Shown piece after piece: positions 1-64,000 of a stretch of 64,000 nt of DNA. Source of the DNA: Oscillospiraceae bacterium (lineage in GTDB: Bacteria; Bacillota; Clostridia; Oscillospirales; Ruminococcaceae). The stretch is from assembly GCA_015066115.1 (NCBI GenBank), contig SVOZ01000002.1:6246-70245 (forward strand). Reading direction: 5' to 3'. Below the pieces are notes generated by a model that did no database searches, was not told the origin of the DNA, and saw only the letters and a list, made by a program, of their open reading frames with translations. A program made the translations under genes and the position numbers. How positions within the stretch are numbered: position 1 is the stretch's first letter; each line of letters begins with the position of its first letter.

Positions 1-10
1 AGCAAACACA

Positions 11-45
11 AAAGGGAGAAACCGATTGGTTTCTCCCTTTTTTCT
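11..45 (-). terminator. Rho-independent terminator after the beta-CASP hydrolase gene
   Basis: Perfect 10-bp stem GGGAGAAACC (14-23) / GGTTTCTCCC (28-37) with a 4-nt loop and flanking A/T runs. It lies just 3' of the minus-strand stop at 47. Confidence 0.75.
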
Positions 46-46
46 T

Positions 47-1642
47 TTATTTATTCTTCTTTAAAAAGGCATTAAGCTGCTTTGTCATATTAGTAATATC
101 CCGATTTGCTCTACCCTTGCAGGCTTTTACAAAGTCAAGCACCTGCTCAGCCGTGTAAACAAGCTCATCGTGCAGTGCGTTTGTGCGTTCTTTTGCCTGC
201 ATCGCCTTAATTGCAGGAATGCCTTGTGTTAAAATCTCAAACTCGCCCTCAAAGAGATTGTAAACACTTCCGCTAAATGGTGCTGTGGCATTATAGCCAA
301 GCCTACCGAGCTCTGCAGCAAAATCGGTGCAGGAATCGTCATCGCCGTGATTTACGATAACCTGCCTCGGCTTTTTCTCAAAGCCGGAAAGCCAGCTTAA
401 AAGGCCGTTTTTATCGGCGTGACCGCTGACACCTGCAAGGTAGCAGATCTCGGCCTTAACCTCAACCTCTTCTGAGAAGAGCTTTACCTTTTTTGCGCCC
501 TCAAAGATGATCCTGCCGAGTGTTCCCTCTGCCTGATAGCCTACAAACAGCACCGTTGACTCAGGACGCCAGAGGTTATGTTTTAAATGGTGCCTTATTC
601 TTCCCGCCTCACACATTCCGCTGGCAGAAATTATAACCTTGGGATTAGGATCATCGTTTATGGCTTTGGACTCGTTGCTTGTTTTTGAGCAAACAAGCCC
701 GTCAAACCAGAATGGATTTATTCCCTGACGGACAAGCTGGGCCGCCTCAGCATCAACCGAATCGATGTTGCACTGAATGTATATCTTAGTTGCTTCCTCT
801 GCAAGCGGACTGTCTACATAAACCGAAAAGCCGTCAAAGCCACGAACAAGGCCCTGCGCCTTAATTTCTCTTATATAATAGAGAATTTCCTGCGTTCTGC
901 CAACGGCAAAGGAAGGAATAACAACATTTCCGCCGCGCTTAAAGGTTCTCTCAATAATTTCGGCAAGCACATTTATATTGTCGGGATGCTCCTTGTGCTC
1001 TCTGTTTCCGTAGGTGGACTCTATAACAACGCAGTCGGCATCGGCGACTGTTTTGGGGTCGTTTACAATGGGGCGGTTTATATTTCCTACATCGCCGCTG
1101 AAAACGATTTTCTCGGTCCTTCCGTTTTCGGTTACCCAGATCTCTATGCAGGCAGAGCCCAAAAGGTGACCTATATCTGTAAATCTTATTTCAACATTTT
1201 CAAGCACCTGAACGGTTTCGCCGTACACGCAGGGACGCATATGTGATAAAATGACCTCAGTATCTTCCATTGTGTAAAGAGGCTCATATGGCTTTTTGCC
1301 TGAGCGCTTTGCCTTTCTATTCTGCCACTCTGCCTCAAAAAGCTGGATATGAGTGGAGTCTCTGAGCATTATGTCGCAAAGCGAGCAGGTTGCCTCTGTG
1401 GCGTACACGCTTCCCTTAAAGCCGCCTTTTGCAAGCAAAGGAAGGTTTCCCGAATGGTCGATGTGGGCGTGGGTTAAAAGCACAAAATCTATATCAGCAG
1501 GGCTTACGGGGAGCTTCTGGTTTTCAAAAATGTCCTTTCCCTGCTCCATTCCGCAGTCAACTAAAAACTTATGTCCGTTTGTTTCGAGCAAGGTAAGGCT
1601 TCCTGTTACCTCATGGGCCGCGCCTAAAAATGTTATTTTCAT
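47..1642 (-). CDS. MBL-fold beta-CASP family hydrolase (RNA-metabolising metallo-beta-lactamase, CPSF/RNase J-like)
   Basis: 531-aa ORF with the HxHxDH motif (THAHIDHSG), a beta-CASP-sized insert and a C-terminal GHADKNGL motif. RBS GGGAGGG precedes the ATG. Confidence 0.8.
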   Translation of the reverse strand: MKITFLGAAHEVTGSLTLLETNGHKFLVDCGMEQGKDIFENQKLPVSPADIDFVLLTHAHIDHSGNLPLLAKGGFKGSVYATEATCSLCDIMLRDSTHIQLFEAEWQNRKAKRSGKKPYEPLYTMEDTEVILSHMRPCVYGETVQVLENVEIRFTDIGHLLGSACIEIWVTENGRTEKIVFSGDVGNINRPIVNDPKTVADADCVVIESTYGNREHKEHPDNINVLAEIIERTFKRGGNVVIPSFAVGRTQEILYYIREIKAQGLVRGFDGFSVYVDSPLAEEATKIYIQCNIDSVDAEAAQLVRQGINPFWFDGLVCSKTSNESKAINDDPNPKVIISASGMCEAGRIRHHLKHNLWRPESTVLFVGYQAEGTLGRIIFEGAKKVKLFSEEVEVKAEICYLAGVSGHADKNGLLSWLSGFEKKPRQVIVNHGDDDSCTDFAAELGRLGYNATAPFSGSVYNLFEGEFEILTQGIPAIKAMQAKERTNALHDELVYTAEQVLDFVKACKGRANRDITNMTKQLNAFLKKNK

Positions 1643-1735
1643 AATGTCCCTCCCGACTTTTTACTATTATCAATATACCACATTTGCGCCTTTTATTCAA
1701 CCAAAAAACTTAAAAAATGGAATATATGCATAATT

Positions 1736-1826
1736 TTCTTATAAATATTCACTTTTATAATGTATATTCGTTTGTTTTATTCATAAATAACAAAATATTT
1801 TGCAAATTTATGCATAAATATTCGTA
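1736..1826 (+). promoter_or_regulatory. Candidate ArgR/AhrC operator (ARG-box-like sites) upstream of argG
   Basis: TATGCATAAATATTCGTA (1809-1826) matches the ARG box TNTGAATWWWWATTCANW at 16 of 18 positions by hand alignment and sits 6 nt before the -35 element. A weaker box, TTCTTATAAATATTCACT, lies at 1736-1753. Confidence 0.4.
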
Positions 1827-1832
1827 ATAGGC

Positions 1833-1860
1833 TTGACAAAAGCAATTTCTATTGTATAAT
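1833..1860 (+). promoter_or_regulatory. SigA-type promoter of argG-argH
   Basis: TTGACA (1833-1838), 16-nt spacer, TATAAT (1855-1860), located 45 nt upstream of the argG ATG. Confidence 0.65.
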
Positions 1861-1904
1861 AGTGAGTATATGAAAAAAGCATTTTATGCAGGAGGCATTT
1901 TATT

Positions 1905-3122
1905 ATGAACAAAGAAAACATCAAAAAGGTAGTTTTAGCTTATTCGGGCGGTCTTGATACATCAATCATTATTCCCTGGCTCAAGGAAAACTACAACAAC
2001 TGCGAAGTTATCGCAGTTTCGGGTAACGTTGGTCAGGCTGATGAGCTTGAGGGTCTTGAGGAAAAGGCTCTTAAAACAGGTGCTTCAAAGCTCTATGTTC
2101 TTGACCAGACCGACGAGTATGTTGATGAGTACATCATCCCTACAATGAAGGCAGGCGCAGTTTACGAGGAGTACCTTCTCGGCACAAGCCACGCACGTCC
2201 CCTTATTGCAAAGGGACTTGTTGAGATAGCTAAAAAAGAGGGCGCAGATGCCATCTGCCACGGCTGTACAGGTAAAGGAAACGACCAGGTTCGTTTTGAG
2301 CTTGCAATAAAGCATTTCGCTCCCAATATGCCTATTATTGCTCCCTGGCGTGAGTGGGATATAAAATCGCGTGAAGAGGAAATTGAGTATGCCGAGGCAC
2401 ACAACATTCCCCTTAAGATAAACCGCGAAACCAACTATTCAAAGGACAAAAACCTCTGGCACCTATCACACGAAGGCATGGACCTTGAGGACACAGGAAA
2501 CGAGCCGCAATACGAAAAGCCGGGATTTCTTGAAATGGGCGTTTCTCCCATTATGGCTCCCGACAAGCCGACCTATATTGAGCTTGACTTTGAAAAGGGC
2601 GTTCCCGTTGCTCTCAACGGCGAAAAGATGAGCGCTAAAAACATCATCTTGAAGCTTAACGAGATCGGCGGCGCTAACGGAATCGGAATTATCGACATCG
2701 TTGAAAACCGTCTTGTTGGTATGAAATGCCGCGGCGTTTATGAAACTCCGGGCGGAACCATTCTCTACAAGGCACACAATGTGCTTGAGACCATCTGCCT
2801 TGACAAGATGACAATGCACGAAAAGCAAAAGCTTTCCATCACCTTTGCAGAGCTTGTTTACAACGGCCAGTGGTTCACTCCGCTCCGCGAGGCTCTCTCG
2901 GCATTCGTTGATAAGACTCAGGAAAAGGTTACAGGTAAGGTTCGCTTAAAGCTTTACAAGGGCAATATGATAAACGCCGGAGTTTGGAGCCCCTATTCGC
3001 TTTACAGCGAAGAGATTGCAACCTTTGGCGAGAGCGATTACGACCAGAGGGATTCGGCAGGATTTATCAATCTCTACGGTCTTCCCATTAAGGTTCAGGC
3101 GCTCGTTGACGGCAAAAAATAA
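1905..3122 (+). CDS. argG: Argininosuccinate synthase
   Basis: 405 aa with N-terminal [12 protein letters not shown] (the N-type ATP pyrophosphatase motif) and full-length resemblance to ArgG. RBS AGGAGG. Confidence 0.95.
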
Positions 3123-3133
3123 GATTTAAGTTT

Positions 3134-3163
3134 GTCGAAATAGTGAGAGATCACTATTTCGAC
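3134..3163 (+). other. Intercistronic stem-loop between argG and argH
   Basis: Perfect 13-bp inverted repeat GTCGAAATAGTGA (3134-3146) / TCACTATTTCGAC (3151-3163) with loop GAGA. No U-tract follows it. Confidence 0.6.
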
Positions 3164-3188
3164 ATTCATTATAGGAGAGAAGTTTACA

Positions 3189-4559
3189 ATGGCTAAAATG
3201 TGGGCAGGAAGGACAAGCGGCGACACAAACAAGCTTGCCGACGATTTTAATTCTTCCATTCATTTTGACTGCAAGATGTACAAAGAGGATATAAAGGGCA
3301 GCATGGCGCACGCTATGATGCTCAGTGCTAAAAATATCATTTCGCAAAAGGATGCCGATGCTCTTGTTGAGGGCTTGGAGGGCATTTTAAATGATTTAGA
3401 AAGCGGCGCCCTCTCATTTGATATGTCCTGCGAGGATATTCATATGTTTGTAGAGGAAGAGCTTACTAAGAGGCTCGGCGATGTCGGAAAGAAGCTTCAC
3501 ACAGCGCGAAGCCGAAACGATCAGGTGGCTTTGGACCTCAGAATGTACCTTCGCGGCAGAATTGACACAATAAGCAGCCTTGTAAAAGAGCTTTTAGAGG
3601 TCCTAACAAACAAGGCAAGCGAGCACAAGGCTACCATAATGCCGGGCTACACACATCTTCAGAGGGCACAGCCCGTAACCTTCGGCCATCACCTTATGGC
3701 CTATGCCATGATGCTGCTTCGCGACCTTGATAGACTTTGCGACTGTAGAAAGAGAATAAACCTCTCCCCCATCGGCTGTTGTGCTCTTGCAGGCACGACA
3801 TATGACACCGACCGTTATTTTGAAGCCGAAAAGCTCGGATTTGACGGCATATGTCTTAACAGCCTTGACGGCGTTTCGGACAGAGATTTTTGTTTAGAGC
3901 TTTTATCGGCACTTTCCATTTTAATGATGCACCTTTCCCGTTTTTCAGAGGAGATAATCCTTTGGTCAAGCTGGGAGTTTAAGTTTATTGAGCTTTCGGA
4001 TTCATTCACAACAGGCTCATCCATTATGCCGCAAAAGAAAAATCCCGATATGGCAGAGTTAGTGCGCGGAAAAACAGGCAGGGTCTACGGAGATCTTATG
4101 GCGCTTTTAACCACACTCAAAGGCCTTCCCCTTGCATATAATAAGGATATGCAGGAGGACAAGGAAAGTATTTTTGACGCCTGCGACACCGCCGAGATGT
4201 GCCTTTCTGTTTTTGTTCCTATGATAGACGAAATGAGCGTTTGCGAGAGCAATATGAAAAAGGCGGCACAGGGCGGCTTTATAAACGCCACCGACCTTGC
4301 CGATTACCTCGTTAAAAAGGGCCTTCCCTTCAGAAGCGCCTACAAGATTTCGGGACAGATCGTTGCAAAATGCATTAGCGATGGCTATGTTTTAGACACG
4401 CTTCCTTTAAGCGACTACAAGAAATTTTCCGATTTATTTGAAGAAGATGTTTATGAGGAGATCTCGCTTGAAACCTGCGTTGCAAAGCGCATAAGCGAGG
4501 GCGGAACATCCGTTGCTTCGGTTGAAAAGCAAATTGAATATGTAAAGAGTAAGATATAA
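3189..4559 (+). CDS. argH: Argininosuccinate lyase
   Basis: 456 aa with fumarate-lyase family signatures (GSSIMPQKKNPD) and typical ArgH length. It lies directly downstream of argG. Confidence 0.95.
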   Translation: MAKMWAGRTSGDTNKLADDFNSSIHFDCKMYKEDIKGSMAHAMMLSAKNIISQKDADALVEGLEGILNDLESGALSFDMSCEDIHMFVEEELTKRLGDVGKKLHTARSRNDQVALDLRMYLRGRIDTISSLVKELLEVLTNKASEHKATIMPGYTHLQRAQPVTFGHHLMAYAMMLLRDLDRLCDCRKRINLSPIGCCALAGTTYDTDRYFEAEKLGFDGICLNSLDGVSDRDFCLELLSALSILMMHLSRFSEEIILWSSWEFKFIELSDSFTTGSSIMPQKKNPDMAELVRGKTGRVYGDLMALLTTLKGLPLAYNKDMQEDKESIFDACDTAEMCLSVFVPMIDEMSVCESNMKKAAQGGFINATDLADYLVKKGLPFRSAYKISGQIVAKCISDGYVLDTLPLSDYKKFSDLFEEDVYEEISLETCVAKRISEGGTSVASVEKQIEYVKSKI

Positions 4560-4561
4560 AA

Positions 4562-4597
4562 ACAAGCCCGTGGCAAGTGCCACGGGCTTGTTTTTTT
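4562..4597. terminator. Bidirectional rho-independent terminator (argH / tex)
   Basis: ACAAGCCCGTGGCA / TGCCACGGGCTTGT stem followed by T7, placed between convergent genes. Confidence 0.8.
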
Positions 4598-6743
4598 AGA
4601 TATCTTTCATTGTTAGGGAGATGCGCATTTTATTAAGGTCGACAGAGAGGATCTTAACATCGACAACATCTCCGACCTTTAAAACTTCGGACGGGTGCTT
4701 TATAAACTTATTGCAGATCTGCGAAATATGAACAAGTCCGTCCTGATGCACGCCGATGTCCACAAAGGCGCCAAAATCGATAACATTCCTAACGGTTCCC
4801 TTTAAAACCATTCCGTCTTTAAGGTCCTTTATATCAAGAACATCGGTTCTGAGCATCGGGGGAGGAAGTTCGTCACGAACATCTCTTCCCGGCTGAGCAA
4901 GCTCTTTGAGGATGTCATTTAATGTGGGAACGCCGACGCCGATTTTCTCTGCAACTGCTGAAACGCCTTCGGCCTCTGCCTTTTGTTTAAGCTCTGCGCC
5001 GCAGGTGGCAATATCCTTTTTGGAATAACCAAAATACTCTAAAAGGTCGCTTGCCGCTTTATACGACTCAGGGTGAACTGCTGTATTATCAAGGGGCTCG
5101 CGGCTTTCGGGAACACGCAGAAAGCCTGCGCACTGCTCATAGGCCTTGGGGCCGAGCTTTGCAACCTTTTTAAGCTCACTTCTTGACTTAAATGCGCCAT
5201 TTTCCTCTCTATAGGCCACAATATTGTTGCAAACGGTTGCCGAAAGGCCGGAAATTCGCGATAAAAGGGCTGGAGATGCGGTGTTAAGATCTGCTCCGAC
5301 TGTGTTAACACAGTCTTCCACAACGCCGTCAAGCGCCTCAGCGAGTCTTTTTGGCGGCATATCGTGCTGATACTGGCCGACTCCGATTGCCTTGGGGTCA
5401 ATTTTAACAAGCTCTGCAAGGGGGTCCTGAAGTCTTCTTGCGATAGAAACTGCGCTTCTTAAGGTAAGGTCAAAATCGGGGAGCTCTGCGGCGGCAAGCT
5501 TTGATGCCGAATAAACCGATGCGCCTGCCTCGCTTACAACCATATAGGCGACCTTATCGTCAATTTCGCCGATTGTCTGGGCGGTAAACATCTCGGTTTC
5601 CTTTGATGCCGTTCCATTTCCGATTGCGATAATCTCGACCTTGTGCTTTTTAATCATAGATTTAAGCACAGTCTTTGATTTTTCTATCTGAGCATCCGAA
5701 TGAGTCGGGTAAATAACCGAGGTGTCCAAAACTCTGCCTGTTGCATCAACAACGGCCAGCTTACAGCCTGTTCGATAGCCGGGGTCAAGACCGATGGCAA
5801 CCTTGCCCTTTACGGGAGCCTGCATTAAAAGCTGATGCAGGTTAGTTCCGAAAACGGCTATTGCCTGCTCTGCTGCCTTGGCTGTCAGCTCATTTCGCAC
5901 CTCGCGCTCTATCGAAGGGAATATAAGTCTATTATACGAATCCTCGCCCGCCTCTATAACAGCTTTGCCGCAGGCATTATTTGCCTTTACCATTATCTTT
6001 GAAATTACCGAAAGCATCTTTTCGCTATCGGCAAGGATTGAAACCTTTAAAAAGCCCTCTTTTTCGCCGCGGTCGATAGCCAAAACTCTGTGTCCCGCAA
6101 TTTTTGAAACAGCCTCGGAAAACTCATAGTACATTGAATAAACACTGTCGGTGTCTTCTTTTGCGGCACAGGAAGTAACTATTCCGCCGAGCATTACAAG
6201 GTTTCTGATTCTCTTTCTTATTTCGGCGTTGTCCGAAATGTCCTCCGCGATTATATCAAGTGCGCCATTAAGGGCATCCTCGGCTGTTTCAACGCCCTTT
6301 TCACTATCGACAAATTCCTCTGCCTTTACAATAGGAATAAGGGTGTCATCATCCTGTGCCAAAATAATCTGTGCAAGAGGCTCTAAGCCCTTTTCCTTTG
6401 CAACAGATGCCCTTGTTTTTCTCTTGGGGCGGAAGGGCCTGTAAATATCGTCAATTTCAGAGAGGGTTTTGGCGTTGTCGAGCGCTAAGGAAATTTCGTC
6501 GGTAAGCTTCTCTTGCGCCGCGATAAGACCTCTAACCTCTTCCCTGCGCTCATCAAGAGAACGCAAATAAGCAAGGCGCTCGGAGATCTCGCGGATAAGC
6601 TGATCATCCATCGAGCCGTGCATTTCCTTTCTGTATCGAGCGATAAAAGGAATGGTGTTTCCCTCGTCGAGCAGGGCGATAATATTTGCCACATACTGCT
6701 CGTTTACTTTAAACTGTTCGGATAATTTTTGGGCGTAATTCAT
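4596..6743 (-). CDS. tex: Tex-like transcription accessory protein with an S1 RNA-binding domain
   Basis: 715 aa. The N-terminus IPFIARYRKE and the C-terminal S1 domain (GTVRNVIDFGAFVDIGVHQDGLVHISQ) are typical of Tex/YhgF. Confidence 0.9.
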   Translation of the reverse strand: MNYAQKLSEQFKVNEQYVANIIALLDEGNTIPFIARYRKEMHGSMDDQLIREISERLAYLRSLDERREEVRGLIAAQEKLTDEISLALDNAKTLSEIDDIYRPFRPKRKTRASVAKEKGLEPLAQIILAQDDDTLIPIVKAEEFVDSEKGVETAEDALNGALDIIAEDISDNAEIRKRIRNLVMLGGIVTSCAAKEDTDSVYSMYYEFSEAVSKIAGHRVLAIDRGEKEGFLKVSILADSEKMLSVISKIMVKANNACGKAVIEAGEDSYNRLIFPSIEREVRNELTAKAAEQAIAVFGTNLHQLLMQAPVKGKVAIGLDPGYRTGCKLAVVDATGRVLDTSVIYPTHSDAQIEKSKTVLKSMIKKHKVEIIAIGNGTASKETEMFTAQTIGEIDDKVAYMVVSEAGASVYSASKLAAAELPDFDLTLRSAVSIARRLQDPLAELVKIDPKAIGVGQYQHDMPPKRLAEALDGVVEDCVNTVGADLNTASPALLSRISGLSATVCNNIVAYREENGAFKSRSELKKVAKLGPKAYEQCAGFLRVPESREPLDNTAVHPESYKAASDLLEYFGYSKKDIATCGAELKQKAEAEGVSAVAEKIGVGVPTLNDILKELAQPGRDVRDELPPPMLRTDVLDIKDLKDGMVLKGTVRNVIDFGAFVDIGVHQDGLVHISQICNKFIKHPSEVLKVGDVVDVKILSVDLNKMRISLTMKDI

Positions 6744-6810
6744 TTTGATTTCCTTTCGGTCTGTTATTACTTAAATTATATCATATTTCGGCTTAAAATC
6801 AAAGCATTTT

Positions 6811-7722
6811 TTAGTTTTTATAGGCTTTTCCCTGAACTATATCGTTGTCCTCAAAATAGCGGTTTATCGAGTTTAAAACATCCTTTTTATTGCCGCTCCA
6901 AAGTGGCGCAACAAGGCTCTTTTTATCGCCGTCGCCTGTAAGGCGGCATATTACCATCTTGGGCGGCAAAAGCTCTATCGCCTTTGCCACAAGCGAGATA
7001 TATTTTTCCTTTGAGAGCACCTCAAATTCACCTTTCTCATACATTTCAAAAAGGCGGGTGTTTTTTAAAACGTGCAGAAGCTGTAATTTCACGCCATCGG
7101 CGCCGCTTTCCCCAACATAGCGCACAGTTTGAAGCATCATCTCTTCTGTTTCAAAAGGCAGGCCTAAAATAATGTGGTAAACCACCTCAATATCTGCCTC
7201 TTTTAGTCTTTTAAGCGCGGTTTCGTATTCGCAAAGCTCACAACAGCGGTTTATAAGCTTTGCAGTTTTGTCGTGAACAGTCTGAAGTCCCATCTCGACG
7301 GTTACGGGAACAATTAGGTTAATTTTCTTTAAAACCTCTATTATTTCGCCCTCCAAACAGTCGGCGCGGGTGGCAACAGAGACGGCCTCTATATTGGGAT
7401 GCTCTGCCGCAGACAAAAGATATTCGTAAAGCCTTTGAGGCTCTGTATATGTGCTTGTAAAGCTTTGAAAATATGCGATATATTTTCCGCCGCGGTTTTT
7501 CTTTTCAACAAGTTTTTTTGCATCCTCTATCTGCTCAAAAATGCTTTTATTTACATCCTCGGCAAAATCGCCCGAACCGCCTTTTGAGCAAAAAATACAG
7601 CCGCCGATGCCTTTACTGCCGTCGCGATTTGGGCAGGTGCTTGAAATGGAAAGAGAAAGCTTATACATCTTTTTGCCAAACTTGTTTTTAAGATAATCGT
7701 TATAGGAATAATATCTCTGCAT
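6811..7722 (-). CDS. TIGR01212-family radical SAM protein
   Basis: CPNRDGSKGIGGCIFC cluster near the N-terminus, with YhcC-like length. I moved the start to the internal ATG at 7722 (MQRYYSY), which follows AAGGCGGTG. The ORF track extends to 7773. Confidence 0.8.
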   Translation of the reverse strand: MQRYYSYNDYLKNKFGKKMYKLSLSISSTCPNRDGSKGIGGCIFCSKGGSGDFAEDVNKSIFEQIEDAKKLVEKKNRGGKYIAYFQSFTSTYTEPQRLYEYLLSAAEHPNIEAVSVATRADCLEGEIIEVLKKINLIVPVTVEMGLQTVHDKTAKLINRCCELCEYETALKRLKEADIEVVYHIILGLPFETEEMMLQTVRYVGESGADGVKLQLLHVLKNTRLFEMYEKGEFEVLSKEKYISLVAKAIELLPPKMVICRLTGDGDKKSLVAPLWSGNKKDVLNSINRYFEDNDIVQGKAYKN

Positions 7723-7760
7723 TTTTTCACCGCCTTTTAAAAAGATTATACCACTTTTTA

Positions 7761-7789
7761 GTGCAAACTGCAATCAAATATGTTATACT
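7761..7789 (+). promoter_or_regulatory. Candidate promoter of nnrD (extended -10)
   Basis: TGtTATACT at 7781-7789 with a weak -35 (GTGCAA, 7761-7766) and a 17-nt spacer. Confidence 0.35.
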
Positions 7790-7812
7790 AAAAGCATCAA
7801 GGAGGTTTTTAT

Positions 7813-8691
7813 ATGAACGAGCCTTTTATACTTAACAAAGATTACATATGCAGGTTTATAAAGCCAAGAGTGCGCGACTGCAACAAGGGCGATTTCGGCA
7901 GGCTTTTAATAGTCGCTTCCTGCTTTAATATGAGCGGCGCTATCTCAATTGCGACAAGGGCGGCGCTACGGAGCGGAGCGGGGCTTGTTTTTGCCGCATC
8001 GAGCGCTTCCGCTCTTATGCCTGTGCGCATAAACACCCCGGAAGCAGTTTTAATTCCCCTTGCCGAAACCAAAGAGGGACAAATCTCCTTTAAAAATGCC
8101 GACCTGCTTATAGAAAAAGCAAACTCCTGCTCGGCGCTTGTTTTAGGGTGTGGGCTCTCTGTTTGCGGCGACACCGAAAAGCTTGTTAAAAAGATAATAA
8201 CAAGCGTAAATGTGCCGATAGTGCTGGATGCAGACGGAATAAACATCATAGCCAAAGACATAAACATATTAAAGAACACCGCTGCGCCAATCATAATAAC
8301 GCCGCATTTAAAGGAAATGTCTCGGCTTTGCGGCAAGGATGTCGACTTTATCAAAAGCAACAAGGAAAGCGTTGCCGCAGAGTTTTCAAAAGAATACAGG
8401 GTCACATTGATACTCAAAGATTTTGAAACCGTTGTTTCAGATAACAGCGGCAGGCTTTTTAGAAATCTCGGCGGCCATCCCTGCATGGCAAAGGGCGGAA
8501 GCGGAGATATGCTTTCGGGAATGGTCGGTGCGTTTTTAGCGCAGGGCATAGCACCCTTGGATGCCGCCTGCTGTGCTGTTTTTATGCACGCGCGTGCAGG
8601 AGAGATATGCGGAGAAGAGATGGGCTGTTACAGTGTGCTTGCAAGCGACCTTACTAATGTGCTTTACAAGGTGTTCAAAGAAATACTTTAG
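7813..8691 (+). CDS. nnrD: ADP-dependent NAD(P)H-hydrate dehydratase (YjeF C-terminal type)
   Basis: 292 aa with GDFGRLLIV..., a carbohydrate-kinase-like fold and the KGGSGDMLSG motif. RBS AAGGAGG. Confidence 0.85.
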   Translation: MNEPFILNKDYICRFIKPRVRDCNKGDFGRLLIVASCFNMSGAISIATRAALRSGAGLVFAASSASALMPVRINTPEAVLIPLAETKEGQISFKNADLLIEKANSCSALVLGCGLSVCGDTEKLVKKIITSVNVPIVLDADGINIIAKDINILKNTAAPIIITPHLKEMSRLCGKDVDFIKSNKESVAAEFSKEYRVTLILKDFETVVSDNSGRLFRNLGGHPCMAKGGSGDMLSGMVGAFLAQGIAPLDAACCAVFMHARAGEICGEEMGCYSVLASDLTNVLYKVFKEIL

Positions 8692-8731
8692 GTGCGGGGG
8701 TTTCCCTGCGCTTTAACTGCGGAGGGATTTT

Positions 8732-9238
8732 TTGAAAAAAGCACTGTCAATTTTTTTAGTTTTTATTTTATTTAGTTTTTCGTCCTGCACAGCAAGAGGC
8801 AAAGAAAGCGCTCACATCAACACAAACGCTCCGTTTACCTGCACAGCACAGATAAACTACGACTCCCTTTCGCTTACGGGCAGGCTTACATTCAGAAATG
8901 CGGCAAGCGCGAGCCTTGAGTTTTTAGAGCCGAGCGAGGTTGCGGGGCTTGTGTTTGAGCTGACCTCTGACGGCGTCAGCGCAAAATACAAGGGGCTAAG
9001 CTTTTCTCTGCCCGACAGCGTGGCTAATTCTGCTGCAAATTTAATTTTTTCTTCGCTATCCTCTGCCGACAGCAAAACCCCCATAAGTCAGAGCTCAGAC
9101 CAATTTATTATTAAGGGCGAGCTTGGAGGCAAGGAATACAGGCTTGTTTTTGACAGCAAAAGCGGAGAACTAACGGCTCTTTACGCCGATAGTTTAAACT
9201 TTAAGGCTGAGTTTAAAAATTTTAAATATTTGGACTAA
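8732..9238 (+). CDS. Putative lipoprotein, function unknown
   Basis: TTG start 6 nt after GGAGGG. The signal peptide ends in the lipobox-like FSSC (MKKALSIFLVFILFSFSSC). I recognise no family. Confidence 0.55.
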   Translation: MKKALSIFLVFILFSFSSCTARGKESAHINTNAPFTCTAQINYDSLSLTGRLTFRNAASASLEFLEPSEVAGLVFELTSDGVSAKYKGLSFSLPDSVANSAANLIFSSLSSADSKTPISQSSDQFIIKGELGGKEYRLVFDSKSGELTALYADSLNFKAEFKNFKYLD

Positions 9239-9254
9239 AATTTTAAAAAAATAT

Positions 9255-9283
9255 TTGACAGTAGAGACGGTTTTTGATATAAT
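9255..9283 (+). promoter_or_regulatory. SigA-type promoter of the tRNA-Ala pair
   Basis: TTGACA (9255-9260), 17-nt spacer, TATAAT (9278-9283), about 30 nt before the first tRNA. Confidence 0.75.
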
Positions 9284-9314
9284 ACACTTTGTTGATATTA
9301 AAAATCGTTTATAC

Positions 9315-9390
9315 GGGCCTGTAGCGCAGCTGGGAGCGCACCACACTGGCAGTGTGGGGGTCGTGGGTTCGAATCCCATCAGGTCCACCA
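9315..9390 (+). tRNA. tRNA-Ala (anticodon GGC), CCA encoded
   Basis: Cloverleaf folded by hand: 7-bp acceptor stem with G3:U70, D arm GCGC/GCGC, anticodon stem CCACA/TGTGG with loop CTGGCAG, T arm GTGGG-TTCGAAT-CCCAT, 76 nt. Confidence 0.9.
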
Positions 9391-9438
9391 TTAATGCCCT
9401 TTGTCGAGTTTTCTTGACTATGGGCATTAAATCTTTTT

Positions 9439-9514
9439 GGGCTTGTAGCTCAGCTGGGAGAGCGCTGCGTTCGCAACGCAGAGGTCGAGGGTTCGATCCC
9501 CTTTAAGTCCACCA
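9439..9514 (+). tRNA. tRNA-Ala (anticodon CGC), CCA encoded
   Basis: Cloverleaf folded by hand: acceptor stem with G3:U70, anticodon stem CTGCG/CGCAG with loop TTCGCAA, T arm GAGGG-TTCGATC-CCCTT, 76 nt. Confidence 0.9.
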
Positions 9515-9547
9515 TTTTACAAAGTCAAAGACAAAGGAGCGCTTAAA

Positions 9548-10231
9548 ATGAAAAAAGTTTACCAAGGCAAAACAAAAGATGTTTACTCACTTGACAACGG
9601 AAATGTTCTTCTTAAGTTCAAAGACGATTGCACCGGCAAGGACGGCGTTTTTGATCCCGGTGAGAACACCGTTGGACTTACTATTGAAGGAATTGGAAAG
9701 GCAAATCTTGAAACCTCTATTCATTATTTTGAGCTTCTTAAAAAAGCAGGAATCAAGACACACTATGTCAGTGCAAACATTGAGGATGCAACTATGGAGG
9801 TTCTTCCTGCGACTGTTTTCGGTCACGGACTTGAGGTTATCTGCCGCCTTGTTGCGACCGGAAGCTTTGTCAGAAGATACGGCGAGTACATTGAGGATGG
9901 CACAGTTTTAGAGGGCGGATATGTTGAATGCACCTTTAAGAACGACGAAAAGGGCGATCCCCTTGTTACAGGCGAAGGCCTTGCCGCACTTAAGGTTATG
10001 ACCCCCGAAATGTTTGAAAGCATGAAGGAGCAGACCTTAAAGATCACCAAAATCGTTGCTGACGACCTTAAATCCATCGGTCTTGACCTTTGGGATATTA
10101 AGTTTGAGTTTGGTTACAACAACGGCGAGGTTATCTTAATCGACGAGATCGCCTCGGGCAATATGAGAGTTTACAAAGGCTCTGAGATTGTTGAGCCGGT
10201 TGAGCTTACAAAGCTTATCTTAAACAGATAA
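9548..10231 (+). CDS. purC: Phosphoribosylaminoimidazole-succinocarboxamide (SAICAR) synthase
   Basis: 227 aa. The N-terminus YQGKTKDVY and the overall layout are typical of short-form PurC. RBS AAAGGAG. Confidence 0.9.
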
Positions 10232-10246
10232 ATAACAGAGAGAACG

Positions 10247-10276
10247 CGGGCGGATGACAACATCCGCCCGTTTTTT
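10247..10276 (+). terminator. Rho-independent terminator after purC
   Basis: CGGGCGGATG / CATCCGCCCG stem followed by T6. Confidence 0.8.
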
Positions 10277-10344
10277 ATAGATGTTTTCGGGAAAATTTGA
10301 CAACGGGACGTCATAAATGCCGTCCCCCTACAAAGCTATATATA

Positions 10345-10381
10345 AAAGAAAACTCCCGCGCAGTGCGCGGGAGTTTTTTTA
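10345..10381 (-). terminator. Rho-independent terminator after the cinA-sortase fusion gene
   Basis: CTCCCGCGCA / TGCGCGGGAG stem with A/T runs on both sides, just 3' of the minus-strand stop at 10388. Confidence 0.75.
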
Positions 10382-10387
10382 TTCAGC

Positions 10388-13060
10388 TTATTCTACTGAC
10401 GACTGTGTATTCTGCTCAGAAGAGGCTTCTTCTTGAGAAGAAGTTTGTGCCTCGGACGAGGTTTCGTCCTGCGACGGAGTTTCCTCGCTCGCGGTGCCCT
10501 CGCTTGAGGTCTGGGATTCAGATGAGGTTTGCGCGTCAGAGGAGGTTTCAGCATCAGAGGAGGTTTGATCATCTGATGAGGTTTGGGCTTCTGAGCTACC
10601 GAGTCCGCTCGAAGTGTCGCTTGAGGTTTGCATCTCTGAAGAGCTTTCGCTCTGGGCAGAAGACGAATTAGCTGATGAGCTGTCGGGACGGCCGCTTGAA
10701 GAGCTGTTATTATACGAGGGTCGACTGCTTGTATCGGGGATTATAATGCTTGTGTCATCGCCGCTCGAGGTGTTCTCCTGCTGGTCATCATTTTTATTAT
10801 GGGTTGCAGAATTTACATCAACGACTGTGCTCTCGCCGTCTCTCACCTTTCTTGCCATAACGACAAGGCGCTGATCGCTATACTCATAATAGCAGGTTGA
10901 AAGGGTGAGTATCTTATCGGTTGCCTGTACGTCAACAGGTATATTAAATATAGATCTCTCGCGAATATCACTTATAAAGGTTTCAAACTCTTCATTGGAA
11001 GCAGGATTGAGCACGTTATAGTAATTAAAATACTTGTCGCTTTTTGTATTGACGCTACAGGTGAAGACAGCGAAGATCTTCCAGTCCATCTCCTCATAAA
11101 CGGTGTCAAACGAGATGATTGGATTTTTTCTGTAAAATGTAATTGCCTGTTTTCCTTTATAGTATTTTGAAAGGTCAGAGAACATCTGATTGTCGCTCTT
11201 CATATTGTGACCGTGAAGAATGGTATTAAAATCAAGCTCTTTTACATCGTTGCGGAAGTCCATAAAAGGAACTCCGTGACGTTCTTTTTTGTTGTAGAAG
11301 TTATGGGTGAGGTAATAATCATTATCACTACCCTTAACAACGGGATAATTTATCTGTGAGCCTTCAATTTCTATCCAGCCTGCAACATCCTTATTTTCGT
11401 TATACAGAAGGCCAAACTGCTCAAGATATCCTTCGGGATATGTAGTGGTGTCGGCAGGAGTTTCTGTTTTGAGCTGTGCGAGATCATTGTACATATTTTT
11501 GTTTTGCTGAATTCCCAAAAAGAAGTTAAGAATATAGCAAAGCGAAATGATAAGGGCGACAGACGCGGTTAAAAACACAGATTTTCTAATTTTTTCGCCT
11601 AACAGATCCTTGCGGTTAGGCAAAAGGTTTTGGACAAGGTTTTTAAATCCGTTTTTAATACTATCATCCCCTTTTTTTTCAGTTTCGGGTTGTGTTTCAG
11701 GCTCTTCTTCCTCGTTATAGATTTCTGAGGATCTATACAAAAGATGGCCTTTAAATGCCTCACGGCTTTGCTCACTGTTTGAAATTTCCGAAACGGGAAT
11801 TCTCTGACAGTTAAATATAGCGGCGCCCATAAGCACACGCCTTATCATATCAAGGGCATAAAGCGATGCAGTTTCTCTGATTTTTTCTCTTGACTCATTG
11901 CCCTTTGGAGCAAGCTCATATCTTTTTACCCAAACGGTTTCGCCGTTGCAAACCGAGATAAACACAAGACCTACCTGCTCGCCCACAGAGGAAGCAGGGC
12001 CTGCATAGCCCGTTATCGCAACGCCCATATCAGACTCGGCCTTATTCATAGCACCGACAGCCATCTGACAGGCGGTTTCGGCACTTACCGCTCCGTTTTC
12101 TTTAAGGGTTTCCTCGCTAACATTTAAGACCGATTTTTTTGCATCCTCGCTGTAGCTTACAGTTCCAAGTCCGAAGCAAAGCGAAGCGCCCGAAATATCG
12201 GTTATTTTTTTAGAAAGCAGTCCACCCGTGCAGGACTCTGCAACAGCAATGGTGAGTTTCTTTGAAACAAGCTGTGAAACGACAGCCTGCTGCATTGAAT
12301 CGGTATCGACTCCGTAAACGCTGTCGCCAAGTCTTCTTTTTATTTCATCAACCGACTGCTCAACCGCTCTTTGAGCGGCATATTCGTCCTCTGCTGTTGC
12401 AGAAACGCAAATATCGATCTTTCCGCCGTCGGAATAGGTTGCGATGCGGGGAGAGGGCTTAACTACCATATCATCAAGCACATTTGCAATGAGCGACTCG
12501 CCCATTCCAAAAACGTTAACGGTTTGGGAGAAGGAATGCATTCCCGACATAGCCTTTATAAAGGGCTTTACGCCTTTTTCAAACATAGGGCACATCTCAC
12601 TAGGAGGCCCGGGAAGCATAACGATACACTGATTGCCGCTTTTTAAGATACATCCCGGAGAAAGACCTACATCATTTTTTGCAATAACGCATCCCTCGGG
12701 CACCATTGCCTGACGAATGTTATTATCGGTCATCTGAACTCCCTTATTTTTAAAGAAGGCTTCTATTTTCTCAAGGCTTTCTTCATCAACAGTAAGCTTT
12801 ATTCCAAGAAGCTCGCAAACTGCCTGTTTGGTTATGTCATCTCGGGTGGGACCAAGTCCCCCTGTTAAAACAACTATATTACTGCGCGAGAGCGCCTCGG
12901 CAACTGCGGATTTAATGCTATTCATCTTGTCGCCGACAGTTACCTGAGCTGTAACCTCAACACCGCACTCGTTAAGCTGCAAAGAGAGATACTGCGCATT
13001 TGTGTTGCACTGTTTTCCGCTTAAAACCTCATAGCCGACAGCTATTATTTCAGCATTCAT
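10388..13060 (-). CDS. Fusion protein: CinA (MoCF-binding domain plus PncC-type NMN amidase), TM helix, class B sortase, Ser/Thr-rich tail
   Basis: One uninterrupted 890-aa ORF. Residues 1-412 are CinA-like (LTGGLGPTRDD; AVAESCTGGLL). A TM helix lies at about residues 494-516. Residues 545-742 are SrtB-like (GWIEIEGSQINYPVVKGSDNDYYL; HGHNM; TLSTC; RLVVMA). Residues 763-890 are S/T/E/Q low complexity. RBS GAGGAG. Confidence 0.8.
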   Translation of the reverse strand: MNAEIIAVGYEVLSGKQCNTNAQYLSLQLNECGVEVTAQVTVGDKMNSIKSAVAEALSRSNIVVLTGGLGPTRDDITKQAVCELLGIKLTVDEESLEKIEAFFKNKGVQMTDNNIRQAMVPEGCVIAKNDVGLSPGCILKSGNQCIVMLPGPPSEMCPMFEKGVKPFIKAMSGMHSFSQTVNVFGMGESLIANVLDDMVVKPSPRIATYSDGGKIDICVSATAEDEYAAQRAVEQSVDEIKRRLGDSVYGVDTDSMQQAVVSQLVSKKLTIAVAESCTGGLLSKKITDISGASLCFGLGTVSYSEDAKKSVLNVSEETLKENGAVSAETACQMAVGAMNKAESDMGVAITGYAGPASSVGEQVGLVFISVCNGETVWVKRYELAPKGNESREKIRETASLYALDMIRRVLMGAAIFNCQRIPVSEISNSEQSREAFKGHLLYRSSEIYNEEEEPETQPETEKKGDDSIKNGFKNLVQNLLPNRKDLLGEKIRKSVFLTASVALIISLCYILNFFLGIQQNKNMYNDLAQLKTETPADTTTYPEGYLEQFGLLYNENKDVAGWIEIEGSQINYPVVKGSDNDYYLTHNFYNKKERHGVPFMDFRNDVKELDFNTILHGHNMKSDNQMFSDLSKYYKGKQAITFYRKNPIISFDTVYEEMDWKIFAVFTCSVNTKSDKYFNYYNVLNPASNEEFETFISDIRERSIFNIPVDVQATDKILTLSTCYYEYSDQRLVVMARKVRDGESTVVDVNSATHNKNDDQQENTSSGDDTSIIIPDTSSRPSYNNSSSSGRPDSSSANSSSAQSESSSEMQTSSDTSSGLGSSEAQTSSDDQTSSDAETSSDAQTSSESQTSSEGTASEETPSQDETSSEAQTSSQEEASSEQNTQSSVE
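10421..10639 (-). repeat. Coding tandem repeat (18-nt period) for the QTSS(D/E)x hexapeptide tail
   Basis: Plus-strand units GAGGAGGTTTCAGCATCA / GAGGAGGTTTGATCATCT / GATGAGGTTTGGGCTTCT and similar. They translate to SSEAQTSSDDQTSSDAETSSDAQTSSESQTSSE. Confidence 0.8.
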
Positions 13061-13081
13061 TTTATTTCTCCTCTCTGCTTT

Positions 13082-14257
13082 TTAAACCGCAGTTATATAT
13101 TCGTATCGGGTTTCCTCGGCCGCTTTGTTTACAAGCGCATCTATATCCATAACGCTCTCAACCTTTTCAAAATCCGAAAGATTGGGTTTGGTTTTGGGGT
13201 GCTTTGGTGTAAATACGGTACAGCAATCCTCAAAAGGCTGAACCGAAATATCAAATGTGTCGATTTTTCTTGAAATTGCAACAATTTCTTCCTTGTCCAT
13301 TCCAATAAGGGGACGGAAAACAGGCATTTGAGATACTGCATCGGTACAGCATATCGCAGGCAGGGTCTGGCTTGCGACCTGACCTAAGCTTTCGCCTGTT
13401 ATAAGAGCAAGCGAGCCGTCCTTTTCTGCAATTTTATTTGCAATTCTCATCATAAAACGGCGCATAACAAGGGTTGAATATTCCTCGCGGACTCTATCGC
13501 GTATCTGCTCCTGAACTTCTGTAAACGAAACTGTGTAAAGCTTTATTCTTCCGCAATACTGAGCCATCTGCCTTAAAAGGTCCTTTACCTTTTCGAGCGC
13601 CCTTTCGCTTGTGTAAGGCGGAGAGGCAAAGTGAATTGCCGTGATTTCAAGGCCTCTTTTTGCCATCATATAGCCTGCAACGGGGCTGTCAATTCCGCCC
13701 GAAATAAGAAGCATTGCTCTGCCGCCGGTACCCGTCGGGATGCCGCCCGCTCCATCTGTCTGAGCCGAGTGGATATAGGCGTTTTTATCTCTTATCTCAA
13801 TTACAACGGTAACCTCAGGGTCGATAACATCGACCTTAAGATTGTGAAATTTAGAAAGCAGGTATCCTCCCACCTCTCTGCAAATCTCAGGAGAGGTTAA
13901 GGGAAATTTTTTATCCGAGCGCTTTGCTATAACCTTAAAGGTTTTTGCGCCTTCAAGCTCATTTTTAAGATACTCTGCCGCAGTTTTGCAGATAACCGAC
14001 ATATCCTTTTCTATTTCGCAGGCTCGACAGAAAGCGCTTACGCCGAAAACCTTGGAAACGATATCACTTGCCGCATCCATATCAAAAAACTCGTCCTGCG
14101 GAGCGATAGTAACAGTCGACTGTGCCTTTCTTGCCTCGATTTTTCCAAGATGCGCCATTCTGCGCCTTATATTTTTAATCATAGCATCCTCAAAGGTGCT
14201 TCTGTTAAGACCTTTAAGGGCAATTTCTCCGTTTTTAATAAGTATAATTTCCTTCAT
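13082..14257 (-). CDS. thiI: tRNA 4-thiouridine(8) synthase
   Basis: 391 aa with N-terminal IALKGLNR (ferredoxin-like/THUMP region) and a PP-loop (LLISGGIDSPVA). RBS AAGGAG. Confidence 0.9.
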   Translation of the reverse strand: MKEIILIKNGEIALKGLNRSTFEDAMIKNIRRRMAHLGKIEARKAQSTVTIAPQDEFFDMDAASDIVSKVFGVSAFCRACEIEKDMSVICKTAAEYLKNELEGAKTFKVIAKRSDKKFPLTSPEICREVGGYLLSKFHNLKVDVIDPEVTVVIEIRDKNAYIHSAQTDGAGGIPTGTGGRAMLLISGGIDSPVAGYMMAKRGLEITAIHFASPPYTSERALEKVKDLLRQMAQYCGRIKLYTVSFTEVQEQIRDRVREEYSTLVMRRFMMRIANKIAEKDGSLALITGESLGQVASQTLPAICCTDAVSQMPVFRPLIGMDKEEIVAISRKIDTFDISVQPFEDCCTVFTPKHPKTKPNLSDFEKVESVMDIDALVNKAAEETRYEYITAV

Positions 14258-14269
14258 TCAAGGCGCTCC

Positions 14270-15403
14270 TTATTTAATCTTCTGAAGCGTGTCCATCGCT
14301 TTTTTAACAGAGCCTATCAGCGCATCAACATCGCTTTGGCTGTTTTCTGTGCTGAAGCTTACTCTTACCGCCGTATCGGCCGCCAAATCAGACACGCCTA
14401 TTTCTCCAAGCACATGGCTTTTCTTGCCCTTTGCACAGGCAGAGCCGCTTGAAACATAAATTTCCTCCTGCTCAAGAAAATGCAGAATTGTTTCGGATTT
14501 TATGCACATGGTTGAAAAATTAACTATATAGGGACAAGCATCCTCGGGAGAATTAATCACAACTCCCGAAACTCGCGAAAGCTCATCTACAAGCCTTTGC
14601 CTTAGGCCTTTAACATCGGAATAAGCTTTGGCCATATTTTTTACAGCCTCTTCTGCCGCCACGCCAAATGAGGCAATAGCTGCAGCATTCTCTGTTCCGG
14701 GGCGAAAACGGTTTTGCTGCTCTCCGCCGAAAATTATTGGCGAAATTTTAGTGCCTTTTTTTACAAAAAGGGCGCCGACACCTTTAGGCCCGTGAATTTT
14801 ATGGGCGCTTATACTGATAAGGTCTGCCCCGAGCCTGCCGACATTTACGGGAATTTTTCCAAACGCCTGCACAGCATCGCAATGGACTATAATCTTGCTG
14901 TTTTTTCTTCTTGCTGCCGCCGCAATTGTGGCAACATCGTTAACTGTGCCTATTTCGTTATTTACAAGCATTACAGAAACAAGCAGAGTTTTATCGTCAA
15001 CGGCTTTTGAAATGTCCTCGGCAGTTATTTTGCCGTTTTTCTGAGGCTTAACATACACAACCTCGATTCCGTTTTGAGAAAGGTGCTCAGCCGCCTCCAA
15101 AACCGACGAATGCTCATAGGAAGAAACAACTATTTTGTTTCCTCTTCTTTTATTTGCCTGCACCGAGCCCAAAATAGCGGTGTTATTGCTCTCGGTTCCG
15201 CCGCTTGTAAAATAAAGCTCGCCCTCGCGGCAGGAGAGCGCCTGCGAAATAATTCGGCGGGCATTTTTTATTTCAAGCTCTGCCTTAAAACCGAGATTAT
15301 GAAGAGAAGAGGGGTTTCCAAAGCATTCGGTCATCATATAAAGCGCCTTTTGGGCCGCTTTTTCGCTTACGCGGGTGGTTGCGCTGTTGTCAAGATAGAC
15401 CAT
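14270..15403 (-). CDS. Cysteine desulfurase (NifS/IscS class V aminotransferase)
   Basis: 377 aa with VYLDNSATT at the N-terminus, SAHKIHGPKG (the PLP-binding lysine) and the SSGSAC active-site loop. It lies immediately upstream of thiI. Confidence 0.9.
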   Translation of the reverse strand: MVYLDNSATTRVSEKAAQKALYMMTECFGNPSSLHNLGFKAELEIKNARRIISQALSCREGELYFTSGGTESNNTAILGSVQANKRRGNKIVVSSYEHSSVLEAAEHLSQNGIEVVYVKPQKNGKITAEDISKAVDDKTLLVSVMLVNNEIGTVNDVATIAAAARRKNSKIIVHCDAVQAFGKIPVNVGRLGADLISISAHKIHGPKGVGALFVKKGTKISPIIFGGEQQNRFRPGTENAAAIASFGVAAEEAVKNMAKAYSDVKGLRQRLVDELSRVSGVVINSPEDACPYIVNFSTMCIKSETILHFLEQEEIYVSSGSACAKGKKSHVLGEIGVSDLAADTAVRVSFSTENSQSDVDALIGSVKKAMDTLQKIK

Positions 15404-15477
15404 TTTATTCCCTCCTCTTTGTTTTAAAACTTACATTTTATTATACTATATTTTACATATTATTTCAAGACATAACC

Positions 15478-16011
15478 CTATTTCTTTTGCAGTATGTCAG
15501 ATTTTAACAGTTTATTTCTCTCGCGATAGTCGGGCAGGTATTTTTCAATAAGCGCGTAAAACCGTTTGCCGTGATTTTTATGCTTTATATGGGCAAGCTC
15601 GTGAACTATTACATAATCGACCGCCTCTTTGGGATAAAGCATAAGCCTATAGGAAAAGCAGAGGCTGTTTTTTGGGCTGCAGCTTCCAAAGCGGGTGCGC
15701 GCCGAGGTTATTTTAACGTCGCTTGGCTTTAAGTCCATAATTTCGCTAAACTCCAAAACCTTTTTTGGAATATATTCCTTTGCCGCATTTTTAAGCTCTT
15801 TTATCTGCCTGTCTGAAAGCTCCACTTTGTTTTCTGCTCGCTCTTTAATTCGCCCTTTTGCCTTTTCTATCCAGCCTTGATGGCTATCTAAAAAAGCATC
15901 GATCTGCCTTTGGCTTACAAAGAAAGGAGCGCGCACAACTACCTCAAGCTCGCGCGTTACTTCAATAGCAAGGCTCTTTCGATTTGAGCGCACAAGGCGA
16001 TAATCTATCAT
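15478..16011 (-). CDS. YgjP-like (DUF45/M48-type) metal-dependent hydrolase
   Basis: 177 aa with the HExxH motif (VHELAHIKHKNH) in the C-terminal half. It overlaps the upstream DUF523 gene by 4 nt. Confidence 0.75.
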   Translation of the reverse strand: MIDYRLVRSNRKSLAIEVTRELEVVVRAPFFVSQRQIDAFLDSHQGWIEKAKGRIKERAENKVELSDRQIKELKNAAKEYIPKKVLEFSEIMDLKPSDVKITSARTRFGSCSPKNSLCFSYRLMLYPKEAVDYVIVHELAHIKHKNHGKRFYALIEKYLPDYRERNKLLKSDILQKK

Positions 16012-16448
16012 AGTTCGTCCTCCGAGATTAGATAAAGCTCGTCCTCATAAAGCACCTTTATTTTGTTTTGAGATAAAAGCCTTGCGGCAACTCCCATGCC
16101 ATCAACGAGTCTGCCTGTAAAACTTCCGTCATAAACGCCATCGGGCGAGCAGGCGGGGCTTTTATGCTTTAAAACAGCATATTTACAGCCGTTTTTAAGA
16201 GCGATTTCAAGCGCCTTCTCGGCACCCTTTTGATACTCCGTTGTTCTATCCTCGCCGTTTTTGGAAATTACCTTATCCCCCACTATCTCGCAAGGAGTGC
16301 GCGGGATCTCAAGGCCGCCGAGCACCTCGGGGCAGACAGGGATAAGGTTATGCCTTTCTTTTAGGGCGATAACGCTTTCACAGGGCTTACTCTTGCCGTC
16401 ATAGCGGCAGGGTGTGCCCAAAAGGCAGGCGCTGACTATTATGTTCAT
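16008..16448 (-). CDS. DUF523 family protein (TudS-like thiouracil desulfidase family)
   Basis: 146 aa with N-terminal VSACLLGTPCRYDG and further conserved Cys residues typical of DUF523. It overlaps both neighbouring genes by 4 nt. Confidence 0.75.
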   Translation of the reverse strand: MNIIVSACLLGTPCRYDGKSKPCESVIALKERHNLIPVCPEVLGGLEIPRTPCEIVGDKVISKNGEDRTTEYQKGAEKALEIALKNGCKYAVLKHKSPACSPDGVYDGSFTGRLVDGMGVAARLLSQNKIKVLYEDELYLISEDEL

Positions 16449-16912
16449 CTTATCTTCTCCCCATTTAAAATAGCCTCTGTTAAAGTGTCGTTTCTATACG
16501 AAAGCTTAAGCGAGAAAAAGGGTTCATTTTTGTCTATAAGGTCAAAGAAAATAAAATCGCCCTCCCATATAGGAAGATTTTTAATTTCATTTTTATCAAC
16601 CCATTCCAATGTGCCTTCATCGCAGTCTTTTATTTCGCCCTCAAACTCGGTGGCGGTGAAAAGGTGCATATAATCGGTGGGATACGGAGGGCAATCAAAG
16701 GTTACGACGCCGCGGTAGTTTAAGTTTTTAACGGTAAGGCCGCTTTCCTCAAAAATTTCTCTCTTGGCACATTCTTCGGGGCTCTCACCCTCCTCGAATT
16801 TGCCGCCGAGGCCTATCCATTTGTGAGAATTTACATCGTTTTTCTTTTTTATTCTATGGAGCATAAGATACCTTCCGTCTTTTTCAAGATAGCAAAGGCT
16901 TGTGTTTTGCAT
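16445..16912 (-). CDS. NUDIX hydrolase (MutT-like)
   Basis: NUDIX box GLGGKFEEGESPEECAKREIFEESGL. I set the start at the ATG at 16912, 8 nt after GGAGGA. The ORF track extends to 16954. Confidence 0.85.
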   Translation of the reverse strand: MQNTSLCYLEKDGRYLMLHRIKKKNDVNSHKWIGLGGKFEEGESPEECAKREIFEESGLTVKNLNYRGVVTFDCPPYPTDYMHLFTATEFEGEIKDCDEGTLEWVDKNEIKNLPIWEGDFIFFDLIDKNEPFFSLKLSYRNDTLTEAILNGEKIR

Positions 16913-16931
16913 AAATCGCTTCCTCCATTTT

Positions 16932-16968
16932 AAAAAAGAGCCGCCGAAAGACAAGCGGCGGCTTTTTT
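16932..16968 (-). terminator. Rho-independent terminator after glnS
   Basis: AGCCGCCG (16939-16946) / CGGCGGCT (16956-16963) stem flanked by A6 and T6 runs. Confidence 0.75.
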
Positions 16969-16969
16969 A

Positions 16970-18631
16970 TTATTTTTGCTGAGGTTTAAAGCTGTCCTTT
17001 AAGGTAACCGCTCTGTTAAAGCTGCCCTCATTTTTTGTGTCCTTGCAGAAATATCCCATTCTGACAAACTGGAATTTTTCTCCTGCCTTAGCGTCACCCA
17101 AAGCCTTTTCAAGCTTTGCATTTTCATAAACCTTAAGCGACTCGGGATTTAAAAAGTCAAGATAATAGCTTCCCTCGGGAATATCAATAAGATTGTCAAC
17201 TGTGAAAAGACGGTCATAGAGATTAAGCTGTGCATCAATGCAGTTTTCAGCCGATACCCAGTGAATAGTTCCCTTGATCTTTCTGCCATCGACGGGGTTT
17301 AAGTTTTTGGTTTCAAGGTCGCAGGAGCAGATAATTTCTACTACCTCGCCGTTTTCATCCTTTACAATTTCATCGCAACGGATGATATATGCACCCATAA
17401 GGCGCACCTCACCGCCAGGCTTTAAGCGGAAGAATTTCGGTGGCGGAACCTCTGCAAAGTCGCTTTTCTCGATGTAGAGATTCTTTGTAAAGGCAACGCT
17501 TCTTGTGCCCGCATTTTCATCGTTAGGATTATTGGGCAGGTCAAAATACTCGGTTTTGCCCTCGGGGAAGTTAGAAATTGTAACCTTTACAGGATCGCAA
17601 ACCGCAATTCTGCGAAGAGCTGTTTGATTTAATTCTTCTCTAAGGCAGTGCTCCAAAAGAGCGTAGTCAACAACGCTATAAGCCTTGGAAACACCTGCAC
17701 GGCCTACAAAGTCAAGAACCGAAGATGCAGTGTAGCCTCTTCTTCTAAGGCCGCAAAGGGTGGGCATTCTGGGGTCGTCCCAACCGTCAACCTTTTTAGT
17801 TTCAACAAGCTCACGCAGATAGCGCTTGCTCATTACAACGCCCGTCACATTAAGGCGAGCAAACTCATACTGATGGGGCGGCATTTCAAAGCCAACATTA
17901 TCTACCACCCAGTCATAAAGCGGGCGGTGATTTTCAAATTCAAGCGAGCAGAGCGAATGTGTAATTCCCTCTAATGCATCCTGCAGAGGATGAGCAAAGT
18001 CGTAAAGCGGATAGATGCACCATTTATTGCCCTGTCTGTGATGGGTCTGGCGGCTGATTCTGTAAATTGCAGGGTCGCGCATATTCATATTGGGCGATGC
18101 CATATCAATTTTGGCACGCAGGGTGCAGGCGCCATCGGCAAACTCGCCGTTTTTCATTCTTTCAAAAAGGTCGAGATTTTCCTCGACGCTTCTGTTTCTG
18201 TAAGGGCTTTCCTTGCCCGGCTCTGTAAGAGTGCCTCTATATTCGCGCATTTCTTCTGCAGAAAGATCACAAACATAGGCCTTGCCCTCGCGAATGAGCT
18301 TTACGGCAAATTCATAGCATTTTTCAAAGTAATCCGAGCCGTAAAAGATATTGTCGGGGTTTGCGCCCAGCCAGCGAAGGTCCTCTTCGATAGACCTTAC
18401 ATACTCATCGTCTTCACGGGCGGGGTTTGTGTCATCATAGCGCAGGTTAAACTTGCCGCCGTACTTTTTGGCGGTGGCATAGTTTATATATATAGCCTTT
18501 GCGCTTCCTATGTGAAGATAACCGTTAGGCTCGGGAGGAAATCTCGTCTGAATATGGTCAACCTTACCTTCGGCCAGATCTTTATCTATAATTTCGTGAA
18601 TAAAATTTGAAGCTATTTCCAAAATTAACAA
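16970..18631 (-). CDS. glnS: Glutamine--tRNA ligase
   Basis: 553 aa with NFIHEIIDKDL...RFPPEPNGYLHIGSAK (HIGH region) and VMSKR (KMSKS equivalent). The start codon is uncertain: it is TTG at 18631 or 18622. Confidence 0.9.
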   Translation of the reverse strand: MLILEIASNFIHEIIDKDLAEGKVDHIQTRFPPEPNGYLHIGSAKAIYINYATAKKYGGKFNLRYDDTNPAREDDEYVRSIEEDLRWLGANPDNIFYGSDYFEKCYEFAVKLIREGKAYVCDLSAEEMREYRGTLTEPGKESPYRNRSVEENLDLFERMKNGEFADGACTLRAKIDMASPNMNMRDPAIYRISRQTHHRQGNKWCIYPLYDFAHPLQDALEGITHSLCSLEFENHRPLYDWVVDNVGFEMPPHQYEFARLNVTGVVMSKRYLRELVETKKVDGWDDPRMPTLCGLRRRGYTASSVLDFVGRAGVSKAYSVVDYALLEHCLREELNQTALRRIAVCDPVKVTISNFPEGKTEYFDLPNNPNDENAGTRSVAFTKNLYIEKSDFAEVPPPKFFRLKPGGEVRLMGAYIIRCDEIVKDENGEVVEIICSCDLETKNLNPVDGRKIKGTIHWVSAENCIDAQLNLYDRLFTVDNLIDIPEGSYYLDFLNPESLKVYENAKLEKALGDAKAGEKFQFVRMGYFCKDTKNEGSFNRAVTLKDSFKPQQK

Positions 18632-18643
18632 CCTTTCTTTTGC

Positions 18644-20284
18644 CTATTTTGCGCTTTCAAGCCTCTCTCTTACCTTATCGGCACCGAGAATTTTCATAAT
18701 TTCATAAAGGTCGGGCGAGTTTCTTCTGCCGGTAATGGCTACACGAAGCACCATGCTTACATCGCCAACGTGGCCTTTATAGGCGTCGGGATCCTTTTTA
18801 TAAAGCTTGGTTTTAGGAGCAAAACCGAGGCTCTCGGCAAGCTCTGTCACCTTATTAAACCAGGTCTGCTGGTCATCGGCGCTGTCGTAAATGTCTTTAT
18901 AGCGGGAAAGAATTTCTATTCTATCCTCGTAAGTTACGTTCTCGGGGAATTCTCCGCTTTGAACAAATAGATCGTCATAGAAGAATGAAACGTAGTCTTT
19001 AACTTCGTTCCATTTTGCTATATCCTTACGCGGCTTTTCTCCGCCTCTGCCGATTGAAAAGATTTTAATGGCATATTCGCGGTTTTCGCTAAGCTTATTA
19101 TAAAGCTCGCTATCATTATCCTTTGCCCAGGCGGTTACCTGAGAGTAGACCTCATCGGCGGTCATAACAGAAATTGCATTGCGGCTTACGTCGATAAGCT
19201 TGTCCATATCAAAAAGGCAACCCGAAACGCTCATTTTATCTGCTGAAAACTTAAAGTCGTCAATAGGAGCGGTGGGGTTCTCTATGCGCCATTCCTCAAA
19301 ATTGGAATTAAGCAGGGTCATAATATATTCCATAACGCTGTTTGCCGAAAAGCCCTGATCATAGTAGTAGGAAAGCGAGGCTTCGGGGTCCTTGCGCTTA
19401 GAAAGCTTTCTCTTAGTGCCGTTATCAAGCTTCATAAGCTGGGCAACGTGCATATAATGCGGAAGCGCAAAACCAAGAGCTCTGAAAAGCTGAACATGGA
19501 AGGGCAGGGTTGAAAGCCATTCCTCACCTCTGACAACGTGGGTGGTGCCCATATAGTGATCGTCAACGGCGTGGGCAAAATGGTAGGTCGGGATTCCGTC
19601 GCTTTTGAGCATTACGTGGTCGATATCATTTTCGGGGAAGGTAAGTTTGCCTTTAATAAGGTCGACTATGCCGTCCATTTTAGAGGGATCGCCCTCGGAG
19701 CGAAAACGAAGAACGAATTTTTCGCCGTTATTTATCTTTTCTTCTATTTCCTCATAGCTTAAATTGCGGCAGGAGGCATACTTTCCGTAATAGCCGAAGT
19801 TTTCCTTGTTCTGCTCCTGCGCTTTTCTCATATCCTCAAGCTTTTGCTCACTGCAAAAGCAGGGATATGCCCTGCCCTCGCTGATGAGTTTTTTAGCAAC
19901 TGCCTGATAAATTTCGGCTCTTTGGCGCTGATAATAAGGGCCATAATCGCCCTTTTCTCCGCTTGCGGTTGCGCCCTCGTCAAAAATAATATTATATCTT
20001 TCAAGCGAGCTTAAAAGAATTTCAACTGCGCCTTCGACCTCGCGCTTTTGGTCAGTATCCTCAATTCTTAAGATAAAAACACCGCCGCTCTGGTGCGAGA
20101 GGCGTTCACAGGTTACTGCGGGAAAAAGGTTTCCAAGATGCACAAAGCCTGTGGGGCTGGGCGCAAGTCGGGTTATACAGGCGCCGTCTTTTATATTCCT
20201 TTTGGGAAATTTCTTCTCTACATCCTCAATGGTTAATTTACAATCGGGATAGAGCAGATCGGCAAGTTTTTTTAAGTCTGCCAT
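18644..20284 (-). CDS. gltX: Glutamate--tRNA ligase
   Basis: RLAPSPTGFVHLGN (HIGH region) and KLSKRK (KMSKS). I set the start at the ATG at 20284 (MADLKKL), which follows GGAGA. The ORF track extends to 20323. Confidence 0.9.
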   Translation of the reverse strand: MADLKKLADLLYPDCKLTIEDVEKKFPKRNIKDGACITRLAPSPTGFVHLGNLFPAVTCERLSHQSGGVFILRIEDTDQKREVEGAVEILLSSLERYNIIFDEGATASGEKGDYGPYYQRQRAEIYQAVAKKLISEGRAYPCFCSEQKLEDMRKAQEQNKENFGYYGKYASCRNLSYEEIEEKINNGEKFVLRFRSEGDPSKMDGIVDLIKGKLTFPENDIDHVMLKSDGIPTYHFAHAVDDHYMGTTHVVRGEEWLSTLPFHVQLFRALGFALPHYMHVAQLMKLDNGTKRKLSKRKDPEASLSYYYDQGFSANSVMEYIMTLLNSNFEEWRIENPTAPIDDFKFSADKMSVSGCLFDMDKLIDVSRNAISVMTADEVYSQVTAWAKDNDSELYNKLSENREYAIKIFSIGRGGEKPRKDIAKWNEVKDYVSFFYDDLFVQSGEFPENVTYEDRIEILSRYKDIYDSADDQQTWFNKVTELAESLGFAPKTKLYKKDPDAYKGHVGDVSMVLRVAITGRRNSPDLYEIMKILGADKVRERLESAK

Positions 20285-20338
20285 AGTTTTTCTCCGTTTC
20301 TTTTTGTTCCTTAAAATGCACAAAGTAATACATAATAT

Positions 20339-20367
20339 ATTTTATAACGGATGCGATGCAATGTCAA
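20339..20367 (-). promoter_or_regulatory. SigA-type promoter of gltX-glnS
   Basis: The minus strand reads TTGACA, 17 nt, TAAAAT. It lies 55 nt upstream of the gltX ATG. Confidence 0.55.
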
Positions 20368-20394
20368 GGATTTTCCTTAGTATAATGCGCTTTT

Positions 20395-20871
20395 TTAGGG
20401 ATTTAAAACAACATATCCAAGGTTAAGATAGGCGGCAAACAGGAGCCAGACAAGATAAGGGATCTGCAGGTATGCCGCAAGGGGACTTACTCTGTAAAAG
20501 CGGACTATCATAACCACAACAAGCGCGATCAAAAGAAGAAGCCAAATAAACGAAAGGGTTAAAAACCCAAATGTAAAAAACAAAAAAGGCCAGATAAAGT
20601 TTACAATAAGCTGAAGGTAATAAACCTTTGCCGCGTCTTCACTTTTTATGCTGTTTTTTGAGATAACGAGGGTTATAGAAACTGCCATAAGTGTGTAAAG
20701 AATGCTCCAGACTATCGGAAACAAAATTGCAGGCGGAGCAAGCGGCGGCGCTGTAAGAGACTTAAACTTTTCATCGGGATTTGTTAAAAGTCCCACAAGT
20801 AACCCGCCGCCGAGCGACAAAATGAGATTAAAAATAAAAGGTAACGGTTTAATTACAATGCTTTTTTTCAT
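20395..20871 (-). CDS. tspO: TspO/MBR family tryptophan-rich sensory protein
   Basis: 158 aa and five TM helices, with Trp-rich motifs (FPIVWSILY; NFIWPFLFF). Confidence 0.85.
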   Translation of the reverse strand: MKKSIVIKPLPFIFNLILSLGGGLLVGLLTNPDEKFKSLTAPPLAPPAILFPIVWSILYTLMAVSITLVISKNSIKSEDAAKVYYLQLIVNFIWPFLFFTFGFLTLSFIWLLLLIALVVVMIVRFYRVSPLAAYLQIPYLVWLLFAAYLNLGYVVLNP

Positions 20872-20931
20872 AATATGCCCCCAAATAAATTACTGTATCT
20901 AATTTTATTCGGGAATTTTACAAAAAAGCAC

Positions 20932-20959
20932 AAAAAAGCGGATGCCTTTCGGCATCCGC
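20932..20959 (-). terminator. Rho-independent terminator after gap
   Basis: GCGGATGCC / GGCATCCGC stem with loop TTTC, preceded on the plus strand by A6, which is the U-tract on the minus strand. Confidence 0.8.
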
Positions 20960-20976
20960 TAAAGGTTTGCTTAAAA

Positions 20977-22014
20977 TTAGTTAAGCTCTGCAAAATACTT
21001 AATGGTTCTTACCATCTGGCTGGTGTAGGAGTTCTCGTTATCGTACCAAGAAACAACCTGAACCTCATAAAGATCCTCAGCGATCTGAGCAACCATGGTC
21101 TGAGTTGCATCAAAGAGAGAACCATATCTCATTCCGATAACATCGGAAGAAACGATCTGATCCTCATTGTATCCAAAGGACTCGGAAGCAGCAGCCTTCA
21201 TAGCGGCGTTGATTCCCTCTTTGGTTACATTTGTGCCCTTAACAACAGCGGTGAGGATGGTGGTAGAACCGGTTGCAACAGGAACTCTCTGTGCAGAACC
21301 GATGAGCTTGCCGTTAAGCTCGGGGATAACAAGGCCGATAGCCTTTGCAGCACCGGTTGAGTTAGGAACGATGTTAGCAGCGCCAGCTCTTGCTCTTCTT
21401 AAGTCACCCTTTCTGTGAGGACCGTCGAGGATCATCTGGTCGCCTGTGTAAGCGTGGATGGTGCTCATGATACCGCTCTGGATCGCAGCATAATCATTGA
21501 GAGCCTTTGCCATGGGAGCAAGGCAGTTGGTGGTGCAGGAAGCGGCAGAGATGATATTGTCATCAGCGGTGAGGGTGCCCTCGTTAACGCTGAAAACGAT
21601 GGTCTTAAGATCGTTACCTGCGGGAGCAGAGATAACAACCTTCTTAGCGCCTGCATCGATGTGAGCCTGGCTCTTTTCTTTTGAGCAGTAGAAGCCGGTG
21701 CACTCTAAAACAACGTCAACACCGATCTCGCCCCAAGGAAGATCCTTAGCGTCTTTTTCTGCATAGATTTTGAGGGTCTTGCCGTCAACAGTGATGGTGC
21801 CTGCTTCGTCATCGGCAACAACAGTGTGAAGACCTTCTCCGATCTTTCCGCAGTATCCACCCTGTGCTGTATCATACTTTAAGAGATGAGCAAGCATTGA
21901 GGGTTTAGTAAGATCGTTGATAGCAACAACCTCATAGCCTTCTGCTCCAAACATCTGTCTGAATGCAAGACGTCCGATACGTCCGAAACCGTTAATAGCA
22001 ACTTTAACTGACAT
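20977..22014 (-). CDS. gap: Type I glyceraldehyde-3-phosphate dehydrogenase
   Basis: [11 protein letters not shown] Rossmann start and the SCTTNC active site. I set the start at the ATG at 22014, after AGGAGG. The ORF track extends to 22077. Confidence 0.95.
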
Positions 22015-22187
22015 GGGTAATTTACCTCCTAAAATTTTATCACATATTATTTTATAACAAAAGTTAAAAATATACAATATTTTTTATAAATTTTTTCGGA
22101 TATTTTTGAAAATTGTGAGCATTGATAAAAATATAACATATTTTACAGTATTTTTATTTAATTTTTAACAATATTTTCCGCTTTATG

Positions 22188-22216
22188 TTGAAAAAAGCTG
22201 AATTTGGTTGTATAAT
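22188..22216 (+). promoter_or_regulatory. SigA-type promoter of the orphan histidine kinase gene
   Basis: TTGAAA (22188-22193), 17-nt spacer, TATAAT (22211-22216). An AGGAGG RBS follows. Confidence 0.55.
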
Positions 22217-22246
22217 TAATCAGTAAGAAACATTAGGAGGGTAGTT

Positions 22247-23416
22247 ATGCCAAACGAGATAGACGAAAAACAGCTGTCATCGCTTAAAAGCGCTTTTGAG
22301 TCGTCCCCTCTCTCCGTTGCAATTTTAAACAGCAATCTTAACATTATTTATACCAACAACGCATTTTGCAAGAGATTTATAAATGATGATAACCCAATGG
22401 GCCTCTATATGTTATTTGAGGACATTGACAAAAAAACGGTTATCAACTGTCTTAAGTCAGAAAAGTTTTATGAATTTTGTTGTGATCTGCCTGACCAGAA
22501 TGGTGCGCTTGTAACCCTGAATGCACTTTTTTCACAAGACGAAAGATGTGAGTTTTCAGGCGCACTTGCTATTTTTGCGCCCAAAAACGGCGAAACCGGA
22601 GTGTTTACTTCAGGTGATGATGACGCCTGTCAGCAGGCTGTAAACCGTGAGCTTCGCGACAGAATTAATATGATGCACTCATCGATCTATGCGATCACCC
22701 AATCAAAAAACTTTGATCCTGACGCAAGTTTAAGCATTCTTATAAACAGCTTAAACCAAAACTGCTACCAGCTTCTTCGCGCAAGCGACAATCTTTCGAG
22801 AATTTTGAGAATCACGTCTCACAACGATTTTGCCAAATTTGACCTCGTTAATTTCTCTGACTATATCAGCACGCTTGTGCGCGCTATTGTGCGAATGGAT
22901 AACAAGAATTTTATTCCCATTGAGTTTATCTGCAACGACACCGAACTTCCCGTCCAGATAGACATTGCAAAGATGGAGTTTGCGCTTTCAAACATTATTG
23001 CCAACTCTATAAAATACACAAAACCGAATAATAAAATAAAAATAATTCTCAAGCGGATTGGAGATAACGCAGTTTTGTCAATTATTGACAAAGGTGCAGG
23101 AATGCCAAAGCAGGTGCTTGATAATATCGGCACGCCGTATTATTCCTACTCTCACAAATTTGATGATGCGGGCTTTGGGATAGGCTTATTTATTGCAAAG
23201 AAATACCTTTCATATCACGCGGCAAGCTTTTCTATACAGAGCCGCGAAAACGAGGGAACGACCGTTACCATATCCATCCCTCTCGACCTTGAGGATGATG
23301 ACGACACTCCCCTTACAACACTCACACTTCACTCTCCGCCTGTTTTTGACCCCGAGGCAAAATACTCTCAGACAAGAATTCAACTCAGCGAAGTGTGTTA
23401 CTATCCTGTCTTATAA
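22247..23416 (+). CDS. Soluble (no TM helix) sensor histidine kinase with a PAS-like N-terminus
   Basis: 389 aa with an N box (LSNIIANSIKYT), a G1 box (DKGAGMP) and a G2 box (GFGIGLFIAKKY). There is no hydrophobic segment and no response regulator gene nearby. Confidence 0.8.
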   Translation: MPNEIDEKQLSSLKSAFESSPLSVAILNSNLNIIYTNNAFCKRFINDDNPMGLYMLFEDIDKKTVINCLKSEKFYEFCCDLPDQNGALVTLNALFSQDERCEFSGALAIFAPKNGETGVFTSGDDDACQQAVNRELRDRINMMHSSIYAITQSKNFDPDASLSILINSLNQNCYQLLRASDNLSRILRITSHNDFAKFDLVNFSDYISTLVRAIVRMDNKNFIPIEFICNDTELPVQIDIAKMEFALSNIIANSIKYTKPNNKIKIILKRIGDNAVLSIIDKGAGMPKQVLDNIGTPYYSYSHKFDDAGFGIGLFIAKKYLSYHAASFSIQSRENEGTTVTISIPLDLEDDDDTPLTTLTLHSPPVFDPEAKYSQTRIQLSEVCYYPVL

Positions 23417-23459
23417 AAAAGAACCGTTTAAAGCCGAGGCTTTAAACGGTTCTTTTTTT
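23415..23459. terminator. Bidirectional rho-independent terminator
   Basis: 15-bp stem GAACCGTTTAAAGCC / GGCTTTAAACGGTTC flanked by A6 and T7, placed between convergent genes. Confidence 0.85.
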
Positions 23460-23991
23460 ACAGCTCAACTATTGTAGGGGTGTGCTTTAGAGCAGGAATG
23501 ATCTTATTTACCATATCCTCTGTTTTTATTTTCAGGCTTGAGGTGTTTATACATGGATGACAACCTATGTATTGCTCCTTTAAAACATCCTTATCAATAA
23601 GCAGAGTGACATCGCAGTTTTGGTCGTTTAAAAGGCCCATAATGCTTACAGAGCCGGGAGTAATATCGAGATACTTTTCCATAAACTCGGCACCCGCAAA
23701 GGAAAGACGGGCACTGTTTATCTGTGCAGACAGATCCTTAGTTTTAAAGGGCTTGTCTGCAGGCATTAAGAGAAGATAAAAAACGGTCTGCTGGCGGTTA
23801 CAGAGAAAGAGGTTTTTACAAATTGGTGCGCCGAGCACCTTGTCTATCTTATCGCAAACCTCCATAGTATCAGCGCTCTCGTGGTCAACACGCTCGTACT
23901 CAATGTTTAGCGAGTCCAAAAAATCGTAGACCTTTACTTCTTTGGCAAGTCTTTTTTCGCAGTCCTGAGGTCTTGCTTTTTCAAGTATCAT
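23458..23991 (-). CDS. YbaK/ProX-type aminoacyl-tRNA editing domain protein
   Basis: 177 aa. CKNLFLCNRQQTVFYLLLMPADKPF and ITPGSVSIMGL resemble prolyl-tRNA-synthetase-associated (ProX) proteins. Confidence 0.75.
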   Translation of the reverse strand: MILEKARPQDCEKRLAKEVKVYDFLDSLNIEYERVDHESADTMEVCDKIDKVLGAPICKNLFLCNRQQTVFYLLLMPADKPFKTKDLSAQINSARLSFAGAEFMEKYLDITPGSVSIMGLLNDQNCDVTLLIDKDVLKEQYIGCHPCINTSSLKIKTEDMVNKIIPALKHTPTIVEL

Positions 23992-24006
23992 TTTTCACAT
24001 TCCTTT

Positions 24007-26208
24007 TTAAATTTGTCTGCTTAAGCTGCAGGTAAGATATATGACCTGCGTGTTTTTAGCGATTTGTCTTATAAGCTCAGCCGCTTTTTTGAAATTGTCA
24101 TCATCAAGGGAATAAAACGGATCGTCAAGAATAAGAAAAGGCCTTTCATTTTCAAACATTGCATCAACAAGCGAAAGCCGCAGGCACACATCAATAATGC
24201 TCTGCTGTCCCTCTGAGAAAAGGCTCGCCTTATGAGCCACACCGTCTCGCTTTATTGTGATGTCAAGCTCGGTTCCGATGTTAAAATCCTTTTCCTCAAC
24301 ACCGAAAAACGCATTGCTGTATTTATCAAACGCATCTATAATGCTCTGGGCATATTTCTTAAAAAGCTCATTTTTAGCCGTTTCAAGAAGTTCGGCAGTT
24401 TTTGAAATTGTCGCAATATTGTCTTGATATTTTGCAAGATTTTCGCTTTCGTTTTCTATTATCTGCTCCTGCTCATTTAAGTTTTCCTGCGCCTGAGACA
24501 CTGCAAAAAGAGCATTTTTCTTGTCGCCTATGTTGTTTTTTATCTCGCTCATTTTAGCGCGGACAAGCGATAGCTTTTGCTCTATTTTTTCTGTAGAGCC
24601 ATCGGTATTCTGACTGCTTAGCCGCTCAAAGGCCTCGGCATCAAAATTTTGATCTATTTTTAAAATACACTCATTAAGCTCGTTTTTAAGTTGAAGAAAT
24701 CTTTCGCTGTCGCGCCTTACTTCGCTATCAAGAGTGGAAAAATTGTCTTTATTCTCTCCGATATAGCCTATTTTGCCGATGAGAGCCGCTATACTGCTTA
24801 GGTTTTCCTCAAGAGCCGCTTCAAGCTCGCAAAGCTTATTTTTCACAGGCTTAAAGTGGTCATCGTACAGCTCTAAATCATAGCAAAGCTTATTTAAAGA
24901 AGCGTCGCTATTCTTACCGTAGTATTTTTCAATAAAGGCATCAAGCTCACTTTTCGCCCTATTATATTTATCCGACAGCTTTGATCTGCTTTTTTGAGCC
25001 GCCACTGTGAGCGCAATAGTGACAGCAAGCAAAATACCGCATACAGATGTAATTACAGCCGCTATGGTAACATTTACAAAGCAGAGCGCTATGCCCGCCG
25101 CAACAAGCACAGACAAAAGCGAAATCACAAACTTTGGCGGCGCTTTTACAGCATTTTTTGCCTCGATTTCGCTCTTCTGTTTTTCACTTTCAAGCACCTG
25201 CATTTTTTTAAGTCTATCTTTATCGGGATAGTCGCTTTCAAATTTTTCAAAGACTCTCTGCCCGTCAAAGCGCTGTAAATTTTGCCTTTGAGAATCAAGC
25301 ATTATGCTTATTTCCTCATTATCGCTGACCGCTCTATGAAGCGCATCGCAAAAGCTATTATCGGGCATTTCTTTTGTGTATTTTCTTGACAAAGAGTCGA
25401 TCTGCTCTTTTAAATTAATGGCCTTTTCATTTGCTTCATCATAATTTTTCTTTTTAATAAAATCGGCATCGAGCTTGGCAGAGGCATTATAGCTTTTTAT
25501 GATCTCCTGCTCCTCTTTTTCAGCCGAGCTAAGCTTATTTAAAAGCTCGGAGATCTGTGCGTTTATTCTGCTATACTCATCGTTTTCTCTTTTAAACCGT
25601 TCAGACAAGGTTTTTGCGTTCTGAATATTCTGTTTGCAGAGGTCTGTCTGTTTTTTTCTGTCCTTCAAGGCATCCTTAAGATTTTTTTCTGCAACAGAAA
25701 AACTGTCAAGGTCGTCCGCCACATTGACGGTACTGCTTATTTTTGCCCTTATATTTTCGGGAAGTCCGTCAAGGTTGACGCTTCCGTTTGAAAAGGTGCT
25801 TTTCACAAAAGCCTCTTCATTAAGGCCAAAGATTTCCTCGCCTATATTTTCGGAAAAATCGCTTACCTCAAGACCTGTATCGGCATCAAGCAGCATAAAT
25901 TCATCACGGGTGGGGCTTTTGCTGTCAAATTTTCTTATAATTCGATAGTTTTTCCCCTTAAGCGAAAAAACAAGCTGACCGCCAAAGGAAGCGGCCTTCC
26001 AGGGATTGTATTTTGCTCTGTCGCTGCTATCTAAAGAGGAGTTTTTTCTTGCGGTTGGCATTCCGAAGAACATTGCCTTGATAAAGGCGGCAAGGGTGGT
26101 TTTTCCAAAGCCGTTTTTCTCTATGATACAGCTTACGCCGCTGTTAAAATCAATGCTATAATCTGCAAGACCGCCAAAGCCATTTATATTACAGCTTAAA
26201 ATCTTCAC
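24007..26208 (-). CDS. YhaN/SbcC-like AAA ATPase with coiled coils and a central TM hairpin
   Basis: Walker A motif (EKNGFGKTTL), long heptad-rich arms, two central hydrophobic helices (FVISLLSVLVAAGIALCF...ITSVCGILLAVTIALTVAA) and a C-terminal Walker B (FLILDDPF). The GTG start at 26208 overlaps the upstream stop (GTGA). Confidence 0.75.
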   Translation of the reverse strand: MKILSCNINGFGGLADYSIDFNSGVSCIIEKNGFGKTTLAAFIKAMFFGMPTARKNSSLDSSDRAKYNPWKAASFGGQLVFSLKGKNYRIIRKFDSKSPTRDEFMLLDADTGLEVSDFSENIGEEIFGLNEEAFVKSTFSNGSVNLDGLPENIRAKISSTVNVADDLDSFSVAEKNLKDALKDRKKQTDLCKQNIQNAKTLSERFKRENDEYSRINAQISELLNKLSSAEKEEQEIIKSYNASAKLDADFIKKKNYDEANEKAINLKEQIDSLSRKYTKEMPDNSFCDALHRAVSDNEEISIMLDSQRQNLQRFDGQRVFEKFESDYPDKDRLKKMQVLESEKQKSEIEAKNAVKAPPKFVISLLSVLVAAGIALCFVNVTIAAVITSVCGILLAVTIALTVAAQKSRSKLSDKYNRAKSELDAFIEKYYGKNSDASLNKLCYDLELYDDHFKPVKNKLCELEAALEENLSSIAALIGKIGYIGENKDNFSTLDSEVRRDSERFLQLKNELNECILKIDQNFDAEAFERLSSQNTDGSTEKIEQKLSLVRAKMSEIKNNIGDKKNALFAVSQAQENLNEQEQIIENESENLAKYQDNIATISKTAELLETAKNELFKKYAQSIIDAFDKYSNAFFGVEEKDFNIGTELDITIKRDGVAHKASLFSEGQQSIIDVCLRLSLVDAMFENERPFLILDDPFYSLDDDNFKKAAELIRQIAKNTQVIYLTCSLSRQI

Positions 26209-27266
26209 AGCTCTATCTCCTCCCCTGCTATTGCACTTATTCCGCATTTAAAGATCTTTTCTTTCTCCTCGTCAGAAAGGTCTGATGAAATAAGCTGACG
26301 GACAAATTCGCCCTTAAGCGAGACATCATTTTTGTAGTCTTCAACATTTATTTTGGTTTTGCTCTTATCCTCAATCTTTGCAAAGTAAAAGCAGTTTTTA
26401 AGATAGGTTAAAAACTGTGCAGTGTCCTTATTGGTGTCGGGTGTGCAGTCACCTGTTAAGACCATTTTTACCATATCGCACCGGCGTGCGTTATTATTTT
26501 TCAAGGCATTCTCAACTGCAGATCTAATTTCGCTATACGTTACAAGGCCGCTTATATCCACCTCAAGCCTTAACATTTTGCGCTTATCGGGATCGGTTAC
26601 AAAGCGGTATTCTTTTTTATCGGTATCTATAAGATAAAAGCCTTTTTCGCCGCTCTCATCAAAGCCGCGGCTCTCTAAACAGCCGCAATAGGCATAAACA
26701 CCGCGCGCATCGAGCGCTTGCAGGCTGTTATAATGGATATGTCCAAGGGCAAGATAGTCAATATTTTTATCTTTAAGAAGCGAAAGTTTGATTTCGCTGT
26801 TTACATCCCCGTGCATCACGGCAATATTAAATCTATCCTCTTGCGCCTCTAAGCTGCTGTAAATTACATTTGCATTGTTTTTATTTTGCTCCACTCCGAA
26901 AACAGAGACGTTATCATATCTGTACTCCACCCATTTATCCGAGAAAAACCTAAGGTTTGAGGGCAGATCTTTAAGCTTTTCAAAGGGGTTAACATTATCG
27001 TGATTTCCCGAAAGCACAAGAAAATCTACATTTTTTGCTTGTTCGATAATATCAGCAACCGTCTGGACTGTTTTTTCTGTTACCTTGGTGTGATCAAAAA
27101 GATCGCCTGCTACAATAACGGCGCGCACATCATTCTGCACAGCAAAAGAAACCACATTTTCAAATGCAGCCACAAGCTCTTTTCTTCTCATCTTAGCCTT
27201 ATTTGAGTCAAGATTTGTTTCAAGCCTTGAGTCAAGATGCAGATCTGCGCAGTGAATAAATTTCAT
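26205..27266 (-). CDS. SbcD/YhaO-like metallophosphoesterase (DNA repair exonuclease family)
   Basis: MKFIHCADLHLD, GDLFD, GNHD and GHIH motifs. RBS AGAGGTG. Confidence 0.85.
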   Translation of the reverse strand: MKFIHCADLHLDSRLETNLDSNKAKMRRKELVAAFENVVSFAVQNDVRAVIVAGDLFDHTKVTEKTVQTVADIIEQAKNVDFLVLSGNHDNVNPFEKLKDLPSNLRFFSDKWVEYRYDNVSVFGVEQNKNNANVIYSSLEAQEDRFNIAVMHGDVNSEIKLSLLKDKNIDYLALGHIHYNSLQALDARGVYAYCGCLESRGFDESGEKGFYLIDTDKKEYRFVTDPDKRKMLRLEVDISGLVTYSEIRSAVENALKNNNARRCDMVKMVLTGDCTPDTNKDTAQFLTYLKNCFYFAKIEDKSKTKINVEDYKNDVSLKGEFVRQLISSDLSDEEKEKIFKCGISAIAGEEIEL

Positions 27267-27325
27267 TTTATCACACCTCTTTTAAAGTTAATTTTATTAT
27301 ACCGCATATATCTTCCCTTTTCAAG

Positions 27326-27353
27326 TAAAAAAGCACACTCGACCGAGTGTGCC
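27326..27353 (-). terminator. Rho-independent terminator after the ABC exporter operon
   Basis: GCACACTCG / CGAGTGTGC stem with an A-run on the plus strand, which is the U-tract on the minus strand. Confidence 0.75.
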
Positions 27354-27359
27354 TTTTGT

Positions 27360-29282
27360 TTATTCAAGCTCGAATGCGCCTGTGTAAAGCTGATAGTAGG
27401 TTCCTTTTTCCTCTATGAGCTTTTTATGGTCGCCACGCTCAATAATTCTGCCGTGGTCAAGCACCATAATAACATCGGAATTCATAACTGTGGAAAGCCT
27501 GTGCGCGATAACAAAAACAGTTCTGCCCTCCATAAGCTTATCCATTCCGCGCTGGACTATTGCTTCGGTTCTTGTGTCTATTGACGAGGTTGCCTCATCA
27601 AGAATCATAACAGGCGGGTCGGCAACTGCCGCTCTTGCAATCGCGATAAGCTGACGCTGGCCTTGCGAAAGGTTTGAGCCATTATTAGAAAGTTCGGTGT
27701 TGTAGCCTTTGGGAAGCCTTGTGATAAAATCGTCCGCTCCCGAAAGTCTGGCCGCCTCTATGCACTCCTCGTCCGTGGCATCAAGTCTGCCGTAACGGAT
27801 GTTATCCATGACAGTGCCTGTAAAGAGGTTTGTTTCCTGCAAAACTATTCCGAGCGAGCGGCGCAGGTCGCTTTTCTTTATTTTATTGATATTTATGCCG
27901 TCATATCTTATCTTGCCGTCGGCAATATCATAAAAGCGGTTTATAAGATTTGTAATGGTGGTTTTGCCCGCTCCCGTTGCGCCGACAAAGGCAACCTTTT
28001 GGCCCGGCTTTGCATAAACTGAAATATTGTGAAGAACATCCTTGCCCTCCTCATAGGCAAAATCAACCTCTTCTAAGGTTACATCGCCCTTTAAGAGAGT
28101 GTAGGTAAGGCTTCCGTCGCTGTGGGGGTGTTTCCAGGCCCATTTGCCTGTTCTTACATCGCTTTCCTTTATGCTTCCATCCTCTGAAACCTCTGCGTTT
28201 ACAAGGGTTACATAGCCGTCGTCGGCTTCTGCCGCCTCATCCATAAGTGCAAAGATTCTTTGTGCTCCTGCCATACCCATAGCAATAGAGTTTACCTGCT
28301 GTGAAACCGTATTTATATTTCCCGTAAACTGCTTTGTCATATTAAGGAAAGGCACAAGGATCGAAATGGAAAAGACCTTTCCCGAAAGGCTTAAATTGGG
28401 AAGTCCGGACAAGAGGAAAAGACCGCCCACCATTGCAACAAGAACATACATAATGTTTCCAATGTTCATAATAATGGGGCCGAGGCTGTTTGCATAGGCG
28501 TGCGCCTTGAAGCTATCCTCATAAAGTTGCTCATTTATCTTGTCAAAATCCTTTTGGCTATCATTTTCGTGACAGAAAACCTTAACGACCTTTTGTCCAT
28601 TCATCATTTCCTGAACAAAGCCTTCGTTTTTACCCATTGCCTTTTGCTGACGGACAAAATATTTTGCTGAGCCGCCGCCTATTTTTTTGGAGACCAACAT
28701 CATAGCAAAAACTCCGAGCACTAAAAGAAGCGTCATCCAAATGCTGAAATAAAGCATTATGCTAAACACTACCGTAACGATTATTCCCGACTGAATCAAC
28801 GCAGGAATTGACTGCGAAACGAGCTGGCGAAGGGTGTCAATATCGTTGGTATAATGGCTCATTATATCGCCGTGTTTATTTGTATCAAAGTACTTTATGG
28901 GGAGATCTTGCATTCCACCAAACATCTTACGGCGCATTTTATCAAGGAAGCCTTGTGTCATATACGCCATAAGCTGTGACTGTGCTGTTATGCATATTAT
29001 TGATATAAGATAGAGGCTTGCAAGCAAAATTATCATAGGGATAATTTCCTCTTTTGCCGCTTCCCAGTTGCCCGTTGTAAACCATTTTTCAATTGATGCA
29101 AGCACCTCTTGCTGGAAAAGCGCAGGAATTGCCGAGGTTGCCGCCGAGAAGATTATGCAAACTACCGCAAGCGGAAACAGAACCGGATAAAAGCCCACAA
29201 GCATTTTAAAGGTTCTTGCGATGGGGTTTTTGCCCTTTTCAAATTTAGGTCTCGGAGGGCGCTGTGCATTATTTTTCTTCAT
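27360..29282 (-). CDS. ABC exporter, fused permease/ATPase (heterodimer partner 2)
   Basis: Six-TM N-terminal half, Walker A (GATGAGKTT), signature motif (LSQGQRQ) and Walker B (ILDEATS). I set the start at the ATG at 29282, after GGAGGTG. The ORF track starts at a GTG at 29291. Confidence 0.9.
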   Translation of the reverse strand: MKKNNAQRPPRPKFEKGKNPIARTFKMLVGFYPVLFPLAVVCIIFSAATSAIPALFQQEVLASIEKWFTTGNWEAAKEEIIPMIILLASLYLISIICITAQSQLMAYMTQGFLDKMRRKMFGGMQDLPIKYFDTNKHGDIMSHYTNDIDTLRQLVSQSIPALIQSGIIVTVVFSIMLYFSIWMTLLLVLGVFAMMLVSKKIGGGSAKYFVRQQKAMGKNEGFVQEMMNGQKVVKVFCHENDSQKDFDKINEQLYEDSFKAHAYANSLGPIIMNIGNIMYVLVAMVGGLFLLSGLPNLSLSGKVFSISILVPFLNMTKQFTGNINTVSQQVNSIAMGMAGAQRIFALMDEAAEADDGYVTLVNAEVSEDGSIKESDVRTGKWAWKHPHSDGSLTYTLLKGDVTLEEVDFAYEEGKDVLHNISVYAKPGQKVAFVGATGAGKTTITNLINRFYDIADGKIRYDGININKIKKSDLRRSLGIVLQETNLFTGTVMDNIRYGRLDATDEECIEAARLSGADDFITRLPKGYNTELSNNGSNLSQGQRQLIAIARAAVADPPVMILDEATSSIDTRTEAIVQRGMDKLMEGRTVFVIAHRLSTVMNSDVIMVLDHGRIIERGDHKKLIEEKGTYYQLYTGAFELE

Positions 29283-31017
29283 TCTGCTCACCTCCGCCTA
29301 TCTGCTGATAATATACTTCCTTGTAGATCTCGCTTTCAGAAATAAGTGTATCATGCTTGCCTACTGCAGAAATTTTGCCGTTATCCATAACTATTATCAT
29401 ATCGGCATCCTGCACCGATGATATACGCTGTGCGATAATGATCTTTGTAGTTTCGGGGATGTATTTCTTAAAGCCTTCGCGGATAAGGGCGTCTGTTCTT
29501 GTGTCGACGGCGCTTGTAGAGTCGTCAAGGACAAGGATTTTAGGTTTTCTCAAAAGGGCTCTGGCAATACAAAGGCGCTGTTTTTGACCGCCCGAAACAT
29601 TTGTGCCGCCCTGCTCTATCTTGGTTTCATATCCATCGGGGAAGGAAACAATAAAGTCGTGTGCCTGAGAAAGCTTGCAGGCTTCCTCTATCTCATCTTG
29701 AGCAGCCTCTTTATTGCCCCACAAAAGATTTTCGCGAATGGTTCCCGAGAACAAGAGGTTTTTCTGAAGCACCATAGCAACCGATGAGCGAAGCGCCTCT
29801 AAATCGTACTCTCTAACATCCCTGCCGCCTACCAAAACCGCGCCCTCGGTCGTATCATAAAGCCTTGCAACAAGCGAGACCAGGGTTGTTTTGCTTGAGC
29901 CTGTGCCGCCGATCACGCCGACTGTCATACCCGATTCGATAGCGAGGTTTATATTCGAAAGGGCAAATTTTTCTGCTTCTTTTGAATACTTAAAGTTTAC
30001 ATTTTTAAACTCTATACTGCCATCTTTAATCTCGCAAACAGGATTTTCGGGGTTTTTAAGCGAGCTCTCCTCGCTTAAAACCTCGCAAATTCTCTTCATT
30101 GACTCAATAGACATTGTGAGCATTACATAGATCATAGAAAGCATCATAAGCGACATTAAAACCTGCACACCATAGGTGAGCATTGCAGAAATCTGTCCGA
30201 TGTCAATGATCTGGCCCTTGCCGACAATTGTAAGGCGAGAGCCGACAAGCAGAACAAAGATCATATTAAAGTAAAGGCAGAACTGCATAATTGGAGTGTT
30301 CAGAGCTACCGTTCTCTCTGCCTTTGTAAAATCCGCTCTTATCTCATCCGAAGCGGTCATAAACTTTTTCTTTTCGTATTCCTCGCGCGAAAAGCCCTTT
30401 ACAACGCGCATCGCTCTAACATTTTCCTCGATAGACTCATTGAGTCTGTCATATTTTTTGAAAACCCTTCTGAATGCAGGCATTGCAAATCGAGCAACTG
30501 TTAAAAGACCTATTACAAGCACAGGAATTACAACAACAAAGGTTCCGGCTAAGCTTCCGCCCATAATATATGCCATAGTGATTGAAAAAATAAGCATAAG
30601 AGGAGCTCTTATTGCCGTTCTTATTATCATCATATATGACATCTGAACGTGAGAAACGTCGGTCGTCATACGGGTAACGAGTGATGACGAAGAAAACTTA
30701 TCGATATTTTCAAACGAAAAACCTTGAATTTTCTCAAACATATCGTGCCGCAGGTTCTTGGCAAAGCCGGCAGATGCCTTTGAGCAGGAAAAACCTGCTA
30801 TTGCACCGCAAGAGAGCGAAAGACAGGCAAGAATTGCGAGAAAAACACCGTTTTTTACAACAAAGCTCATCTCTGCCCCGGCCTTAATGGCGTTGACGAG
30901 ATTGGAAGTTATAAACGGAATAAAAACCTCGATAACCACCTCTAAAATTATAAAAAAGAGGGTTATAAAGGTCGGCTTTTTGTATTCTCTTATACATTTT
31001 GCAAGTTGTTTTAACAT
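29269..31017 (-). CDS. ABC exporter, fused permease/ATPase (heterodimer partner 1)
   Basis: Six-TM half, Walker A (GGTGSSKTT), signature motif (VSGGQKQR) and Walker B (LVLDDSTS). It overlaps the downstream partner gene. Confidence 0.9.
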   Translation of the reverse strand: MLKQLAKCIREYKKPTFITLFFIILEVVIEVFIPFITSNLVNAIKAGAEMSFVVKNGVFLAILACLSLSCGAIAGFSCSKASAGFAKNLRHDMFEKIQGFSFENIDKFSSSSLVTRMTTDVSHVQMSYMMIIRTAIRAPLMLIFSITMAYIMGGSLAGTFVVVIPVLVIGLLTVARFAMPAFRRVFKKYDRLNESIEENVRAMRVVKGFSREEYEKKKFMTASDEIRADFTKAERTVALNTPIMQFCLYFNMIFVLLVGSRLTIVGKGQIIDIGQISAMLTYGVQVLMSLMMLSMIYVMLTMSIESMKRICEVLSEESSLKNPENPVCEIKDGSIEFKNVNFKYSKEAEKFALSNINLAIESGMTVGVIGGTGSSKTTLVSLVARLYDTTEGAVLVGGRDVREYDLEALRSSVAMVLQKNLLFSGTIRENLLWGNKEAAQDEIEEACKLSQAHDFIVSFPDGYETKIEQGGTNVSGGQKQRLCIARALLRKPKILVLDDSTSAVDTRTDALIREGFKKYIPETTKIIIAQRISSVQDADMIIVMDNGKISAVGKHDTLISESEIYKEVYYQQIGGGEQNEEK

Positions 31018-31108
31018 TTACGCCGTGTGTCTCCTTTTTTACTTTTATCAACCTTATTATTATAATGTGTTTTATGCCTAAAATCAAGGAAGAAATTGTT
31101 AACAATGA

Positions 31109-31142
31109 TAAAAAAGTGCAGTCCTGCGACTGCACTTTTTTT
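31109..31142 (-). terminator. Rho-independent terminator after the decarboxylase operon
   Basis: AGTGCAGTC / GACTGCACT stem with loop CTGC, and A/T runs on both sides. Confidence 0.8.
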
Positions 31143-31145
31143 AGT

Positions 31146-32534
31146 TTAAAGACCTAAATCCTCGACGTAAAGCTCTTTTACATCATCTTGAGGAGCATAT
31201 TTCTTTTTAAGGAAGTTCTCTGCAACCTGCGGGAAGAGCGCGTAACTTAAAACGTCCTCTTCGCACTGTGCAAGCTCTCCTGCTTCCTTGCGATATTTAT
31301 CCATTTCGGGTTCTAAAAGGTCGGCGGGGCGGCAGGTGATGACCTCGTCATCTCCGATTGCCTTTTTGCGAACATCCTCGTTAACCTTAGCGGGAACGGC
31401 GCCGTACTCGCCGCGAAGAAGTCCCTTAGACTCTTTGGATACCATTTTATAGCGCTCGCCCATAAGCACATTCAGCACAGCCTGTGTGCCAACGATCTGG
31501 CTTGTGGGGGTAACAAGCGGAGGATAACCGAAATCCTCTCTTACACGGGGGATTTCCTTAAGCACGTCATAGTACTTATCCTCGGCATTTGCTTGTTTAA
31601 GCTGAGAAATAAGATTTGAAAGCATTCCGCCGGGAACCTGATACAAGAGGGTGTTTACATCGATCTTAAGCACCTTGGGGTCAAGGATGCCCTCTTTTGT
31701 AAGTTTATCGGAAACCGTTCTGAAATATGCGGCGGCGTCAGAAAGCTTTTTAAGATCTAAGCCTGTGTCGCGCTCAGAGCCTTGCAGTGTGGCAACAAGC
31801 GCCTCTGTTGCAGGCTGTGAGGTTCCGTTTCCTAAAGGCGAGAGAGCACAGTCAACAATATCAACTCCTGCCCATGCGGCCATAAGGTTTGTCATATCAC
31901 CTGTACCGGTTGTGTTATGGGTGTGAAGGTGGATAGGAACAGAAATATTTTCCTTAAGCTTTTTAACAAGGTTATATGCGTCGGTGGGAAGCAATAGGTT
32001 TGCCATATCCTTGATACAAATTGTATCGGCGCCCATTTGTTCTAAGGTTTTTGCAAGAGATACAAAGTATTCCTCATTGTGAACAGGGCTGGTGGTGTAG
32101 CTCATAGCGGCTTCACAATGACCGCCGTGCTTCTTAATGCTCTTTACAGCCTGCTCGATATTTCTGACATCATTAAGAGCATCAAAAACTCTGATAACCT
32201 CAATGCCGTTTTCGATAGACTTGCCGACAAATGCATCAACAACGTCGTCAGCATAGTGCTTGTAACCTAAAAGGTTCTGTCCACGAAGAAGCATCTGAAG
32301 GCGAGTTTTGGGCATAGCCTTTTTAAGAGCGCGAAGACGCTCCCAGGGATCTTCATTTAAAAAGCGCATACAAGCATCAAAGGTTGCGCCGCCCCAGCAT
32401 TCGAGCGACCAATAACCCATTTCGTCAAGCATTTCGCAAGCAGGAAGCATATCCTCAAGCTTCATTCTTGTGGCGGCCTGCGACTGATGCGCATCACGCA
32501 AAATAGTGTCTGTAATATAAAGTTTATTTGCCAT
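31146..32534 (-). CDS. oadA: Oxaloacetate decarboxylase alpha-type carboxyltransferase subunit (no biotinyl domain)
   Basis: 462 aa with ITDTILRDAHQS (HMGL-like/PYC_OADA start) and HLHTHNTTG metal ligands. It ends before any biotin-attachment motif. Confidence 0.85.
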   Translation of the reverse strand: MANKLYITDTILRDAHQSQAATRMKLEDMLPACEMLDEMGYWSLECWGGATFDACMRFLNEDPWERLRALKKAMPKTRLQMLLRGQNLLGYKHYADDVVDAFVGKSIENGIEVIRVFDALNDVRNIEQAVKSIKKHGGHCEAAMSYTTSPVHNEEYFVSLAKTLEQMGADTICIKDMANLLLPTDAYNLVKKLKENISVPIHLHTHNTTGTGDMTNLMAAWAGVDIVDCALSPLGNGTSQPATEALVATLQGSERDTGLDLKKLSDAAAYFRTVSDKLTKEGILDPKVLKIDVNTLLYQVPGGMLSNLISQLKQANAEDKYYDVLKEIPRVREDFGYPPLVTPTSQIVGTQAVLNVLMGERYKMVSKESKGLLRGEYGAVPAKVNEDVRKKAIGDDEVITCRPADLLEPEMDKYRKEAGELAQCEEDVLSYALFPQVAENFLKKKYAPQDDVKELYVEDLGL

Positions 32535-32546
32535 TTTTAAGCTCCT

Positions 32547-33734
32547 TTATTTAAACAGTGCAATCAAAACGCCTGCGGCGATTGCCGAACCGATAACACC
32601 CGCAACATTGGGACCCATAGCGTGCATAAGAAGGAAGTTTGAAGGGTTCTCCTTCTGTCCAACCGTCTGCGAAACGCGGGCGGCCATAGGAACAGCGGAA
32701 ACACCTGCCGAGCCAATGAGGGGATTCATCTTGTTCTTTGAGAAGAGATTCATAAACTTTGCAAGTAAAACTCCGCCTGCAGTTCCGCAGCCGAAGGCCA
32801 CAATTCCAACTATCATTATTGAAATTGTTTGAAGGTTTAAGAAGGAAGATGCAGTCGCAGTTGCACCGACAGAGATGCCAAGGAATATGGTAACAATATT
32901 CATAAGCTCATTCTGTGCGGTTTTGCAAAGGCGCTCTGCAACGCCCGATTCTTTCCAGAGGTTACCAAGCATAAGGCAGCCTACAAGAGGGGTTGCCGAA
33001 GGGACAAGAAGCGCCACAAATATTGTAACTGCTATGGGGAATATAATCTTTTCGGTTCTCGAAACCTCGCGAAGCGGCTTCATAACTATCTGGCGTTCCT
33101 TCTTTGTTGTCAGAGCCTTCATAATGGGAGGCTGAATAACAGGAACGAGCGCCATATATGAGTATGCCGCAACGGCAATAGGACCTAAAAGGTCGGGATA
33201 CAAAAGCGAAGTTGTATAAATAGCGGTAGGTCCGTCGGCTCCGCCGATTATTCCGATAGAAGCGGCGGCAGGCATTTCGAAGCCTAAAAGGGTTGCGCAA
33301 ACTACAAAGGTTGCAAAAATGCCTATCTGAGCGGCCGCGCCGAGTAATAGGCTCTTGGGGTTAGCAATAAGAGGACCGAAATCGGTCATAGCGCCTATTC
33401 CAAGGAATATAAGGCAGGGATAAATACAGGTTTTAACGCCTATATACAGATAGTCTAAAAGTCCGCCATCCTGCATAATTGTGCCGTAGCCTATCTCATG
33501 ATTCATAAACTTAAGCCAAAGCTCCGAGTGGTACATTTCTGCACCGGGGAGGTTTGTCAATAGCATACCAAATGCGATTCCGATAAGAAGAAGAGGCTCA
33601 AACTTTTTCTTTATAGCGAGCCACAGGAGAAGCAAGGAAACTAAAATCATAACTATGTTTCCCCAATTCTCTTTAAACTGAGCAATCAGCATATAAAAGC
33701 CTGTTTCCTCAATAAAATTCATAATTGCTTGCAT
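32547..33734 (-). CDS. oadB: Na+-translocating decarboxylase beta subunit
   Basis: 395 aa, polytopic, with [10 protein letters not shown] and OadB/GcdB/MmdB-like features. Confidence 0.85.
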
Positions 33735-33756
33735 AGTGGTATCTCCTTAAAAGAGT

Positions 33757-34152
33757 TTATTCAATGGTGCAGAGAGCATCGCCCGACTGAACGGAAGCGC
33801 CTTTTACTACTCCTACAGAGGTAATTTTACCTGCTTTGGGAGCCATAATTTCATTTTCCATCTTCATAGCCTCTAAGATAAAGAGAACCTGACCTTCGCT
33901 AACTGTGTCGCCGACATTTACGTTAACTGCCAAAATGGTTCCGGGCATGGGGCAGGAAACGCTTTCGCCTGCGCCGGTAGCAGCTGCGGGAGCGGCGGCG
34001 GGTGCGGGAGCAGGTGCTGCTGCCGGGGCAGGAGCGGCGGCGGGTGCGGGTGCTGCTGCAGGAGCAGTGGGAACCTCGCCTAAAAGCTCTACCTCGATTT
34101 CAAACATTTCACCATTTACATTTACTCTATATTTTTTCATTTTTATCACCAT
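33757..34152 (-). CDS. Biotin carboxyl carrier subunit with an Ala/Pro linker
   Basis: C-terminal biotinyl domain with the EAMKMENEI motif, preceded by an (AAPAP)n linker. The start may instead be the ATG at 34140. Confidence 0.85.
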   Translation of the reverse strand: MVIKMKKYRVNVNGEMFEIEVELLGEVPTAPAAAPAPAAAPAPAAAPAPAPAAAPAAATGAGESVSCPMPGTILAVNVNVGDTVSEGQVLFILEAMKMENEIMAPKAGKITSVGVVKGASVQSGDALCTIE

Positions 34153-34156
34153 TTCC

Positions 34157-34459
34157 TTAGATTTTTTTAAACGATTTAACTCTTATTGCAGAAACATCTG
34201 TCCCGAGTTCTTCTGCAAGCACCGCACAAACTGCGGCAATTTTTTTAGAGCGGTCAGCGATAGGAGCTGCAGGGGCTGCTGCAGGTGCCGCTGCGGGAGC
34301 GGGTGCTGCTGCAGGAGCAGAAGCCTCTTTCTTTTCGCCATCGCCCGTAAGCTTTCTGCAAAGGAGCGAGACCACCGAACAAAGAATAACGATGGCTACA
34401 AGTCCCAAAAAGACTATTGAGACTCCAAGCAGACATACGAACCATACTGAAACTTCCAT
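34157..34459 (-). CDS. oadG: OadG-family decarboxylase gamma subunit
   Basis: An N-terminal TM helix followed by an Ala/Pro-rich linker, and a small protein, as in OadG. I set the start at the ATG at 34459, 6 nt after AAGGTGG. The ORF track starts at 34465. Confidence 0.7.
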   Translation of the reverse strand: MEVSVWFVCLLGVSIVFLGLVAIVILCSVVSLLCRKLTGDGEKKEASAPAAAPAPAAAPAAAPAAPIADRSKKIAAVCAVLAEELGTDVSAIRVKSFKKI

Positions 34460-34473
34460 TGACATCCACCTTT

Positions 34474-35679
34474 TTATTTATTTATGAATCGGCTCATTAT
34501 TTCAGGGCCCTTTTCAACAAAGATTCCCGTTCTGCTTGCTGTTTCCTCATTTACCGTCTCTACGCCGCTACTTACAGGCGCGTTTTTATGGTAAATTACA
34601 AAGGGAACGGGGTCGGACACGTGCGTTTTGAGAGAAAGCGGGGTTGCGTGGTCGGGCAAAATCATAATTTTGTAATCCTCGCCGCTCTCATCAAGATAAT
34701 TTTTAACGGTTTTTAAAACCTTTTCGTCTATAAGCTCTATTGCTTTTATCTTGTTTTCTGCCTCAAATCTGTGGCCGCACTCATCGGGCGCCTCAACATG
34801 CAGATAAACAAGCTCGCTTCCCTCTTTAAAGGCGTTTATTGCGGCTTGCGCCTTGCCCTCAAAATTGGTGTCGATATAGCCTGTGGCTCCCTCGACCTCG
34901 CAGACCTGCATCTCGGTTAATTTACCGATGCCTTTTATAAGGTCAACTGCCGAGATAACGCATCCTTTAAGGGAAAACTTGCTTTCAAAGGAGGGCATTT
35001 CACTTTTGTTTCCGCTTCCCCACAGCCAAATGCTGTTTGCGGGGCGAAGGCCTTTTTCAATCCTCTTAAGGTTAACAGGGTGGTCCTTTAAAAGCTCATG
35101 GCTCTTTTTCATAAGAGATAAAAATCTCTCATTCTCAGGAAGAAAATCTGTTATTTTTCTGCCTGTTATATCGTGCGGCGGAGTTGCCTCAAAAGAGCCG
35201 CCCAAGCCGTTTTTAAGAATAAGGCAATGCCTATAGCTTACGCCGACATAAAAATGAAGGTCATCCTCCGAAAGCTTTTCCTCCAAGAACTTTACAAGCT
35301 CTTCCGCCTCTTTTGATGAGATATCATCAGCGCAGTAATCAAGCATTGTTTTTTGTTTATAATCTTCTTCATCACTGAGGGTTACAAGATTGCATCTTGT
35401 TGCAATGTCTGAGCTGTCCATTTTTACACCGATGCTTGCCGCCTCTAAAGGAGAACGACCGGTGTAATACAAATGCGGATCATATCCCATGACCGAAAGG
35501 TTTGCAACATCGCTTCCCGGCTTAAAGGCATCGGCAACTGTTTTAACAAGGCCTACCTCACCGTTTGCGGCGCAAAAATCAATGTTTGGCTTGTTTGCGA
35601 GCATCATTGGAGTTTTGCCCGAAAGCACGTCGCTGGGATAGTCAGCCATTCCGTCGCAAAGAAGAACTAAATATTTCAT
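34474..35679 (-). CDS. apgM: Cofactor-independent phosphoglycerate mutase, archaeal ApgM type (alkaline-phosphatase superfamily)
   Basis: 401 aa with N-terminal KYLVLLCDGMADYP and C-terminal HVEAPDECGH motifs. Confidence 0.8.
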   Translation of the reverse strand: MKYLVLLCDGMADYPSDVLSGKTPMMLANKPNIDFCAANGEVGLVKTVADAFKPGSDVANLSVMGYDPHLYYTGRSPLEAASIGVKMDSSDIATRCNLVTLSDEEDYKQKTMLDYCADDISSKEAEELVKFLEEKLSEDDLHFYVGVSYRHCLILKNGLGGSFEATPPHDITGRKITDFLPENERFLSLMKKSHELLKDHPVNLKRIEKGLRPANSIWLWGSGNKSEMPSFESKFSLKGCVISAVDLIKGIGKLTEMQVCEVEGATGYIDTNFEGKAQAAINAFKEGSELVYLHVEAPDECGHRFEAENKIKAIELIDEKVLKTVKNYLDESGEDYKIMILPDHATPLSLKTHVSDPVPFVIYHKNAPVSSGVETVNEETASRTGIFVEKGPEIMSRFINK

Positions 35680-35837
35680 TTAGCATCATCCGTTTCTGTT
35701 TTGTTTTTGCTGTTTTTAAAAAAACCAAATTCAAATTTATTATATCTTAACTCGCGGGTAAAAGTCAACTGATTTGACTATTTTTTAACATATTTTTCCG
35801 TTTTTTTAAGCGGTTATACATATTGTTTCCTATTGGC

Positions 35838-35865
35838 TTGATTTTTTTAAAGTTTATGGTAAAAT
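35838..35865 (+). promoter_or_regulatory. Candidate promoter of the ACT/UPF0210 operon
   Basis: TTGATT (35838-35843), 16-nt spacer, TAAAAT (35860-35865). Confidence 0.4.
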
Positions 35866-35895
35866 AAAATGGTAAAAAATTAAGGAGTGAATAAT

Positions 35896-36165
35896 ATGCA
35901 GGCAGTTATTAGTGTTGTCGGTCGTGACAGGGTTGGAATTTTAAAGGATGTTGCCACAAAATGTGCCGACCGCAATGTTAATGTAATAGACGTTTCTCAA
36001 ACAGTTTTGAGAGATATGTTTACAATGATAATGTTAGTTGACATTTCAGAAATCAACATAAAATTCGGCGATTTTTCATTAGAGATGGAAGCCTTCGGCA
36101 AAGAGATCGGCATGGAGATCCGCGCAATGCACGAGGACATCTTTAATTCTATGCATCGCATTTAA
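35896..36165 (+). CDS. ACT domain protein (UPF0237 type)
   Basis: AVISVVGRDRVGILKDV is a typical ACT domain start. The ATG at 35896 lies 8 nt after AAGGAG. The ORF track starts at a GTG at 35887. Confidence 0.8.
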   Translation: MQAVISVVGRDRVGILKDVATKCADRNVNVIDVSQTVLRDMFTMIMLVDISEINIKFGDFSLEMEAFGKEIGMEIRAMHEDIFNSMHRI

Positions 36166-36177
36166 CGGGAGAGTAAT

Positions 36178-37536
36178 ATGTTTAACACAAAGGATATTCT
36201 TGAAACAATACATATGATATCTGACGAGCATCTTGATATCAGAACGGTTACAATGGGAATTTCCCTTTTAGACTGTGCCGACAGCGATATTGACTGCGCC
36301 TGTGAAAAGATCTACAACAAGATCACAAGCAGGGCAAAAAATCTCGTTTCGGTGTGCTCGGATATTGAGCGTGAGTACGGCATTCCCATTATAAACAAGC
36401 GCATTTCGGTTACTCCAATAGCTCTCGTTGCCGCCGCTTCTAAGGGCGGCGATGTTGTTAAATTTGCGCGCACACTACAGAAATGTGCCGACGAGGTGGG
36501 AGTAAACTTCATAGGCGGCTACAGCGCGCTTGTGCAAAAAGGCTTTGCCGCAGGCGACTTAGAGCTTATTGAAAGCATTCCCGAGGCACTTAATGTTACA
36601 CAAAACATTTGTTCTTCGGTTAACATCGGTTCAAGCAAGGCAGGAATCAACCTTGATGCAGTCGCTCTTATGGGAAGAATCATAAGGAAGTCTGCCGAGA
36701 TTACGGCCGACAGAGATTGCATAGGTCCCGCAAAGCTTGTTGTGTTCTGCAACGCGCCTGAGGACAATCCCTTTATGGCAGGCGCATTTCACGGAGTAAG
36801 CGAGCCTGACTGTGTTATAAACGTTGGCGTTTCGGGCCCCGGAGTTGTTAAATCGGCACTTGAAAGAAGCGAGGGACTTAACATCACAGAGGTTGCAGAG
36901 CTTATTAAGAGAACAGCATTTAAGATAACAAGAATGGGACAATTAGTGGCGCAGGAAGCTTCGCGCAGGCTGGGTGTTCCCTTTGGAATAGTTGACCTAT
37001 CTTTAGCGCCCACCCCTGCGGTTGGCGACTCGGTGGCTCACATTTTAGAGGAGATCGGGCTTTCGCAGTGCGGCTCTGCCGGCACAACTGCGGCGCTTGC
37101 CATTTTAAACGACGCCGTTAAAAAGGGCGGAGTTATGGCATCTTCCTCGGTTGGCGGACTTTCGGGAGCATTTATCCCCGTTTCTGAGGACGCAGGAATG
37201 ATAGCCGCCGCCAAAAACGGCACGCTCACCATTGAAAAGCTCGAGGCCATGACGGCGGTCTGCTCTGTCGGCCTTGATATGATAGTTATCCCGGGTGACA
37301 CACCTGCCGATGTTATTTCGGCGATTATTTTAGACGAAGCGGCAATCGGAATGGCAAACTTTAAAACAACCGCCGCCCGTCTTATCCCTGCCATTGGCAA
37401 AAATATGGGAGATATGCTCTCGTTTGGCGGACTTTTAGGCGAGGCTCCTGTTATGCCTGTTTCCACCGCTTCGCCTGCAAAGTTTATTTCGCGCGGCGGC
37501 CACATTCCCGCTCCCCTGCAAAGCCTTAAAAACTAA
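36178..37536 (+). CDS. UPF0210 (DUF711, PFL-like) protein
   Basis: 452 aa. The N-terminus [27 protein letters not shown] is characteristic of the family, as is its pairing with the upstream ACT gene. Confidence 0.8.
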
Positions 37537-37543
37537 TACAATT

Positions 37544-37574
37544 AAAAAGCCCACTCGTCAGAGTGGGCTTTTTT
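37544..37574. terminator. Bidirectional rho-independent terminator
   Basis: GCCCACTC / GAGTGGGC stem with loop GTCA, flanked by A5 and T6, placed between convergent genes. Confidence 0.8.
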
Positions 37575-38859
37575 ATAGGTAATCAAATGGAATGGGATTT
37601 AACTCCTGTTCAAGCAAAACTAAATTTTGGTTATTGCGGCGGTTTAGGTTCCAATAAAGTGCGCCTCGCAGTGAATACTTTTCTACAAGCTCAAGCCTTG
37701 CAGAAAGTGAACGCACATCCTCAAACCAAACCGTGTGTGCCCTGCCTAGTTCATCTGTATAATCAAAAAACGGCGCCTGTGCATTTTCATCATAAAAAAT
37801 CTCAGCATTGTTTCTTGCGGCAAGGGCAAAAGCCTGCGCTGTTGAAAGCGAGGTGGCGCGCGACTGCCCCTTTACATAGGGCAGAACAAAATCATATCCG
37901 TAGTTCGAAATTCCGAGGAACAATTTTGATGGGTCTATCTGGGTTATGGCGTACTGTATGACCCTTTCAACCTGCGGCAAAGGCGAAATTGCAAGCGGCG
38001 GCCCATAGGTGTAGCCCCACTCATAAGTCATTAGAAGAAGGGCATCCGCCGCCTGCCCCAACTGCGCATAATCGTGTCCCTCATACAAAAGACCGCGCTG
38101 GGTACCGCTGACCTTTGGAGCAAGAGCCGCCATAACAGGAACTGTAAGCGGCGCAAGACGGTCACGCACCTTTGATACAAATTGCGCATAAAGAGCTGCA
38201 TTCTGAAGCCCTAAAAACTCAAAATCAACATCAAGGGCGCGGTAGCCCTTGCTTTGAATGTTAGTTATAACATTCTCAATAAGAGAATTCTGAAGATTTT
38301 CATCAGCAAAAAGCCTTTCGGCAAGCTCGGTTGAAAAAACGTCGTTTTCGGTGAGTGTAGAAAGGTGCATTATCGGATAGGTGCCGTAAACCGAGGCGCG
38401 CGACAAAAGAAAGCTGTCGTTAAGCTGTACAAGCGTTCCATCGGGGCGAAAACCATAGGTAAATGGGATAAGCGCGCCCATAAGAGGCAGGGTTCTGTTT
38501 AAAACGAGTGGATCAATAAATGGATAGGCATAGCCGCCAACCTTAAAGCTAAAGCGCGGTGTGCGCTCTGTGTTTATATAAAGAAGCTGGTTTGGGAAAA
38601 CGGTGTCCTGCCCGTTTAAAAAGAGATTTCTTTTCCACAGGTCATAAATCGGGGTGTTATACATTTGTGAGATGCTATTAAGGGTTTCGCCTCTGCGCAC
38701 TGTGTGGGTTTGGGTTGGAGTTACAACAGCGAGCGGAGTTCCAACCGCGATATTTTCAAATTCAATATCGTTATTAAAGGCAAGAATTTCGGCATCCACG
38801 CCGTAAAGGCGGGCAATCGAAAGCAGGGTCTGCCCCTTTTCTACTATATGTATCTGCAT
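37573..38859 (-). CDS. YaaH/SleL-like spore peptidoglycan hydrolase (2 LysM domains plus a GH18 domain)
   Basis: Two LysM repeats (HIVEKGQTLLSIARLYGV; HTVRRGETLNSISQMYNT) followed by a GH18-like domain (ALDVDFE). I set the start at the ATG at 38859, after GGAGGGG. The upstream sequence CATATATA resembles a mother-cell-type -10 element, which is only weak evidence. Confidence 0.75.
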   Translation of the reverse strand: MQIHIVEKGQTLLSIARLYGVDAEILAFNNDIEFENIAVGTPLAVVTPTQTHTVRRGETLNSISQMYNTPIYDLWKRNLFLNGQDTVFPNQLLYINTERTPRFSFKVGGYAYPFIDPLVLNRTLPLMGALIPFTYGFRPDGTLVQLNDSFLLSRASVYGTYPIMHLSTLTENDVFSTELAERLFADENLQNSLIENVITNIQSKGYRALDVDFEFLGLQNAALYAQFVSKVRDRLAPLTVPVMAALAPKVSGTQRGLLYEGHDYAQLGQAADALLLMTYEWGYTYGPPLAISPLPQVERVIQYAITQIDPSKLFLGISNYGYDFVLPYVKGQSRATSLSTAQAFALAARNNAEIFYDENAQAPFFDYTDELGRAHTVWFEDVRSLSARLELVEKYSLRGALYWNLNRRNNQNLVLLEQELNPIPFDYL

Positions 38860-38921
38860 ATATATCCCCTCCATAGCAGATATATATGCCTTTAAAAAAA
38901 GGAAAATGCCTGCGCTCTTCG

Positions 38922-38950
38922 TTGACAGCAGACCTCTAAAATATTATAAT
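38922..38950 (+). promoter_or_regulatory. SigA-type promoter of the rsmE operon
   Basis: TTGACA (38922-38927), 17-nt spacer, TATAAT (38945-38950). Confidence 0.7.
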
Positions 38951-38972
38951 AACCTAAAAGGACGGTGTAAAA

Positions 38973-39725
38973 ATGTATAATTTTTTTGTTGACGAGCAAA
39001 AAAGGCAGGGTCAGCAGTTTCTGATAGACGGCTCTGACTACAACCACATAAAAAATGTTCTCAGAATGCGCGAGGGCGAAAAGCTTTTTGTAAACTGCTC
39101 GGGCGCAAGCTTTTTATGCCGTCTTGAAGAATTTAAAGACGGAGCGGCAATTTGCACCATTTTAGAGGAAAACGCGCTTGACACCGCTCTTCCGATAAAA
39201 ATTTATCTTTTTCAAGGTCTTCCCAAGAGCGACAAGACGGAGCTTATTATTCAAAAAGCGGTTGAGCTTGGCGCATTTAAAATCGTTCCCACAGAAATGA
39301 GTCGCTGTGTTGTAAGGCTCGATGACAAGAAAAAGAGAAGCAAGAAGGAGCGCTGGCAAAGCATAGCCGAGAGCGCCGCAAAGCAGTGCAAACTAAATTA
39401 CATTCCTGAGGTTTGTGATGTTTTGAGCTTTGACAAAGCTTTAGAGCTCGCAAAAACGCTTGACCTTGTTTTAGTTCCCTACGAAAGCAAAAACGGAATG
39501 CAGGACACAAAGAGCGCGCTTTCCCTCATAAAAAGCGGAATGTCTATAGGAATTTTTATAGGCAGTGAGGGCGGATTTGAGCCTTCTGAAATAGAAAACC
39601 TTGAAAAAATTGGAGCTAAGGTTGTCTCGCTTGGAAAAAGAATACTTAGAACCGAAACTGCCGCTATAACTGCACTTTCGATGTGTATGCTTTATGCAGA
39701 AATGAATTTAAACGGAGAAGAATGA
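38973..39725 (+). CDS. rsmE: 16S rRNA (uracil1498-N3)-methyltransferase
   Basis: 250 aa with a PUA-like N-terminus and the C-terminal SPOUT motif LGKRILRTETAA. Confidence 0.85.
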   Translation: MYNFFVDEQKRQGQQFLIDGSDYNHIKNVLRMREGEKLFVNCSGASFLCRLEEFKDGAAICTILEENALDTALPIKIYLFQGLPKSDKTELIIQKAVELGAFKIVPTEMSRCVVRLDDKKKRSKKERWQSIAESAAKQCKLNYIPEVCDVLSFDKALELAKTLDLVLVPYESKNGMQDTKSALSLIKSGMSIGIFIGSEGGFEPSEIENLEKIGAKVVSLGKRILRTETAAITALSMCMLYAEMNLNGEE

Positions 39726-41080
39726 TGAAAAACCTTCCCACAGAGTTTACAGAGCGTATGCGCACGCTTTTAAAGGACGAATATCCGCTTTACGAAAATG
39801 CGGTAAACGGCGAGAGCGTGCGCGCTTTTAGAGTTAACACCGATAAAATTTCACTAAAAGATTTTGAGAAAATTGACTGCTTTAATGGCGAAAAAATCCC
39901 TTATGTAAGCGGCGGATTCTATTTTGATTACGACAAGATAGGAAACCACCCCTTTCACCACGCCGGAATGATCTATGTTCAGGAGCCGGCGGCAATGGCG
40001 CCTGCCGAATGCCTTGACATAGAGCCTGACTGGAAGGTTTTAGATATGTGCGCGGCGCCGGGTGGAAAAAGCAGTCAGATTAAAAACAAGCTCGGCCAAA
40101 ACGGGCTTCTTGTTTCAAACGAGATCATTCCGTCGCGCTGCAAAATTTTAACGGGCAATATCGAGCGCTTAGGCCTTGAAAACTGCGTTGTTACCTGCAT
40201 GGACACTAAGAGGCTTGCAAAAACCTTTCCAAAAACCTTTGATATGGTTATGGTCGACGCGCCCTGCTCAGGTGAGGGAATGTTTCGAAAGGATGACACC
40301 GCAATAAGTGAGTGGTCGCCGCAGAATGTTGAGGCCTGCGCCAAGCGTCAGGCTGAGATACTTGAAAACGCCGCTCTCTGTCTTAAAGGCGGCGGATACA
40401 TAATCTATGCCACCTGCACCTTTTCGCTTGAAGAAAACGAGATGGTGATAGACTCATTTTTGCAAGCTCACAGCGAATTTGAGCTTGTGCCGGTAAAGCA
40501 GGCGGTAAGAGAAAACAGCTCTGACGGGGTTTTCTTTGAGGGATGCAAAACAGAGAATATTCACCACGCCCGCAGGTTTTATCCACACAAAGCAAGGGGC
40601 GAGGGTCAGTTTGCGGCGGTGTTAAAAAATAGGTGCGAGCCGTTGCCACAAGGAAAAAGCCGCGCTCAAACAAACGACAAAATCGACAAGGCGGTTTATG
40701 ATTTTCTTGACGATGTGCTTATAAGCTACGACAGACAAAAGGTGCGTCTTTACGGCGACACCCCTGTTTACTTTGCTCCCGACATTGAGATAAAGCGCGG
40801 CAGCGCATTTTGTTGCGGCGTGACTATTGGTGAAATTCGCAAAAACTACATTCAGCCGCACCACCAGCTTTTTATGGCGCTGGGCAAGAATTTCAAGCGA
40901 AAAATCGAGCTTGCTCCCGACAGCGATGTCCTTAATCGCTATCTTCACGGCGAGGAGTTTGACACAGACTGCCAAAACGGTTGGGCAGTCGTTACCGTTT
41001 GCGGATGCGCCTTAGGCGGCGTCAAGGTTAGCGGCGGCAGGGCAAAAAATCACTATCCAAAGGGGCTCAGACTAAAATGA
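39722..41080 (+). CDS. RsmB/RsmF (NOL1/NOP2/Sun) family RNA m5C methyltransferase
   Basis: LDMCAAPGGKS, DAPCSGEGMFRK and YATCT motifs. The ATG at 39722 overlaps the rsmE stop (ATGA). The ORF track starts at 39683. Confidence 0.85.
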   Translation: MMKNLPTEFTERMRTLLKDEYPLYENAVNGESVRAFRVNTDKISLKDFEKIDCFNGEKIPYVSGGFYFDYDKIGNHPFHHAGMIYVQEPAAMAPAECLDIEPDWKVLDMCAAPGGKSSQIKNKLGQNGLLVSNEIIPSRCKILTGNIERLGLENCVVTCMDTKRLAKTFPKTFDMVMVDAPCSGEGMFRKDDTAISEWSPQNVEACAKRQAEILENAALCLKGGGYIIYATCTFSLEENEMVIDSFLQAHSEFELVPVKQAVRENSSDGVFFEGCKTENIHHARRFYPHKARGEGQFAAVLKNRCEPLPQGKSRAQTNDKIDKAVYDFLDDVLISYDRQKVRLYGDTPVYFAPDIEIKRGSAFCCGVTIGEIRKNYIQPHHQLFMALGKNFKRKIELAPDSDVLNRYLHGEEFDTDCQNGWAVVTVCGCALGGVKVSGGRAKNHYPKGLRLK

Positions 41081-41164
41081 AAAAGGTAATGTGTGTTTTA
41101 TAATACCCATTGATTTTAAGTACAAATGCAATGTTGCATCTGAGAAAACGTCTGCTCGCTATAG

Positions 41165-41214
41165 CCTCCCTCTGACGAGGGAGGTGGCAAAACGAAGTTT
41201 TGACGGAGGGAGAG
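41165..41214. repeat. Left structured inverted repeat flanking the DUF559 gene
   Basis: CCTCCCTC-TGAC-GAGGGAGG hairpin, then a CAAAAC-GAA-GTTTTG hairpin, then GGAGGGAGAG. The last segment also supplies the Shine-Dalgarno sequence of the DUF559 ORF. Confidence 0.8.
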
Positions 41215-41218
41215 AAAA

Positions 41219-41638
41219 ATGAAAGAATACAGTAGGTTAAATATTCCCCTTGCCAAAACCTTGCGAAAAAACATGACACCATGGGAAAGAAAACTATGGT
41301 ATAATTTTTTAAGAAGCTATCCTATACGATTTCAAAGGCAAAAAGCCATTGGGAACTATATAGCTGATTTTTACTGTGCAAAAGCACGGATTATTATTGA
41401 GCTTGACGGTGGTGGACATTATAATAAAGAACAAATTAGTAAAGATAATATAAGAACAAAAGAATTAGAAAATATGAATTTGTCAGTTTTAAGAATTTGT
41501 AACTTGGATATTGATAGAAATTTTTATGGTGTTTGCGAATGTATAGATCTGGCTGTTAAAAATTCTCTCCCTCAGTCAGCTTCGCTGACAGCTCCCTCGT
41601 CAGAGGGAGCCAAAGATATATCCATCAAAAAGGAGTAA
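41219..41638 (+). CDS. DUF559 (Vsr-like endonuclease fold) domain protein
   Basis: 139 aa. RKNMTPWERKLWYNFLR...RFQRQKAIGNYIADFYC...IIELDGGGH is typical of DUF559. Hand counts of two 60-nt lines give about 22-33 percent G+C. The last roughly 25 codons are encoded by the right repeat. Confidence 0.8.
   Translation: MKEYSRLNIPLAKTLRKNMTPWERKLWYNFLRSYPIRFQRQKAIGNYIADFYCAKARIIIELDGGGHYNKEQISKDNIRTKELENMNLSVLRICNLDIDRNFYGVCECIDLAVKNSLPQSASLTAPSSEGAKDISIKKE
41565..41610. repeat. Right structured inverted repeat (inside the 3' end of the DUF559 ORF)
   Basis: Its reverse complement, GCTCCCTCTGACGAGGGAGCTGTCAGCGAAGCTGACTGAGGGAGAG, aligns with the left repeat. The first 20 nt match at 18 positions, and the 2 changes compensate each other in the stem. 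The second hairpin keeps its GAA loop, and the terminal GAGGGAGAG is shared. Confidence 0.8.
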
Positions 41639-41642
41639 AATA

Positions 41643-42095
41643 ATGACAAAAATACTTTTTTTGTGTCACGGCAATATTTGCAGGTCGCCAATTGCAGAGT
41701 TTGTTTTTAAGGATATGGCTAAGGGATATGATGTTTATGCCGAGTCAAAGGCGGTGTCGCGAGAGGAGATCGGAAACGACATTTACCCGCCCGCAAAAGA
41801 GGTTTTAAGGCGGCACTCTGTTCCCTTTTCCCATCACGCCGCCAGGCAGGTAACGCGACAGGATTACGAGGATTTTGACTATATTATCATAATGGAAAGC
41901 TACAATATGCCGCGGCTTTTACGTATCATCGGCGAGGATGACGAGAACAAGGTTTTCAGGCTTTTGGATTTTACAGACAGACCAAGGGACATTGAGGATC
42001 CTTGGCACAGCGGCAATTTCGAAAAGGTTTTCAGCGAAATTCAGGAAGGCTGCTCGGCTCTTTTAGAGCATTTGAAAGAGAATAAAGAGATCTAG
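41643..42095 (+). CDS. Low-molecular-weight protein-tyrosine phosphatase
   Basis: 150 aa with the CX5R(S) P-loop LCHGNICRSP near the N-terminus and a DP general-acid motif (EDPWH). RBS AAGGAG. Confidence 0.9.
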   Translation: MTKILFLCHGNICRSPIAEFVFKDMAKGYDVYAESKAVSREEIGNDIYPPAKEVLRRHSVPFSHHAARQVTRQDYEDFDYIIIMESYNMPRLLRIIGEDDENKVFRLLDFTDRPRDIEDPWHSGNFEKVFSEIQEGCSALLEHLKENKEI

Positions 42096-42096
42096 T

Positions 42097-42134
42097 AAAA
42101 AAAGGTCAGATTCAAAATGAATCTGACCTTTTTT
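42097..42134 (+). terminator. Rho-independent terminator after the phosphatase gene
   Basis: GGTCAGATTC / GAATCTGACC stem with loop AAAAT, followed by T6. Confidence 0.85.
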
Positions 42135-42171
42135 CTATCAGCCTATTAATTAGTACAGCATTTTCAGGTTT

Positions 42172-42283
42172 CTTCTTGAGGAGAAGCTGTCAGTGCAGCT
42201 GACTGATGAGGTGAAAAACAAGCATTTTATAAAATTCACCTCATCCACCGCTTTCGCGGTCCCCCTTCCCCTCAAGGGGAAGG
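42172..42283. repeat. Empty (cargo-less) copy of the palindromic element that flanks the DUF559 gene
   Basis: The left arm is CTTCT-TGAGG-AGAAG, then CTGTCAGTGCAGCTGACTGA, then TGAGGTG. Its middle segment matches the DUF559 right repeat at 18 of 20 positions. The right arm is the inverted counterpart: CACCTCA, then ACCGC-TTTC-GCGGT, then CCTTCCCCT-CAA-GGGGAAGG. About 23 nt of AT-rich sequence separates the arms. Confidence 0.7.
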
Positions 42284-42322
42284 CTTATAATTTGTAATTG
42301 TGATACTCGGTAAATTTTCAGT

Positions 42323-44167
42323 TTACTGCTTTTTATTTTTGCGGGTAAAAAGCTTGCCTACATTTTTTGCCTTTGACTGAGCCTTTTCTATAAAGCCCTC
42401 GGCAAAAGCGAGCTGATTTGGGTTTTTCTTGTACATCATATACATCACAACGCCGACGACAACCGAGATAAAGACAAGCAGGCCTATAACAATCAGAAAA
42501 ATTTCCACAAAGGTAAAGCCGCCGAGCCTTCTTACTCCCGTTGAAACATACTCGATCTTTTCAAGGCGAGCAATAGCACCAAACGGGTCGCTTGCCTCTG
42601 TGGGAATAATTATGTCGTCAACGCTTTCATTAGGAACATTTATTCCAATGACATATTTTGTGTTTTTATTTATCGACGAAACATAAAAGCGAGCATTTGC
42701 ATTGGCATCAACGACCGACGCCTGAAGCCTTTTAGGCTTGCCGCCCTCAAGCTGATATAAAAACGCATTTGAGTTGGCCGCCGAATCGGGAAGCTTTATA
42801 ACTACATTTGTTTTTATGCTTGAAGACTCTTTAAATGTTACCTGATAGCCGTTTTCTGTGCCGAGCTTTTTGTTTGTTTTGTCAGTAGACTCGGAAACGG
42901 TGTATGTAACGCCGGTGTCTTTTTTTACCTCGTCAAATTTAAGTTCACTGCAATCAATAAACCAAATGCTTCCGCTTGCGTCAACGACCTCAACCGTCAT
43001 TTTTCTGCCTGCAAGCTCCTGTAAAAAAAGCTTGTTTACGGTGTAGGTGTTTTTAAGATAAAGGGTAAGCCTTATTTCATCAAGCTGACCATCTAAGGAA
43101 TGGCTGTCGTTGATTTTAGAAAGAGCCTCTCTCAGCTCAATTATTGCCTTTCCCCAGCTTTGCTCTCCCTCAATCGTAAGGATGATGTGAACGCTATAGT
43201 AGGGGTGGCTGTTTTGCTCGTTTTTTGTCGTAACCGATGTTGAAAGGGTGATGTCCTCATCTGATTTGACTGTGCTGTTAGTCTGCGAGATAAGAGCGCC
43301 GTTTTTGTCTGTCTCGATATCGGAGGTTCGGGTTTCCTCATCAAGTTCTCCCGCTCCGACATAACCGCCGTTTTTAAGCTCGGGAACGTCCTCAGAGATC
43401 TGATTTCTAATGGACTTTACGGTATCCTTACCTCCCGAATGATAAACGGTGTACAGGTCATTACAACGCCTGAATGCGTAGGTTTCGATTTCTGTTACAG
43501 TTTCGGGCAGTTTTATCTGCGCAAGGCTTGAGCATCCGTAAAAGCACCATTCGGGAATGGCGGTTATCTCAGCGTTTATCTCAACCCTTAAAAGACTCTC
43601 GCAATAGGCAAATGCCTCTTTGCCGATGCTTTTAACGCTCTGCGGCACTGTAATACTTACAATGCTGCGGCAGAGGTAAAACGCCTTATCCGAGATTTTT
43701 TCAAGGCCATCGGGCAGAGATAGAGCCTCAAGCTTTTGGCAGTTATAAAAGGCGGCGCGCCCGATGGTTTTAAGGCTGTTTGAGAGGTCGACAAGGCGAA
43801 GGGATGTGCAGTTATAAAACGCCTTGTCGTAAATTATCTCAACTTTATCGGGGATAGAGATGGCTTTAAGCGAGGTGCAGTTATAAAAAGCAAGCGTGCC
43901 TACAGACTCAAGCTTTTCGGGCAAAACAACCGCTGTTATCTCATCGCTAAAGCTGCTCCACGGCGCTTTATTTGCCTCGCTGTAATTTTGCATTTTGCCC
44001 TTACCGCTTATGGTAAGGGTTCCCGCTGAATAGGACCATTTTAGGTTTTCGCCGCACTTTCCGCTCTCGGCGGCAAAGGCTTTAAAGCCCAAAAGCGCCG
44101 ACAAAGCTACTGAAATTGCGACAAGGCAAAAGGCCGCCCGCGCGATATTTAGTTTTTTCATTTGCAT
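42323..44167 (-). CDS. BspA-type leucine-rich-repeat surface protein with a signal peptide and a C-terminal TM anchor
   Basis: 614 aa with a signal peptide (AISVALSALLGFKAFA) and repeated units of the form xxIGxxAFYNCTSLxxIxIP (LRR_5/BspA type). A C-terminal hydrophobic helix is followed by a basic tail. RBS AAAGGAGG. Confidence 0.8.
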   Translation of the reverse strand: MQMKKLNIARAAFCLVAISVALSALLGFKAFAAESGKCGENLKWSYSAGTLTISGKGKMQNYSEANKAPWSSFSDEITAVVLPEKLESVGTLAFYNCTSLKAISIPDKVEIIYDKAFYNCTSLRLVDLSNSLKTIGRAAFYNCQKLEALSLPDGLEKISDKAFYLCRSIVSITVPQSVKSIGKEAFAYCESLLRVEINAEITAIPEWCFYGCSSLAQIKLPETVTEIETYAFRRCNDLYTVYHSGGKDTVKSIRNQISEDVPELKNGGYVGAGELDEETRTSDIETDKNGALISQTNSTVKSDEDITLSTSVTTKNEQNSHPYYSVHIILTIEGEQSWGKAIIELREALSKINDSHSLDGQLDEIRLTLYLKNTYTVNKLFLQELAGRKMTVEVVDASGSIWFIDCSELKFDEVKKDTGVTYTVSESTDKTNKKLGTENGYQVTFKESSSIKTNVVIKLPDSAANSNAFLYQLEGGKPKRLQASVVDANANARFYVSSINKNTKYVIGINVPNESVDDIIIPTEASDPFGAIARLEKIEYVSTGVRRLGGFTFVEIFLIVIGLLVFISVVVGVVMYMMYKKNPNQLAFAEGFIEKAQSKAKNVGKLFTRKNKKQ

Positions 44168-44180
44168 AGGGGCCTCCTTT

Positions 44181-44945
44181 TTAAGCTATTTTTTCCTCGC
44201 TCTTTTTCTTTCTCTCAATAACAAAAATCGCAATAACACCAACCAAAGACATAAAAATACAGTGAAATGAAATGGTTGACATTCCTAATAGCAACTTTTC
44301 ATTATTCATAAAGAAATCAGTTACAAACCGTGTTGTCCCAAATAAAATAAGCATAATTGGAAACTGTTTTGCGTCAGATACATAGTTTTTACTCTTTGTT
44401 CGATAAACTAGATACCATGTTATTACAAGCATAATTGCTACATTAATAATTTGGATTGGAAACACCGTAGTTTGCTCTGATGGTGAATACACTCCCCAAA
44501 CACAAGGATACCCAAAACAACACCCAGTAAAAAAACATCCAATAGAACAAATTGCATAATTTAGCAAATTTGCCGCTGCCAAAAGGTCTGCCGTAACTCT
44601 CCAAGGCACTCTTATAATCTTAGCTACTAGCAATGCAACAAGGGCAATCATCACAAATGTTTTCAGTTGAGCATTCACAAGGGTTTGAATCCCTAAAACA
44701 TGATATGTTGCTGCATATGTTGATCCAATTCTTGCTAACTCGGTCAGAAGAAAATCAAGGGGATATGCAATTAACAAAAAAATAAATATCTTAACTTCAG
44801 AAAGACCTATTTTTCTTCCATACCAAATAGAAAAAATTACCGCCGCTATAGCCGCAATCGCAATACAAACCGTTCGCATTGTATCAGAAAGCCCCGCCCT
44901 ATTAAACCATATAATAATGCTATTAATCCACTCCAAAAAAAACAC
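44181..44945 (-). CDS. Polytopic membrane protein, divergent Lgt (prolipoprotein diacylglyceryl transferase)-like
   Basis: About seven hydrophobic helices. The motif SIGCFFTGCCFGYP followed by FPIQIIN resembles the Lgt motif GR(I/L)GCFLxGCCYG...PTQLYE. The start is GTG. The gene is markedly AT-rich: hand counts of two 60-nt lines give about 27 and 37 percent G+C, against about 57 percent in a line of the adjacent LRR gene. Confidence 0.45.
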   Translation of the reverse strand: MFFLEWINSIIIWFNRAGLSDTMRTVCIAIAAIAAVIFSIWYGRKIGLSEVKIFIFLLIAYPLDFLLTELARIGSTYAATYHVLGIQTLVNAQLKTFVMIALVALLVAKIIRVPWRVTADLLAAANLLNYAICSIGCFFTGCCFGYPCVWGVYSPSEQTTVFPIQIINVAIMLVITWYLVYRTKSKNYVSDAKQFPIMLILFGTTRFVTDFFMNNEKLLLGMSTISFHCIFMSLVGVIAIFVIERKKKSEEKIA

Positions 44946-45033
44946 CTTCGTGATATGAGAAGTTTTGAAACCTAGTCAAATATTTATTAAACGGCTAGGT
45001 CCCAAACCTCTCACTTAATATTAGCTTATTAAA

Positions 45034-48000
45034 TCAGTTTACTTTTTCTGTCGAATCAGTTGTTGAACCTGTAACTGATGTTACCTTAGAACCCGACGGT
45101 TTTGATGTCGTTTCTGCGCCTTGGTTACCGTAAGAAATAACAGTTCGAGTCGTGATACTATCTTCCGTAACAGAAGTGGAAGTTGATTCAACTACAGCGG
45201 TGATAGTTGTAGGTCCAGTTACTTCAACAGTTGCACCAGGGGCATAGGTCACTCCGTTCACCTTCCACCCTGTCACTCGTTTGTTTGTGGTAGTAGTCGT
45301 AAGGCTTGATTGTGCTTTGTAAATCGTAGTAGTTTCTGTGTACGGAGTATAGTAGTGCGTTGTTTTTTCATTGCATCCGGATCCCGTAGTTTCAGAACGC
45401 TCGGTATAGACAGCACGTGTGGTCGGATTACCCTGCTGAATAAATTCGCCATTTGTGGTCTTCTCGCTAGTAGTAGACCACTTATATTCCTGACTCGGCA
45501 GAGTGATTGAATGCTTACCGAGCGGCGCATTCAACTGAATTTTGCTGGGCTGCTCTCCAGTGTAAGAAGCGTCGTTGATCTTAAAGGTTACAGCCTGGTG
45601 TGAATAACTCTGCATAATAGTAACAGGATGAGAAAGCTCAACTTCAAAGCTCACATTGCTATTCACCTGAACTGTGATTTTATTTACCGTTTGCTTGCCG
45701 GCTGCATAGATCGGAACATTACCCCAGTCACTCCCCACTCCGCCAATACTATTTTCTTGTGTCAATGCAGACGGCGTGAATGTATAGGTCTTATCATAGT
45801 CCGACTTTGCTTCATTCGGGAAAAATGCTTTCGCGTTTGTAAAACTGCTTGGCATATCCGACAATGTTAATTTAACTTTCGGGAGCGAGTAACCATGGGT
45901 AGCTCCAAACCACTCCTCACCATCATCCTTGATGTATACAACTGCTTCATATTCCGAGAAACTATTCGATACTCCTGTTGTTTGAGTGTACCCTTGAGGA
46001 CTGCTTATTGTTGCGCCAGTATTTACATTAAAGGTCGTGCCCACACCCGGATTAACTCCGGTTACCTTAATGGTCGGGCGCTTAGACCAAACCTCAAGGT
46101 CGAAGGCTTTGTAATCTTCTGTGAGCTTGTTCTGGTCAGTGATCTCCACTGCAGGATTTTCCGGTGCGCCATCCAGGTTCGCAATTACCTTAAATGCCAG
46201 CTTATTGGGCAGGTATCGGGTTGCATACTGGTAATTGACATCGTTGGTTGCAAGGGTGAAGTTTGTGTTCGATCCGGAGTCCTTATTAAAGCTCATAGGA
46301 GCAAGGGACACACCCGTAACAAAGCGCTCATCGGTGTAACCGCCGTAGGTGGTTCCATCAGATGAAACATTGCTGCCATACTCATAGGCAAAGGTCACAT
46401 TGTCTACATTAAAGTAGCCGCGTCCGATCAGGTTTTTGGTATCGTTAATGCGCACCTTAATTGCACCTGAGGAAAGCTTCTGCTCTGCAAGAAGCGTTTT
46501 AGTGAGGTTTCCTTCGGCATCCTTACCCAAGGTCAAAACGCCCTTGGTGGGATCTACCAACGTGTTTCCTGTAGCTTGGTTGGTGAAATTGATCTGGGTG
46601 ATCATATCCTCATGCAACACCGCCACTGTCTGAGGCTTAAAGGCGTCCTCTGTGGTTTGAGCATCAAAGATAATGCCTTTATTATAATCTTGCTCGGTCA
46701 TATTCTCGGCAGTCATGCCCTCAGGCAAAGAATGGAGAGTGGAGTTATTGTCATATGCATTGAAAAGGCTTACGCCTTCAATTTTCCATAATCCTGCCGG
46801 AACTGCAAATTGGTAAGCCAATGCTCCAACATCTTCCTGCTTATCATAAAGACCAACGTATTTAACTTCCTCAGTGTTATCCACATTTATAAGCTTTGCA
46901 AAGATTTGCTCTGCAGCATAATCCTTAATTACGACCGACATTGTTGCAGGCTTTGCACCGGCAGGAATATACTGTGCCTCGGATGCAACAACATCAACAA
47001 AGGAGGGCGGCATAGAAGGAATAATTGTAAATACAGGAGCATCTGAATTTACCTTAGTAAGCGTATTCTCCGGAGAATCGCCCACTCTTATTGAAACGTG
47101 GCTGAATTTCCATGTACCCGGCTCTACGCTAAGCTCGCCCTCGTAATAGCCCGCGCCTGAATTATACACAAGTTTTGTGGGAATATTTTCAGTGGCAGTC
47201 ATTTTATAGATAAGCCAAGCGTCTGCAAGGTTGGGAATAAGGTCGTTGTTATTATTAAGAATTTCGACCTGCACTTTAAGCGACTCGGGGGCATCCTCAT
47301 CATCGCACACGATAGTTGTAGGTGATGTTGTTTCAACATTTACCTTCATTCCGAGGGTGAGGTCAACTGTTTTCTGCATTCCCGAGGCAAGCTCGACATA
47401 CTGACCATCTAACACAACGTACTGCATTGTGTACTCGCCCGAAGAAACAAAGTTTGCATTTCCCTGCCAACTGTTCAGCGTCGGGTTATAGGCAAAGTTT
47501 ACGTTAACGGCGGCGCCGTCCTCACGCATAAATTTACCGATAACCGTTTGGGGCATTTTGTCTGGGTTATCTGTGCCAAACTTAAGAGTAACGCTTGCTG
47601 TGTAGAAATCGGCATCGGTCATAATAAACTCTTCCATATTATAAAGAACCGAATTTATAGCAAAACCGTTTACTACAACTGTAGGATAAGACGAGCCCTC
47701 ATTTATTCTAAGGTCTCGGTCTGTTCCGTCGATGGTAACACTACGTAAAATATACTCGCCTGGGTAAAGGAAGGTGTACTCGCCTTCCCAAATTCCGTCG
47801 CCATCGGCATCGTTTAAAATAAAGGTTTCTTCGGGGGAGCCTTGTGTGTCATTAATGCGGCGGATAAAGTTTGCCGTTAATGTGCTAGGCTGTGTGCCTG
47901 TTACCCTTATTTTAACCTTAGAGGTCATTTTCCGGCCATCTGTAATTTCATCGAAATTATGGGTAACAGGGTCTATTTCCTCAACCTGTGCATAAAGCTC

Positions 48001-50376
48001 AGAGTTATAAAGCTTTTCATTATTAAGCGGAATAAGGGATACTGAGCTGCCGAACTGGATATTCATCTGGCCTTCAATATCAGCAGAAGAGAGCACCTTG
48101 TCATTTGTAAGGTTGGTTCCGTCAAGGTAAACTATAGCGGTAATACGCTTGGGAACATTCTGCTCAAGCGCGGTAATTGCATATTTTTCTTGGCCGTTTA
48201 AATCGGTGCCGATACTTATGCTCTCAACATCTAATGCGAGAGGAACTATAACCTTACCTGCCGATGCATAATGGCGCTCGGTGTCCATATATGCCGTTGT
48301 GAGCAGTGTACCTGCCTCGTCAACAAAGGCGACCTTCATAGATTTTAAAAGCTCAAGGCTTCTCTGCTGGTCAACGGGGGTATCAGCATAAAAAACATAA
48401 CAGCTGCCGCTTCCCTGTGTGGTGCTTGAAACTGTTAAAAGAGAGTGCTTTTCGCCCTCCCAAACGCGATTATCGCCCTCATAACCGATAACCGTTTCAA
48501 CCTCTTTAACCTTTTTAAGCGGCGTAGGAATTTCCTGACCGCCGAGAGCTTCCTCTGTTACAACCTGATGGCTATCGGCAAAGCGCCAACAATCAACTTC
48601 TGTTTGCTGACCTTCGGGAATATATGTAGACTCATAAACGTCATAGGAAGCCACCATCATATCCTCAAGGGCGTTTCCGCCCTCGGTTTCACCATCGGTG
48701 TTTTCCTCACCCTCAGAGGTGTTTTCTACCCTGACGGTTATTGTATAAAGCTGTACTTCCTCGCCATTTAGGTCTTTTCCCTTTACGTCAACACTGTCTG
48801 TTCTTGTAAGAACATTTCCCTGCAGGGTAAGATAAGAGTTTGCCGCATTGGTGCGAACCCAGAAGTCAACTGCAAAGCCATAAGAGTCGTTTGCAATAAG
48901 TGTGGGCTCTCCGTATTCTTCATTGATTTTTTTAGCCAGAAATGCTCTTTCATTTTCAAAATAGTTATCTGTTGCGCTTGTGGAAACATTTGATTCAATC
49001 TTCTGCTCTCCCACAATCGAAACATTAACAGTAAGCCTAAGCGGCTCACCGAGGTTTTTAATTCTGGCGCCGCTTCGGCTATCCACATTATAGAGAATGC
49101 CGTTTGTGATTTTAGTTTCGCACTCGTTACCTGCAAGTTTTAAAGCGACACCTGCGCCAACACTTTTGATCTTAAGATTTTTATAATCTCCGCCTGTTAT
49201 GGTGCATTCGCCGACATTTGTAAGATTATTTATAATATCATCAATAATTCTTGTAGTTGTTCCTTCAACAAGCGGACAGTTAGGCCAGTTAATTGAAGTT
49301 TTTGTTCCAATGTAATCAACAAGGCCGTTTATACGCACCAAATCAGCCTTAAGAAGCCTATAGTCATAAAGGAAATTATCTATATCCTTTATAATTCCCA
49401 CAGTTTTATTGCTGTCGGGATAGGTCTCAAAGCCCATTTCAACAAGCTCTTTATAGGCTGTCTTTTGAGTCTTATCATAGGTCAGGGCGAGGATATCGCC
49501 TGCAGTAATCGTTACATCTTTTTTTAATATTTTTGCCTGAAGGTTTAAAAGGCTCGCATAAACCTCCGCCTGCTCTTCAAAACAAGCGATAAGCGACTCA
49601 TACATACTTGCAAACTGTTTTAAGTCGGAAAGCTTTAGTTTTGAGTCTTTTATCATACCTGCATAGTCAGGGCTATTAACCTTTAAAATATTCTCGACCA
49701 TATATCCCGTCATCATCGAGGCGAGGGCATCCATATAGTCCTGATTACTTGCAAGAGCTTCATATTTATTCTTAAATCTTACGTTTGCGGCTTCTACTCG
49801 GTTTAACTCGGCATTGTAAAAATTCTGCTCACCCGATTCGCCAAGGGTCATTGAGGTTATAGCGCGCACGCCAAGGTTATTGGAAGCTACAAAGCGCGAA
49901 GATAAAGTGTCCCAGCTGGAATAGCCAAAGTTTGTGTTCATATCGACAACTCGGCCTGTTGCATCATAAACAGGGCCGTAGAGCGGACGCTCGATAAGGT
50001 TTGTGTCGTTTAAAAGCGAGGGGCGCAAAACAAGGTTTTTAAGGCCGTAGCGCGGGTCGTTTAGGTTAATTAAGTTACCCCAGGTCAGATTGCGCGCAAG
50101 GGTTTCGAGTCTGCTATCTCCAACCGCACTTTTACCGGGAGCAGAGCTCTCCGAAATGGTGCCGCTGGCTAAGGCTATTTCAAGGTTACCGTTAGAGGCG
50201 ACGCTTGTGCTAACATCGGAAACCTGCGGATTTAATGACAAAGAGAGCCATGCAAATGTTGAGGTTACAAGCATTGCCATCGTCATTACAAACAGCAAAG
50301 CTACCGCAACAAGCTTTTCCTTAAGATGCGGAAGTTTCTCCTTATATTCAGCTATGTTTTTCTGCGTTTGATTCAT
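45034..50376 (-). CDS. Giant (1780 aa) secreted cluster paralogue: SipW-type signal, TasA-like module, tandem beta-sandwich-like repeats and a Thr-rich C-terminus
   Basis: N-terminus K-rich, then TM, then TSTFAWLSLSLNPQVSDVSTSVASNGNLEIALAS. NLTWGNLINLNDPRYG, FAVDFWVRTNAANSYLTLQG and RITAIVYLDGTNLTNDK...MNIQFGSS all parallel the 718-aa paralogue. Residues 800-1210 carry four roughly 105-aa repeats, each ending W-G...G-Y/W....V...G. RBS GGGAGA. Confidence 0.75.
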   Translation of the reverse strand: MNQTQKNIAEYKEKLPHLKEKLVAVALLFVMTMAMLVTSTFAWLSLSLNPQVSDVSTSVASNGNLEIALASGTISESSAPGKSAVGDSRLETLARNLTWGNLINLNDPRYGLKNLVLRPSLLNDTNLIERPLYGPVYDATGRVVDMNTNFGYSSWDTLSSRFVASNNLGVRAITSMTLGESGEQNFYNAELNRVEAANVRFKNKYEALASNQDYMDALASMMTGYMVENILKVNSPDYAGMIKDSKLKLSDLKQFASMYESLIACFEEQAEVYASLLNLQAKILKKDVTITAGDILALTYDKTQKTAYKELVEMGFETYPDSNKTVGIIKDIDNFLYDYRLLKADLVRINGLVDYIGTKTSINWPNCPLVEGTTTRIIDDIINNLTNVGECTITGGDYKNLKIKSVGAGVALKLAGNECETKITNGILYNVDSRSGARIKNLGEPLRLTVNVSIVGEQKIESNVSTSATDNYFENERAFLAKKINEEYGEPTLIANDSYGFAVDFWVRTNAANSYLTLQGNVLTRTDSVDVKGKDLNGEEVQLYTITVRVENTSEGEENTDGETEGGNALEDMMVASYDVYESTYIPEGQQTEVDCWRFADSHQVVTEEALGGQEIPTPLKKVKEVETVIGYEGDNRVWEGEKHSLLTVSSTTQGSGSCYVFYADTPVDQQRSLELLKSMKVAFVDEAGTLLTTAYMDTERHYASAGKVIVPLALDVESISIGTDLNGQEKYAITALEQNVPKRITAIVYLDGTNLTNDKVLSSADIEGQMNIQFGSSVSLIPLNNEKLYNSELYAQVEEIDPVTHNFDEITDGRKMTSKVKIRVTGTQPSTLTANFIRRINDTQGSPEETFILNDADGDGIWEGEYTFLYPGEYILRSVTIDGTDRDLRINEGSSYPTVVVNGFAINSVLYNMEEFIMTDADFYTASVTLKFGTDNPDKMPQTVIGKFMREDGAAVNVNFAYNPTLNSWQGNANFVSSGEYTMQYVVLDGQYVELASGMQKTVDLTLGMKVNVETTSPTTIVCDDEDAPESLKVQVEILNNNNDLIPNLADAWLIYKMTATENIPTKLVYNSGAGYYEGELSVEPGTWKFSHVSIRVGDSPENTLTKVNSDAPVFTIIPSMPPSFVDVVASEAQYIPAGAKPATMSVVIKDYAAEQIFAKLINVDNTEEVKYVGLYDKQEDVGALAYQFAVPAGLWKIEGVSLFNAYDNNSTLHSLPEGMTAENMTEQDYNKGIIFDAQTTEDAFKPQTVAVLHEDMITQINFTNQATGNTLVDPTKGVLTLGKDAEGNLTKTLLAEQKLSSGAIKVRINDTKNLIGRGYFNVDNVTFAYEYGSNVSSDGTTYGGYTDERFVTGVSLAPMSFNKDSGSNTNFTLATNDVNYQYATRYLPNKLAFKVIANLDGAPENPAVEITDQNKLTEDYKAFDLEVWSKRPTIKVTGVNPGVGTTFNVNTGATISSPQGYTQTTGVSNSFSEYEAVVYIKDDGEEWFGATHGYSLPKVKLTLSDMPSSFTNAKAFFPNEAKSDYDKTYTFTPSALTQENSIGGVGSDWGNVPIYAAGKQTVNKITVQVNSNVSFEVELSHPVTIMQSYSHQAVTFKINDASYTGEQPSKIQLNAPLGKHSITLPSQEYKWSTTSEKTTNGEFIQQGNPTTRAVYTERSETTGSGCNEKTTHYYTPYTETTTIYKAQSSLTTTTTNKRVTGWKVNGVTYAPGATVEVTGPTTITAVVESTSTSVTEDSITTRTVISYGNQGAETTSKPSGSKVTSVTGSTTDSTEKVN

Positions 50377-50411
50377 AGTTTTTCTCCCAAAAAAGTTTGC
50401 TTACAACTAAT

Positions 50412-51068
50412 TTATTTAACGCGTTCAAGACAGATAAATATCTGCGATGAGCTTATCTGTGCATTATACAAGGTTAATTTAAATGTGAGGGTTGAGCTTT
50501 TGCCGCCCTGCAATAAAAACTCAAGCTCATCCGACTCATTTTGTTCGTCAATGCTTTCATAAAAGCAATAAAACTGCCCATTTTTTTGGTTTTTTTTGTA
50601 AAAATCGGTGTTTTCCTTTATTGTTTCGGCTTTTGATGGGTGCTCAACGTTTTCATTGTCTGCAAGAAGGGTTATTTCGGGGGTCAGGATTTCTGTTTCC
50701 TGCTTATCCTCCCCTTCTGCATTTAACTCTGTCTGAGCGCCTTCCATAACAAAGGCTCGGATGCGAAAGCGCGCATCTTTATCGGGCGGCTGAGCGCCAT
50801 CTTCGGCTATGTTGCTCAAGGTAAAGGTTCCGCTTATCTGGCCGCTTCCCGCTTGCCACTGCGTAGGCTCAAAAAGGGTTTTATCTGAGGCCTCATTAGA
50901 ATCAAGATAGATCGGCGGCTGAGCATCTGCCAAAAAGCCTATATCGTGATTTTCTTGGGTGATATATCTGCCATAGGTTATTCTGACAGACAGGCAGGCT
51001 ATCAGCATAAGCGAAAGCACAAGAACAGATATTTTAAATACAAGGCTTGTTTTGTATTTTTCGCTCAT
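50412..51068 (-). CDS. Small cluster protein with a signal peptide (lipobox-like LIAC and/or a SipW-like ITYGRY motif)
   Basis: 218 aa starting MSEKYKTSLVFKISVLVLSLMLIAC-LSVRITYGRYITQ. RBS AAGGAG. I recognise no family. Confidence 0.6.
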   Translation of the reverse strand: MSEKYKTSLVFKISVLVLSLMLIACLSVRITYGRYITQENHDIGFLADAQPPIYLDSNEASDKTLFEPTQWQAGSGQISGTFTLSNIAEDGAQPPDKDARFRIRAFVMEGAQTELNAEGEDKQETEILTPEITLLADNENVEHPSKAETIKENTDFYKKNQKNGQFYCFYESIDEQNESDELEFLLQGGKSSTLTFKLTLYNAQISSSQIFICLERVK

Positions 51069-51108
51069 ACCATTCTCCTTTTCGCAAAGCCTAACTGACT
51101 GCCGCTTT

Positions 51109-53025
51109 TTATTCCTTTACTACCGTGTACCCATCTGAAGAGCTGTTTATACTGTAGCTTTCTTTAAGGTAAGCTGACACGTCGCTGCTAAAGCTTCCAC
51201 CCGAAATTTCTATTTTTGCCTGTGAAACGCCCTCAGGGTACTGTCTTACAGCGAGAGTTCCCTCCTGAGTGCCTGTAATTTTAGTTTTATCGCCAGAAAT
51301 GAACACATTTGTTTGCCATTCGGTGTAATTTGCTTCGAGGTAAACTCCGTCGCCTGTATCCCACCAGCCGCTCTTGGAAAGCTCTGAGGGATCGCTGGGC
51401 AGAGGCGTATACTCGCCTGTTCCCGTTACGGTACAGTCGACAATATTAACGGTTCCGCCCTTGACAGCAACGCCTGTATATCCCTCAAGCGTACTTGAAG
51501 TTACAGTTAATGTACTGTCTTTTTGCGGGAAGTAAATTGCGGCGTACTTACCTTTTACGCTGCTGTTTGTAATTTGAATATCGGTTCCGTACTGAGCGCC
51601 GTTACAGATAACGCCGGCATAATTCTGTCCTATAATATTGCAATTTTCTACAACAATGGACGTTTTTTGCTCGGAAACGGCACCGTTTCCATAGATCCAG
51701 AGGCCATCCTCGGCGGCATTTATCTCACAGCCCTTAAGGTGCACCACAGAATCAATGCCGCTACTGCTCTTATTATCTGAAATCACAACTCCGTCATCGA
51801 CATTTGTAATGGTAACATTATTTAGGGTTACAGAGGACGCTATCGACGAGACGCCTATTCCCTCATTTCCGCAAATTTCTCCGTTACTGAGCATTACAGA
51901 AGCTCCATCCTTCGCCTCTACCACAGTTGCGGCGGTAGATGTGATCTTATGGCCTGCAAGGTCAATTACTGCCTGAGAAGATTCGTTAATGCTTATAGCC
52001 TCGCTTAAAGTTATATCTTCATTAAGGGTTACTAAATTAAGTCCCGGAGTGCTGAGAGCCTCATTTAAGCTCTGCTCGTCAAACACCAACACGCCGTCAC
52101 TACTGCAGTTTTGTCCTGTTATCTGAACGGTAGCCTCTCCGATTGGTTGGCTGTTACCGCCGAGCTGAGTATCTAAGACCGAGCCTGCATTAATCTCATC
52201 AAGAGTGCAAAGATATGCAAACACTCCATAGCCTGTTTCATTATTAATGTCAACAGGATAGTAACCCTCAGATGTAACGGCACTTGTGTCTATCTGGCCC
52301 TCGTAGCCGTCTGTTTGCGAGAAGGTTTTGAGAAACTCCTCAGCAGTTATCTCTCCGTCTACGGTTTCGAGCCTGCCGTTTGACTTAAAGGTTGTTTTCA
52401 TAAAGTCAAAATCATATTCAATGGGGCGCAAAAACTCTTCTATCTGCACATTTCCTGTTTCGGTTTTTCTGCCGTAAACATAGTGTCCCAAATTGTCATA
52501 GGTCCATTCCCATTTAATTACTGGCTGGGCTCCCGACTTAAACCCAAGCATAAGCTCATTGTGGGGGAAAATCGTGTATGTATAGCTGTTTCTGCCGTTA
52601 ATATACACGCGGTCTACCGTTTCTCCGTGTCTTACGGCAGAGGTGTCAACATAAAAGTAGACGCGTTTTTTCATTTGGTCAATTATCGCATCTTTTGAAA
52701 TTTTCACGCTTGCGGCGGCAAGGTCGGCGCTGTCATTAGTCATCTGAATTTCTATAACGCCGCTATCACCCGGTGATGCCGGAGTATCTACCCCTGCGAG
52801 CTCAACCTTTGCGCTGAAATTCCAGGTGTCTGCCGAGAACATAAGTCCGCCCGTGTGGACAACGTTGGTCTGCCACGCAATTGTTTGCGAAAAGATGAGC
52901 ACAGTCGTGACAATGAGCATAATCAAAAGCAAAGCCACATGAAAAATAACCTTTTTCTTAAATGGCTTTAAAGCTGCGAGCAGGTTGCCCAAGGGGTTAT
53001 TCAGTTTTGGGCTGGGTATCTTCAC
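51109..53025 (-). CDS. Cluster paralogue with a SipW-type signal, a TasA-like N-domain and a C-terminal right-handed beta-helix-like repeat region
   Basis: 638 aa with a TM helix then SQTIAWQT, and SPGDSGVIEIQMTNDSADL (compare the TasA PGD...N-G motif). The C-terminal half has irregular 20-25-aa repeats rich in G/N/V/T/I (VTLNNVTITNVDDGVVISDN; IVVENCNIIGQNYAGVICNG; IQITNSSVKGKYAAIYF), as in pectate-lyase-fold proteins. The GTG start lies 10 nt after GAGGAG. Confidence 0.65.
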   Translation of the reverse strand: MKIPSPKLNNPLGNLLAALKPFKKKVIFHVALLLIMLIVTTVLIFSQTIAWQTNVVHTGGLMFSADTWNFSAKVELAGVDTPASPGDSGVIEIQMTNDSADLAAASVKISKDAIIDQMKKRVYFYVDTSAVRHGETVDRVYINGRNSYTYTIFPHNELMLGFKSGAQPVIKWEWTYDNLGHYVYGRKTETGNVQIEEFLRPIEYDFDFMKTTFKSNGRLETVDGEITAEEFLKTFSQTDGYEGQIDTSAVTSEGYYPVDINNETGYGVFAYLCTLDEINAGSVLDTQLGGNSQPIGEATVQITGQNCSSDGVLVFDEQSLNEALSTPGLNLVTLNEDITLSEAISINESSQAVIDLAGHKITSTAATVVEAKDGASVMLSNGEICGNEGIGVSSIASSVTLNNVTITNVDDGVVISDNKSSSGIDSVVHLKGCEINAAEDGLWIYGNGAVSEQKTSIVVENCNIIGQNYAGVICNGAQYGTDIQITNSSVKGKYAAIYFPQKDSTLTVTSSTLEGYTGVAVKGGTVNIVDCTVTGTGEYTPLPSDPSELSKSGWWDTGDGVYLEANYTEWQTNVFISGDKTKITGTQEGTLAVRQYPEGVSQAKIEISGGSFSSDVSAYLKESYSINSSSDGYTVVKE

Positions 53026-53722
53026 TTGCTTTTAACTCCTCTATAAGTTCTTCTCTGATTCTCTGACACATTTGGTCATATTCCTGCGAAGAAATCACTT
53101 CTGATTTTACATCGGCTAACTGCGCTTTATCTTGCTCCTCAACCGACATAACAAGCTTTTTCATATCCTGTTTAATGGTTTTAACACTACTGCTTAAAAC
53201 TAATGCCAAAATTAAAACCGACGGAAGCACTATACAGGCAAAAAAGCCATAGCGCCCCGAAACAAAGGAAAGCAGAGAGGAAATGGCGCTATCGCCCGAA
53301 GACCATACAACCTTTCCCACCAAATTGCTTTCAAGCACATATCTTCCGTCTACCGAAAGATTGGCATCTCCCTTTGTTAAAAGCCTTCTTTGGCCATCCT
53401 CAGCTCTATCGATATCAACCACTCTGTGAGTAATTATAGTTCCAAACATATCAGCCGACTGAGAGCGGAAGCTTACTATATCCTCCATCTGCACCTCTTC
53501 TATGGGCACATCCTTAGTTAAGATAATTTCTCCAACCATAAGGTTTGGCTCCATACTCGGCGTTACAACCCGAAAAAAACTATATTTTCCGAAAGAAACA
53601 TAGCCCTTTCCGAGCACCTGAACAACAACAAACAGGCACAAGCATACCGTTATAACAAGCAGTGCCGTTGCCGCTGAGGACAATATTTTTTTAAGAAGTT
53701 TTTTATTTTGTTGCTTCTTCAT
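52997..53722 (-). CDS. sipW: SipW-type (S26B, Ser/His) signal peptidase I, copy 2, with a C-terminal TM helix and an acidic coiled-coil tail
   Basis: N-terminal TM helix, TPSMEP (catalytic Ser), ITHRV (His) and TKGDAN, then a second TM helix (FFACIVLPSVLILALVL) and a roughly 60-aa charged tail. The ATG at 53722 overlaps the upstream gene by 20 nt. Confidence 0.8.
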   Translation of the reverse strand: MKKQQNKKLLKKILSSAATALLVITVCLCLFVVVQVLGKGYVSFGKYSFFRVVTPSMEPNLMVGEIILTKDVPIEEVQMEDIVSFRSQSADMFGTIITHRVVDIDRAEDGQRRLLTKGDANLSVDGRYVLESNLVGKVVWSSGDSAISSLLSFVSGRYGFFACIVLPSVLILALVLSSSVKTIKQDMKKLVMSVEEQDKAQLADVKSEVISSQEYDQMCQRIREELIEELKASEDTQPKTE

Positions 53723-62817: not shown

Positions 62818-62892
62818 TTTTTTTTCCTTTCTTGGAAGTGTTTTTTGCCTTTTTTATTTTAACAGCGATCTCTCGCTGATTATAAAAGGAAA

Positions 62893-63909
62893 CTAAATCA
62901 GACTATCTTCAAGTTGCATGAAGAAGTCCATTCCCAAATGACCGTCAATAAGGTCATTTGTACATTGCGGATCGTCACCCTCAAGCCAGATGACGACTGT
63001 AAATCTATGTACATCCTGAGGCTCAAACTGCTCTACAAGGCCGTTTTCAACAAGCGAGCCAGACAGGAAAGCCTTGGGCTTTACCCGCCAATATGTAAGA
63101 GAGCCTGATTTTTTAACAACCTCGTACTGTCCCTCAGGGTCGGCCGCAAGCTCATAAAGCGGAGCCTTTACGTAGCCTCTTGTATTATCGTTTTGCAAGG
63201 GGAGCATCTGAGGAGTTCCATCCTCATTTGCCTTTGCATAAAGCGTCATTTTTCCGTCAACAAAAAGCATTATCCATGCCGCCGATGACACATTATTGCT
63301 TTCGGAATTAAGCCTTAGCTGCCAAGACATATTTTGCGCGCTTTCACCATCATTTCTGACATAAAAGGTGTATGCAAAATAGTTGTCGTGGTGCGCTCCG
63401 TCGATTTCGTCTACATTTTCGGGAATGTTCACTATCGAAATGCAGGGAACGGCTTCGGCAGGGGTTGCAAACAGGTGTGAAGTAGGATTTTCAAAGCCGC
63501 GGGTTTCAGAAATAGTAAAACCCTCTCTGAAAAGCTCATCTGACATACTGATGGTAAAATGGCCTCGCAGGTCGGTTATGGCCGAAAGGCCGTAAAGCAT
63601 CAGCATAGCTAAGGCTCCTGCGCCCAAAAGCGCCCACAGGCCTTTGCCGCTAAACAGCCAAATGATAATAGCAAAGCGCCTGTTTTTATCAAAATAAAGG
63701 CCAAGGCTTGAGGCTGTGAGCTCAAATTCCTTTTTGCTCTTTATTCCCATTTCCCGCATTTGTTTGCGGAGCTTTTTTCTGCCTTGTTTTATCTTTATGA
63801 CCTCGTCCTTTGAAAGAACGATGCCCGCTCGCCTCTTTTTAAAGGGTCCGCGTTGTTTTCGCTCGGCGCCTGTTATTTTTGGCTGCTTCTTGTTATTTAA
63901 CTCATCCAT
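62893..63909 (-). CDS. Membrane-anchored cluster paralogue (EGxDxxC subfamily) with a roughly 85-aa basic cytoplasmic N-tail
   Basis: K/R-rich N-terminus, one TM helix (FAIIIWLFSGKGLWALLGAGALAMLMLYGL), an ectodomain with NYFAYTFYVRNDGESAQ, and a C-terminal FTVVIWLEGDDPQCTNDL. It has no TYAWF-type motif. The ATG at 63909 follows AAGGTG. The ORF track extends to 63948. Confidence 0.65.
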   Translation of the reverse strand: MDELNNKKQPKITGAERKQRGPFKKRRAGIVLSKDEVIKIKQGRKKLRKQMREMGIKSKKEFELTASSLGLYFDKNRRFAIIIWLFSGKGLWALLGAGALAMLMLYGLSAITDLRGHFTISMSDELFREGFTISETRGFENPTSHLFATPAEAVPCISIVNIPENVDEIDGAHHDNYFAYTFYVRNDGESAQNMSWQLRLNSESNNVSSAAWIMLFVDGKMTLYAKANEDGTPQMLPLQNDNTRGYVKAPLYELAADPEGQYEVVKKSGSLTYWRVKPKAFLSGSLVENGLVEQFEPQDVHRFTVVIWLEGDDPQCTNDLIDGHLGMDFFMQLEDSLI

Positions 63910-63919
63910 TTTAGGCACC

Positions 63920-64000
63920 TTACAGCTCTTCTCTGGCGAGAATATCAAGAATCATCTCGTCCTCGTCAACAGCAACTCCAACCATTGTTCCCGAATAGCA
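63920..64000 (-). CDS. 3' end of an upstream minus-strand ORF, truncated by the window edge
   Basis: The open frame reads ...CYSGTMVGVAVDEDEMILDILAREEL-stop (TAA at 63922..63920), 10 nt before the next start. Its function cannot be determined from 26 residues. Confidence 0.4.
   Translation of the reverse strand, partial: CYSGTMVGVAVDEDEMILDILAREEL

Follow-up and report, generated by a model that had tools for sequence, protein, structure and literature searches.

A CoCoPALM-type gene cluster that may process or assemble a cell-surface fibre or adhesin in an Oscillospiraceae bacterium

The chromosome of an Oscillospiraceae bacterium carries a tightly packed minus-strand operon in which secreted proteins are encoded together with two signal peptidases, an AAA+ NTPase and a coiled-coil protein. 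It lies in a stretch of 64,000 nucleotides (GCA_015066115.1, SVOZ01000002.1:6246-70245), and this whole stretch is called the window below. The original prediction was an expanded TasA/SipW-like cluster forming a candidate new fibre or appendage system. The locus raises the question whether its secreted proteins are TasA relatives, whether the system has been described before, and what it would build. The eleven co-directional minus-strand ORFs predicted at 45034-64000 (g1 to g11) are all present. The predicted location of the cluster is correct, and its predicted limits are too small, because an Lgt-like gene and a BspA-type leucine-rich-repeat (BspA-LRR) gene are also members. Within the 64-kb window, 13 minus-strand genes are tightly packed at 42323-63909:

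63920..64000, minus strand: 3' end of an HD-GYP-like/EAL-like gene (last 26 codons and stop); the translation, CYSGTMVGVAVDEDEMILDILAREEL and the stop, is the C-terminus of a parent-contig gene
62893..63909, minus strand: g1, type II membrane protein, 338 aa (translation, TM prediction, hhalign)
60661..62817, minus strand: g2, secreted candidate subunit, 718 aa (signal motif, AF2, orthologue alignment)
59525..60529, minus strand: g3, secreted beta-sandwich protein, 334 aa (signal motif, AF2, hhalign)
58584..59420, minus strand: g4, SipW-like (ER/archaeal-type) signal peptidase I (TIGR02228)
56950..58539, minus strand: g5, membrane-anchored McrB-type AAA+ GTPase (AAA_5, hhalign, TM segment)
55043..56935, minus strand: g6, cytoplasmic McrC-type (DUF2357) partner (hhalign, coiled-coil composition)
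53703..55043, minus strand: g7, secreted g3 paralogue, 446 aa (signal motif, hhalign)
52997..53764, minus strand: g8, second SipW-like signal peptidase I, 241 or 255 aa by start codon (TIGR02228)
51109..53025, minus strand: g9, secreted right-handed beta-helix protein, 638 aa (Pfam Beta_helix, signal motif)
50412..51068, minus strand: g10, possible lipoprotein, 218 aa (lipobox-like signal end)
45034..50376, minus strand: g11, giant g2 paralogue, 1780 aa (BLASTP, hhalign)
44181..44945, minus strand: Lgt-like polytopic membrane protein (Pfam LGT, E 6.7e-12)
42323..44167, minus strand: BspA-type leucine-rich-repeat surface protein (Pfam LRR_5, E 5e-66)

The junctions agree with the prediction to the nucleotide. 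The TAATG stop/start at 55043 is the g6/g7 junction, g7 and g8 overlap by 20 nt (53703-53722), g8 and g9 overlap by 29 nt (52997-53025), and the other intergenic gaps of 14, 35, 40 and 44 nt also match. The cluster was said to run off the right edge of the window, and it does: the HD-GYP/EAL-like gene is partial at 63920-64000, and the operon extends beyond 64000 with more upstream genes on the parent contig. In this genome the operon ends with the BspA-LRR gene, and the next genes are on the plus strand. The surroundings are chromosomal housekeeping genes and not a mobile element. No PHROG/phage signals were found at the locus, no sporulation genes adjoin the cluster, and searches for promoter, terminator and riboswitch signals at the locus gave none above chance.

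Five products were predicted to share a motif after the transmembrane (TM) segment. When all six reading frames of the 64 kb were translated, the pattern T[YFI][AT]W[FLITQ][STQ] matched five times versus 0.03 expected by shuffling, and all five matches directly follow the N-terminal hydrophobic segment of g2, g3, g7, g9 and g11. Orthologues in dozens of species retain the T-[YFI]-[AT]-W signal-anchor ending. The signal endings, with a hyphen at the predicted cleavage site, include STYA-WFTLSTAPEVTGI in g2, ATYT-WFSLSRTPQVS in g3, ITYA-WTTLSSAP in g7 and SQTIA-WQTNVV in g9. Position -3 is Thr in all five proteins, and position -1 is Ala in four of the five and Thr in g3, compared with GTWA-AF in TasA. 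The proposed likeness to SipW-cognate signals thus stands for the T-x-A followed by an aromatic residue, as in TasA, and fails at the level of the family model: TIGR04088 (SipW-cognate signal) had no match at E ≤ 0.1 in the NCBIfam scan, which covered g1 to g10. hhalign places T-[YFI]-[AT]-W over TasA GTWA-AF, without significance. g1 does not carry the T-x-A-W motif. A 188-aa cluster protein of Acholeplasma scores 18.1 bits against TIGR04088 (cutoff 19) and E 0.05 against Peptidase_M73.

The seven secreted proteins had been regarded as paralogues of one another. This holds within two groups of beta-sandwich proteins, g2 with g11 and g1 with g3 and g7, but the signal region is all that g9 and g10 have in common with them. 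g2 and g11 are related with hhalign 100 % (E 3.6e-68, 612 columns) and BLASTP E 2e-23, and g3 and g7 with hhalign 99.9 %. g2 matches g3 at 97.8 % over the N-terminal ~110 aa. The direct match of g1 to g3 is 92.5 % (g3 C-terminus), and the two are also linked through a g1-like family of Mollicutes, with 99.8 % to g1 and 95.4 % (195 columns) to g3. For g9, hhalign found no profile relationship to the other secreted proteins past the signal region. The two predicted flavours of C-terminal motif were confirmed and are conserved. VYLDG..ND...N(L/I)QF(A/G)SS is the motif of g2 and g11, and W(L/I)EG(Q/D)DxxCT that of g1, g3 and g7 (WLEGDDPQCT in g1, LWLEGQDVDCT in g3, VWIEGQDADCT in g7).

g2 is the candidate major subunit. 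Its AF2 model is a confident beta-sandwich (pLDDT 87, pTM 0.79), with a core formed by residues 59-175 and 483-695 and a variable helical insertion of ~300 aa. Residues 31-60 show 85 % identity across 95 orthologues, versus 12-30 % in the helical insertion. The predicted post-cleavage segment WFTLSTAPEVTGI..GANGxLE is invariant and the most conserved part of g2; its pLDDT in the monomer model is low, which is expected if the segment folds only in a partner. More than 2468 homologues of g2 were found, none with a Pfam domain, and relatives have 1-3 copies per locus. Ca. Coproplasma has a g2-like protein of 227 aa that lacks the insertion; its hhalign match to the g2 family is only 65.8 % over 43 N-terminal columns. 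g3, a candidate minor subunit, is also modelled as a confident beta-sandwich (pLDDT 85, pTM 0.80) and is homologous to Acholeplasma proteins of 314/313 aa (hhalign 98.7 %). g1, the proposed membrane anchor or base, crosses the membrane once, between a basic, conserved N-domain in the cytoplasm and a beta-domain outside the cell that is a paralogue of g3/g7. Residues 1-790 of g11 align with full-length g2 and are followed by a C-terminal extension of ~1000 aa with beta-rich repeats, which makes g11 a candidate adhesin-bearing subunit. g9 matches Pfam Beta_helix (E 3e-8), carries the motif MT.AWYTNVVQT conserved in 41 orthologues, and is a candidate accessory or adhesive component. g10 is possibly a lipoprotein. 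Its signal ends in the lipobox-like LIAC (consensus LAGC in four sequences, the window protein and three orthologues), and it is poorly conserved, with those three orthologues recovered by BLASTP.

The predicted homology of these proteins to TasA was not borne out, as HMM searches with Pfam Peptidase_M73 and TIGR04088, profile comparison and Foldseek all gave no significant match. PF12389 (Peptidase_M73) had no match at E ≤ 0.1 for the window proteins or at E ≤ 1 for 70 g3-family members. Against the TasA profile, hhalign gave 0.3 % and 0.4 %, and at most 12.2 % through Mollicute intermediates. In Foldseek, the AF2 models of g2 and g3 had no PDB match at E ≤ 1e-3, with TasA outside the top 50. 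The best Foldseek matches are jelly rolls, including the donor-strand pilin AbpA, and are weak and non-significant: AbpA (7ueg_A) ranks 5 for g3 (E 0.072, probability 0.20) and 44 for g2, within E 0.07-0.5. Type IV pilus, Tad and Com systems were considered and rejected, because no PilB/TadA-type ATPase or prepilin peptidase was found and the motif stands after the hydrophobic segment and not before it, unlike a class III signal peptide, in which a short leader precedes the hydrophobic helix. Consistently, Pfam/NCBIfam HMM scans of the window proteins gave no T2SSE, Peptidase_A24 or pilin matches.

Both predicted SipW-like signal peptidases, g4 and g8, are above the TIGR02228 cutoff (80.9 and 79.2 bits versus 51.85) and have intact catalytic residues. 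Against NF046067, the Bacillus SipW equivalog, they reach 101 bits (g4, E 5.7e-29) and 64 bits (g8) versus a cutoff of 190, and are therefore SipW-like and not equivalogs. The catalytic Ser, His and Asp lie in DSMYP, THR and KGDNN of g4 and in PSMEP, THR and KGDAN of g8, and SM.P, THR and KGD(N/A)N are conserved in the 68 and 53 sequences of the g4 and g8 sets. g4 has two TM segments and a charged cytoplasmic C-terminal tail of ~70 aa. g8, which is 25-31 % identical to g4, likewise has a charged C-terminal tail. g4 is directly upstream of g5, and g8 is two genes downstream of g6.

The membrane AAA+ NTPase and the coiled-coil protein described in the middle of the operon are g5, with AAA_5 and a TM segment, and g6. 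From its N-terminus, g5 has a hydrophobic helix, a TM segment (~49-86), a short coiled coil with the heptad-rich stretch KKYDEVVKQVRALQRDLIRANYEKDRLLAM, an acidic linker and the AAA+ domain, with Walker A GISGTGKTS, Walker B VILDEMN and INNDD. INNDD is invariant in 41 g5 sequences, plasmid relatives have N-H-D-E, and NNDD fits both NxD and NxxD. g5 matches E. coli McrB (6hz4) at E 1e-3 and the PADLOC model PDC-M26A at E 2.6e-40, and its family matches plasmid McrB-like ATPases preceding DUF2357 genes (hhalign 100 %, E 2.4e-56, 335 columns). No DNA-binding domain was found in g5, the N-terminus of which is the membrane anchor. g5 is better conserved than any other protein of the cluster, with 64-79 % identity in species whose g2 is 31-45 % identical. 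In g6, residues ~74-279 form a DUF2357-like N-domain (hhalign 96.7 %, E 3.4e-10, to DUF2357 proteins following McrB-like genes), and residues 341-630 form a charged coiled coil in place of the McrC nuclease (58 % E/K/R/Q, 2 Pro, 1 Gly). No TM segment was predicted and no Pfam nuclease match was obtained for g6. Its Mollicute counterparts carry PF09823 (DUF2357), and the g6 HMM matches the 777-aa partner in Acholeplasma (E 4.6e-40). g5/g6 is an McrB/McrC-derived pair in which a membrane anchor stands in for the DNA-binding domain and a coiled coil for the nuclease.

With McrBC and CoCoNuT systems the pair shares the McrB AAA+ core and signature motifs of g5, the McrC N-terminal DUF2357 of g6 and the canonical order of B then C. 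In contrast to those systems, no DNA/RNA-binding specificity domain and no PD-(D/E)xK nuclease were found here, g5 is membrane-anchored, and the module is embedded among secreted proteins. An McrBC restriction system was rejected, since g5 has a membrane anchor at its N-terminus and the C-terminal half of g6 is a charged coiled coil. A precedent for such co-option is S. aureus PcdA, an McrB-family protein reported to have a non-defence role (PMC10602043).

The original prediction held that the system matches none described, which does not apply: a peptidase, a TM-McrB-like GTPase and a coiled-coil McrC-like protein are the trio of CoCoPALM, named in two sentences, with analysis deferred, by Bell et al. 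(eLife 2024). The likeness consists of an McrB-like GTPase with N-terminal TM segment and coiled coil, a coiled-coil McrC (DUF2357) and neighbouring signal-peptidase-family genes. g5 fits the CoCoNuT-like (NxD-motif) clade of McrB-like AAA+ GTPases, g6 is an McrC homologue (DUF2357) with coiled coils, and the association with signal-peptidase-family genes (g4, g8) is kept in related loci and in Acholeplasma. The TM and coiled-coil architecture of g5 fits the FtsB-like N-terminus of CoCoPALM; Pfam DivIC/FtsB had no match in eight g5-family N-terminal domains, and the best Pfam score was FtsL_2 at E 0.12, in one sequence. The literature search found no other paper using the name CoCoPALM for such systems.

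The neighbourhood is widely conserved in gut and rumen Clostridia, with synteny in at least 80 species-level genomes. Dozens of species retain the order HD-g1-g2-g3-g4-g5-g6-g7-g8-g9, even where g2 identity falls to ~31 %, and g1 is present in 76 of 80 loci. Sub-modules change order but remain together, and where loci are rearranged, g11 stays together with the Lgt-like and LRR genes. The same system occurs in cultured Acholeplasma (A. laidlawii, A. hippikon), with three peptidases and two GGDEF-EAL genes directly upstream, and small TasA-sized members occur in Mollicutes. From Clostridia to Mollicutes, g5/g6 are fixed in position between peptidase and secreted paralogues. Co-conservation this strong indicates that the genes together encode one dedicated machine and are not neighbours by chance.

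The flanking members are conserved as well. The HD-GYP/EAL-like gene, which precedes g1 in 74 of the 80 related loci, encodes a cytoplasmic protein of 488 aa (Pfam HD_5 E 1.8e-12, EAL E 0.0024) with HQ instead of the HD dyad and with HMERWDGSGYP retained, and it is likely a degenerate cyclic-dinucleotide sensor. The evidence that suggests a cyclic-dinucleotide link of the cluster consists of this gene adjacency and the degenerate domains. The canonical Lgt signature is G-R-x-G-N-F-x-N-x-E. In the window protein and 12 homologues (13 sequences in all), the Lgt-like protein has C...GCC.G in its place and keeps FPSQ..E and G..RF....R (PF01790). Its gene follows g11 in the related loci L075, L096, L103, L115, L122, L130-L136 and others. 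The BspA-LRR protein has a signal peptide and a C-terminal TM anchor, and three distinct arrangements of the genes all keep its gene with the cluster.

Among characterised fibre systems, tapA-sipW-tasA (B. subtilis), sipW-tasA-calY (B. cereus) and the TasA-like AbpA bundling pili likewise have a dedicated SipW-type peptidase beside secreted beta-sandwich substrates, and they share the T-x-A plus aromatic signal ending, an anchor-like extra protein and a similar last strand (...LQF...). Unlike them, this cluster has at least 13 genes, two coiled-coil-tailed peptidases, a GTPase pair, giant putative subunits and a helical insertion domain. In the clostridial SipW operon sipW-bsaA-bsaB-bsaC of C. 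perfringens, the TasA-like BsaA is processed by SipW and forms membrane-anchored polymers by donor-strand exchange (PMC7395162; PMC11580942). Efficient secretion of BsaA depends on some type IV pilus-associated genes (PMC11580942), so that a SipW fibre is coupled to an NTPase-driven apparatus. That energiser is type IV pilus/T2SS-like and encoded elsewhere, whereas the McrBC-derived pair lies inside the operon. No vWA protein was found in the cluster, and TIGR04089/04090 (BsaA-family) had no matches among the window proteins scanned.

We favour the reading, with a probability of about 0.55, that the locus encodes a chromosomal CoCoPALM-type machine processing or assembling a cell-surface fibre or adhesin. 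The Sec system would export the precursors, and SipW would cut after T-x-A to give the new invariant N-terminus, which would link one subunit to the next by complementation of the donor-strand type and so build a filament outside the cell. g2 would be the major subunit with an exposed hypervariable helical domain, and g3 and g7 minor subunits; g11, g9 and the LRR protein may be adhesive or accessory parts, and g1, the paralogue that stays uncleaved, would tether the filament to the cell membrane. A g5 hexamer, anchored in the membrane and activated by g6, would on the cytoplasmic side be coupled via coiled coils to the charged tails of both peptidases and to the basic N-domain of g1. The pair may gate or power processing and assembly when the HD-GYP/EAL protein senses a cyclic dinucleotide. 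To our knowledge, Sec/SipW export and TasA-type polymerisation in Bacillus need no dedicated NTPase, so the role given here to g5/g6 is a conjecture, and the known targets of McrB-family motors are nucleic acid and McrC and include no membrane proteins. The Thr instead of Ala at position -1 of g3 and the lack of any significant match, whether by sequence, profile or fold, to a pilin, to TasA or to AbpA also speak against this reading.

That lack of detectable pilin/TasA homology is what would be seen if no fibre were made and the locus controlled both the display and the release of monomeric adhesins, a possible but doubtful alternative. Signal-anchors would tether g2, g11 and g9, as large adhesins or enzymes, to the membrane, SipW cleavage would shed or mature them, and the c-di-GMP-type sensor with the McrBC-derived GTPase would act on the peptidases as an inside-out switch, by a logic like that of LapD/LapG/LapA. 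The degenerate c-di-GMP-type protein adjoining the cluster, the long cytoplasmic tails of the peptidases and the adhesin-like domains (beta-helix, LRR, giant repeat protein) are consistent with it. The analogy would cover a degenerate c-di-GMP-type receptor, an extracytoplasmic protease and giant surface proteins cut at the N-terminus; the proteins are unrelated, since SipW is a serine peptidase and LapG a cysteine protease, and the HD-GYP/EAL-like protein is soluble whereas LapD is transmembrane, and the organism here is a monoderm. However, the post-cleavage N-terminal segment is conserved far beyond the need of a cleavage site, the paralogue set of major, minor and anchor types is subunit-like, as is typical of filaments, and the small members in Mollicutes are TasA-sized.

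The fibre reading could also apply at another time and place, as an appendage or coat of the spore or sporulation stage and not a vegetative biofilm fibre. Spore formation is common among members of this clostridial group, and one retrieved plasmid TasA homologue is annotated 'putative spore coat-associated protein'. Endospore appendage families are reported to be widespread in Firmicutes (PMC12357932). This variant is improbable, because Acholeplasma, which has no cell wall and does not sporulate, carries the system just the same and no sporulation genes adjoin the cluster. A role of g5/g6 in conflict or defence, as an McrBC/CoCoNuT-like sensor of invading nucleic acid or as a defence island inserted into an adhesin operon, is very improbable. 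The match of g5 to PDC-M26A, a PADLOC candidate, and the location of its closest annotated relatives in McrBC-like defence islands on plasmids point to defence, but g5 has no DNA-binding domain and g6 no nuclease, both are the most conserved genes of the cluster at a fixed position, and the context is one of chromosomal housekeeping genes with no PHROG/phage signals.

The favoured reading of a CoCoPALM-type machine also connects to earlier work, as Bell et al. (eLife 2024) independently predicted 'pilus assembly' for CoCoPALM. Because the trio of this cluster is their CoCoPALM, the fibre or appendage idea is shared with those authors. New with respect to Bell et al. are the putative secreted substrate families, the proposed anchor paralogue g1, the c-di-GMP-type neighbour and the Lgt-like and LRR genes, together with the Oscillospiraceae expansion, which comprises candidate subunits of 718 aa and 1780 aa and a beta-helix protein.

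The cluster comprises 13 co-directional genes on the minus strand (window 42323-63909); neighbours overlap by up to 29 nt or lie up to 131 nt apart. The original prediction gave its junction details correctly (TAATG at 55043, overlaps at 53703-53722 and 52997-53025). Its extent of 45034-64000 holds for the core genes (g1-g11, numbered from the right edge of the window leftwards), but an Lgt-like gene and a BspA-type leucine-rich repeat (LRR) gene beyond 45034 also belong to the cluster. They form the operon 3' end downstream of the giant g11 and are followed by plus-strand genes. At the other end, the suspected continuation past 64000 was confirmed on the parent contig, a 410-kb metagenome contig of a Ruminococcaceae/Oscillospiraceae MAG, where an HD_5/EAL-like gene (HD) lies upstream of g1 (7430-8896 of the parent-contig stretch L002).

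Genes accompanying g1-g11 (window coordinates)
63920-64000, minus strand: 3' end (last 26 codons) of the HD_5/EAL-like gene, 488 aa on the parent contig
44181-44945, minus strand: Lgt-family membrane protein (PF01790, E 6.7e-12)
42323-44167, minus strand: BspA-type LRR surface protein with a C-terminal TM anchor, linked to the cluster

The HD_5 protein has HQ instead of the HD dyad and retains HMERWDGSGYP. The C-terminal half weakly resembles an EAL domain and, in a search of 15 sequences, aligned (E 1e-4) with the EAL domain of the Acholeplasma protein in the corresponding position. The HD_5 protein is probably a sensor rather than an enzyme. The Lgt-like protein carries a conserved Cys-rich C...GCC.G in place of the canonical Lgt signature and retains FPSQ..E and G..RF....R; in many loci with a changed gene order, its gene stays with that of the giant subunit. 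The LRR gene stays with the cluster in three gene orders (after g11, before g7 and before g3).

The cluster is surrounded by housekeeping genes. A PHROG search for phage origin gave no meaningful matches, Rfam gave no riboswitch or other RNA control element at the gathering score in three loci including the upstream region, and the count of promoters and terminators was not above that of shuffled sequence. Elsewhere in the window are a tandem tRNA-Ala pair with anticodons GGC and CGC (9315-9514, plus strand) and an 890-aa ORF (10388-13060, minus strand) with MoCF_biosynth/CinA domains (residues 1-410) and a sortase domain (563-739), which may be an unusual fusion or else a pair of genes run together by the mechanical ORF call.

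Five secreted proteins share a signal motif. Across all six reading frames of the window, T[YFI][AT]W[FLITQ][STQ] has five matches where 0.03 would be expected, and each match is directly C-terminal to the N-terminal hydrophobic segment of g2, g3, g7, g9 or g11. The motif is retained among orthologues. Profile comparison relates g2 to residues 1-790 of g11 (100 %), g3 to g7 over the full length (99.9 %), g2 to g3 over the N-terminal ~110 residues (97.8 %), and g1 to g3 (92.5 % directly, and 95.4 % over 195 columns via Mollicute homologues). The same comparison rejected g9, a right-handed beta-helix protein, and the 218-aa g10 as g2/g3 paralogues. Their common feature is the signal type only, and the seven paralogues first claimed are therefore reduced to five. 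The g10 protein, adjoining the Lgt-like gene region, contains a lipobox-like LIAC/LAGC and is possibly a small lipoprotein. In g1, a basic, conserved N-domain of ~90 aa lies in the cytoplasm, and there is a single TM segment; the protein is without the cleavage motif and so should stay in the membrane.

The g2 family has more than 2468 cluster representatives and is without a Pfam domain. Residues 31-60, following the motif, are 85 % identical among 95 sequences, and the ~300-aa helical insertion is only 12-30 % identical. Relatives carry one to three g2 copies. In some loci (among L045, L044, L052 and L075) two or three g2 paralogues stand in tandem, or the g11-Lgt-LRR block directly follows g2, which suggests subunit diversification as in pilins and flagellins.

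Both peptidases, g4 and g8, exceed the curated threshold for ER/archaeal-type signal peptidase I (TIGR02228) and are similar to Bacillus SipW, but below the equivalog level. They retain the Ser, His and Asp motifs and end in charged cytoplasmic tails of ~60-70 aa.

The original prediction placed the secreted proteins with TasA. Peptidase_M73 had no match in any window protein or in 70 g3-family members, and TIGR04088 had none in g1-g10, the ten proteins compared with NCBIfam (for g11 the comparison was with Pfam alone). Searching the PDB sequences with the two family profiles yielded no solved relative. In hhalign, comparison with a TasA profile that combined a tblastn-validated TasA sequence with four annotated plasmid TasA-family proteins gave a probability below 1 %, and the sole aligned piece was the signal ending (ATYTWFS versus GGTWAAFN). 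The AF2 models of g2 (pLDDT 87, pTM 0.79) and g3 (pLDDT 85, pTM 0.80) are beta-sandwiches, for which Foldseek found nothing in the PDB at E ≤ 1e-3. The weak top matches were concanavalin-type and GH16 jelly rolls together with the TasA-like archaeal pilin AbpA, which ranked 5 for g3 (E 0.07) and 44 for g2; TasA itself was outside the top 50 for both models. Homology to TasA is therefore not shown by sequence, profile or fold comparison. The resemblance to TasA is functional and lies in the SipW-type signal, the sandwich fold and similar terminal strands. The part of the TasA/SipW-like reading that stands is that of a dedicated SipW-linked surface system.

The g5 and g6 proteins derive from McrBC. 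The g5 protein matches E. coli McrB and a PADLOC candidate. Plasmid ATPases of 800 aa, which in every case precede a DUF2357 (McrC N-domain) gene, share 37 % identity with it over 300 aa. In hhalign, the g5 family matches these ATPases with 100 % probability (E 2.4e-56), and g6 residues 74-279 match the DUF2357 partners with 96.7 % (E 3.4e-10). Compared with McrB, g5 has a membrane anchor and a short coiled coil in place of the DNA-binding domain; compared with McrC, g6 has a 290-aa charged coiled coil in place of the nuclease. It is g5 that is the best-conserved cluster protein, with 64-79 % identity where g2 has 31-45 %. TM-anchored McrB-like genes reach 753 representatives at E ≤ 1e-30.

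The machine had been thought to match no described system. However, g4-g5-g6 fits the CoCoPALM type named by Bell et al. (eLife 2024), showing three of the four stated features. Bell et al. described a GTPase fused to an FtsB-like TM/coiled-coil domain and coiled coils on McrB and McrC homologues alike, and put off the analysis to a later paper. No FtsB-likeness was detectable in the g5 N-terminus by Pfam HMMER, and the literature searched holds no other use of CoCoPALM for these systems. The cluster is a new, expanded example of a system type named before and never analysed.

Plasmid relatives of g5 belong to ordinary McrBC/CoCoNuT-like defence islands without peptidases; g2 had no match in the plasmid collections. 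Three plasmids, from Deinococcus, Polaromonas and Pseudanabaena (L089, L090, L091), share a conserved four-gene island of a ~1100-aa AAA protein, a ~480-aa hypothetical protein, an 800-aa McrB-like ATPase and a DUF2357 protein. The island is presumably a CoCoNuT-type defence system, and among annotated proteins its members are nearest to the g5 AAA+ core. In P0248, a 682-aa variant of the McrB-like GTPase, a signal peptide and an extracellular domain of ~290 aa precede the TM segment, so some members of the family carry a sensor-like domain on the outside.

A scan seeded with a pattern and covering a single genome for each GTDB species gave 139 g2 relatives, from which 80 loci were kept, all in MAGs from gut and rumen. 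The order HD-g1-g2-g3-g4-g5-g6-g7-g8-g9 recurs among them, in line with the expected co-conservation. Within the limits set by contig ends, g1 is present in 76 loci, HD in 74, g3 in 68, g4 in 66, g5 in 60 and g6 in 58. The sub-modules [HD-g1-g2], [g3-g4-g5-g6], [g7-g8-g9] and [g11-Lgt-like-LRR] reshuffle yet remain linked in metagenome loci. On the parent contig, a dockerin-bearing protein (2105 aa without its N-terminus) and two paralogous FIVAR proteins are encoded 5' of HD (L002 1-7382), and homologues recur upstream in 48 to 55 of the 80 loci. The FIVAR proteins (u_521 and u_492; 521 and 492 aa) have an ordinary signal peptide and a C-terminal TM anchor; they were rejected as SipW substrates, their signal peptides being AxA-type and without the SipW motif.

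An exhaustive g5 search retrieved full-length relatives down to 33 % identity, including a clade from Acholeplasma laidlawii, A. hippikon, Ca. Coproplasma and other Mycoplasmatota.

Gene order of the A. laidlawii locus (CP103951.1, 1,091,222-1,112,763)
1: two GGDEF-EAL genes
2: g1-like gene (HMM E 4e-21)
3: two g3-like genes (E 1e-9 to 1e-11; TVTYAWLSMS, TTFAWFTLG; IW(V/L)EGWDAD)
4: SipW
5: McrB-like gene (E 4e-149)
6: McrC-like gene (E 5e-40)
7: SipW
8: two TasA-sized proteins, 220 and 188 aa
9: SipW
10: two more TasA-sized proteins, 187 and 216 aa
11: 2476-aa giant

The 188-aa protein scores 18.1 bits with TIGR04088 (cutoff 19) and E 0.05 with Peptidase_M73, and the 187-aa protein E 0.002 with TIGR04089. 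In three further Mollicute loci, c-di-GMP-type genes are directly upstream in all three, as two GGDEF-EAL genes in two and as an EAL gene plus a GGDEF-EAL gene in Ca. Coproplasma; the McrC-like gene is found with PF09823 in two of them. The minimal Ca. Coproplasma version encodes a 227-aa g2-like protein without the helical insertion, which only weakly resembles the g2 family (hhalign probability 65.8 % across 43 N-terminal columns). In the fifth locus, L165, the genes are more scattered and one GGDEF/EAL gene stands upstream. The window encodes DUF711 at a distance of ~5 kb from the cluster (36178-37536, plus strand), and DUF711 with an adjoining ACT gene lies near L165 (20824-21539); this recurrence is probably coincidence.

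With a probability of roughly 0.55, the cluster builds a SipW-processed surface fibre or adhesin that is gated or powered by g5/g6 and controlled by a cyclic dinucleotide. SipW would cleave C-terminal to T-x-A, and the invariant new N-terminus would join the subunits. The major subunit would be g2, with its variable domain exposed, and g3/g7 would be minor subunits; g11, g9 and the LRR protein may be adhesive parts and g1 the anchor. A g5 hexamer with g6, coupled via coiled coils to the peptidase tails and the g1 N-domain, could gate or power assembly under cyclic-dinucleotide control. Only tentatively do we propose that a membrane-anchored McrB/McrC ring, coiled-coil-wired to SipW and the anchor, responds to c-di-GMP and assembles a donor-strand fibre from subunits exported by Sec, serving as the motor or as an inside-out switch.

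The strongest competing reading, which we consider unlikely, is that adhesins are released as monomers in a regulated way, by LapD/LapG-like logic. A variant of spore appendages is considerably less likely than this release, and a role in defence has the lowest probability of the three.

If the fibre reading holds, abundant and uncultured gut and rumen Clostridia (Oscillospiraceae, Acutalibacteraceae and others) build a major surface structure by an unstudied route, and Mollicutes do likewise. On the more tentative motor or switch reading, monoderm and wall-less bacteria would have a new type of NTPase-coupled filament assembly, unlike type IV and sortase pili, with a fibre subunit family without recognisable kinship to known pilins or TasA. 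The fibre reading would also give a function to very large unannotated protein families such as g2, and would link c-di-GMP-type signalling with SipW processing. Literature searches on SipW, TasA or pili in Oscillospiraceae, Ruminococcaceae or Acholeplasma gave nothing on this system, and the system type is experimentally untouched; new here are the component list, the link to c-di-GMP-type genes and the cultured hosts. A. laidlawii and A. hippikon, cultured and with complete genomes, carry the same system and provide an experimental handle, and the question is therefore directly testable, beyond what the mention of CoCoPALM offered. If the reading holds, a type IV restriction GTPase would have been co-opted for cell-surface biogenesis.

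Follow-up and report, generated by a model that had tools for sequence, protein, structure and literature searches.

The reading frame P0001, encoded in the 64,000-nucleotide stretch of DNA analysed here (the window), specifies a giant protein with a predicted export signal, a conserved N-terminal module and a long C-terminal stalk, the distal end of which bears, in sequence comparisons, the marks of exchange between lineages. We give about an even chance to the hypothesis that this protein is an exported, anchor-less adhesive subunit, located at the tip of the fibre or along its shaft, of a surface-fibre operon of the SipW/McrBC-like (CoCoPALM) type, and that a 718-aa paralogue from the same window is the shaft-type subunit.

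The giant protein and its family

45034..50376, minus strand: giant reading frame P0001, open for 1780 aa, with 76 full-length relatives at 28-68% identity

The giant belongs to a large, unannotated family of 2072 cluster representatives, with its loci in gut and rumen Clostridia, and the fused form is encoded in all 63 loci that could be tested. According to Pfam and NCBIfam searches neither the whole protein nor its seven separate domains match a family, and 27 diverse members of the family likewise gave no Pfam domain. Sequence searches of the PDB with phmmer and with the family profile returned nothing meaningful, and searches with family models detected no binding domain of known specificity. 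No Rfam riboswitch was found in the window, and a scan for promoters and terminators stayed at or below shuffle expectation. In the literature that we searched there is no earlier description of the architecture of the giant, of its N-module without relatives among known structures or of the mosaic nature of its distal end.

Organization of the locus

CoCoPALM systems combine genes of the signal peptidase family with a McrB-like GTPase, which carries transmembrane and coiled-coil parts, and with a coiled-coil McrC-like partner; the paper that introduced them names the system only, defers its description and leaves the secreted cargo undescribed (Bell et al. 2024, PMC11090510). The locus of the giant resembles them in having SipW-family peptidases, together with a putative membrane NTPase of the AAA_5/McrB-like type and a long partner that is probably a coiled coil. 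The 529-aa neighbour protein scores 21.8 bits against AAA_5, where the cut-off is 22; the neighbour of 630 aa is long, rich in E, R and K, and has no Pfam family.

52997..53764, minus strand: SipW/archaeal-type signal peptidase I, copy 2 (TIGR02228, 79 bits vs a cut-off of 51.9)
58584..59420, minus strand: SipW/archaeal-type signal peptidase I, copy 1 (TIGR02228, 81 bits vs a cut-off of 51.9; SipW model, 101 bits)
50412..51068, minus strand: 218-aa exported protein directly upstream of the giant, carrying the variant motif T-Y-G-R-Y; often found next to the giant

In distant gut Clostridia the genes are found again in the same order: a ~530-aa product in the McrB-like position, then ~600-aa and ~450-aa products, a ~240-aa product in the SipW position, products of ~630 aa and ~215-350 aa, and the giant. 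This order was judged by position and product size, in loci whose homologues are only 32-37% identical. In both distant loci examined the conserved block ends with the giant. Two other genomes encode, besides the giant, a partner of 632-711 aa, a paralogue of ~450 aa and a paralogous frame of ~330-350 aa; in one of these genomes a single stop interrupts that frame. In CoCoPALM loci of this kind the giant is a conserved element.

Export signal and predicted mature N-terminus

Proteins of the TasA/camelysin/BsaA family (Peptidase_M73) are subunits that are processed by SipW and assemble by donor-strand exchange. The operon of the giant resembles theirs in its dedicated SipW-type peptidases, for which it has two genes, in the architecture of the signal, in having several paralogues and in the lack of a sortase signal.

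50251..50376, minus strand: residues 1-42, cytoplasmic n-region (conserved I8, L15, P16), transmembrane helix 20-44 and predicted SipW cleavage site [TS]-[FY]-A42↓W43 (conservation; HHalign to Peptidase_M73 signals)
50170..50250, minus strand: residues 43-69, predicted mature N-terminus W-L-S-L-S-x-x-P-E-V...N-G-N-L-E-I-A-L, near-invariant; candidate donor strand and first core strand (conservation, model, paralogues)

Like TasA and camelysin, the giant has a transmembrane helix followed by the motif T-aromatic-A↓aromatic. HHalign aligned the N-module profile with 10 genuine Clostridial M73 proteins over the signal and this motif (probability 87.7%, E 3e-6); the cleavage context reads G-A-T-Y-A-W-F in the genuine members vs T-S-T-F-A-W-L in the giant. 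The motif is carried by 191 of the 204 relatives of at least 1300 aa. Residues 20-44 are the sole hydrophobic segment, and neither an LPXTG nor a C-terminal anchor was found, as the initial annotation had stated; the giant does not have the C-terminal LPXTG and hydrophobic tail of sortase-anchored pili and MSCRAMMs. Among the same 204 relatives a C-terminal hydrophobic segment is never present, and an LPxTG in the last 60 aa occurs once. The single N-terminal helix, the SipW-type motif and the two SipW genes of the operon support export of the giant rather than an intracellular location. The helix would insert into the membrane, and one of the two peptidases would cut after T-F-A42, as the motif suggests.

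Conservation is highest at residues +1 to +27 past the predicted cut, which are common to four paralogues. Residues 33-49 are of low confidence (pLDDT below 50) in the monomer model. W43, P50, N62, G63, L65 and E66 show no variation among 38 sequences (100% conserved), against a mean column identity of 30%, and a stretch of ~70 N-terminal residues is the only part that the giant shares with all of the 365-, 452- and 718-aa paralogues. Such conservation suits an exposed, interacting N-terminus. It argues against a possibility that we regard as rather unlikely, namely that the giant is a monomeric adhesin standing alone on the surface, held by an uncleaved signal-anchor or cleaved and bound to wall or membrane through its N-module, with its variable C-terminal end reaching out through the wall and with the 718-aa protein as a shorter version. 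In favour of this possibility, the AlphaFold model has residues 2-47 in a single unbroken helix, and the conserved n-region (I8, L15, P16) would be pointless in a peptide that is merely discarded. On the other hand, T-[FY]-A↓W agrees with the cleavage context of genuine SipW substrates, and the operon has two dedicated SipW genes.

The N-module

48007..50250, minus strand: residues 43-790, conserved N-module common to the 718-aa protein; model of mixed alpha/beta type, for which no structural relative turned up (BLASTP; AlphaFold model; fold search of PDB and BFVD)
49309..49830, minus strand: residues 183-356, long-helix insert inside the N-module and its least conserved part (median identity 46%)
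60661..62817, minus strand: 718-aa paralogue, the same N-module without the extension (BLASTP)

The initial annotation had described residues 1-790 as collinear with the 718-aa protein, and BLASTP bears out this homology in three collinear blocks that contain all the motifs listed there: residues 18-221 vs 12-216 (34% identity, E 7e-24), 499-525 vs 487-513 (48%, E 1e-3) and 734-790 vs 650-708 (42%, E 1e-9).

Neither the description of the shared module as fibre-subunit-like nor its proposed ability to polymerise gained support; no profile or fold similarity to TasA/camelysin beyond the signal peptide was found, nor to solved or viral structures. A Foldseek search with the N-module model (pLDDT 80.7, pTM 0.70) gave no match at E<=0.001 in the PDB (best E 0.03) and nothing in BFVD. 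The TasA-like archaeal pilus 7ueg aligned with the whole N-module at E 0.29 and a probability of 0.08, where large insertions may hide the core. PF12389 (Peptidase_M73) matched neither the giant at E<=0.1 nor the whole genome at E<=1, in a search that found the B. subtilis control. The idea of a TasA fold was also tried with genuine M73 proteins and gained no support beyond the signal: with the signals removed, HHalign of the mature N-module with mature M73 proteins returned a probability of 0.2%. What the giant has in common with TasA/camelysin is the SipW-type signal and the T-F-A↓W motif only. For the mature N-module no match in profile or fold turned up, so that a TasA-like fold would be conjecture. 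The mature giant further differs from that family in being 8-9 times larger, and to our knowledge a C-terminal stalk of 1000 aa is without precedent there. That no fold or profile link of the N-module to known polymerising subunits was found is a further point for the monomeric adhesin described above.

Could the N-module be an enzyme or a cross-linking domain, with its invariant polar residues as a catalytic or covalent-bond site and the stalk targeting the substrate? Such residues are numerous (D504, R508, T509, N510, E633, N636, R637, Q654, S658 and C659), and the fold has no known relative. In giants, Q654 is conserved to 94% and C659 to 97%; the 718-aa paralogue has other residues at both positions and keeps D504, R508, T509, N510 and Q774. 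Because the paralogue lacks Q654 and C659, the proposed active site is not common to the module. With no match to an enzyme family in Pfam, NCBIfam or the PDB, and with an operon context of secretion or assembly, we consider an enzymatic function very improbable. Three covalent bonds were examined and dropped: an isopeptide bond after the N-E-K triad of BsaA (the module has no invariant Lys), a thioester (the sequence has no CGEQ) and a disulfide C391-C659 (C391 is only 50% conserved).

Beta-sandwich repeats of the stalk

47713..47994, minus strand: D1, residues 795-888, beta-sandwich repeat 1 (AlphaFold2, HHalign)
47392..47682, minus strand: D2, residues 899-995, beta-sandwich repeat 2 (AlphaFold2, HHalign)
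47059..47373, minus strand: D3, residues 1002-1106, beta-sandwich repeat 3 (AlphaFold2, HHalign)
46765..47031, minus strand: D4, residues 1116-1204, beta-sandwich repeat 4 and recombination junction zone, near neither donor lineage (AlphaFold2, HHalign, identity profile)

Four repeats over residues 800-1210 had been proposed, to be examined by structure prediction and Foldseek. In the AlphaFold2 model of the stalk (mean pLDDT 89.3), D1-D4 are predicted as four separate all-beta domains with borders that agree with the proposal, so that tandem, independently folding domains of ~100 aa, as in stalks of the Ig-like or MG type, are what the model supports. Comparison of the family profiles with HHalign brings each of the six pairs into register, with E from 3e-10 to 2e-3: D1-D2 with a probability of 96.8% and E 3e-10, D1-D3 with E 9e-5 and the other pairs with E 1-2e-3. 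The four repeats of ~100 aa are real, but ancient. A BLASTP self-comparison of residues 781-1780 revealed no repeats, profiles and structure being required, and Smith-Waterman alignment against shuffles gave z=9.1 for the first and second repeats and z=3.5 for the first and third, the fourth not being significant.

Foldseek matched the stalk to Ig/MG-domain arrays with a probability of 1.0. The best matches are the MG arrays of alpha-2-macroglobulin and complement, which are likewise strings of beta-sandwiches (E 1e-14 to 1e-9). In contrast to these, the giant has no CGEQ, and neither a bait region nor a thioester domain was found; with a global TM of ~0.1 and 8-10% identity the resemblance is generic. 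The Sap S-layer assembly domain and mastigoneme-type beta-domain arrays are also among the matches, equally generic at TM ~0.1.

Distal domains and recombination

45601..46731, minus strand: D5-D6, residues 1216-1592, beta domains of the distal stalk, which belong to the swapped cassette (AlphaFold2, identity, trees)
45037..45600, minus strand: residues 1593-1780, optional Thr-rich C-terminal module with the conserved block TGWKV..TY..G.T..TG..T.TAV and very long predicted beta strands (12 of 67 aligned homologues)

The median identity within the family drops from 65% (residues 43-180) to 21% (D6). D5-D6 of the giant are 71-81% identical to P0003 and P0004, and only 22-34% to those relatives that are nearest by the proximal part. 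The proximal and distal trees are incongruent, with AU p values of 0.0003 (proximal data) and of 0.0004 and 0.0035 (distal data). The distal values come from cleaner groupings, which replaced a constraint that held a group of 8 rows together in the distal tree (p 0.118, log-likelihood difference 416). The breakpoints lie around residues 1120 and 1250, near domain borders. As judged from these trees and identities, the distal cassette is shown to have a phylogenetic history unlike that of the proximal part, and to have been exchanged between lineages by recombination. Both the gradient and the distal swapping are new findings, and together with the long beta-domain stalk they form the pattern that a receptor-binding or adhesive subunit would show; they would suit any surface adhesin equally, the monomeric one included.

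The gradient bears on another explanation, that the giant is released as matrix or S-layer-like material, self-associating or binding polysaccharide, with no defined position in a fibre. The giant is without an anchor of any kind, its stalk matches the Sap and mastigoneme-type arrays, and the SipW substrates TasA and BsaA are matrix proteins (PMC11580942). However, an N-to-C gradient with cassette swapping points to one specific exposed end rather than to a lattice-forming surface, and the structural matches are of the generic kind noted above. We therefore regard this explanation as quite unlikely.

The tail was expected to be Thr/Ser-rich over its last ~140 residues, which is the case (T+S 38% over residues 1640-1780). 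A resemblance to Flg_new repeats was not recovered, since the Pfam model remained unmatched even at E<=5; Big_11 reached 19 bits at residues 1698-1745, below its cut-off of 25. The tail is a conserved module of ~190 aa, found in about 15-20% of relatives, and is a variable add-on of this minority and not a feature of the family.

Proposed function and implications

Because a conserved, assembly-type N-module is joined to a recombining distal end, we propose that the giant is the adhesive subunit and the 718-aa protein the shaft-type subunit. Cleavage would expose the near-invariant W-L-S-L-S-x-x-P-E-V, which together with the 750-aa N-module may attach the giant to other subunits, most likely by strand complementation as in TasA/BsaA fibres. 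The C-terminal 1000 residues would then form a stalk, predicted to consist of the four diverged beta-sandwich repeats and further beta domains, and the fast-evolving, recombining cassette at its end would be the ligand-binding part.

A tip or decorating adhesin is plausible. The tip adhesins of Gram-positive sortase pili and the two-domain adhesins of chaperone-usher pili follow the same logic, a shaft-type module with an extra, variable and presumably binding part. The giant differs from the former in having no LPXTG, pilin motif or sortase, and from the latter in its reversed order, in which the assembly module comes first and the end presumed to bind lies at the C-terminus. Homology to either was not detected. 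Phage tail fibres and large repeat adhesins also have a conserved proximal and a variable distal part with exchanges near domain borders. This analogy concerns the evolutionary pattern only; the N-module has no structural match in the viral library.

A more far-reaching version, which we put forward as speculation and think rather unlikely, is that the N-module represents a self-assembling subunit with a new fold, linked through the invariant, SipW-exposed strand W43-V52, and that the giants are recombination-shuffled, modular tip adhesins of a Gram-positive pilus class not seen before. Its assembly would be driven or gated by the membrane McrBC-derived GTPase, which might read the conserved cytoplasmic n-region.

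The popular label "TasA-like" is backed here by the signal peptide only. For experiments, the analysis provides a predicted cleavage site and candidate linking strand, domain borders for constructs and an exchangeable distal cassette. Hundreds of uncultured Clostridia from gut and rumen carry CoCoPALM loci, which have so far only been named. Since no other product of these loci is as large or as variable as the giant, it would be the likeliest determinant of what these bacteria adhere to, be it host mucus, plant fibre or other cells.

Relation of the giant to its paralogues

The giant (P0001) is encoded by a reading frame that stays open for 1780 codons. When the locus's seven exported proteins were compared with one another by BLAST, the giant's first ~70 residues proved common to the 365-, 452- and 718-aa proteins, and the whole N-module (residues 43-790) to the giant and the 718-aa protein only. 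Within the source genome, N-module relatives are confined to the giant's operon.

45034..50376, minus strand: giant, 1780 aa
60661..62817, minus strand: 718-aa paralogue

Collinear blocks between the giant and the 718-aa paralogue (BLASTP, giant residues)
Block 1, residues 18-221: 34% identity, E 7e-24
Block 2, residues 499-525: E 1e-3
Block 3, residues 734-790: 42% identity, E 1e-9

The three blocks take in the signal, the NLTWGNLINL block, the DFWVRTNA strand and the VYLDG...NIQFGSS ending, so that the collinearity of the N-terminal ~790 residues with the 718-aa protein, proposed in the initial annotation, holds for every motif it listed.

A T-Q-G-S-G-S-C-Y block at residues 653-660 (window 48397-48420, minus strand) is near-invariant among giants (Q654 94%, C659 97%). 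The 718-aa paralogue has T-M-G-S-G-S-T-M there, with both residues replaced, and the block is a possible giant-specific site or covalent link. C391 is unlikely to be the fixed disulfide partner of C659, as it is conserved in only 50%.

Signal peptide and N-module

Against a mean column identity of 30% in the family alignment, the predicted cleavage context [TS]40-[FY]41-A42 is kept at 95%, and the residues after the predicted cut are conserved far above what a signal peptidase needs (W43 100%, S47 97%, P50 100%, E51 87%, N62, G63, L65 and E66 100%). This predicted mature N-terminus is the sole segment common to four paralogues, and residues 33-49 are of low confidence in the monomer model. Together these three features fit an N-terminal strand that would pair with a partner subunit, by analogy with TasA and BsaA, where the N-terminal strand pairs with another subunit (PMC11580942).

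The cytoplasmic n-region (residues 1-20; window 50317-50376, minus strand) is also conserved (I8 97%, Y11 84%, L15 100%, P16 97%, E20 87%), which is unexpected and out of the ordinary for a signal peptide that is discarded. A cytoplasmic component may recognise it, for example the McrB-like membrane NTPase or the SipW proteins through their cytoplasmic tails.

For comparison with the TasA/camelysin family, ten bona fide Peptidase_M73 proteins were taken from genomes of Clostridia. They start with ...G-A-T-Y-A-W-F-T-x8-N-x-F-T-A-G-T-V-E-I, and the giant, with T-S-T-F-A-W-L-S-L-S...S-N-G-N-L-E-I, visibly follows the same pattern. HHalign finds the match of the N-module to the M73 profile significant over 29 columns, those of the signal and the cleavage motif, and nowhere else (probability 87.7%, E 3e-6); without the signal the probability is 0.2%. 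PF12389 was found neither in the giant nor, at E<=1, in the source genome by a search that does find B. subtilis. AlphaFold models residues 1-800 with confidence (pLDDT 80.7, pTM 0.70), and in the model a beta core is combined with a long helix at the N-terminus, a helical insert of 170 residues and a region of mixed alpha/beta structure. For the N-module model, Foldseek returned no PDB match at E<=0.001 (best E 0.03; TasA-like archaeal pilus 7ueg against the whole model, E 0.29, probability 0.08) and no BFVD match. TasA family membership is therefore supported for the signal only, and the mature N-module, as modelled, is without a structural relative in PDB and BFVD at the level tested. The earlier label “fibre-subunit-like” is backed by the signal peptide and by the paralogy with the 718-aa protein, and not by a fold match. 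An enzymatic or cross-linking N-module is a rival to the attachment role that we propose for it below.

Repeats, beta-domain stalk and tail

Plain BLAST self-comparison found no repeats in the giant. Smith-Waterman scores against shuffles related the first proposed repeat to the second (z=9.1) and third (z=3.5), with nothing for the fourth. Profile-profile comparison built on the 68-sequence family alignment aligned all six D1-D4 pairs in register (D1-D2 probability 96.8%, E 3e-10; D1-D3 E 9e-5; the other four E 1-2e-3); pairs with D5, D6 or the tail were short, out of register or insignificant. On the same alignment, AlphaFold2 predicts an all-beta stalk (mean pLDDT 89.3) with four discrete domains, more beta domains after D4 to ~residue 1590, and a tail of very long strands.

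Discrete repeat domains (AlphaFold2, giant residues)
795-888: D1
899-995: D2
1002-1106: D3
1116-1204: D4

Because the D1-D4 profiles are related and the domains discrete, the four tandem repeats claimed previously are real independent domains from an ancient duplication. The Foldseek search for Ig-like folds proposed along with them matched the stalk to strings of Ig-like and macroglobulin-type beta-sandwiches in PDB (probability 1.0 but TM ~0.1), including alpha-2-macroglobulins, C3/C5, PirB, mastigoneme and Sap; the likeness is generic, of the beads-on-a-string kind. A rival view is that the giant is matrix or S-layer-like material.

Threonine and serine make up 38% of residues 1640-1780, in agreement with the Thr/Ser-rich tail described before; its resemblance to Flg_new was not borne out by Pfam, which gave no Flg_new match in the giant and a Big_11 match below threshold (19 bits, cut-off 25). 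Most homologues stop near the equivalent of residue 1592 and only about 15% reach past ~1600. Since the 12 tail-sharing homologues keep the blocks YTER, YTPY.ETTTV, TGWKV..TY..G.T..TG..T.TAV and TRTV..Y, the tail is a genuine optional module of ~190 aa and more than low-complexity sequence.

Mosaic distal end

Median identity to 75 homologues declines steadily from the N- to the C-terminus, and the nearest relatives of the giant change along the chain.

Median identity by part of the giant
Residues 43-180: 65%
Residues 361-790: 59%
D1, D2: 56-58%
D3: 45%
D4: 33%
D5: 31%
D6: 21%

Identity of homologous giants to the window giant
P0005-type: proximal 66-83% (residues 43-1110); D5-D6 22-34%; tail absent
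P0003/P0004: proximal 39-64% (residues 43-1215); D5-D6 71-81%; tail 57-60%

This conflict in history is borne out by separate trees. The proximal tree places the window giant within the P0005-type clade (SH-aLRT 98) and P0003/P0004 outside (99); the distal tree joins it to P0003/P0004 (100), inside a clade mostly of other tail-bearing giants (96). In AU tests the proximal data reject a grouping of the window giant with P0003 and P0004 (log-likelihood difference 70, p 0.0003), the distal data reject the window giant with P0005 (p 0.0004) or on the tail-less side (p 0.0035), and a single poorly chosen grouping of 8 rows came out at p 0.118; because the groups were named once the trees had been seen, these p-values are weakened, and the pattern is unaffected. 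In sliding windows the breakpoints fall at ~residue 1120 (D3/D4 border) and ~1250 (just past the D4/D5 border), with D4 close to neither lineage. The distal cassette occurs in other giants only.

Family and locus

A word-based search found 76 relatives of 1093-2558 aa (71 within 1500-1905 aa) at 28-68% identity, all unnamed or “hypothetical protein [Clostridia bacterium]”. An exhaustive HMMER search with a profile of the N-module only gave 2072 cluster representatives (1210 at E<=1e-30), the best 150 matches being nearly all 1400-1950 aa. A scan of species-representative genomes found 131 relatives, carried by MAGs that come from the guts of ruminants and other animals and belong to Acutalibacteraceae, Oscillospiraceae, Lachnospiraceae and other groups. 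The fused giant form is encoded in 63/63 testable loci, and 27 diverse members contain no Pfam domains. Among the relatives searched, the family is present in 1/10 congeners, 1/24 genomes of the same family and other families of the order; this patchy occurrence suggests an accessory, mobile locus and horizontal spread of the whole operon. At 1.6 Mb (97.75% complete), the source genome is a small one.

Gene order, judged by position and product size, is kept between loci with giants that share only 32-37% identity: ~530 aa (McrB-like position), ~600, ~450, ~240 (SipW position), ~630 and ~215-350 aa, with the giant last. Besides two SipW/archaeal-type signal peptidases, the operon in the window encodes a membrane NTPase that is AAA_5-like and a long protein rich in E, R and K, presumably coiled-coil, without a Pfam family. 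This combination was named CoCoPALM, with its description deferred (Bell et al., eLife 2024; PMC11090510), and our literature search found no paper describing its secreted components. A name thus exists for the locus type; no description of the giant's architecture or mosaic evolution was found in the literature searched.

Neighbouring features
42323-44167, minus strand: BspA-type LRR_5 surface protein that has an ordinary Sec signal and a C-terminal TM anchor; second gene downstream of the giant
44181-44945, minus strand: divergent Lgt-like gene (prolipoprotein diacylglyceryl transferase; PF01790, E 7e-12), directly after the giant
50412-51068, minus strand: 218-aa protein directly upstream of the giant, with T-Y-G-R-Y, a variant of T-F-A-W-L, after a TM helix
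51109-53025, minus strand: 638-aa exported paralogue with a right-handed beta-helix region at residues 427-567 (PF13229, E 3e-8)
9315-9387 and 9439-9511: tRNAs, the only two Rfam elements in window 1-64000

An upstream ORF with [TSAVI][FYLW][GAS]R[FYW] and ~140-190 residues past the motif occurs in 30/62 related loci by crude ORF calling, and the giant may have a dedicated partner in the 218-aa protein. The 638-aa protein makes a second candidate for a subunit of this operon that binds or acts as an enzyme. In a distant relative the CoCoPALM operon likewise has an LRR_5 protein inserted in it (L005 3333-5123), and the association may be recurrent. The Lgt-like gene is absent after the giant in L005 and therefore probably not part of its system. 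No c-di-GMP riboswitch lies within the window, and the 5' end of the operon may fall beyond base 64000.

Proposed role

The giant is an exported protein with a SipW-type signal, its operon includes two SipW genes, and no anchor was found, as the initial annotation had stated; a stand-alone stalk adhesin held by membrane or wall is a rival reading here. Its conserved N-module is shared with a shorter paralogue, its beta-domain stalk is predicted with high confidence and its distal end recombines. The tip or adhesin reading is plausible, and only partly supported. The giant would be cleaved at A42|W43, attach to a 718-aa type subunit via its new N-terminus and N-module, and bind a ligand through its distal cassette. 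A conserved proximal part for attachment with an exchangeable distal end is the pattern of receptor-binding proteins.
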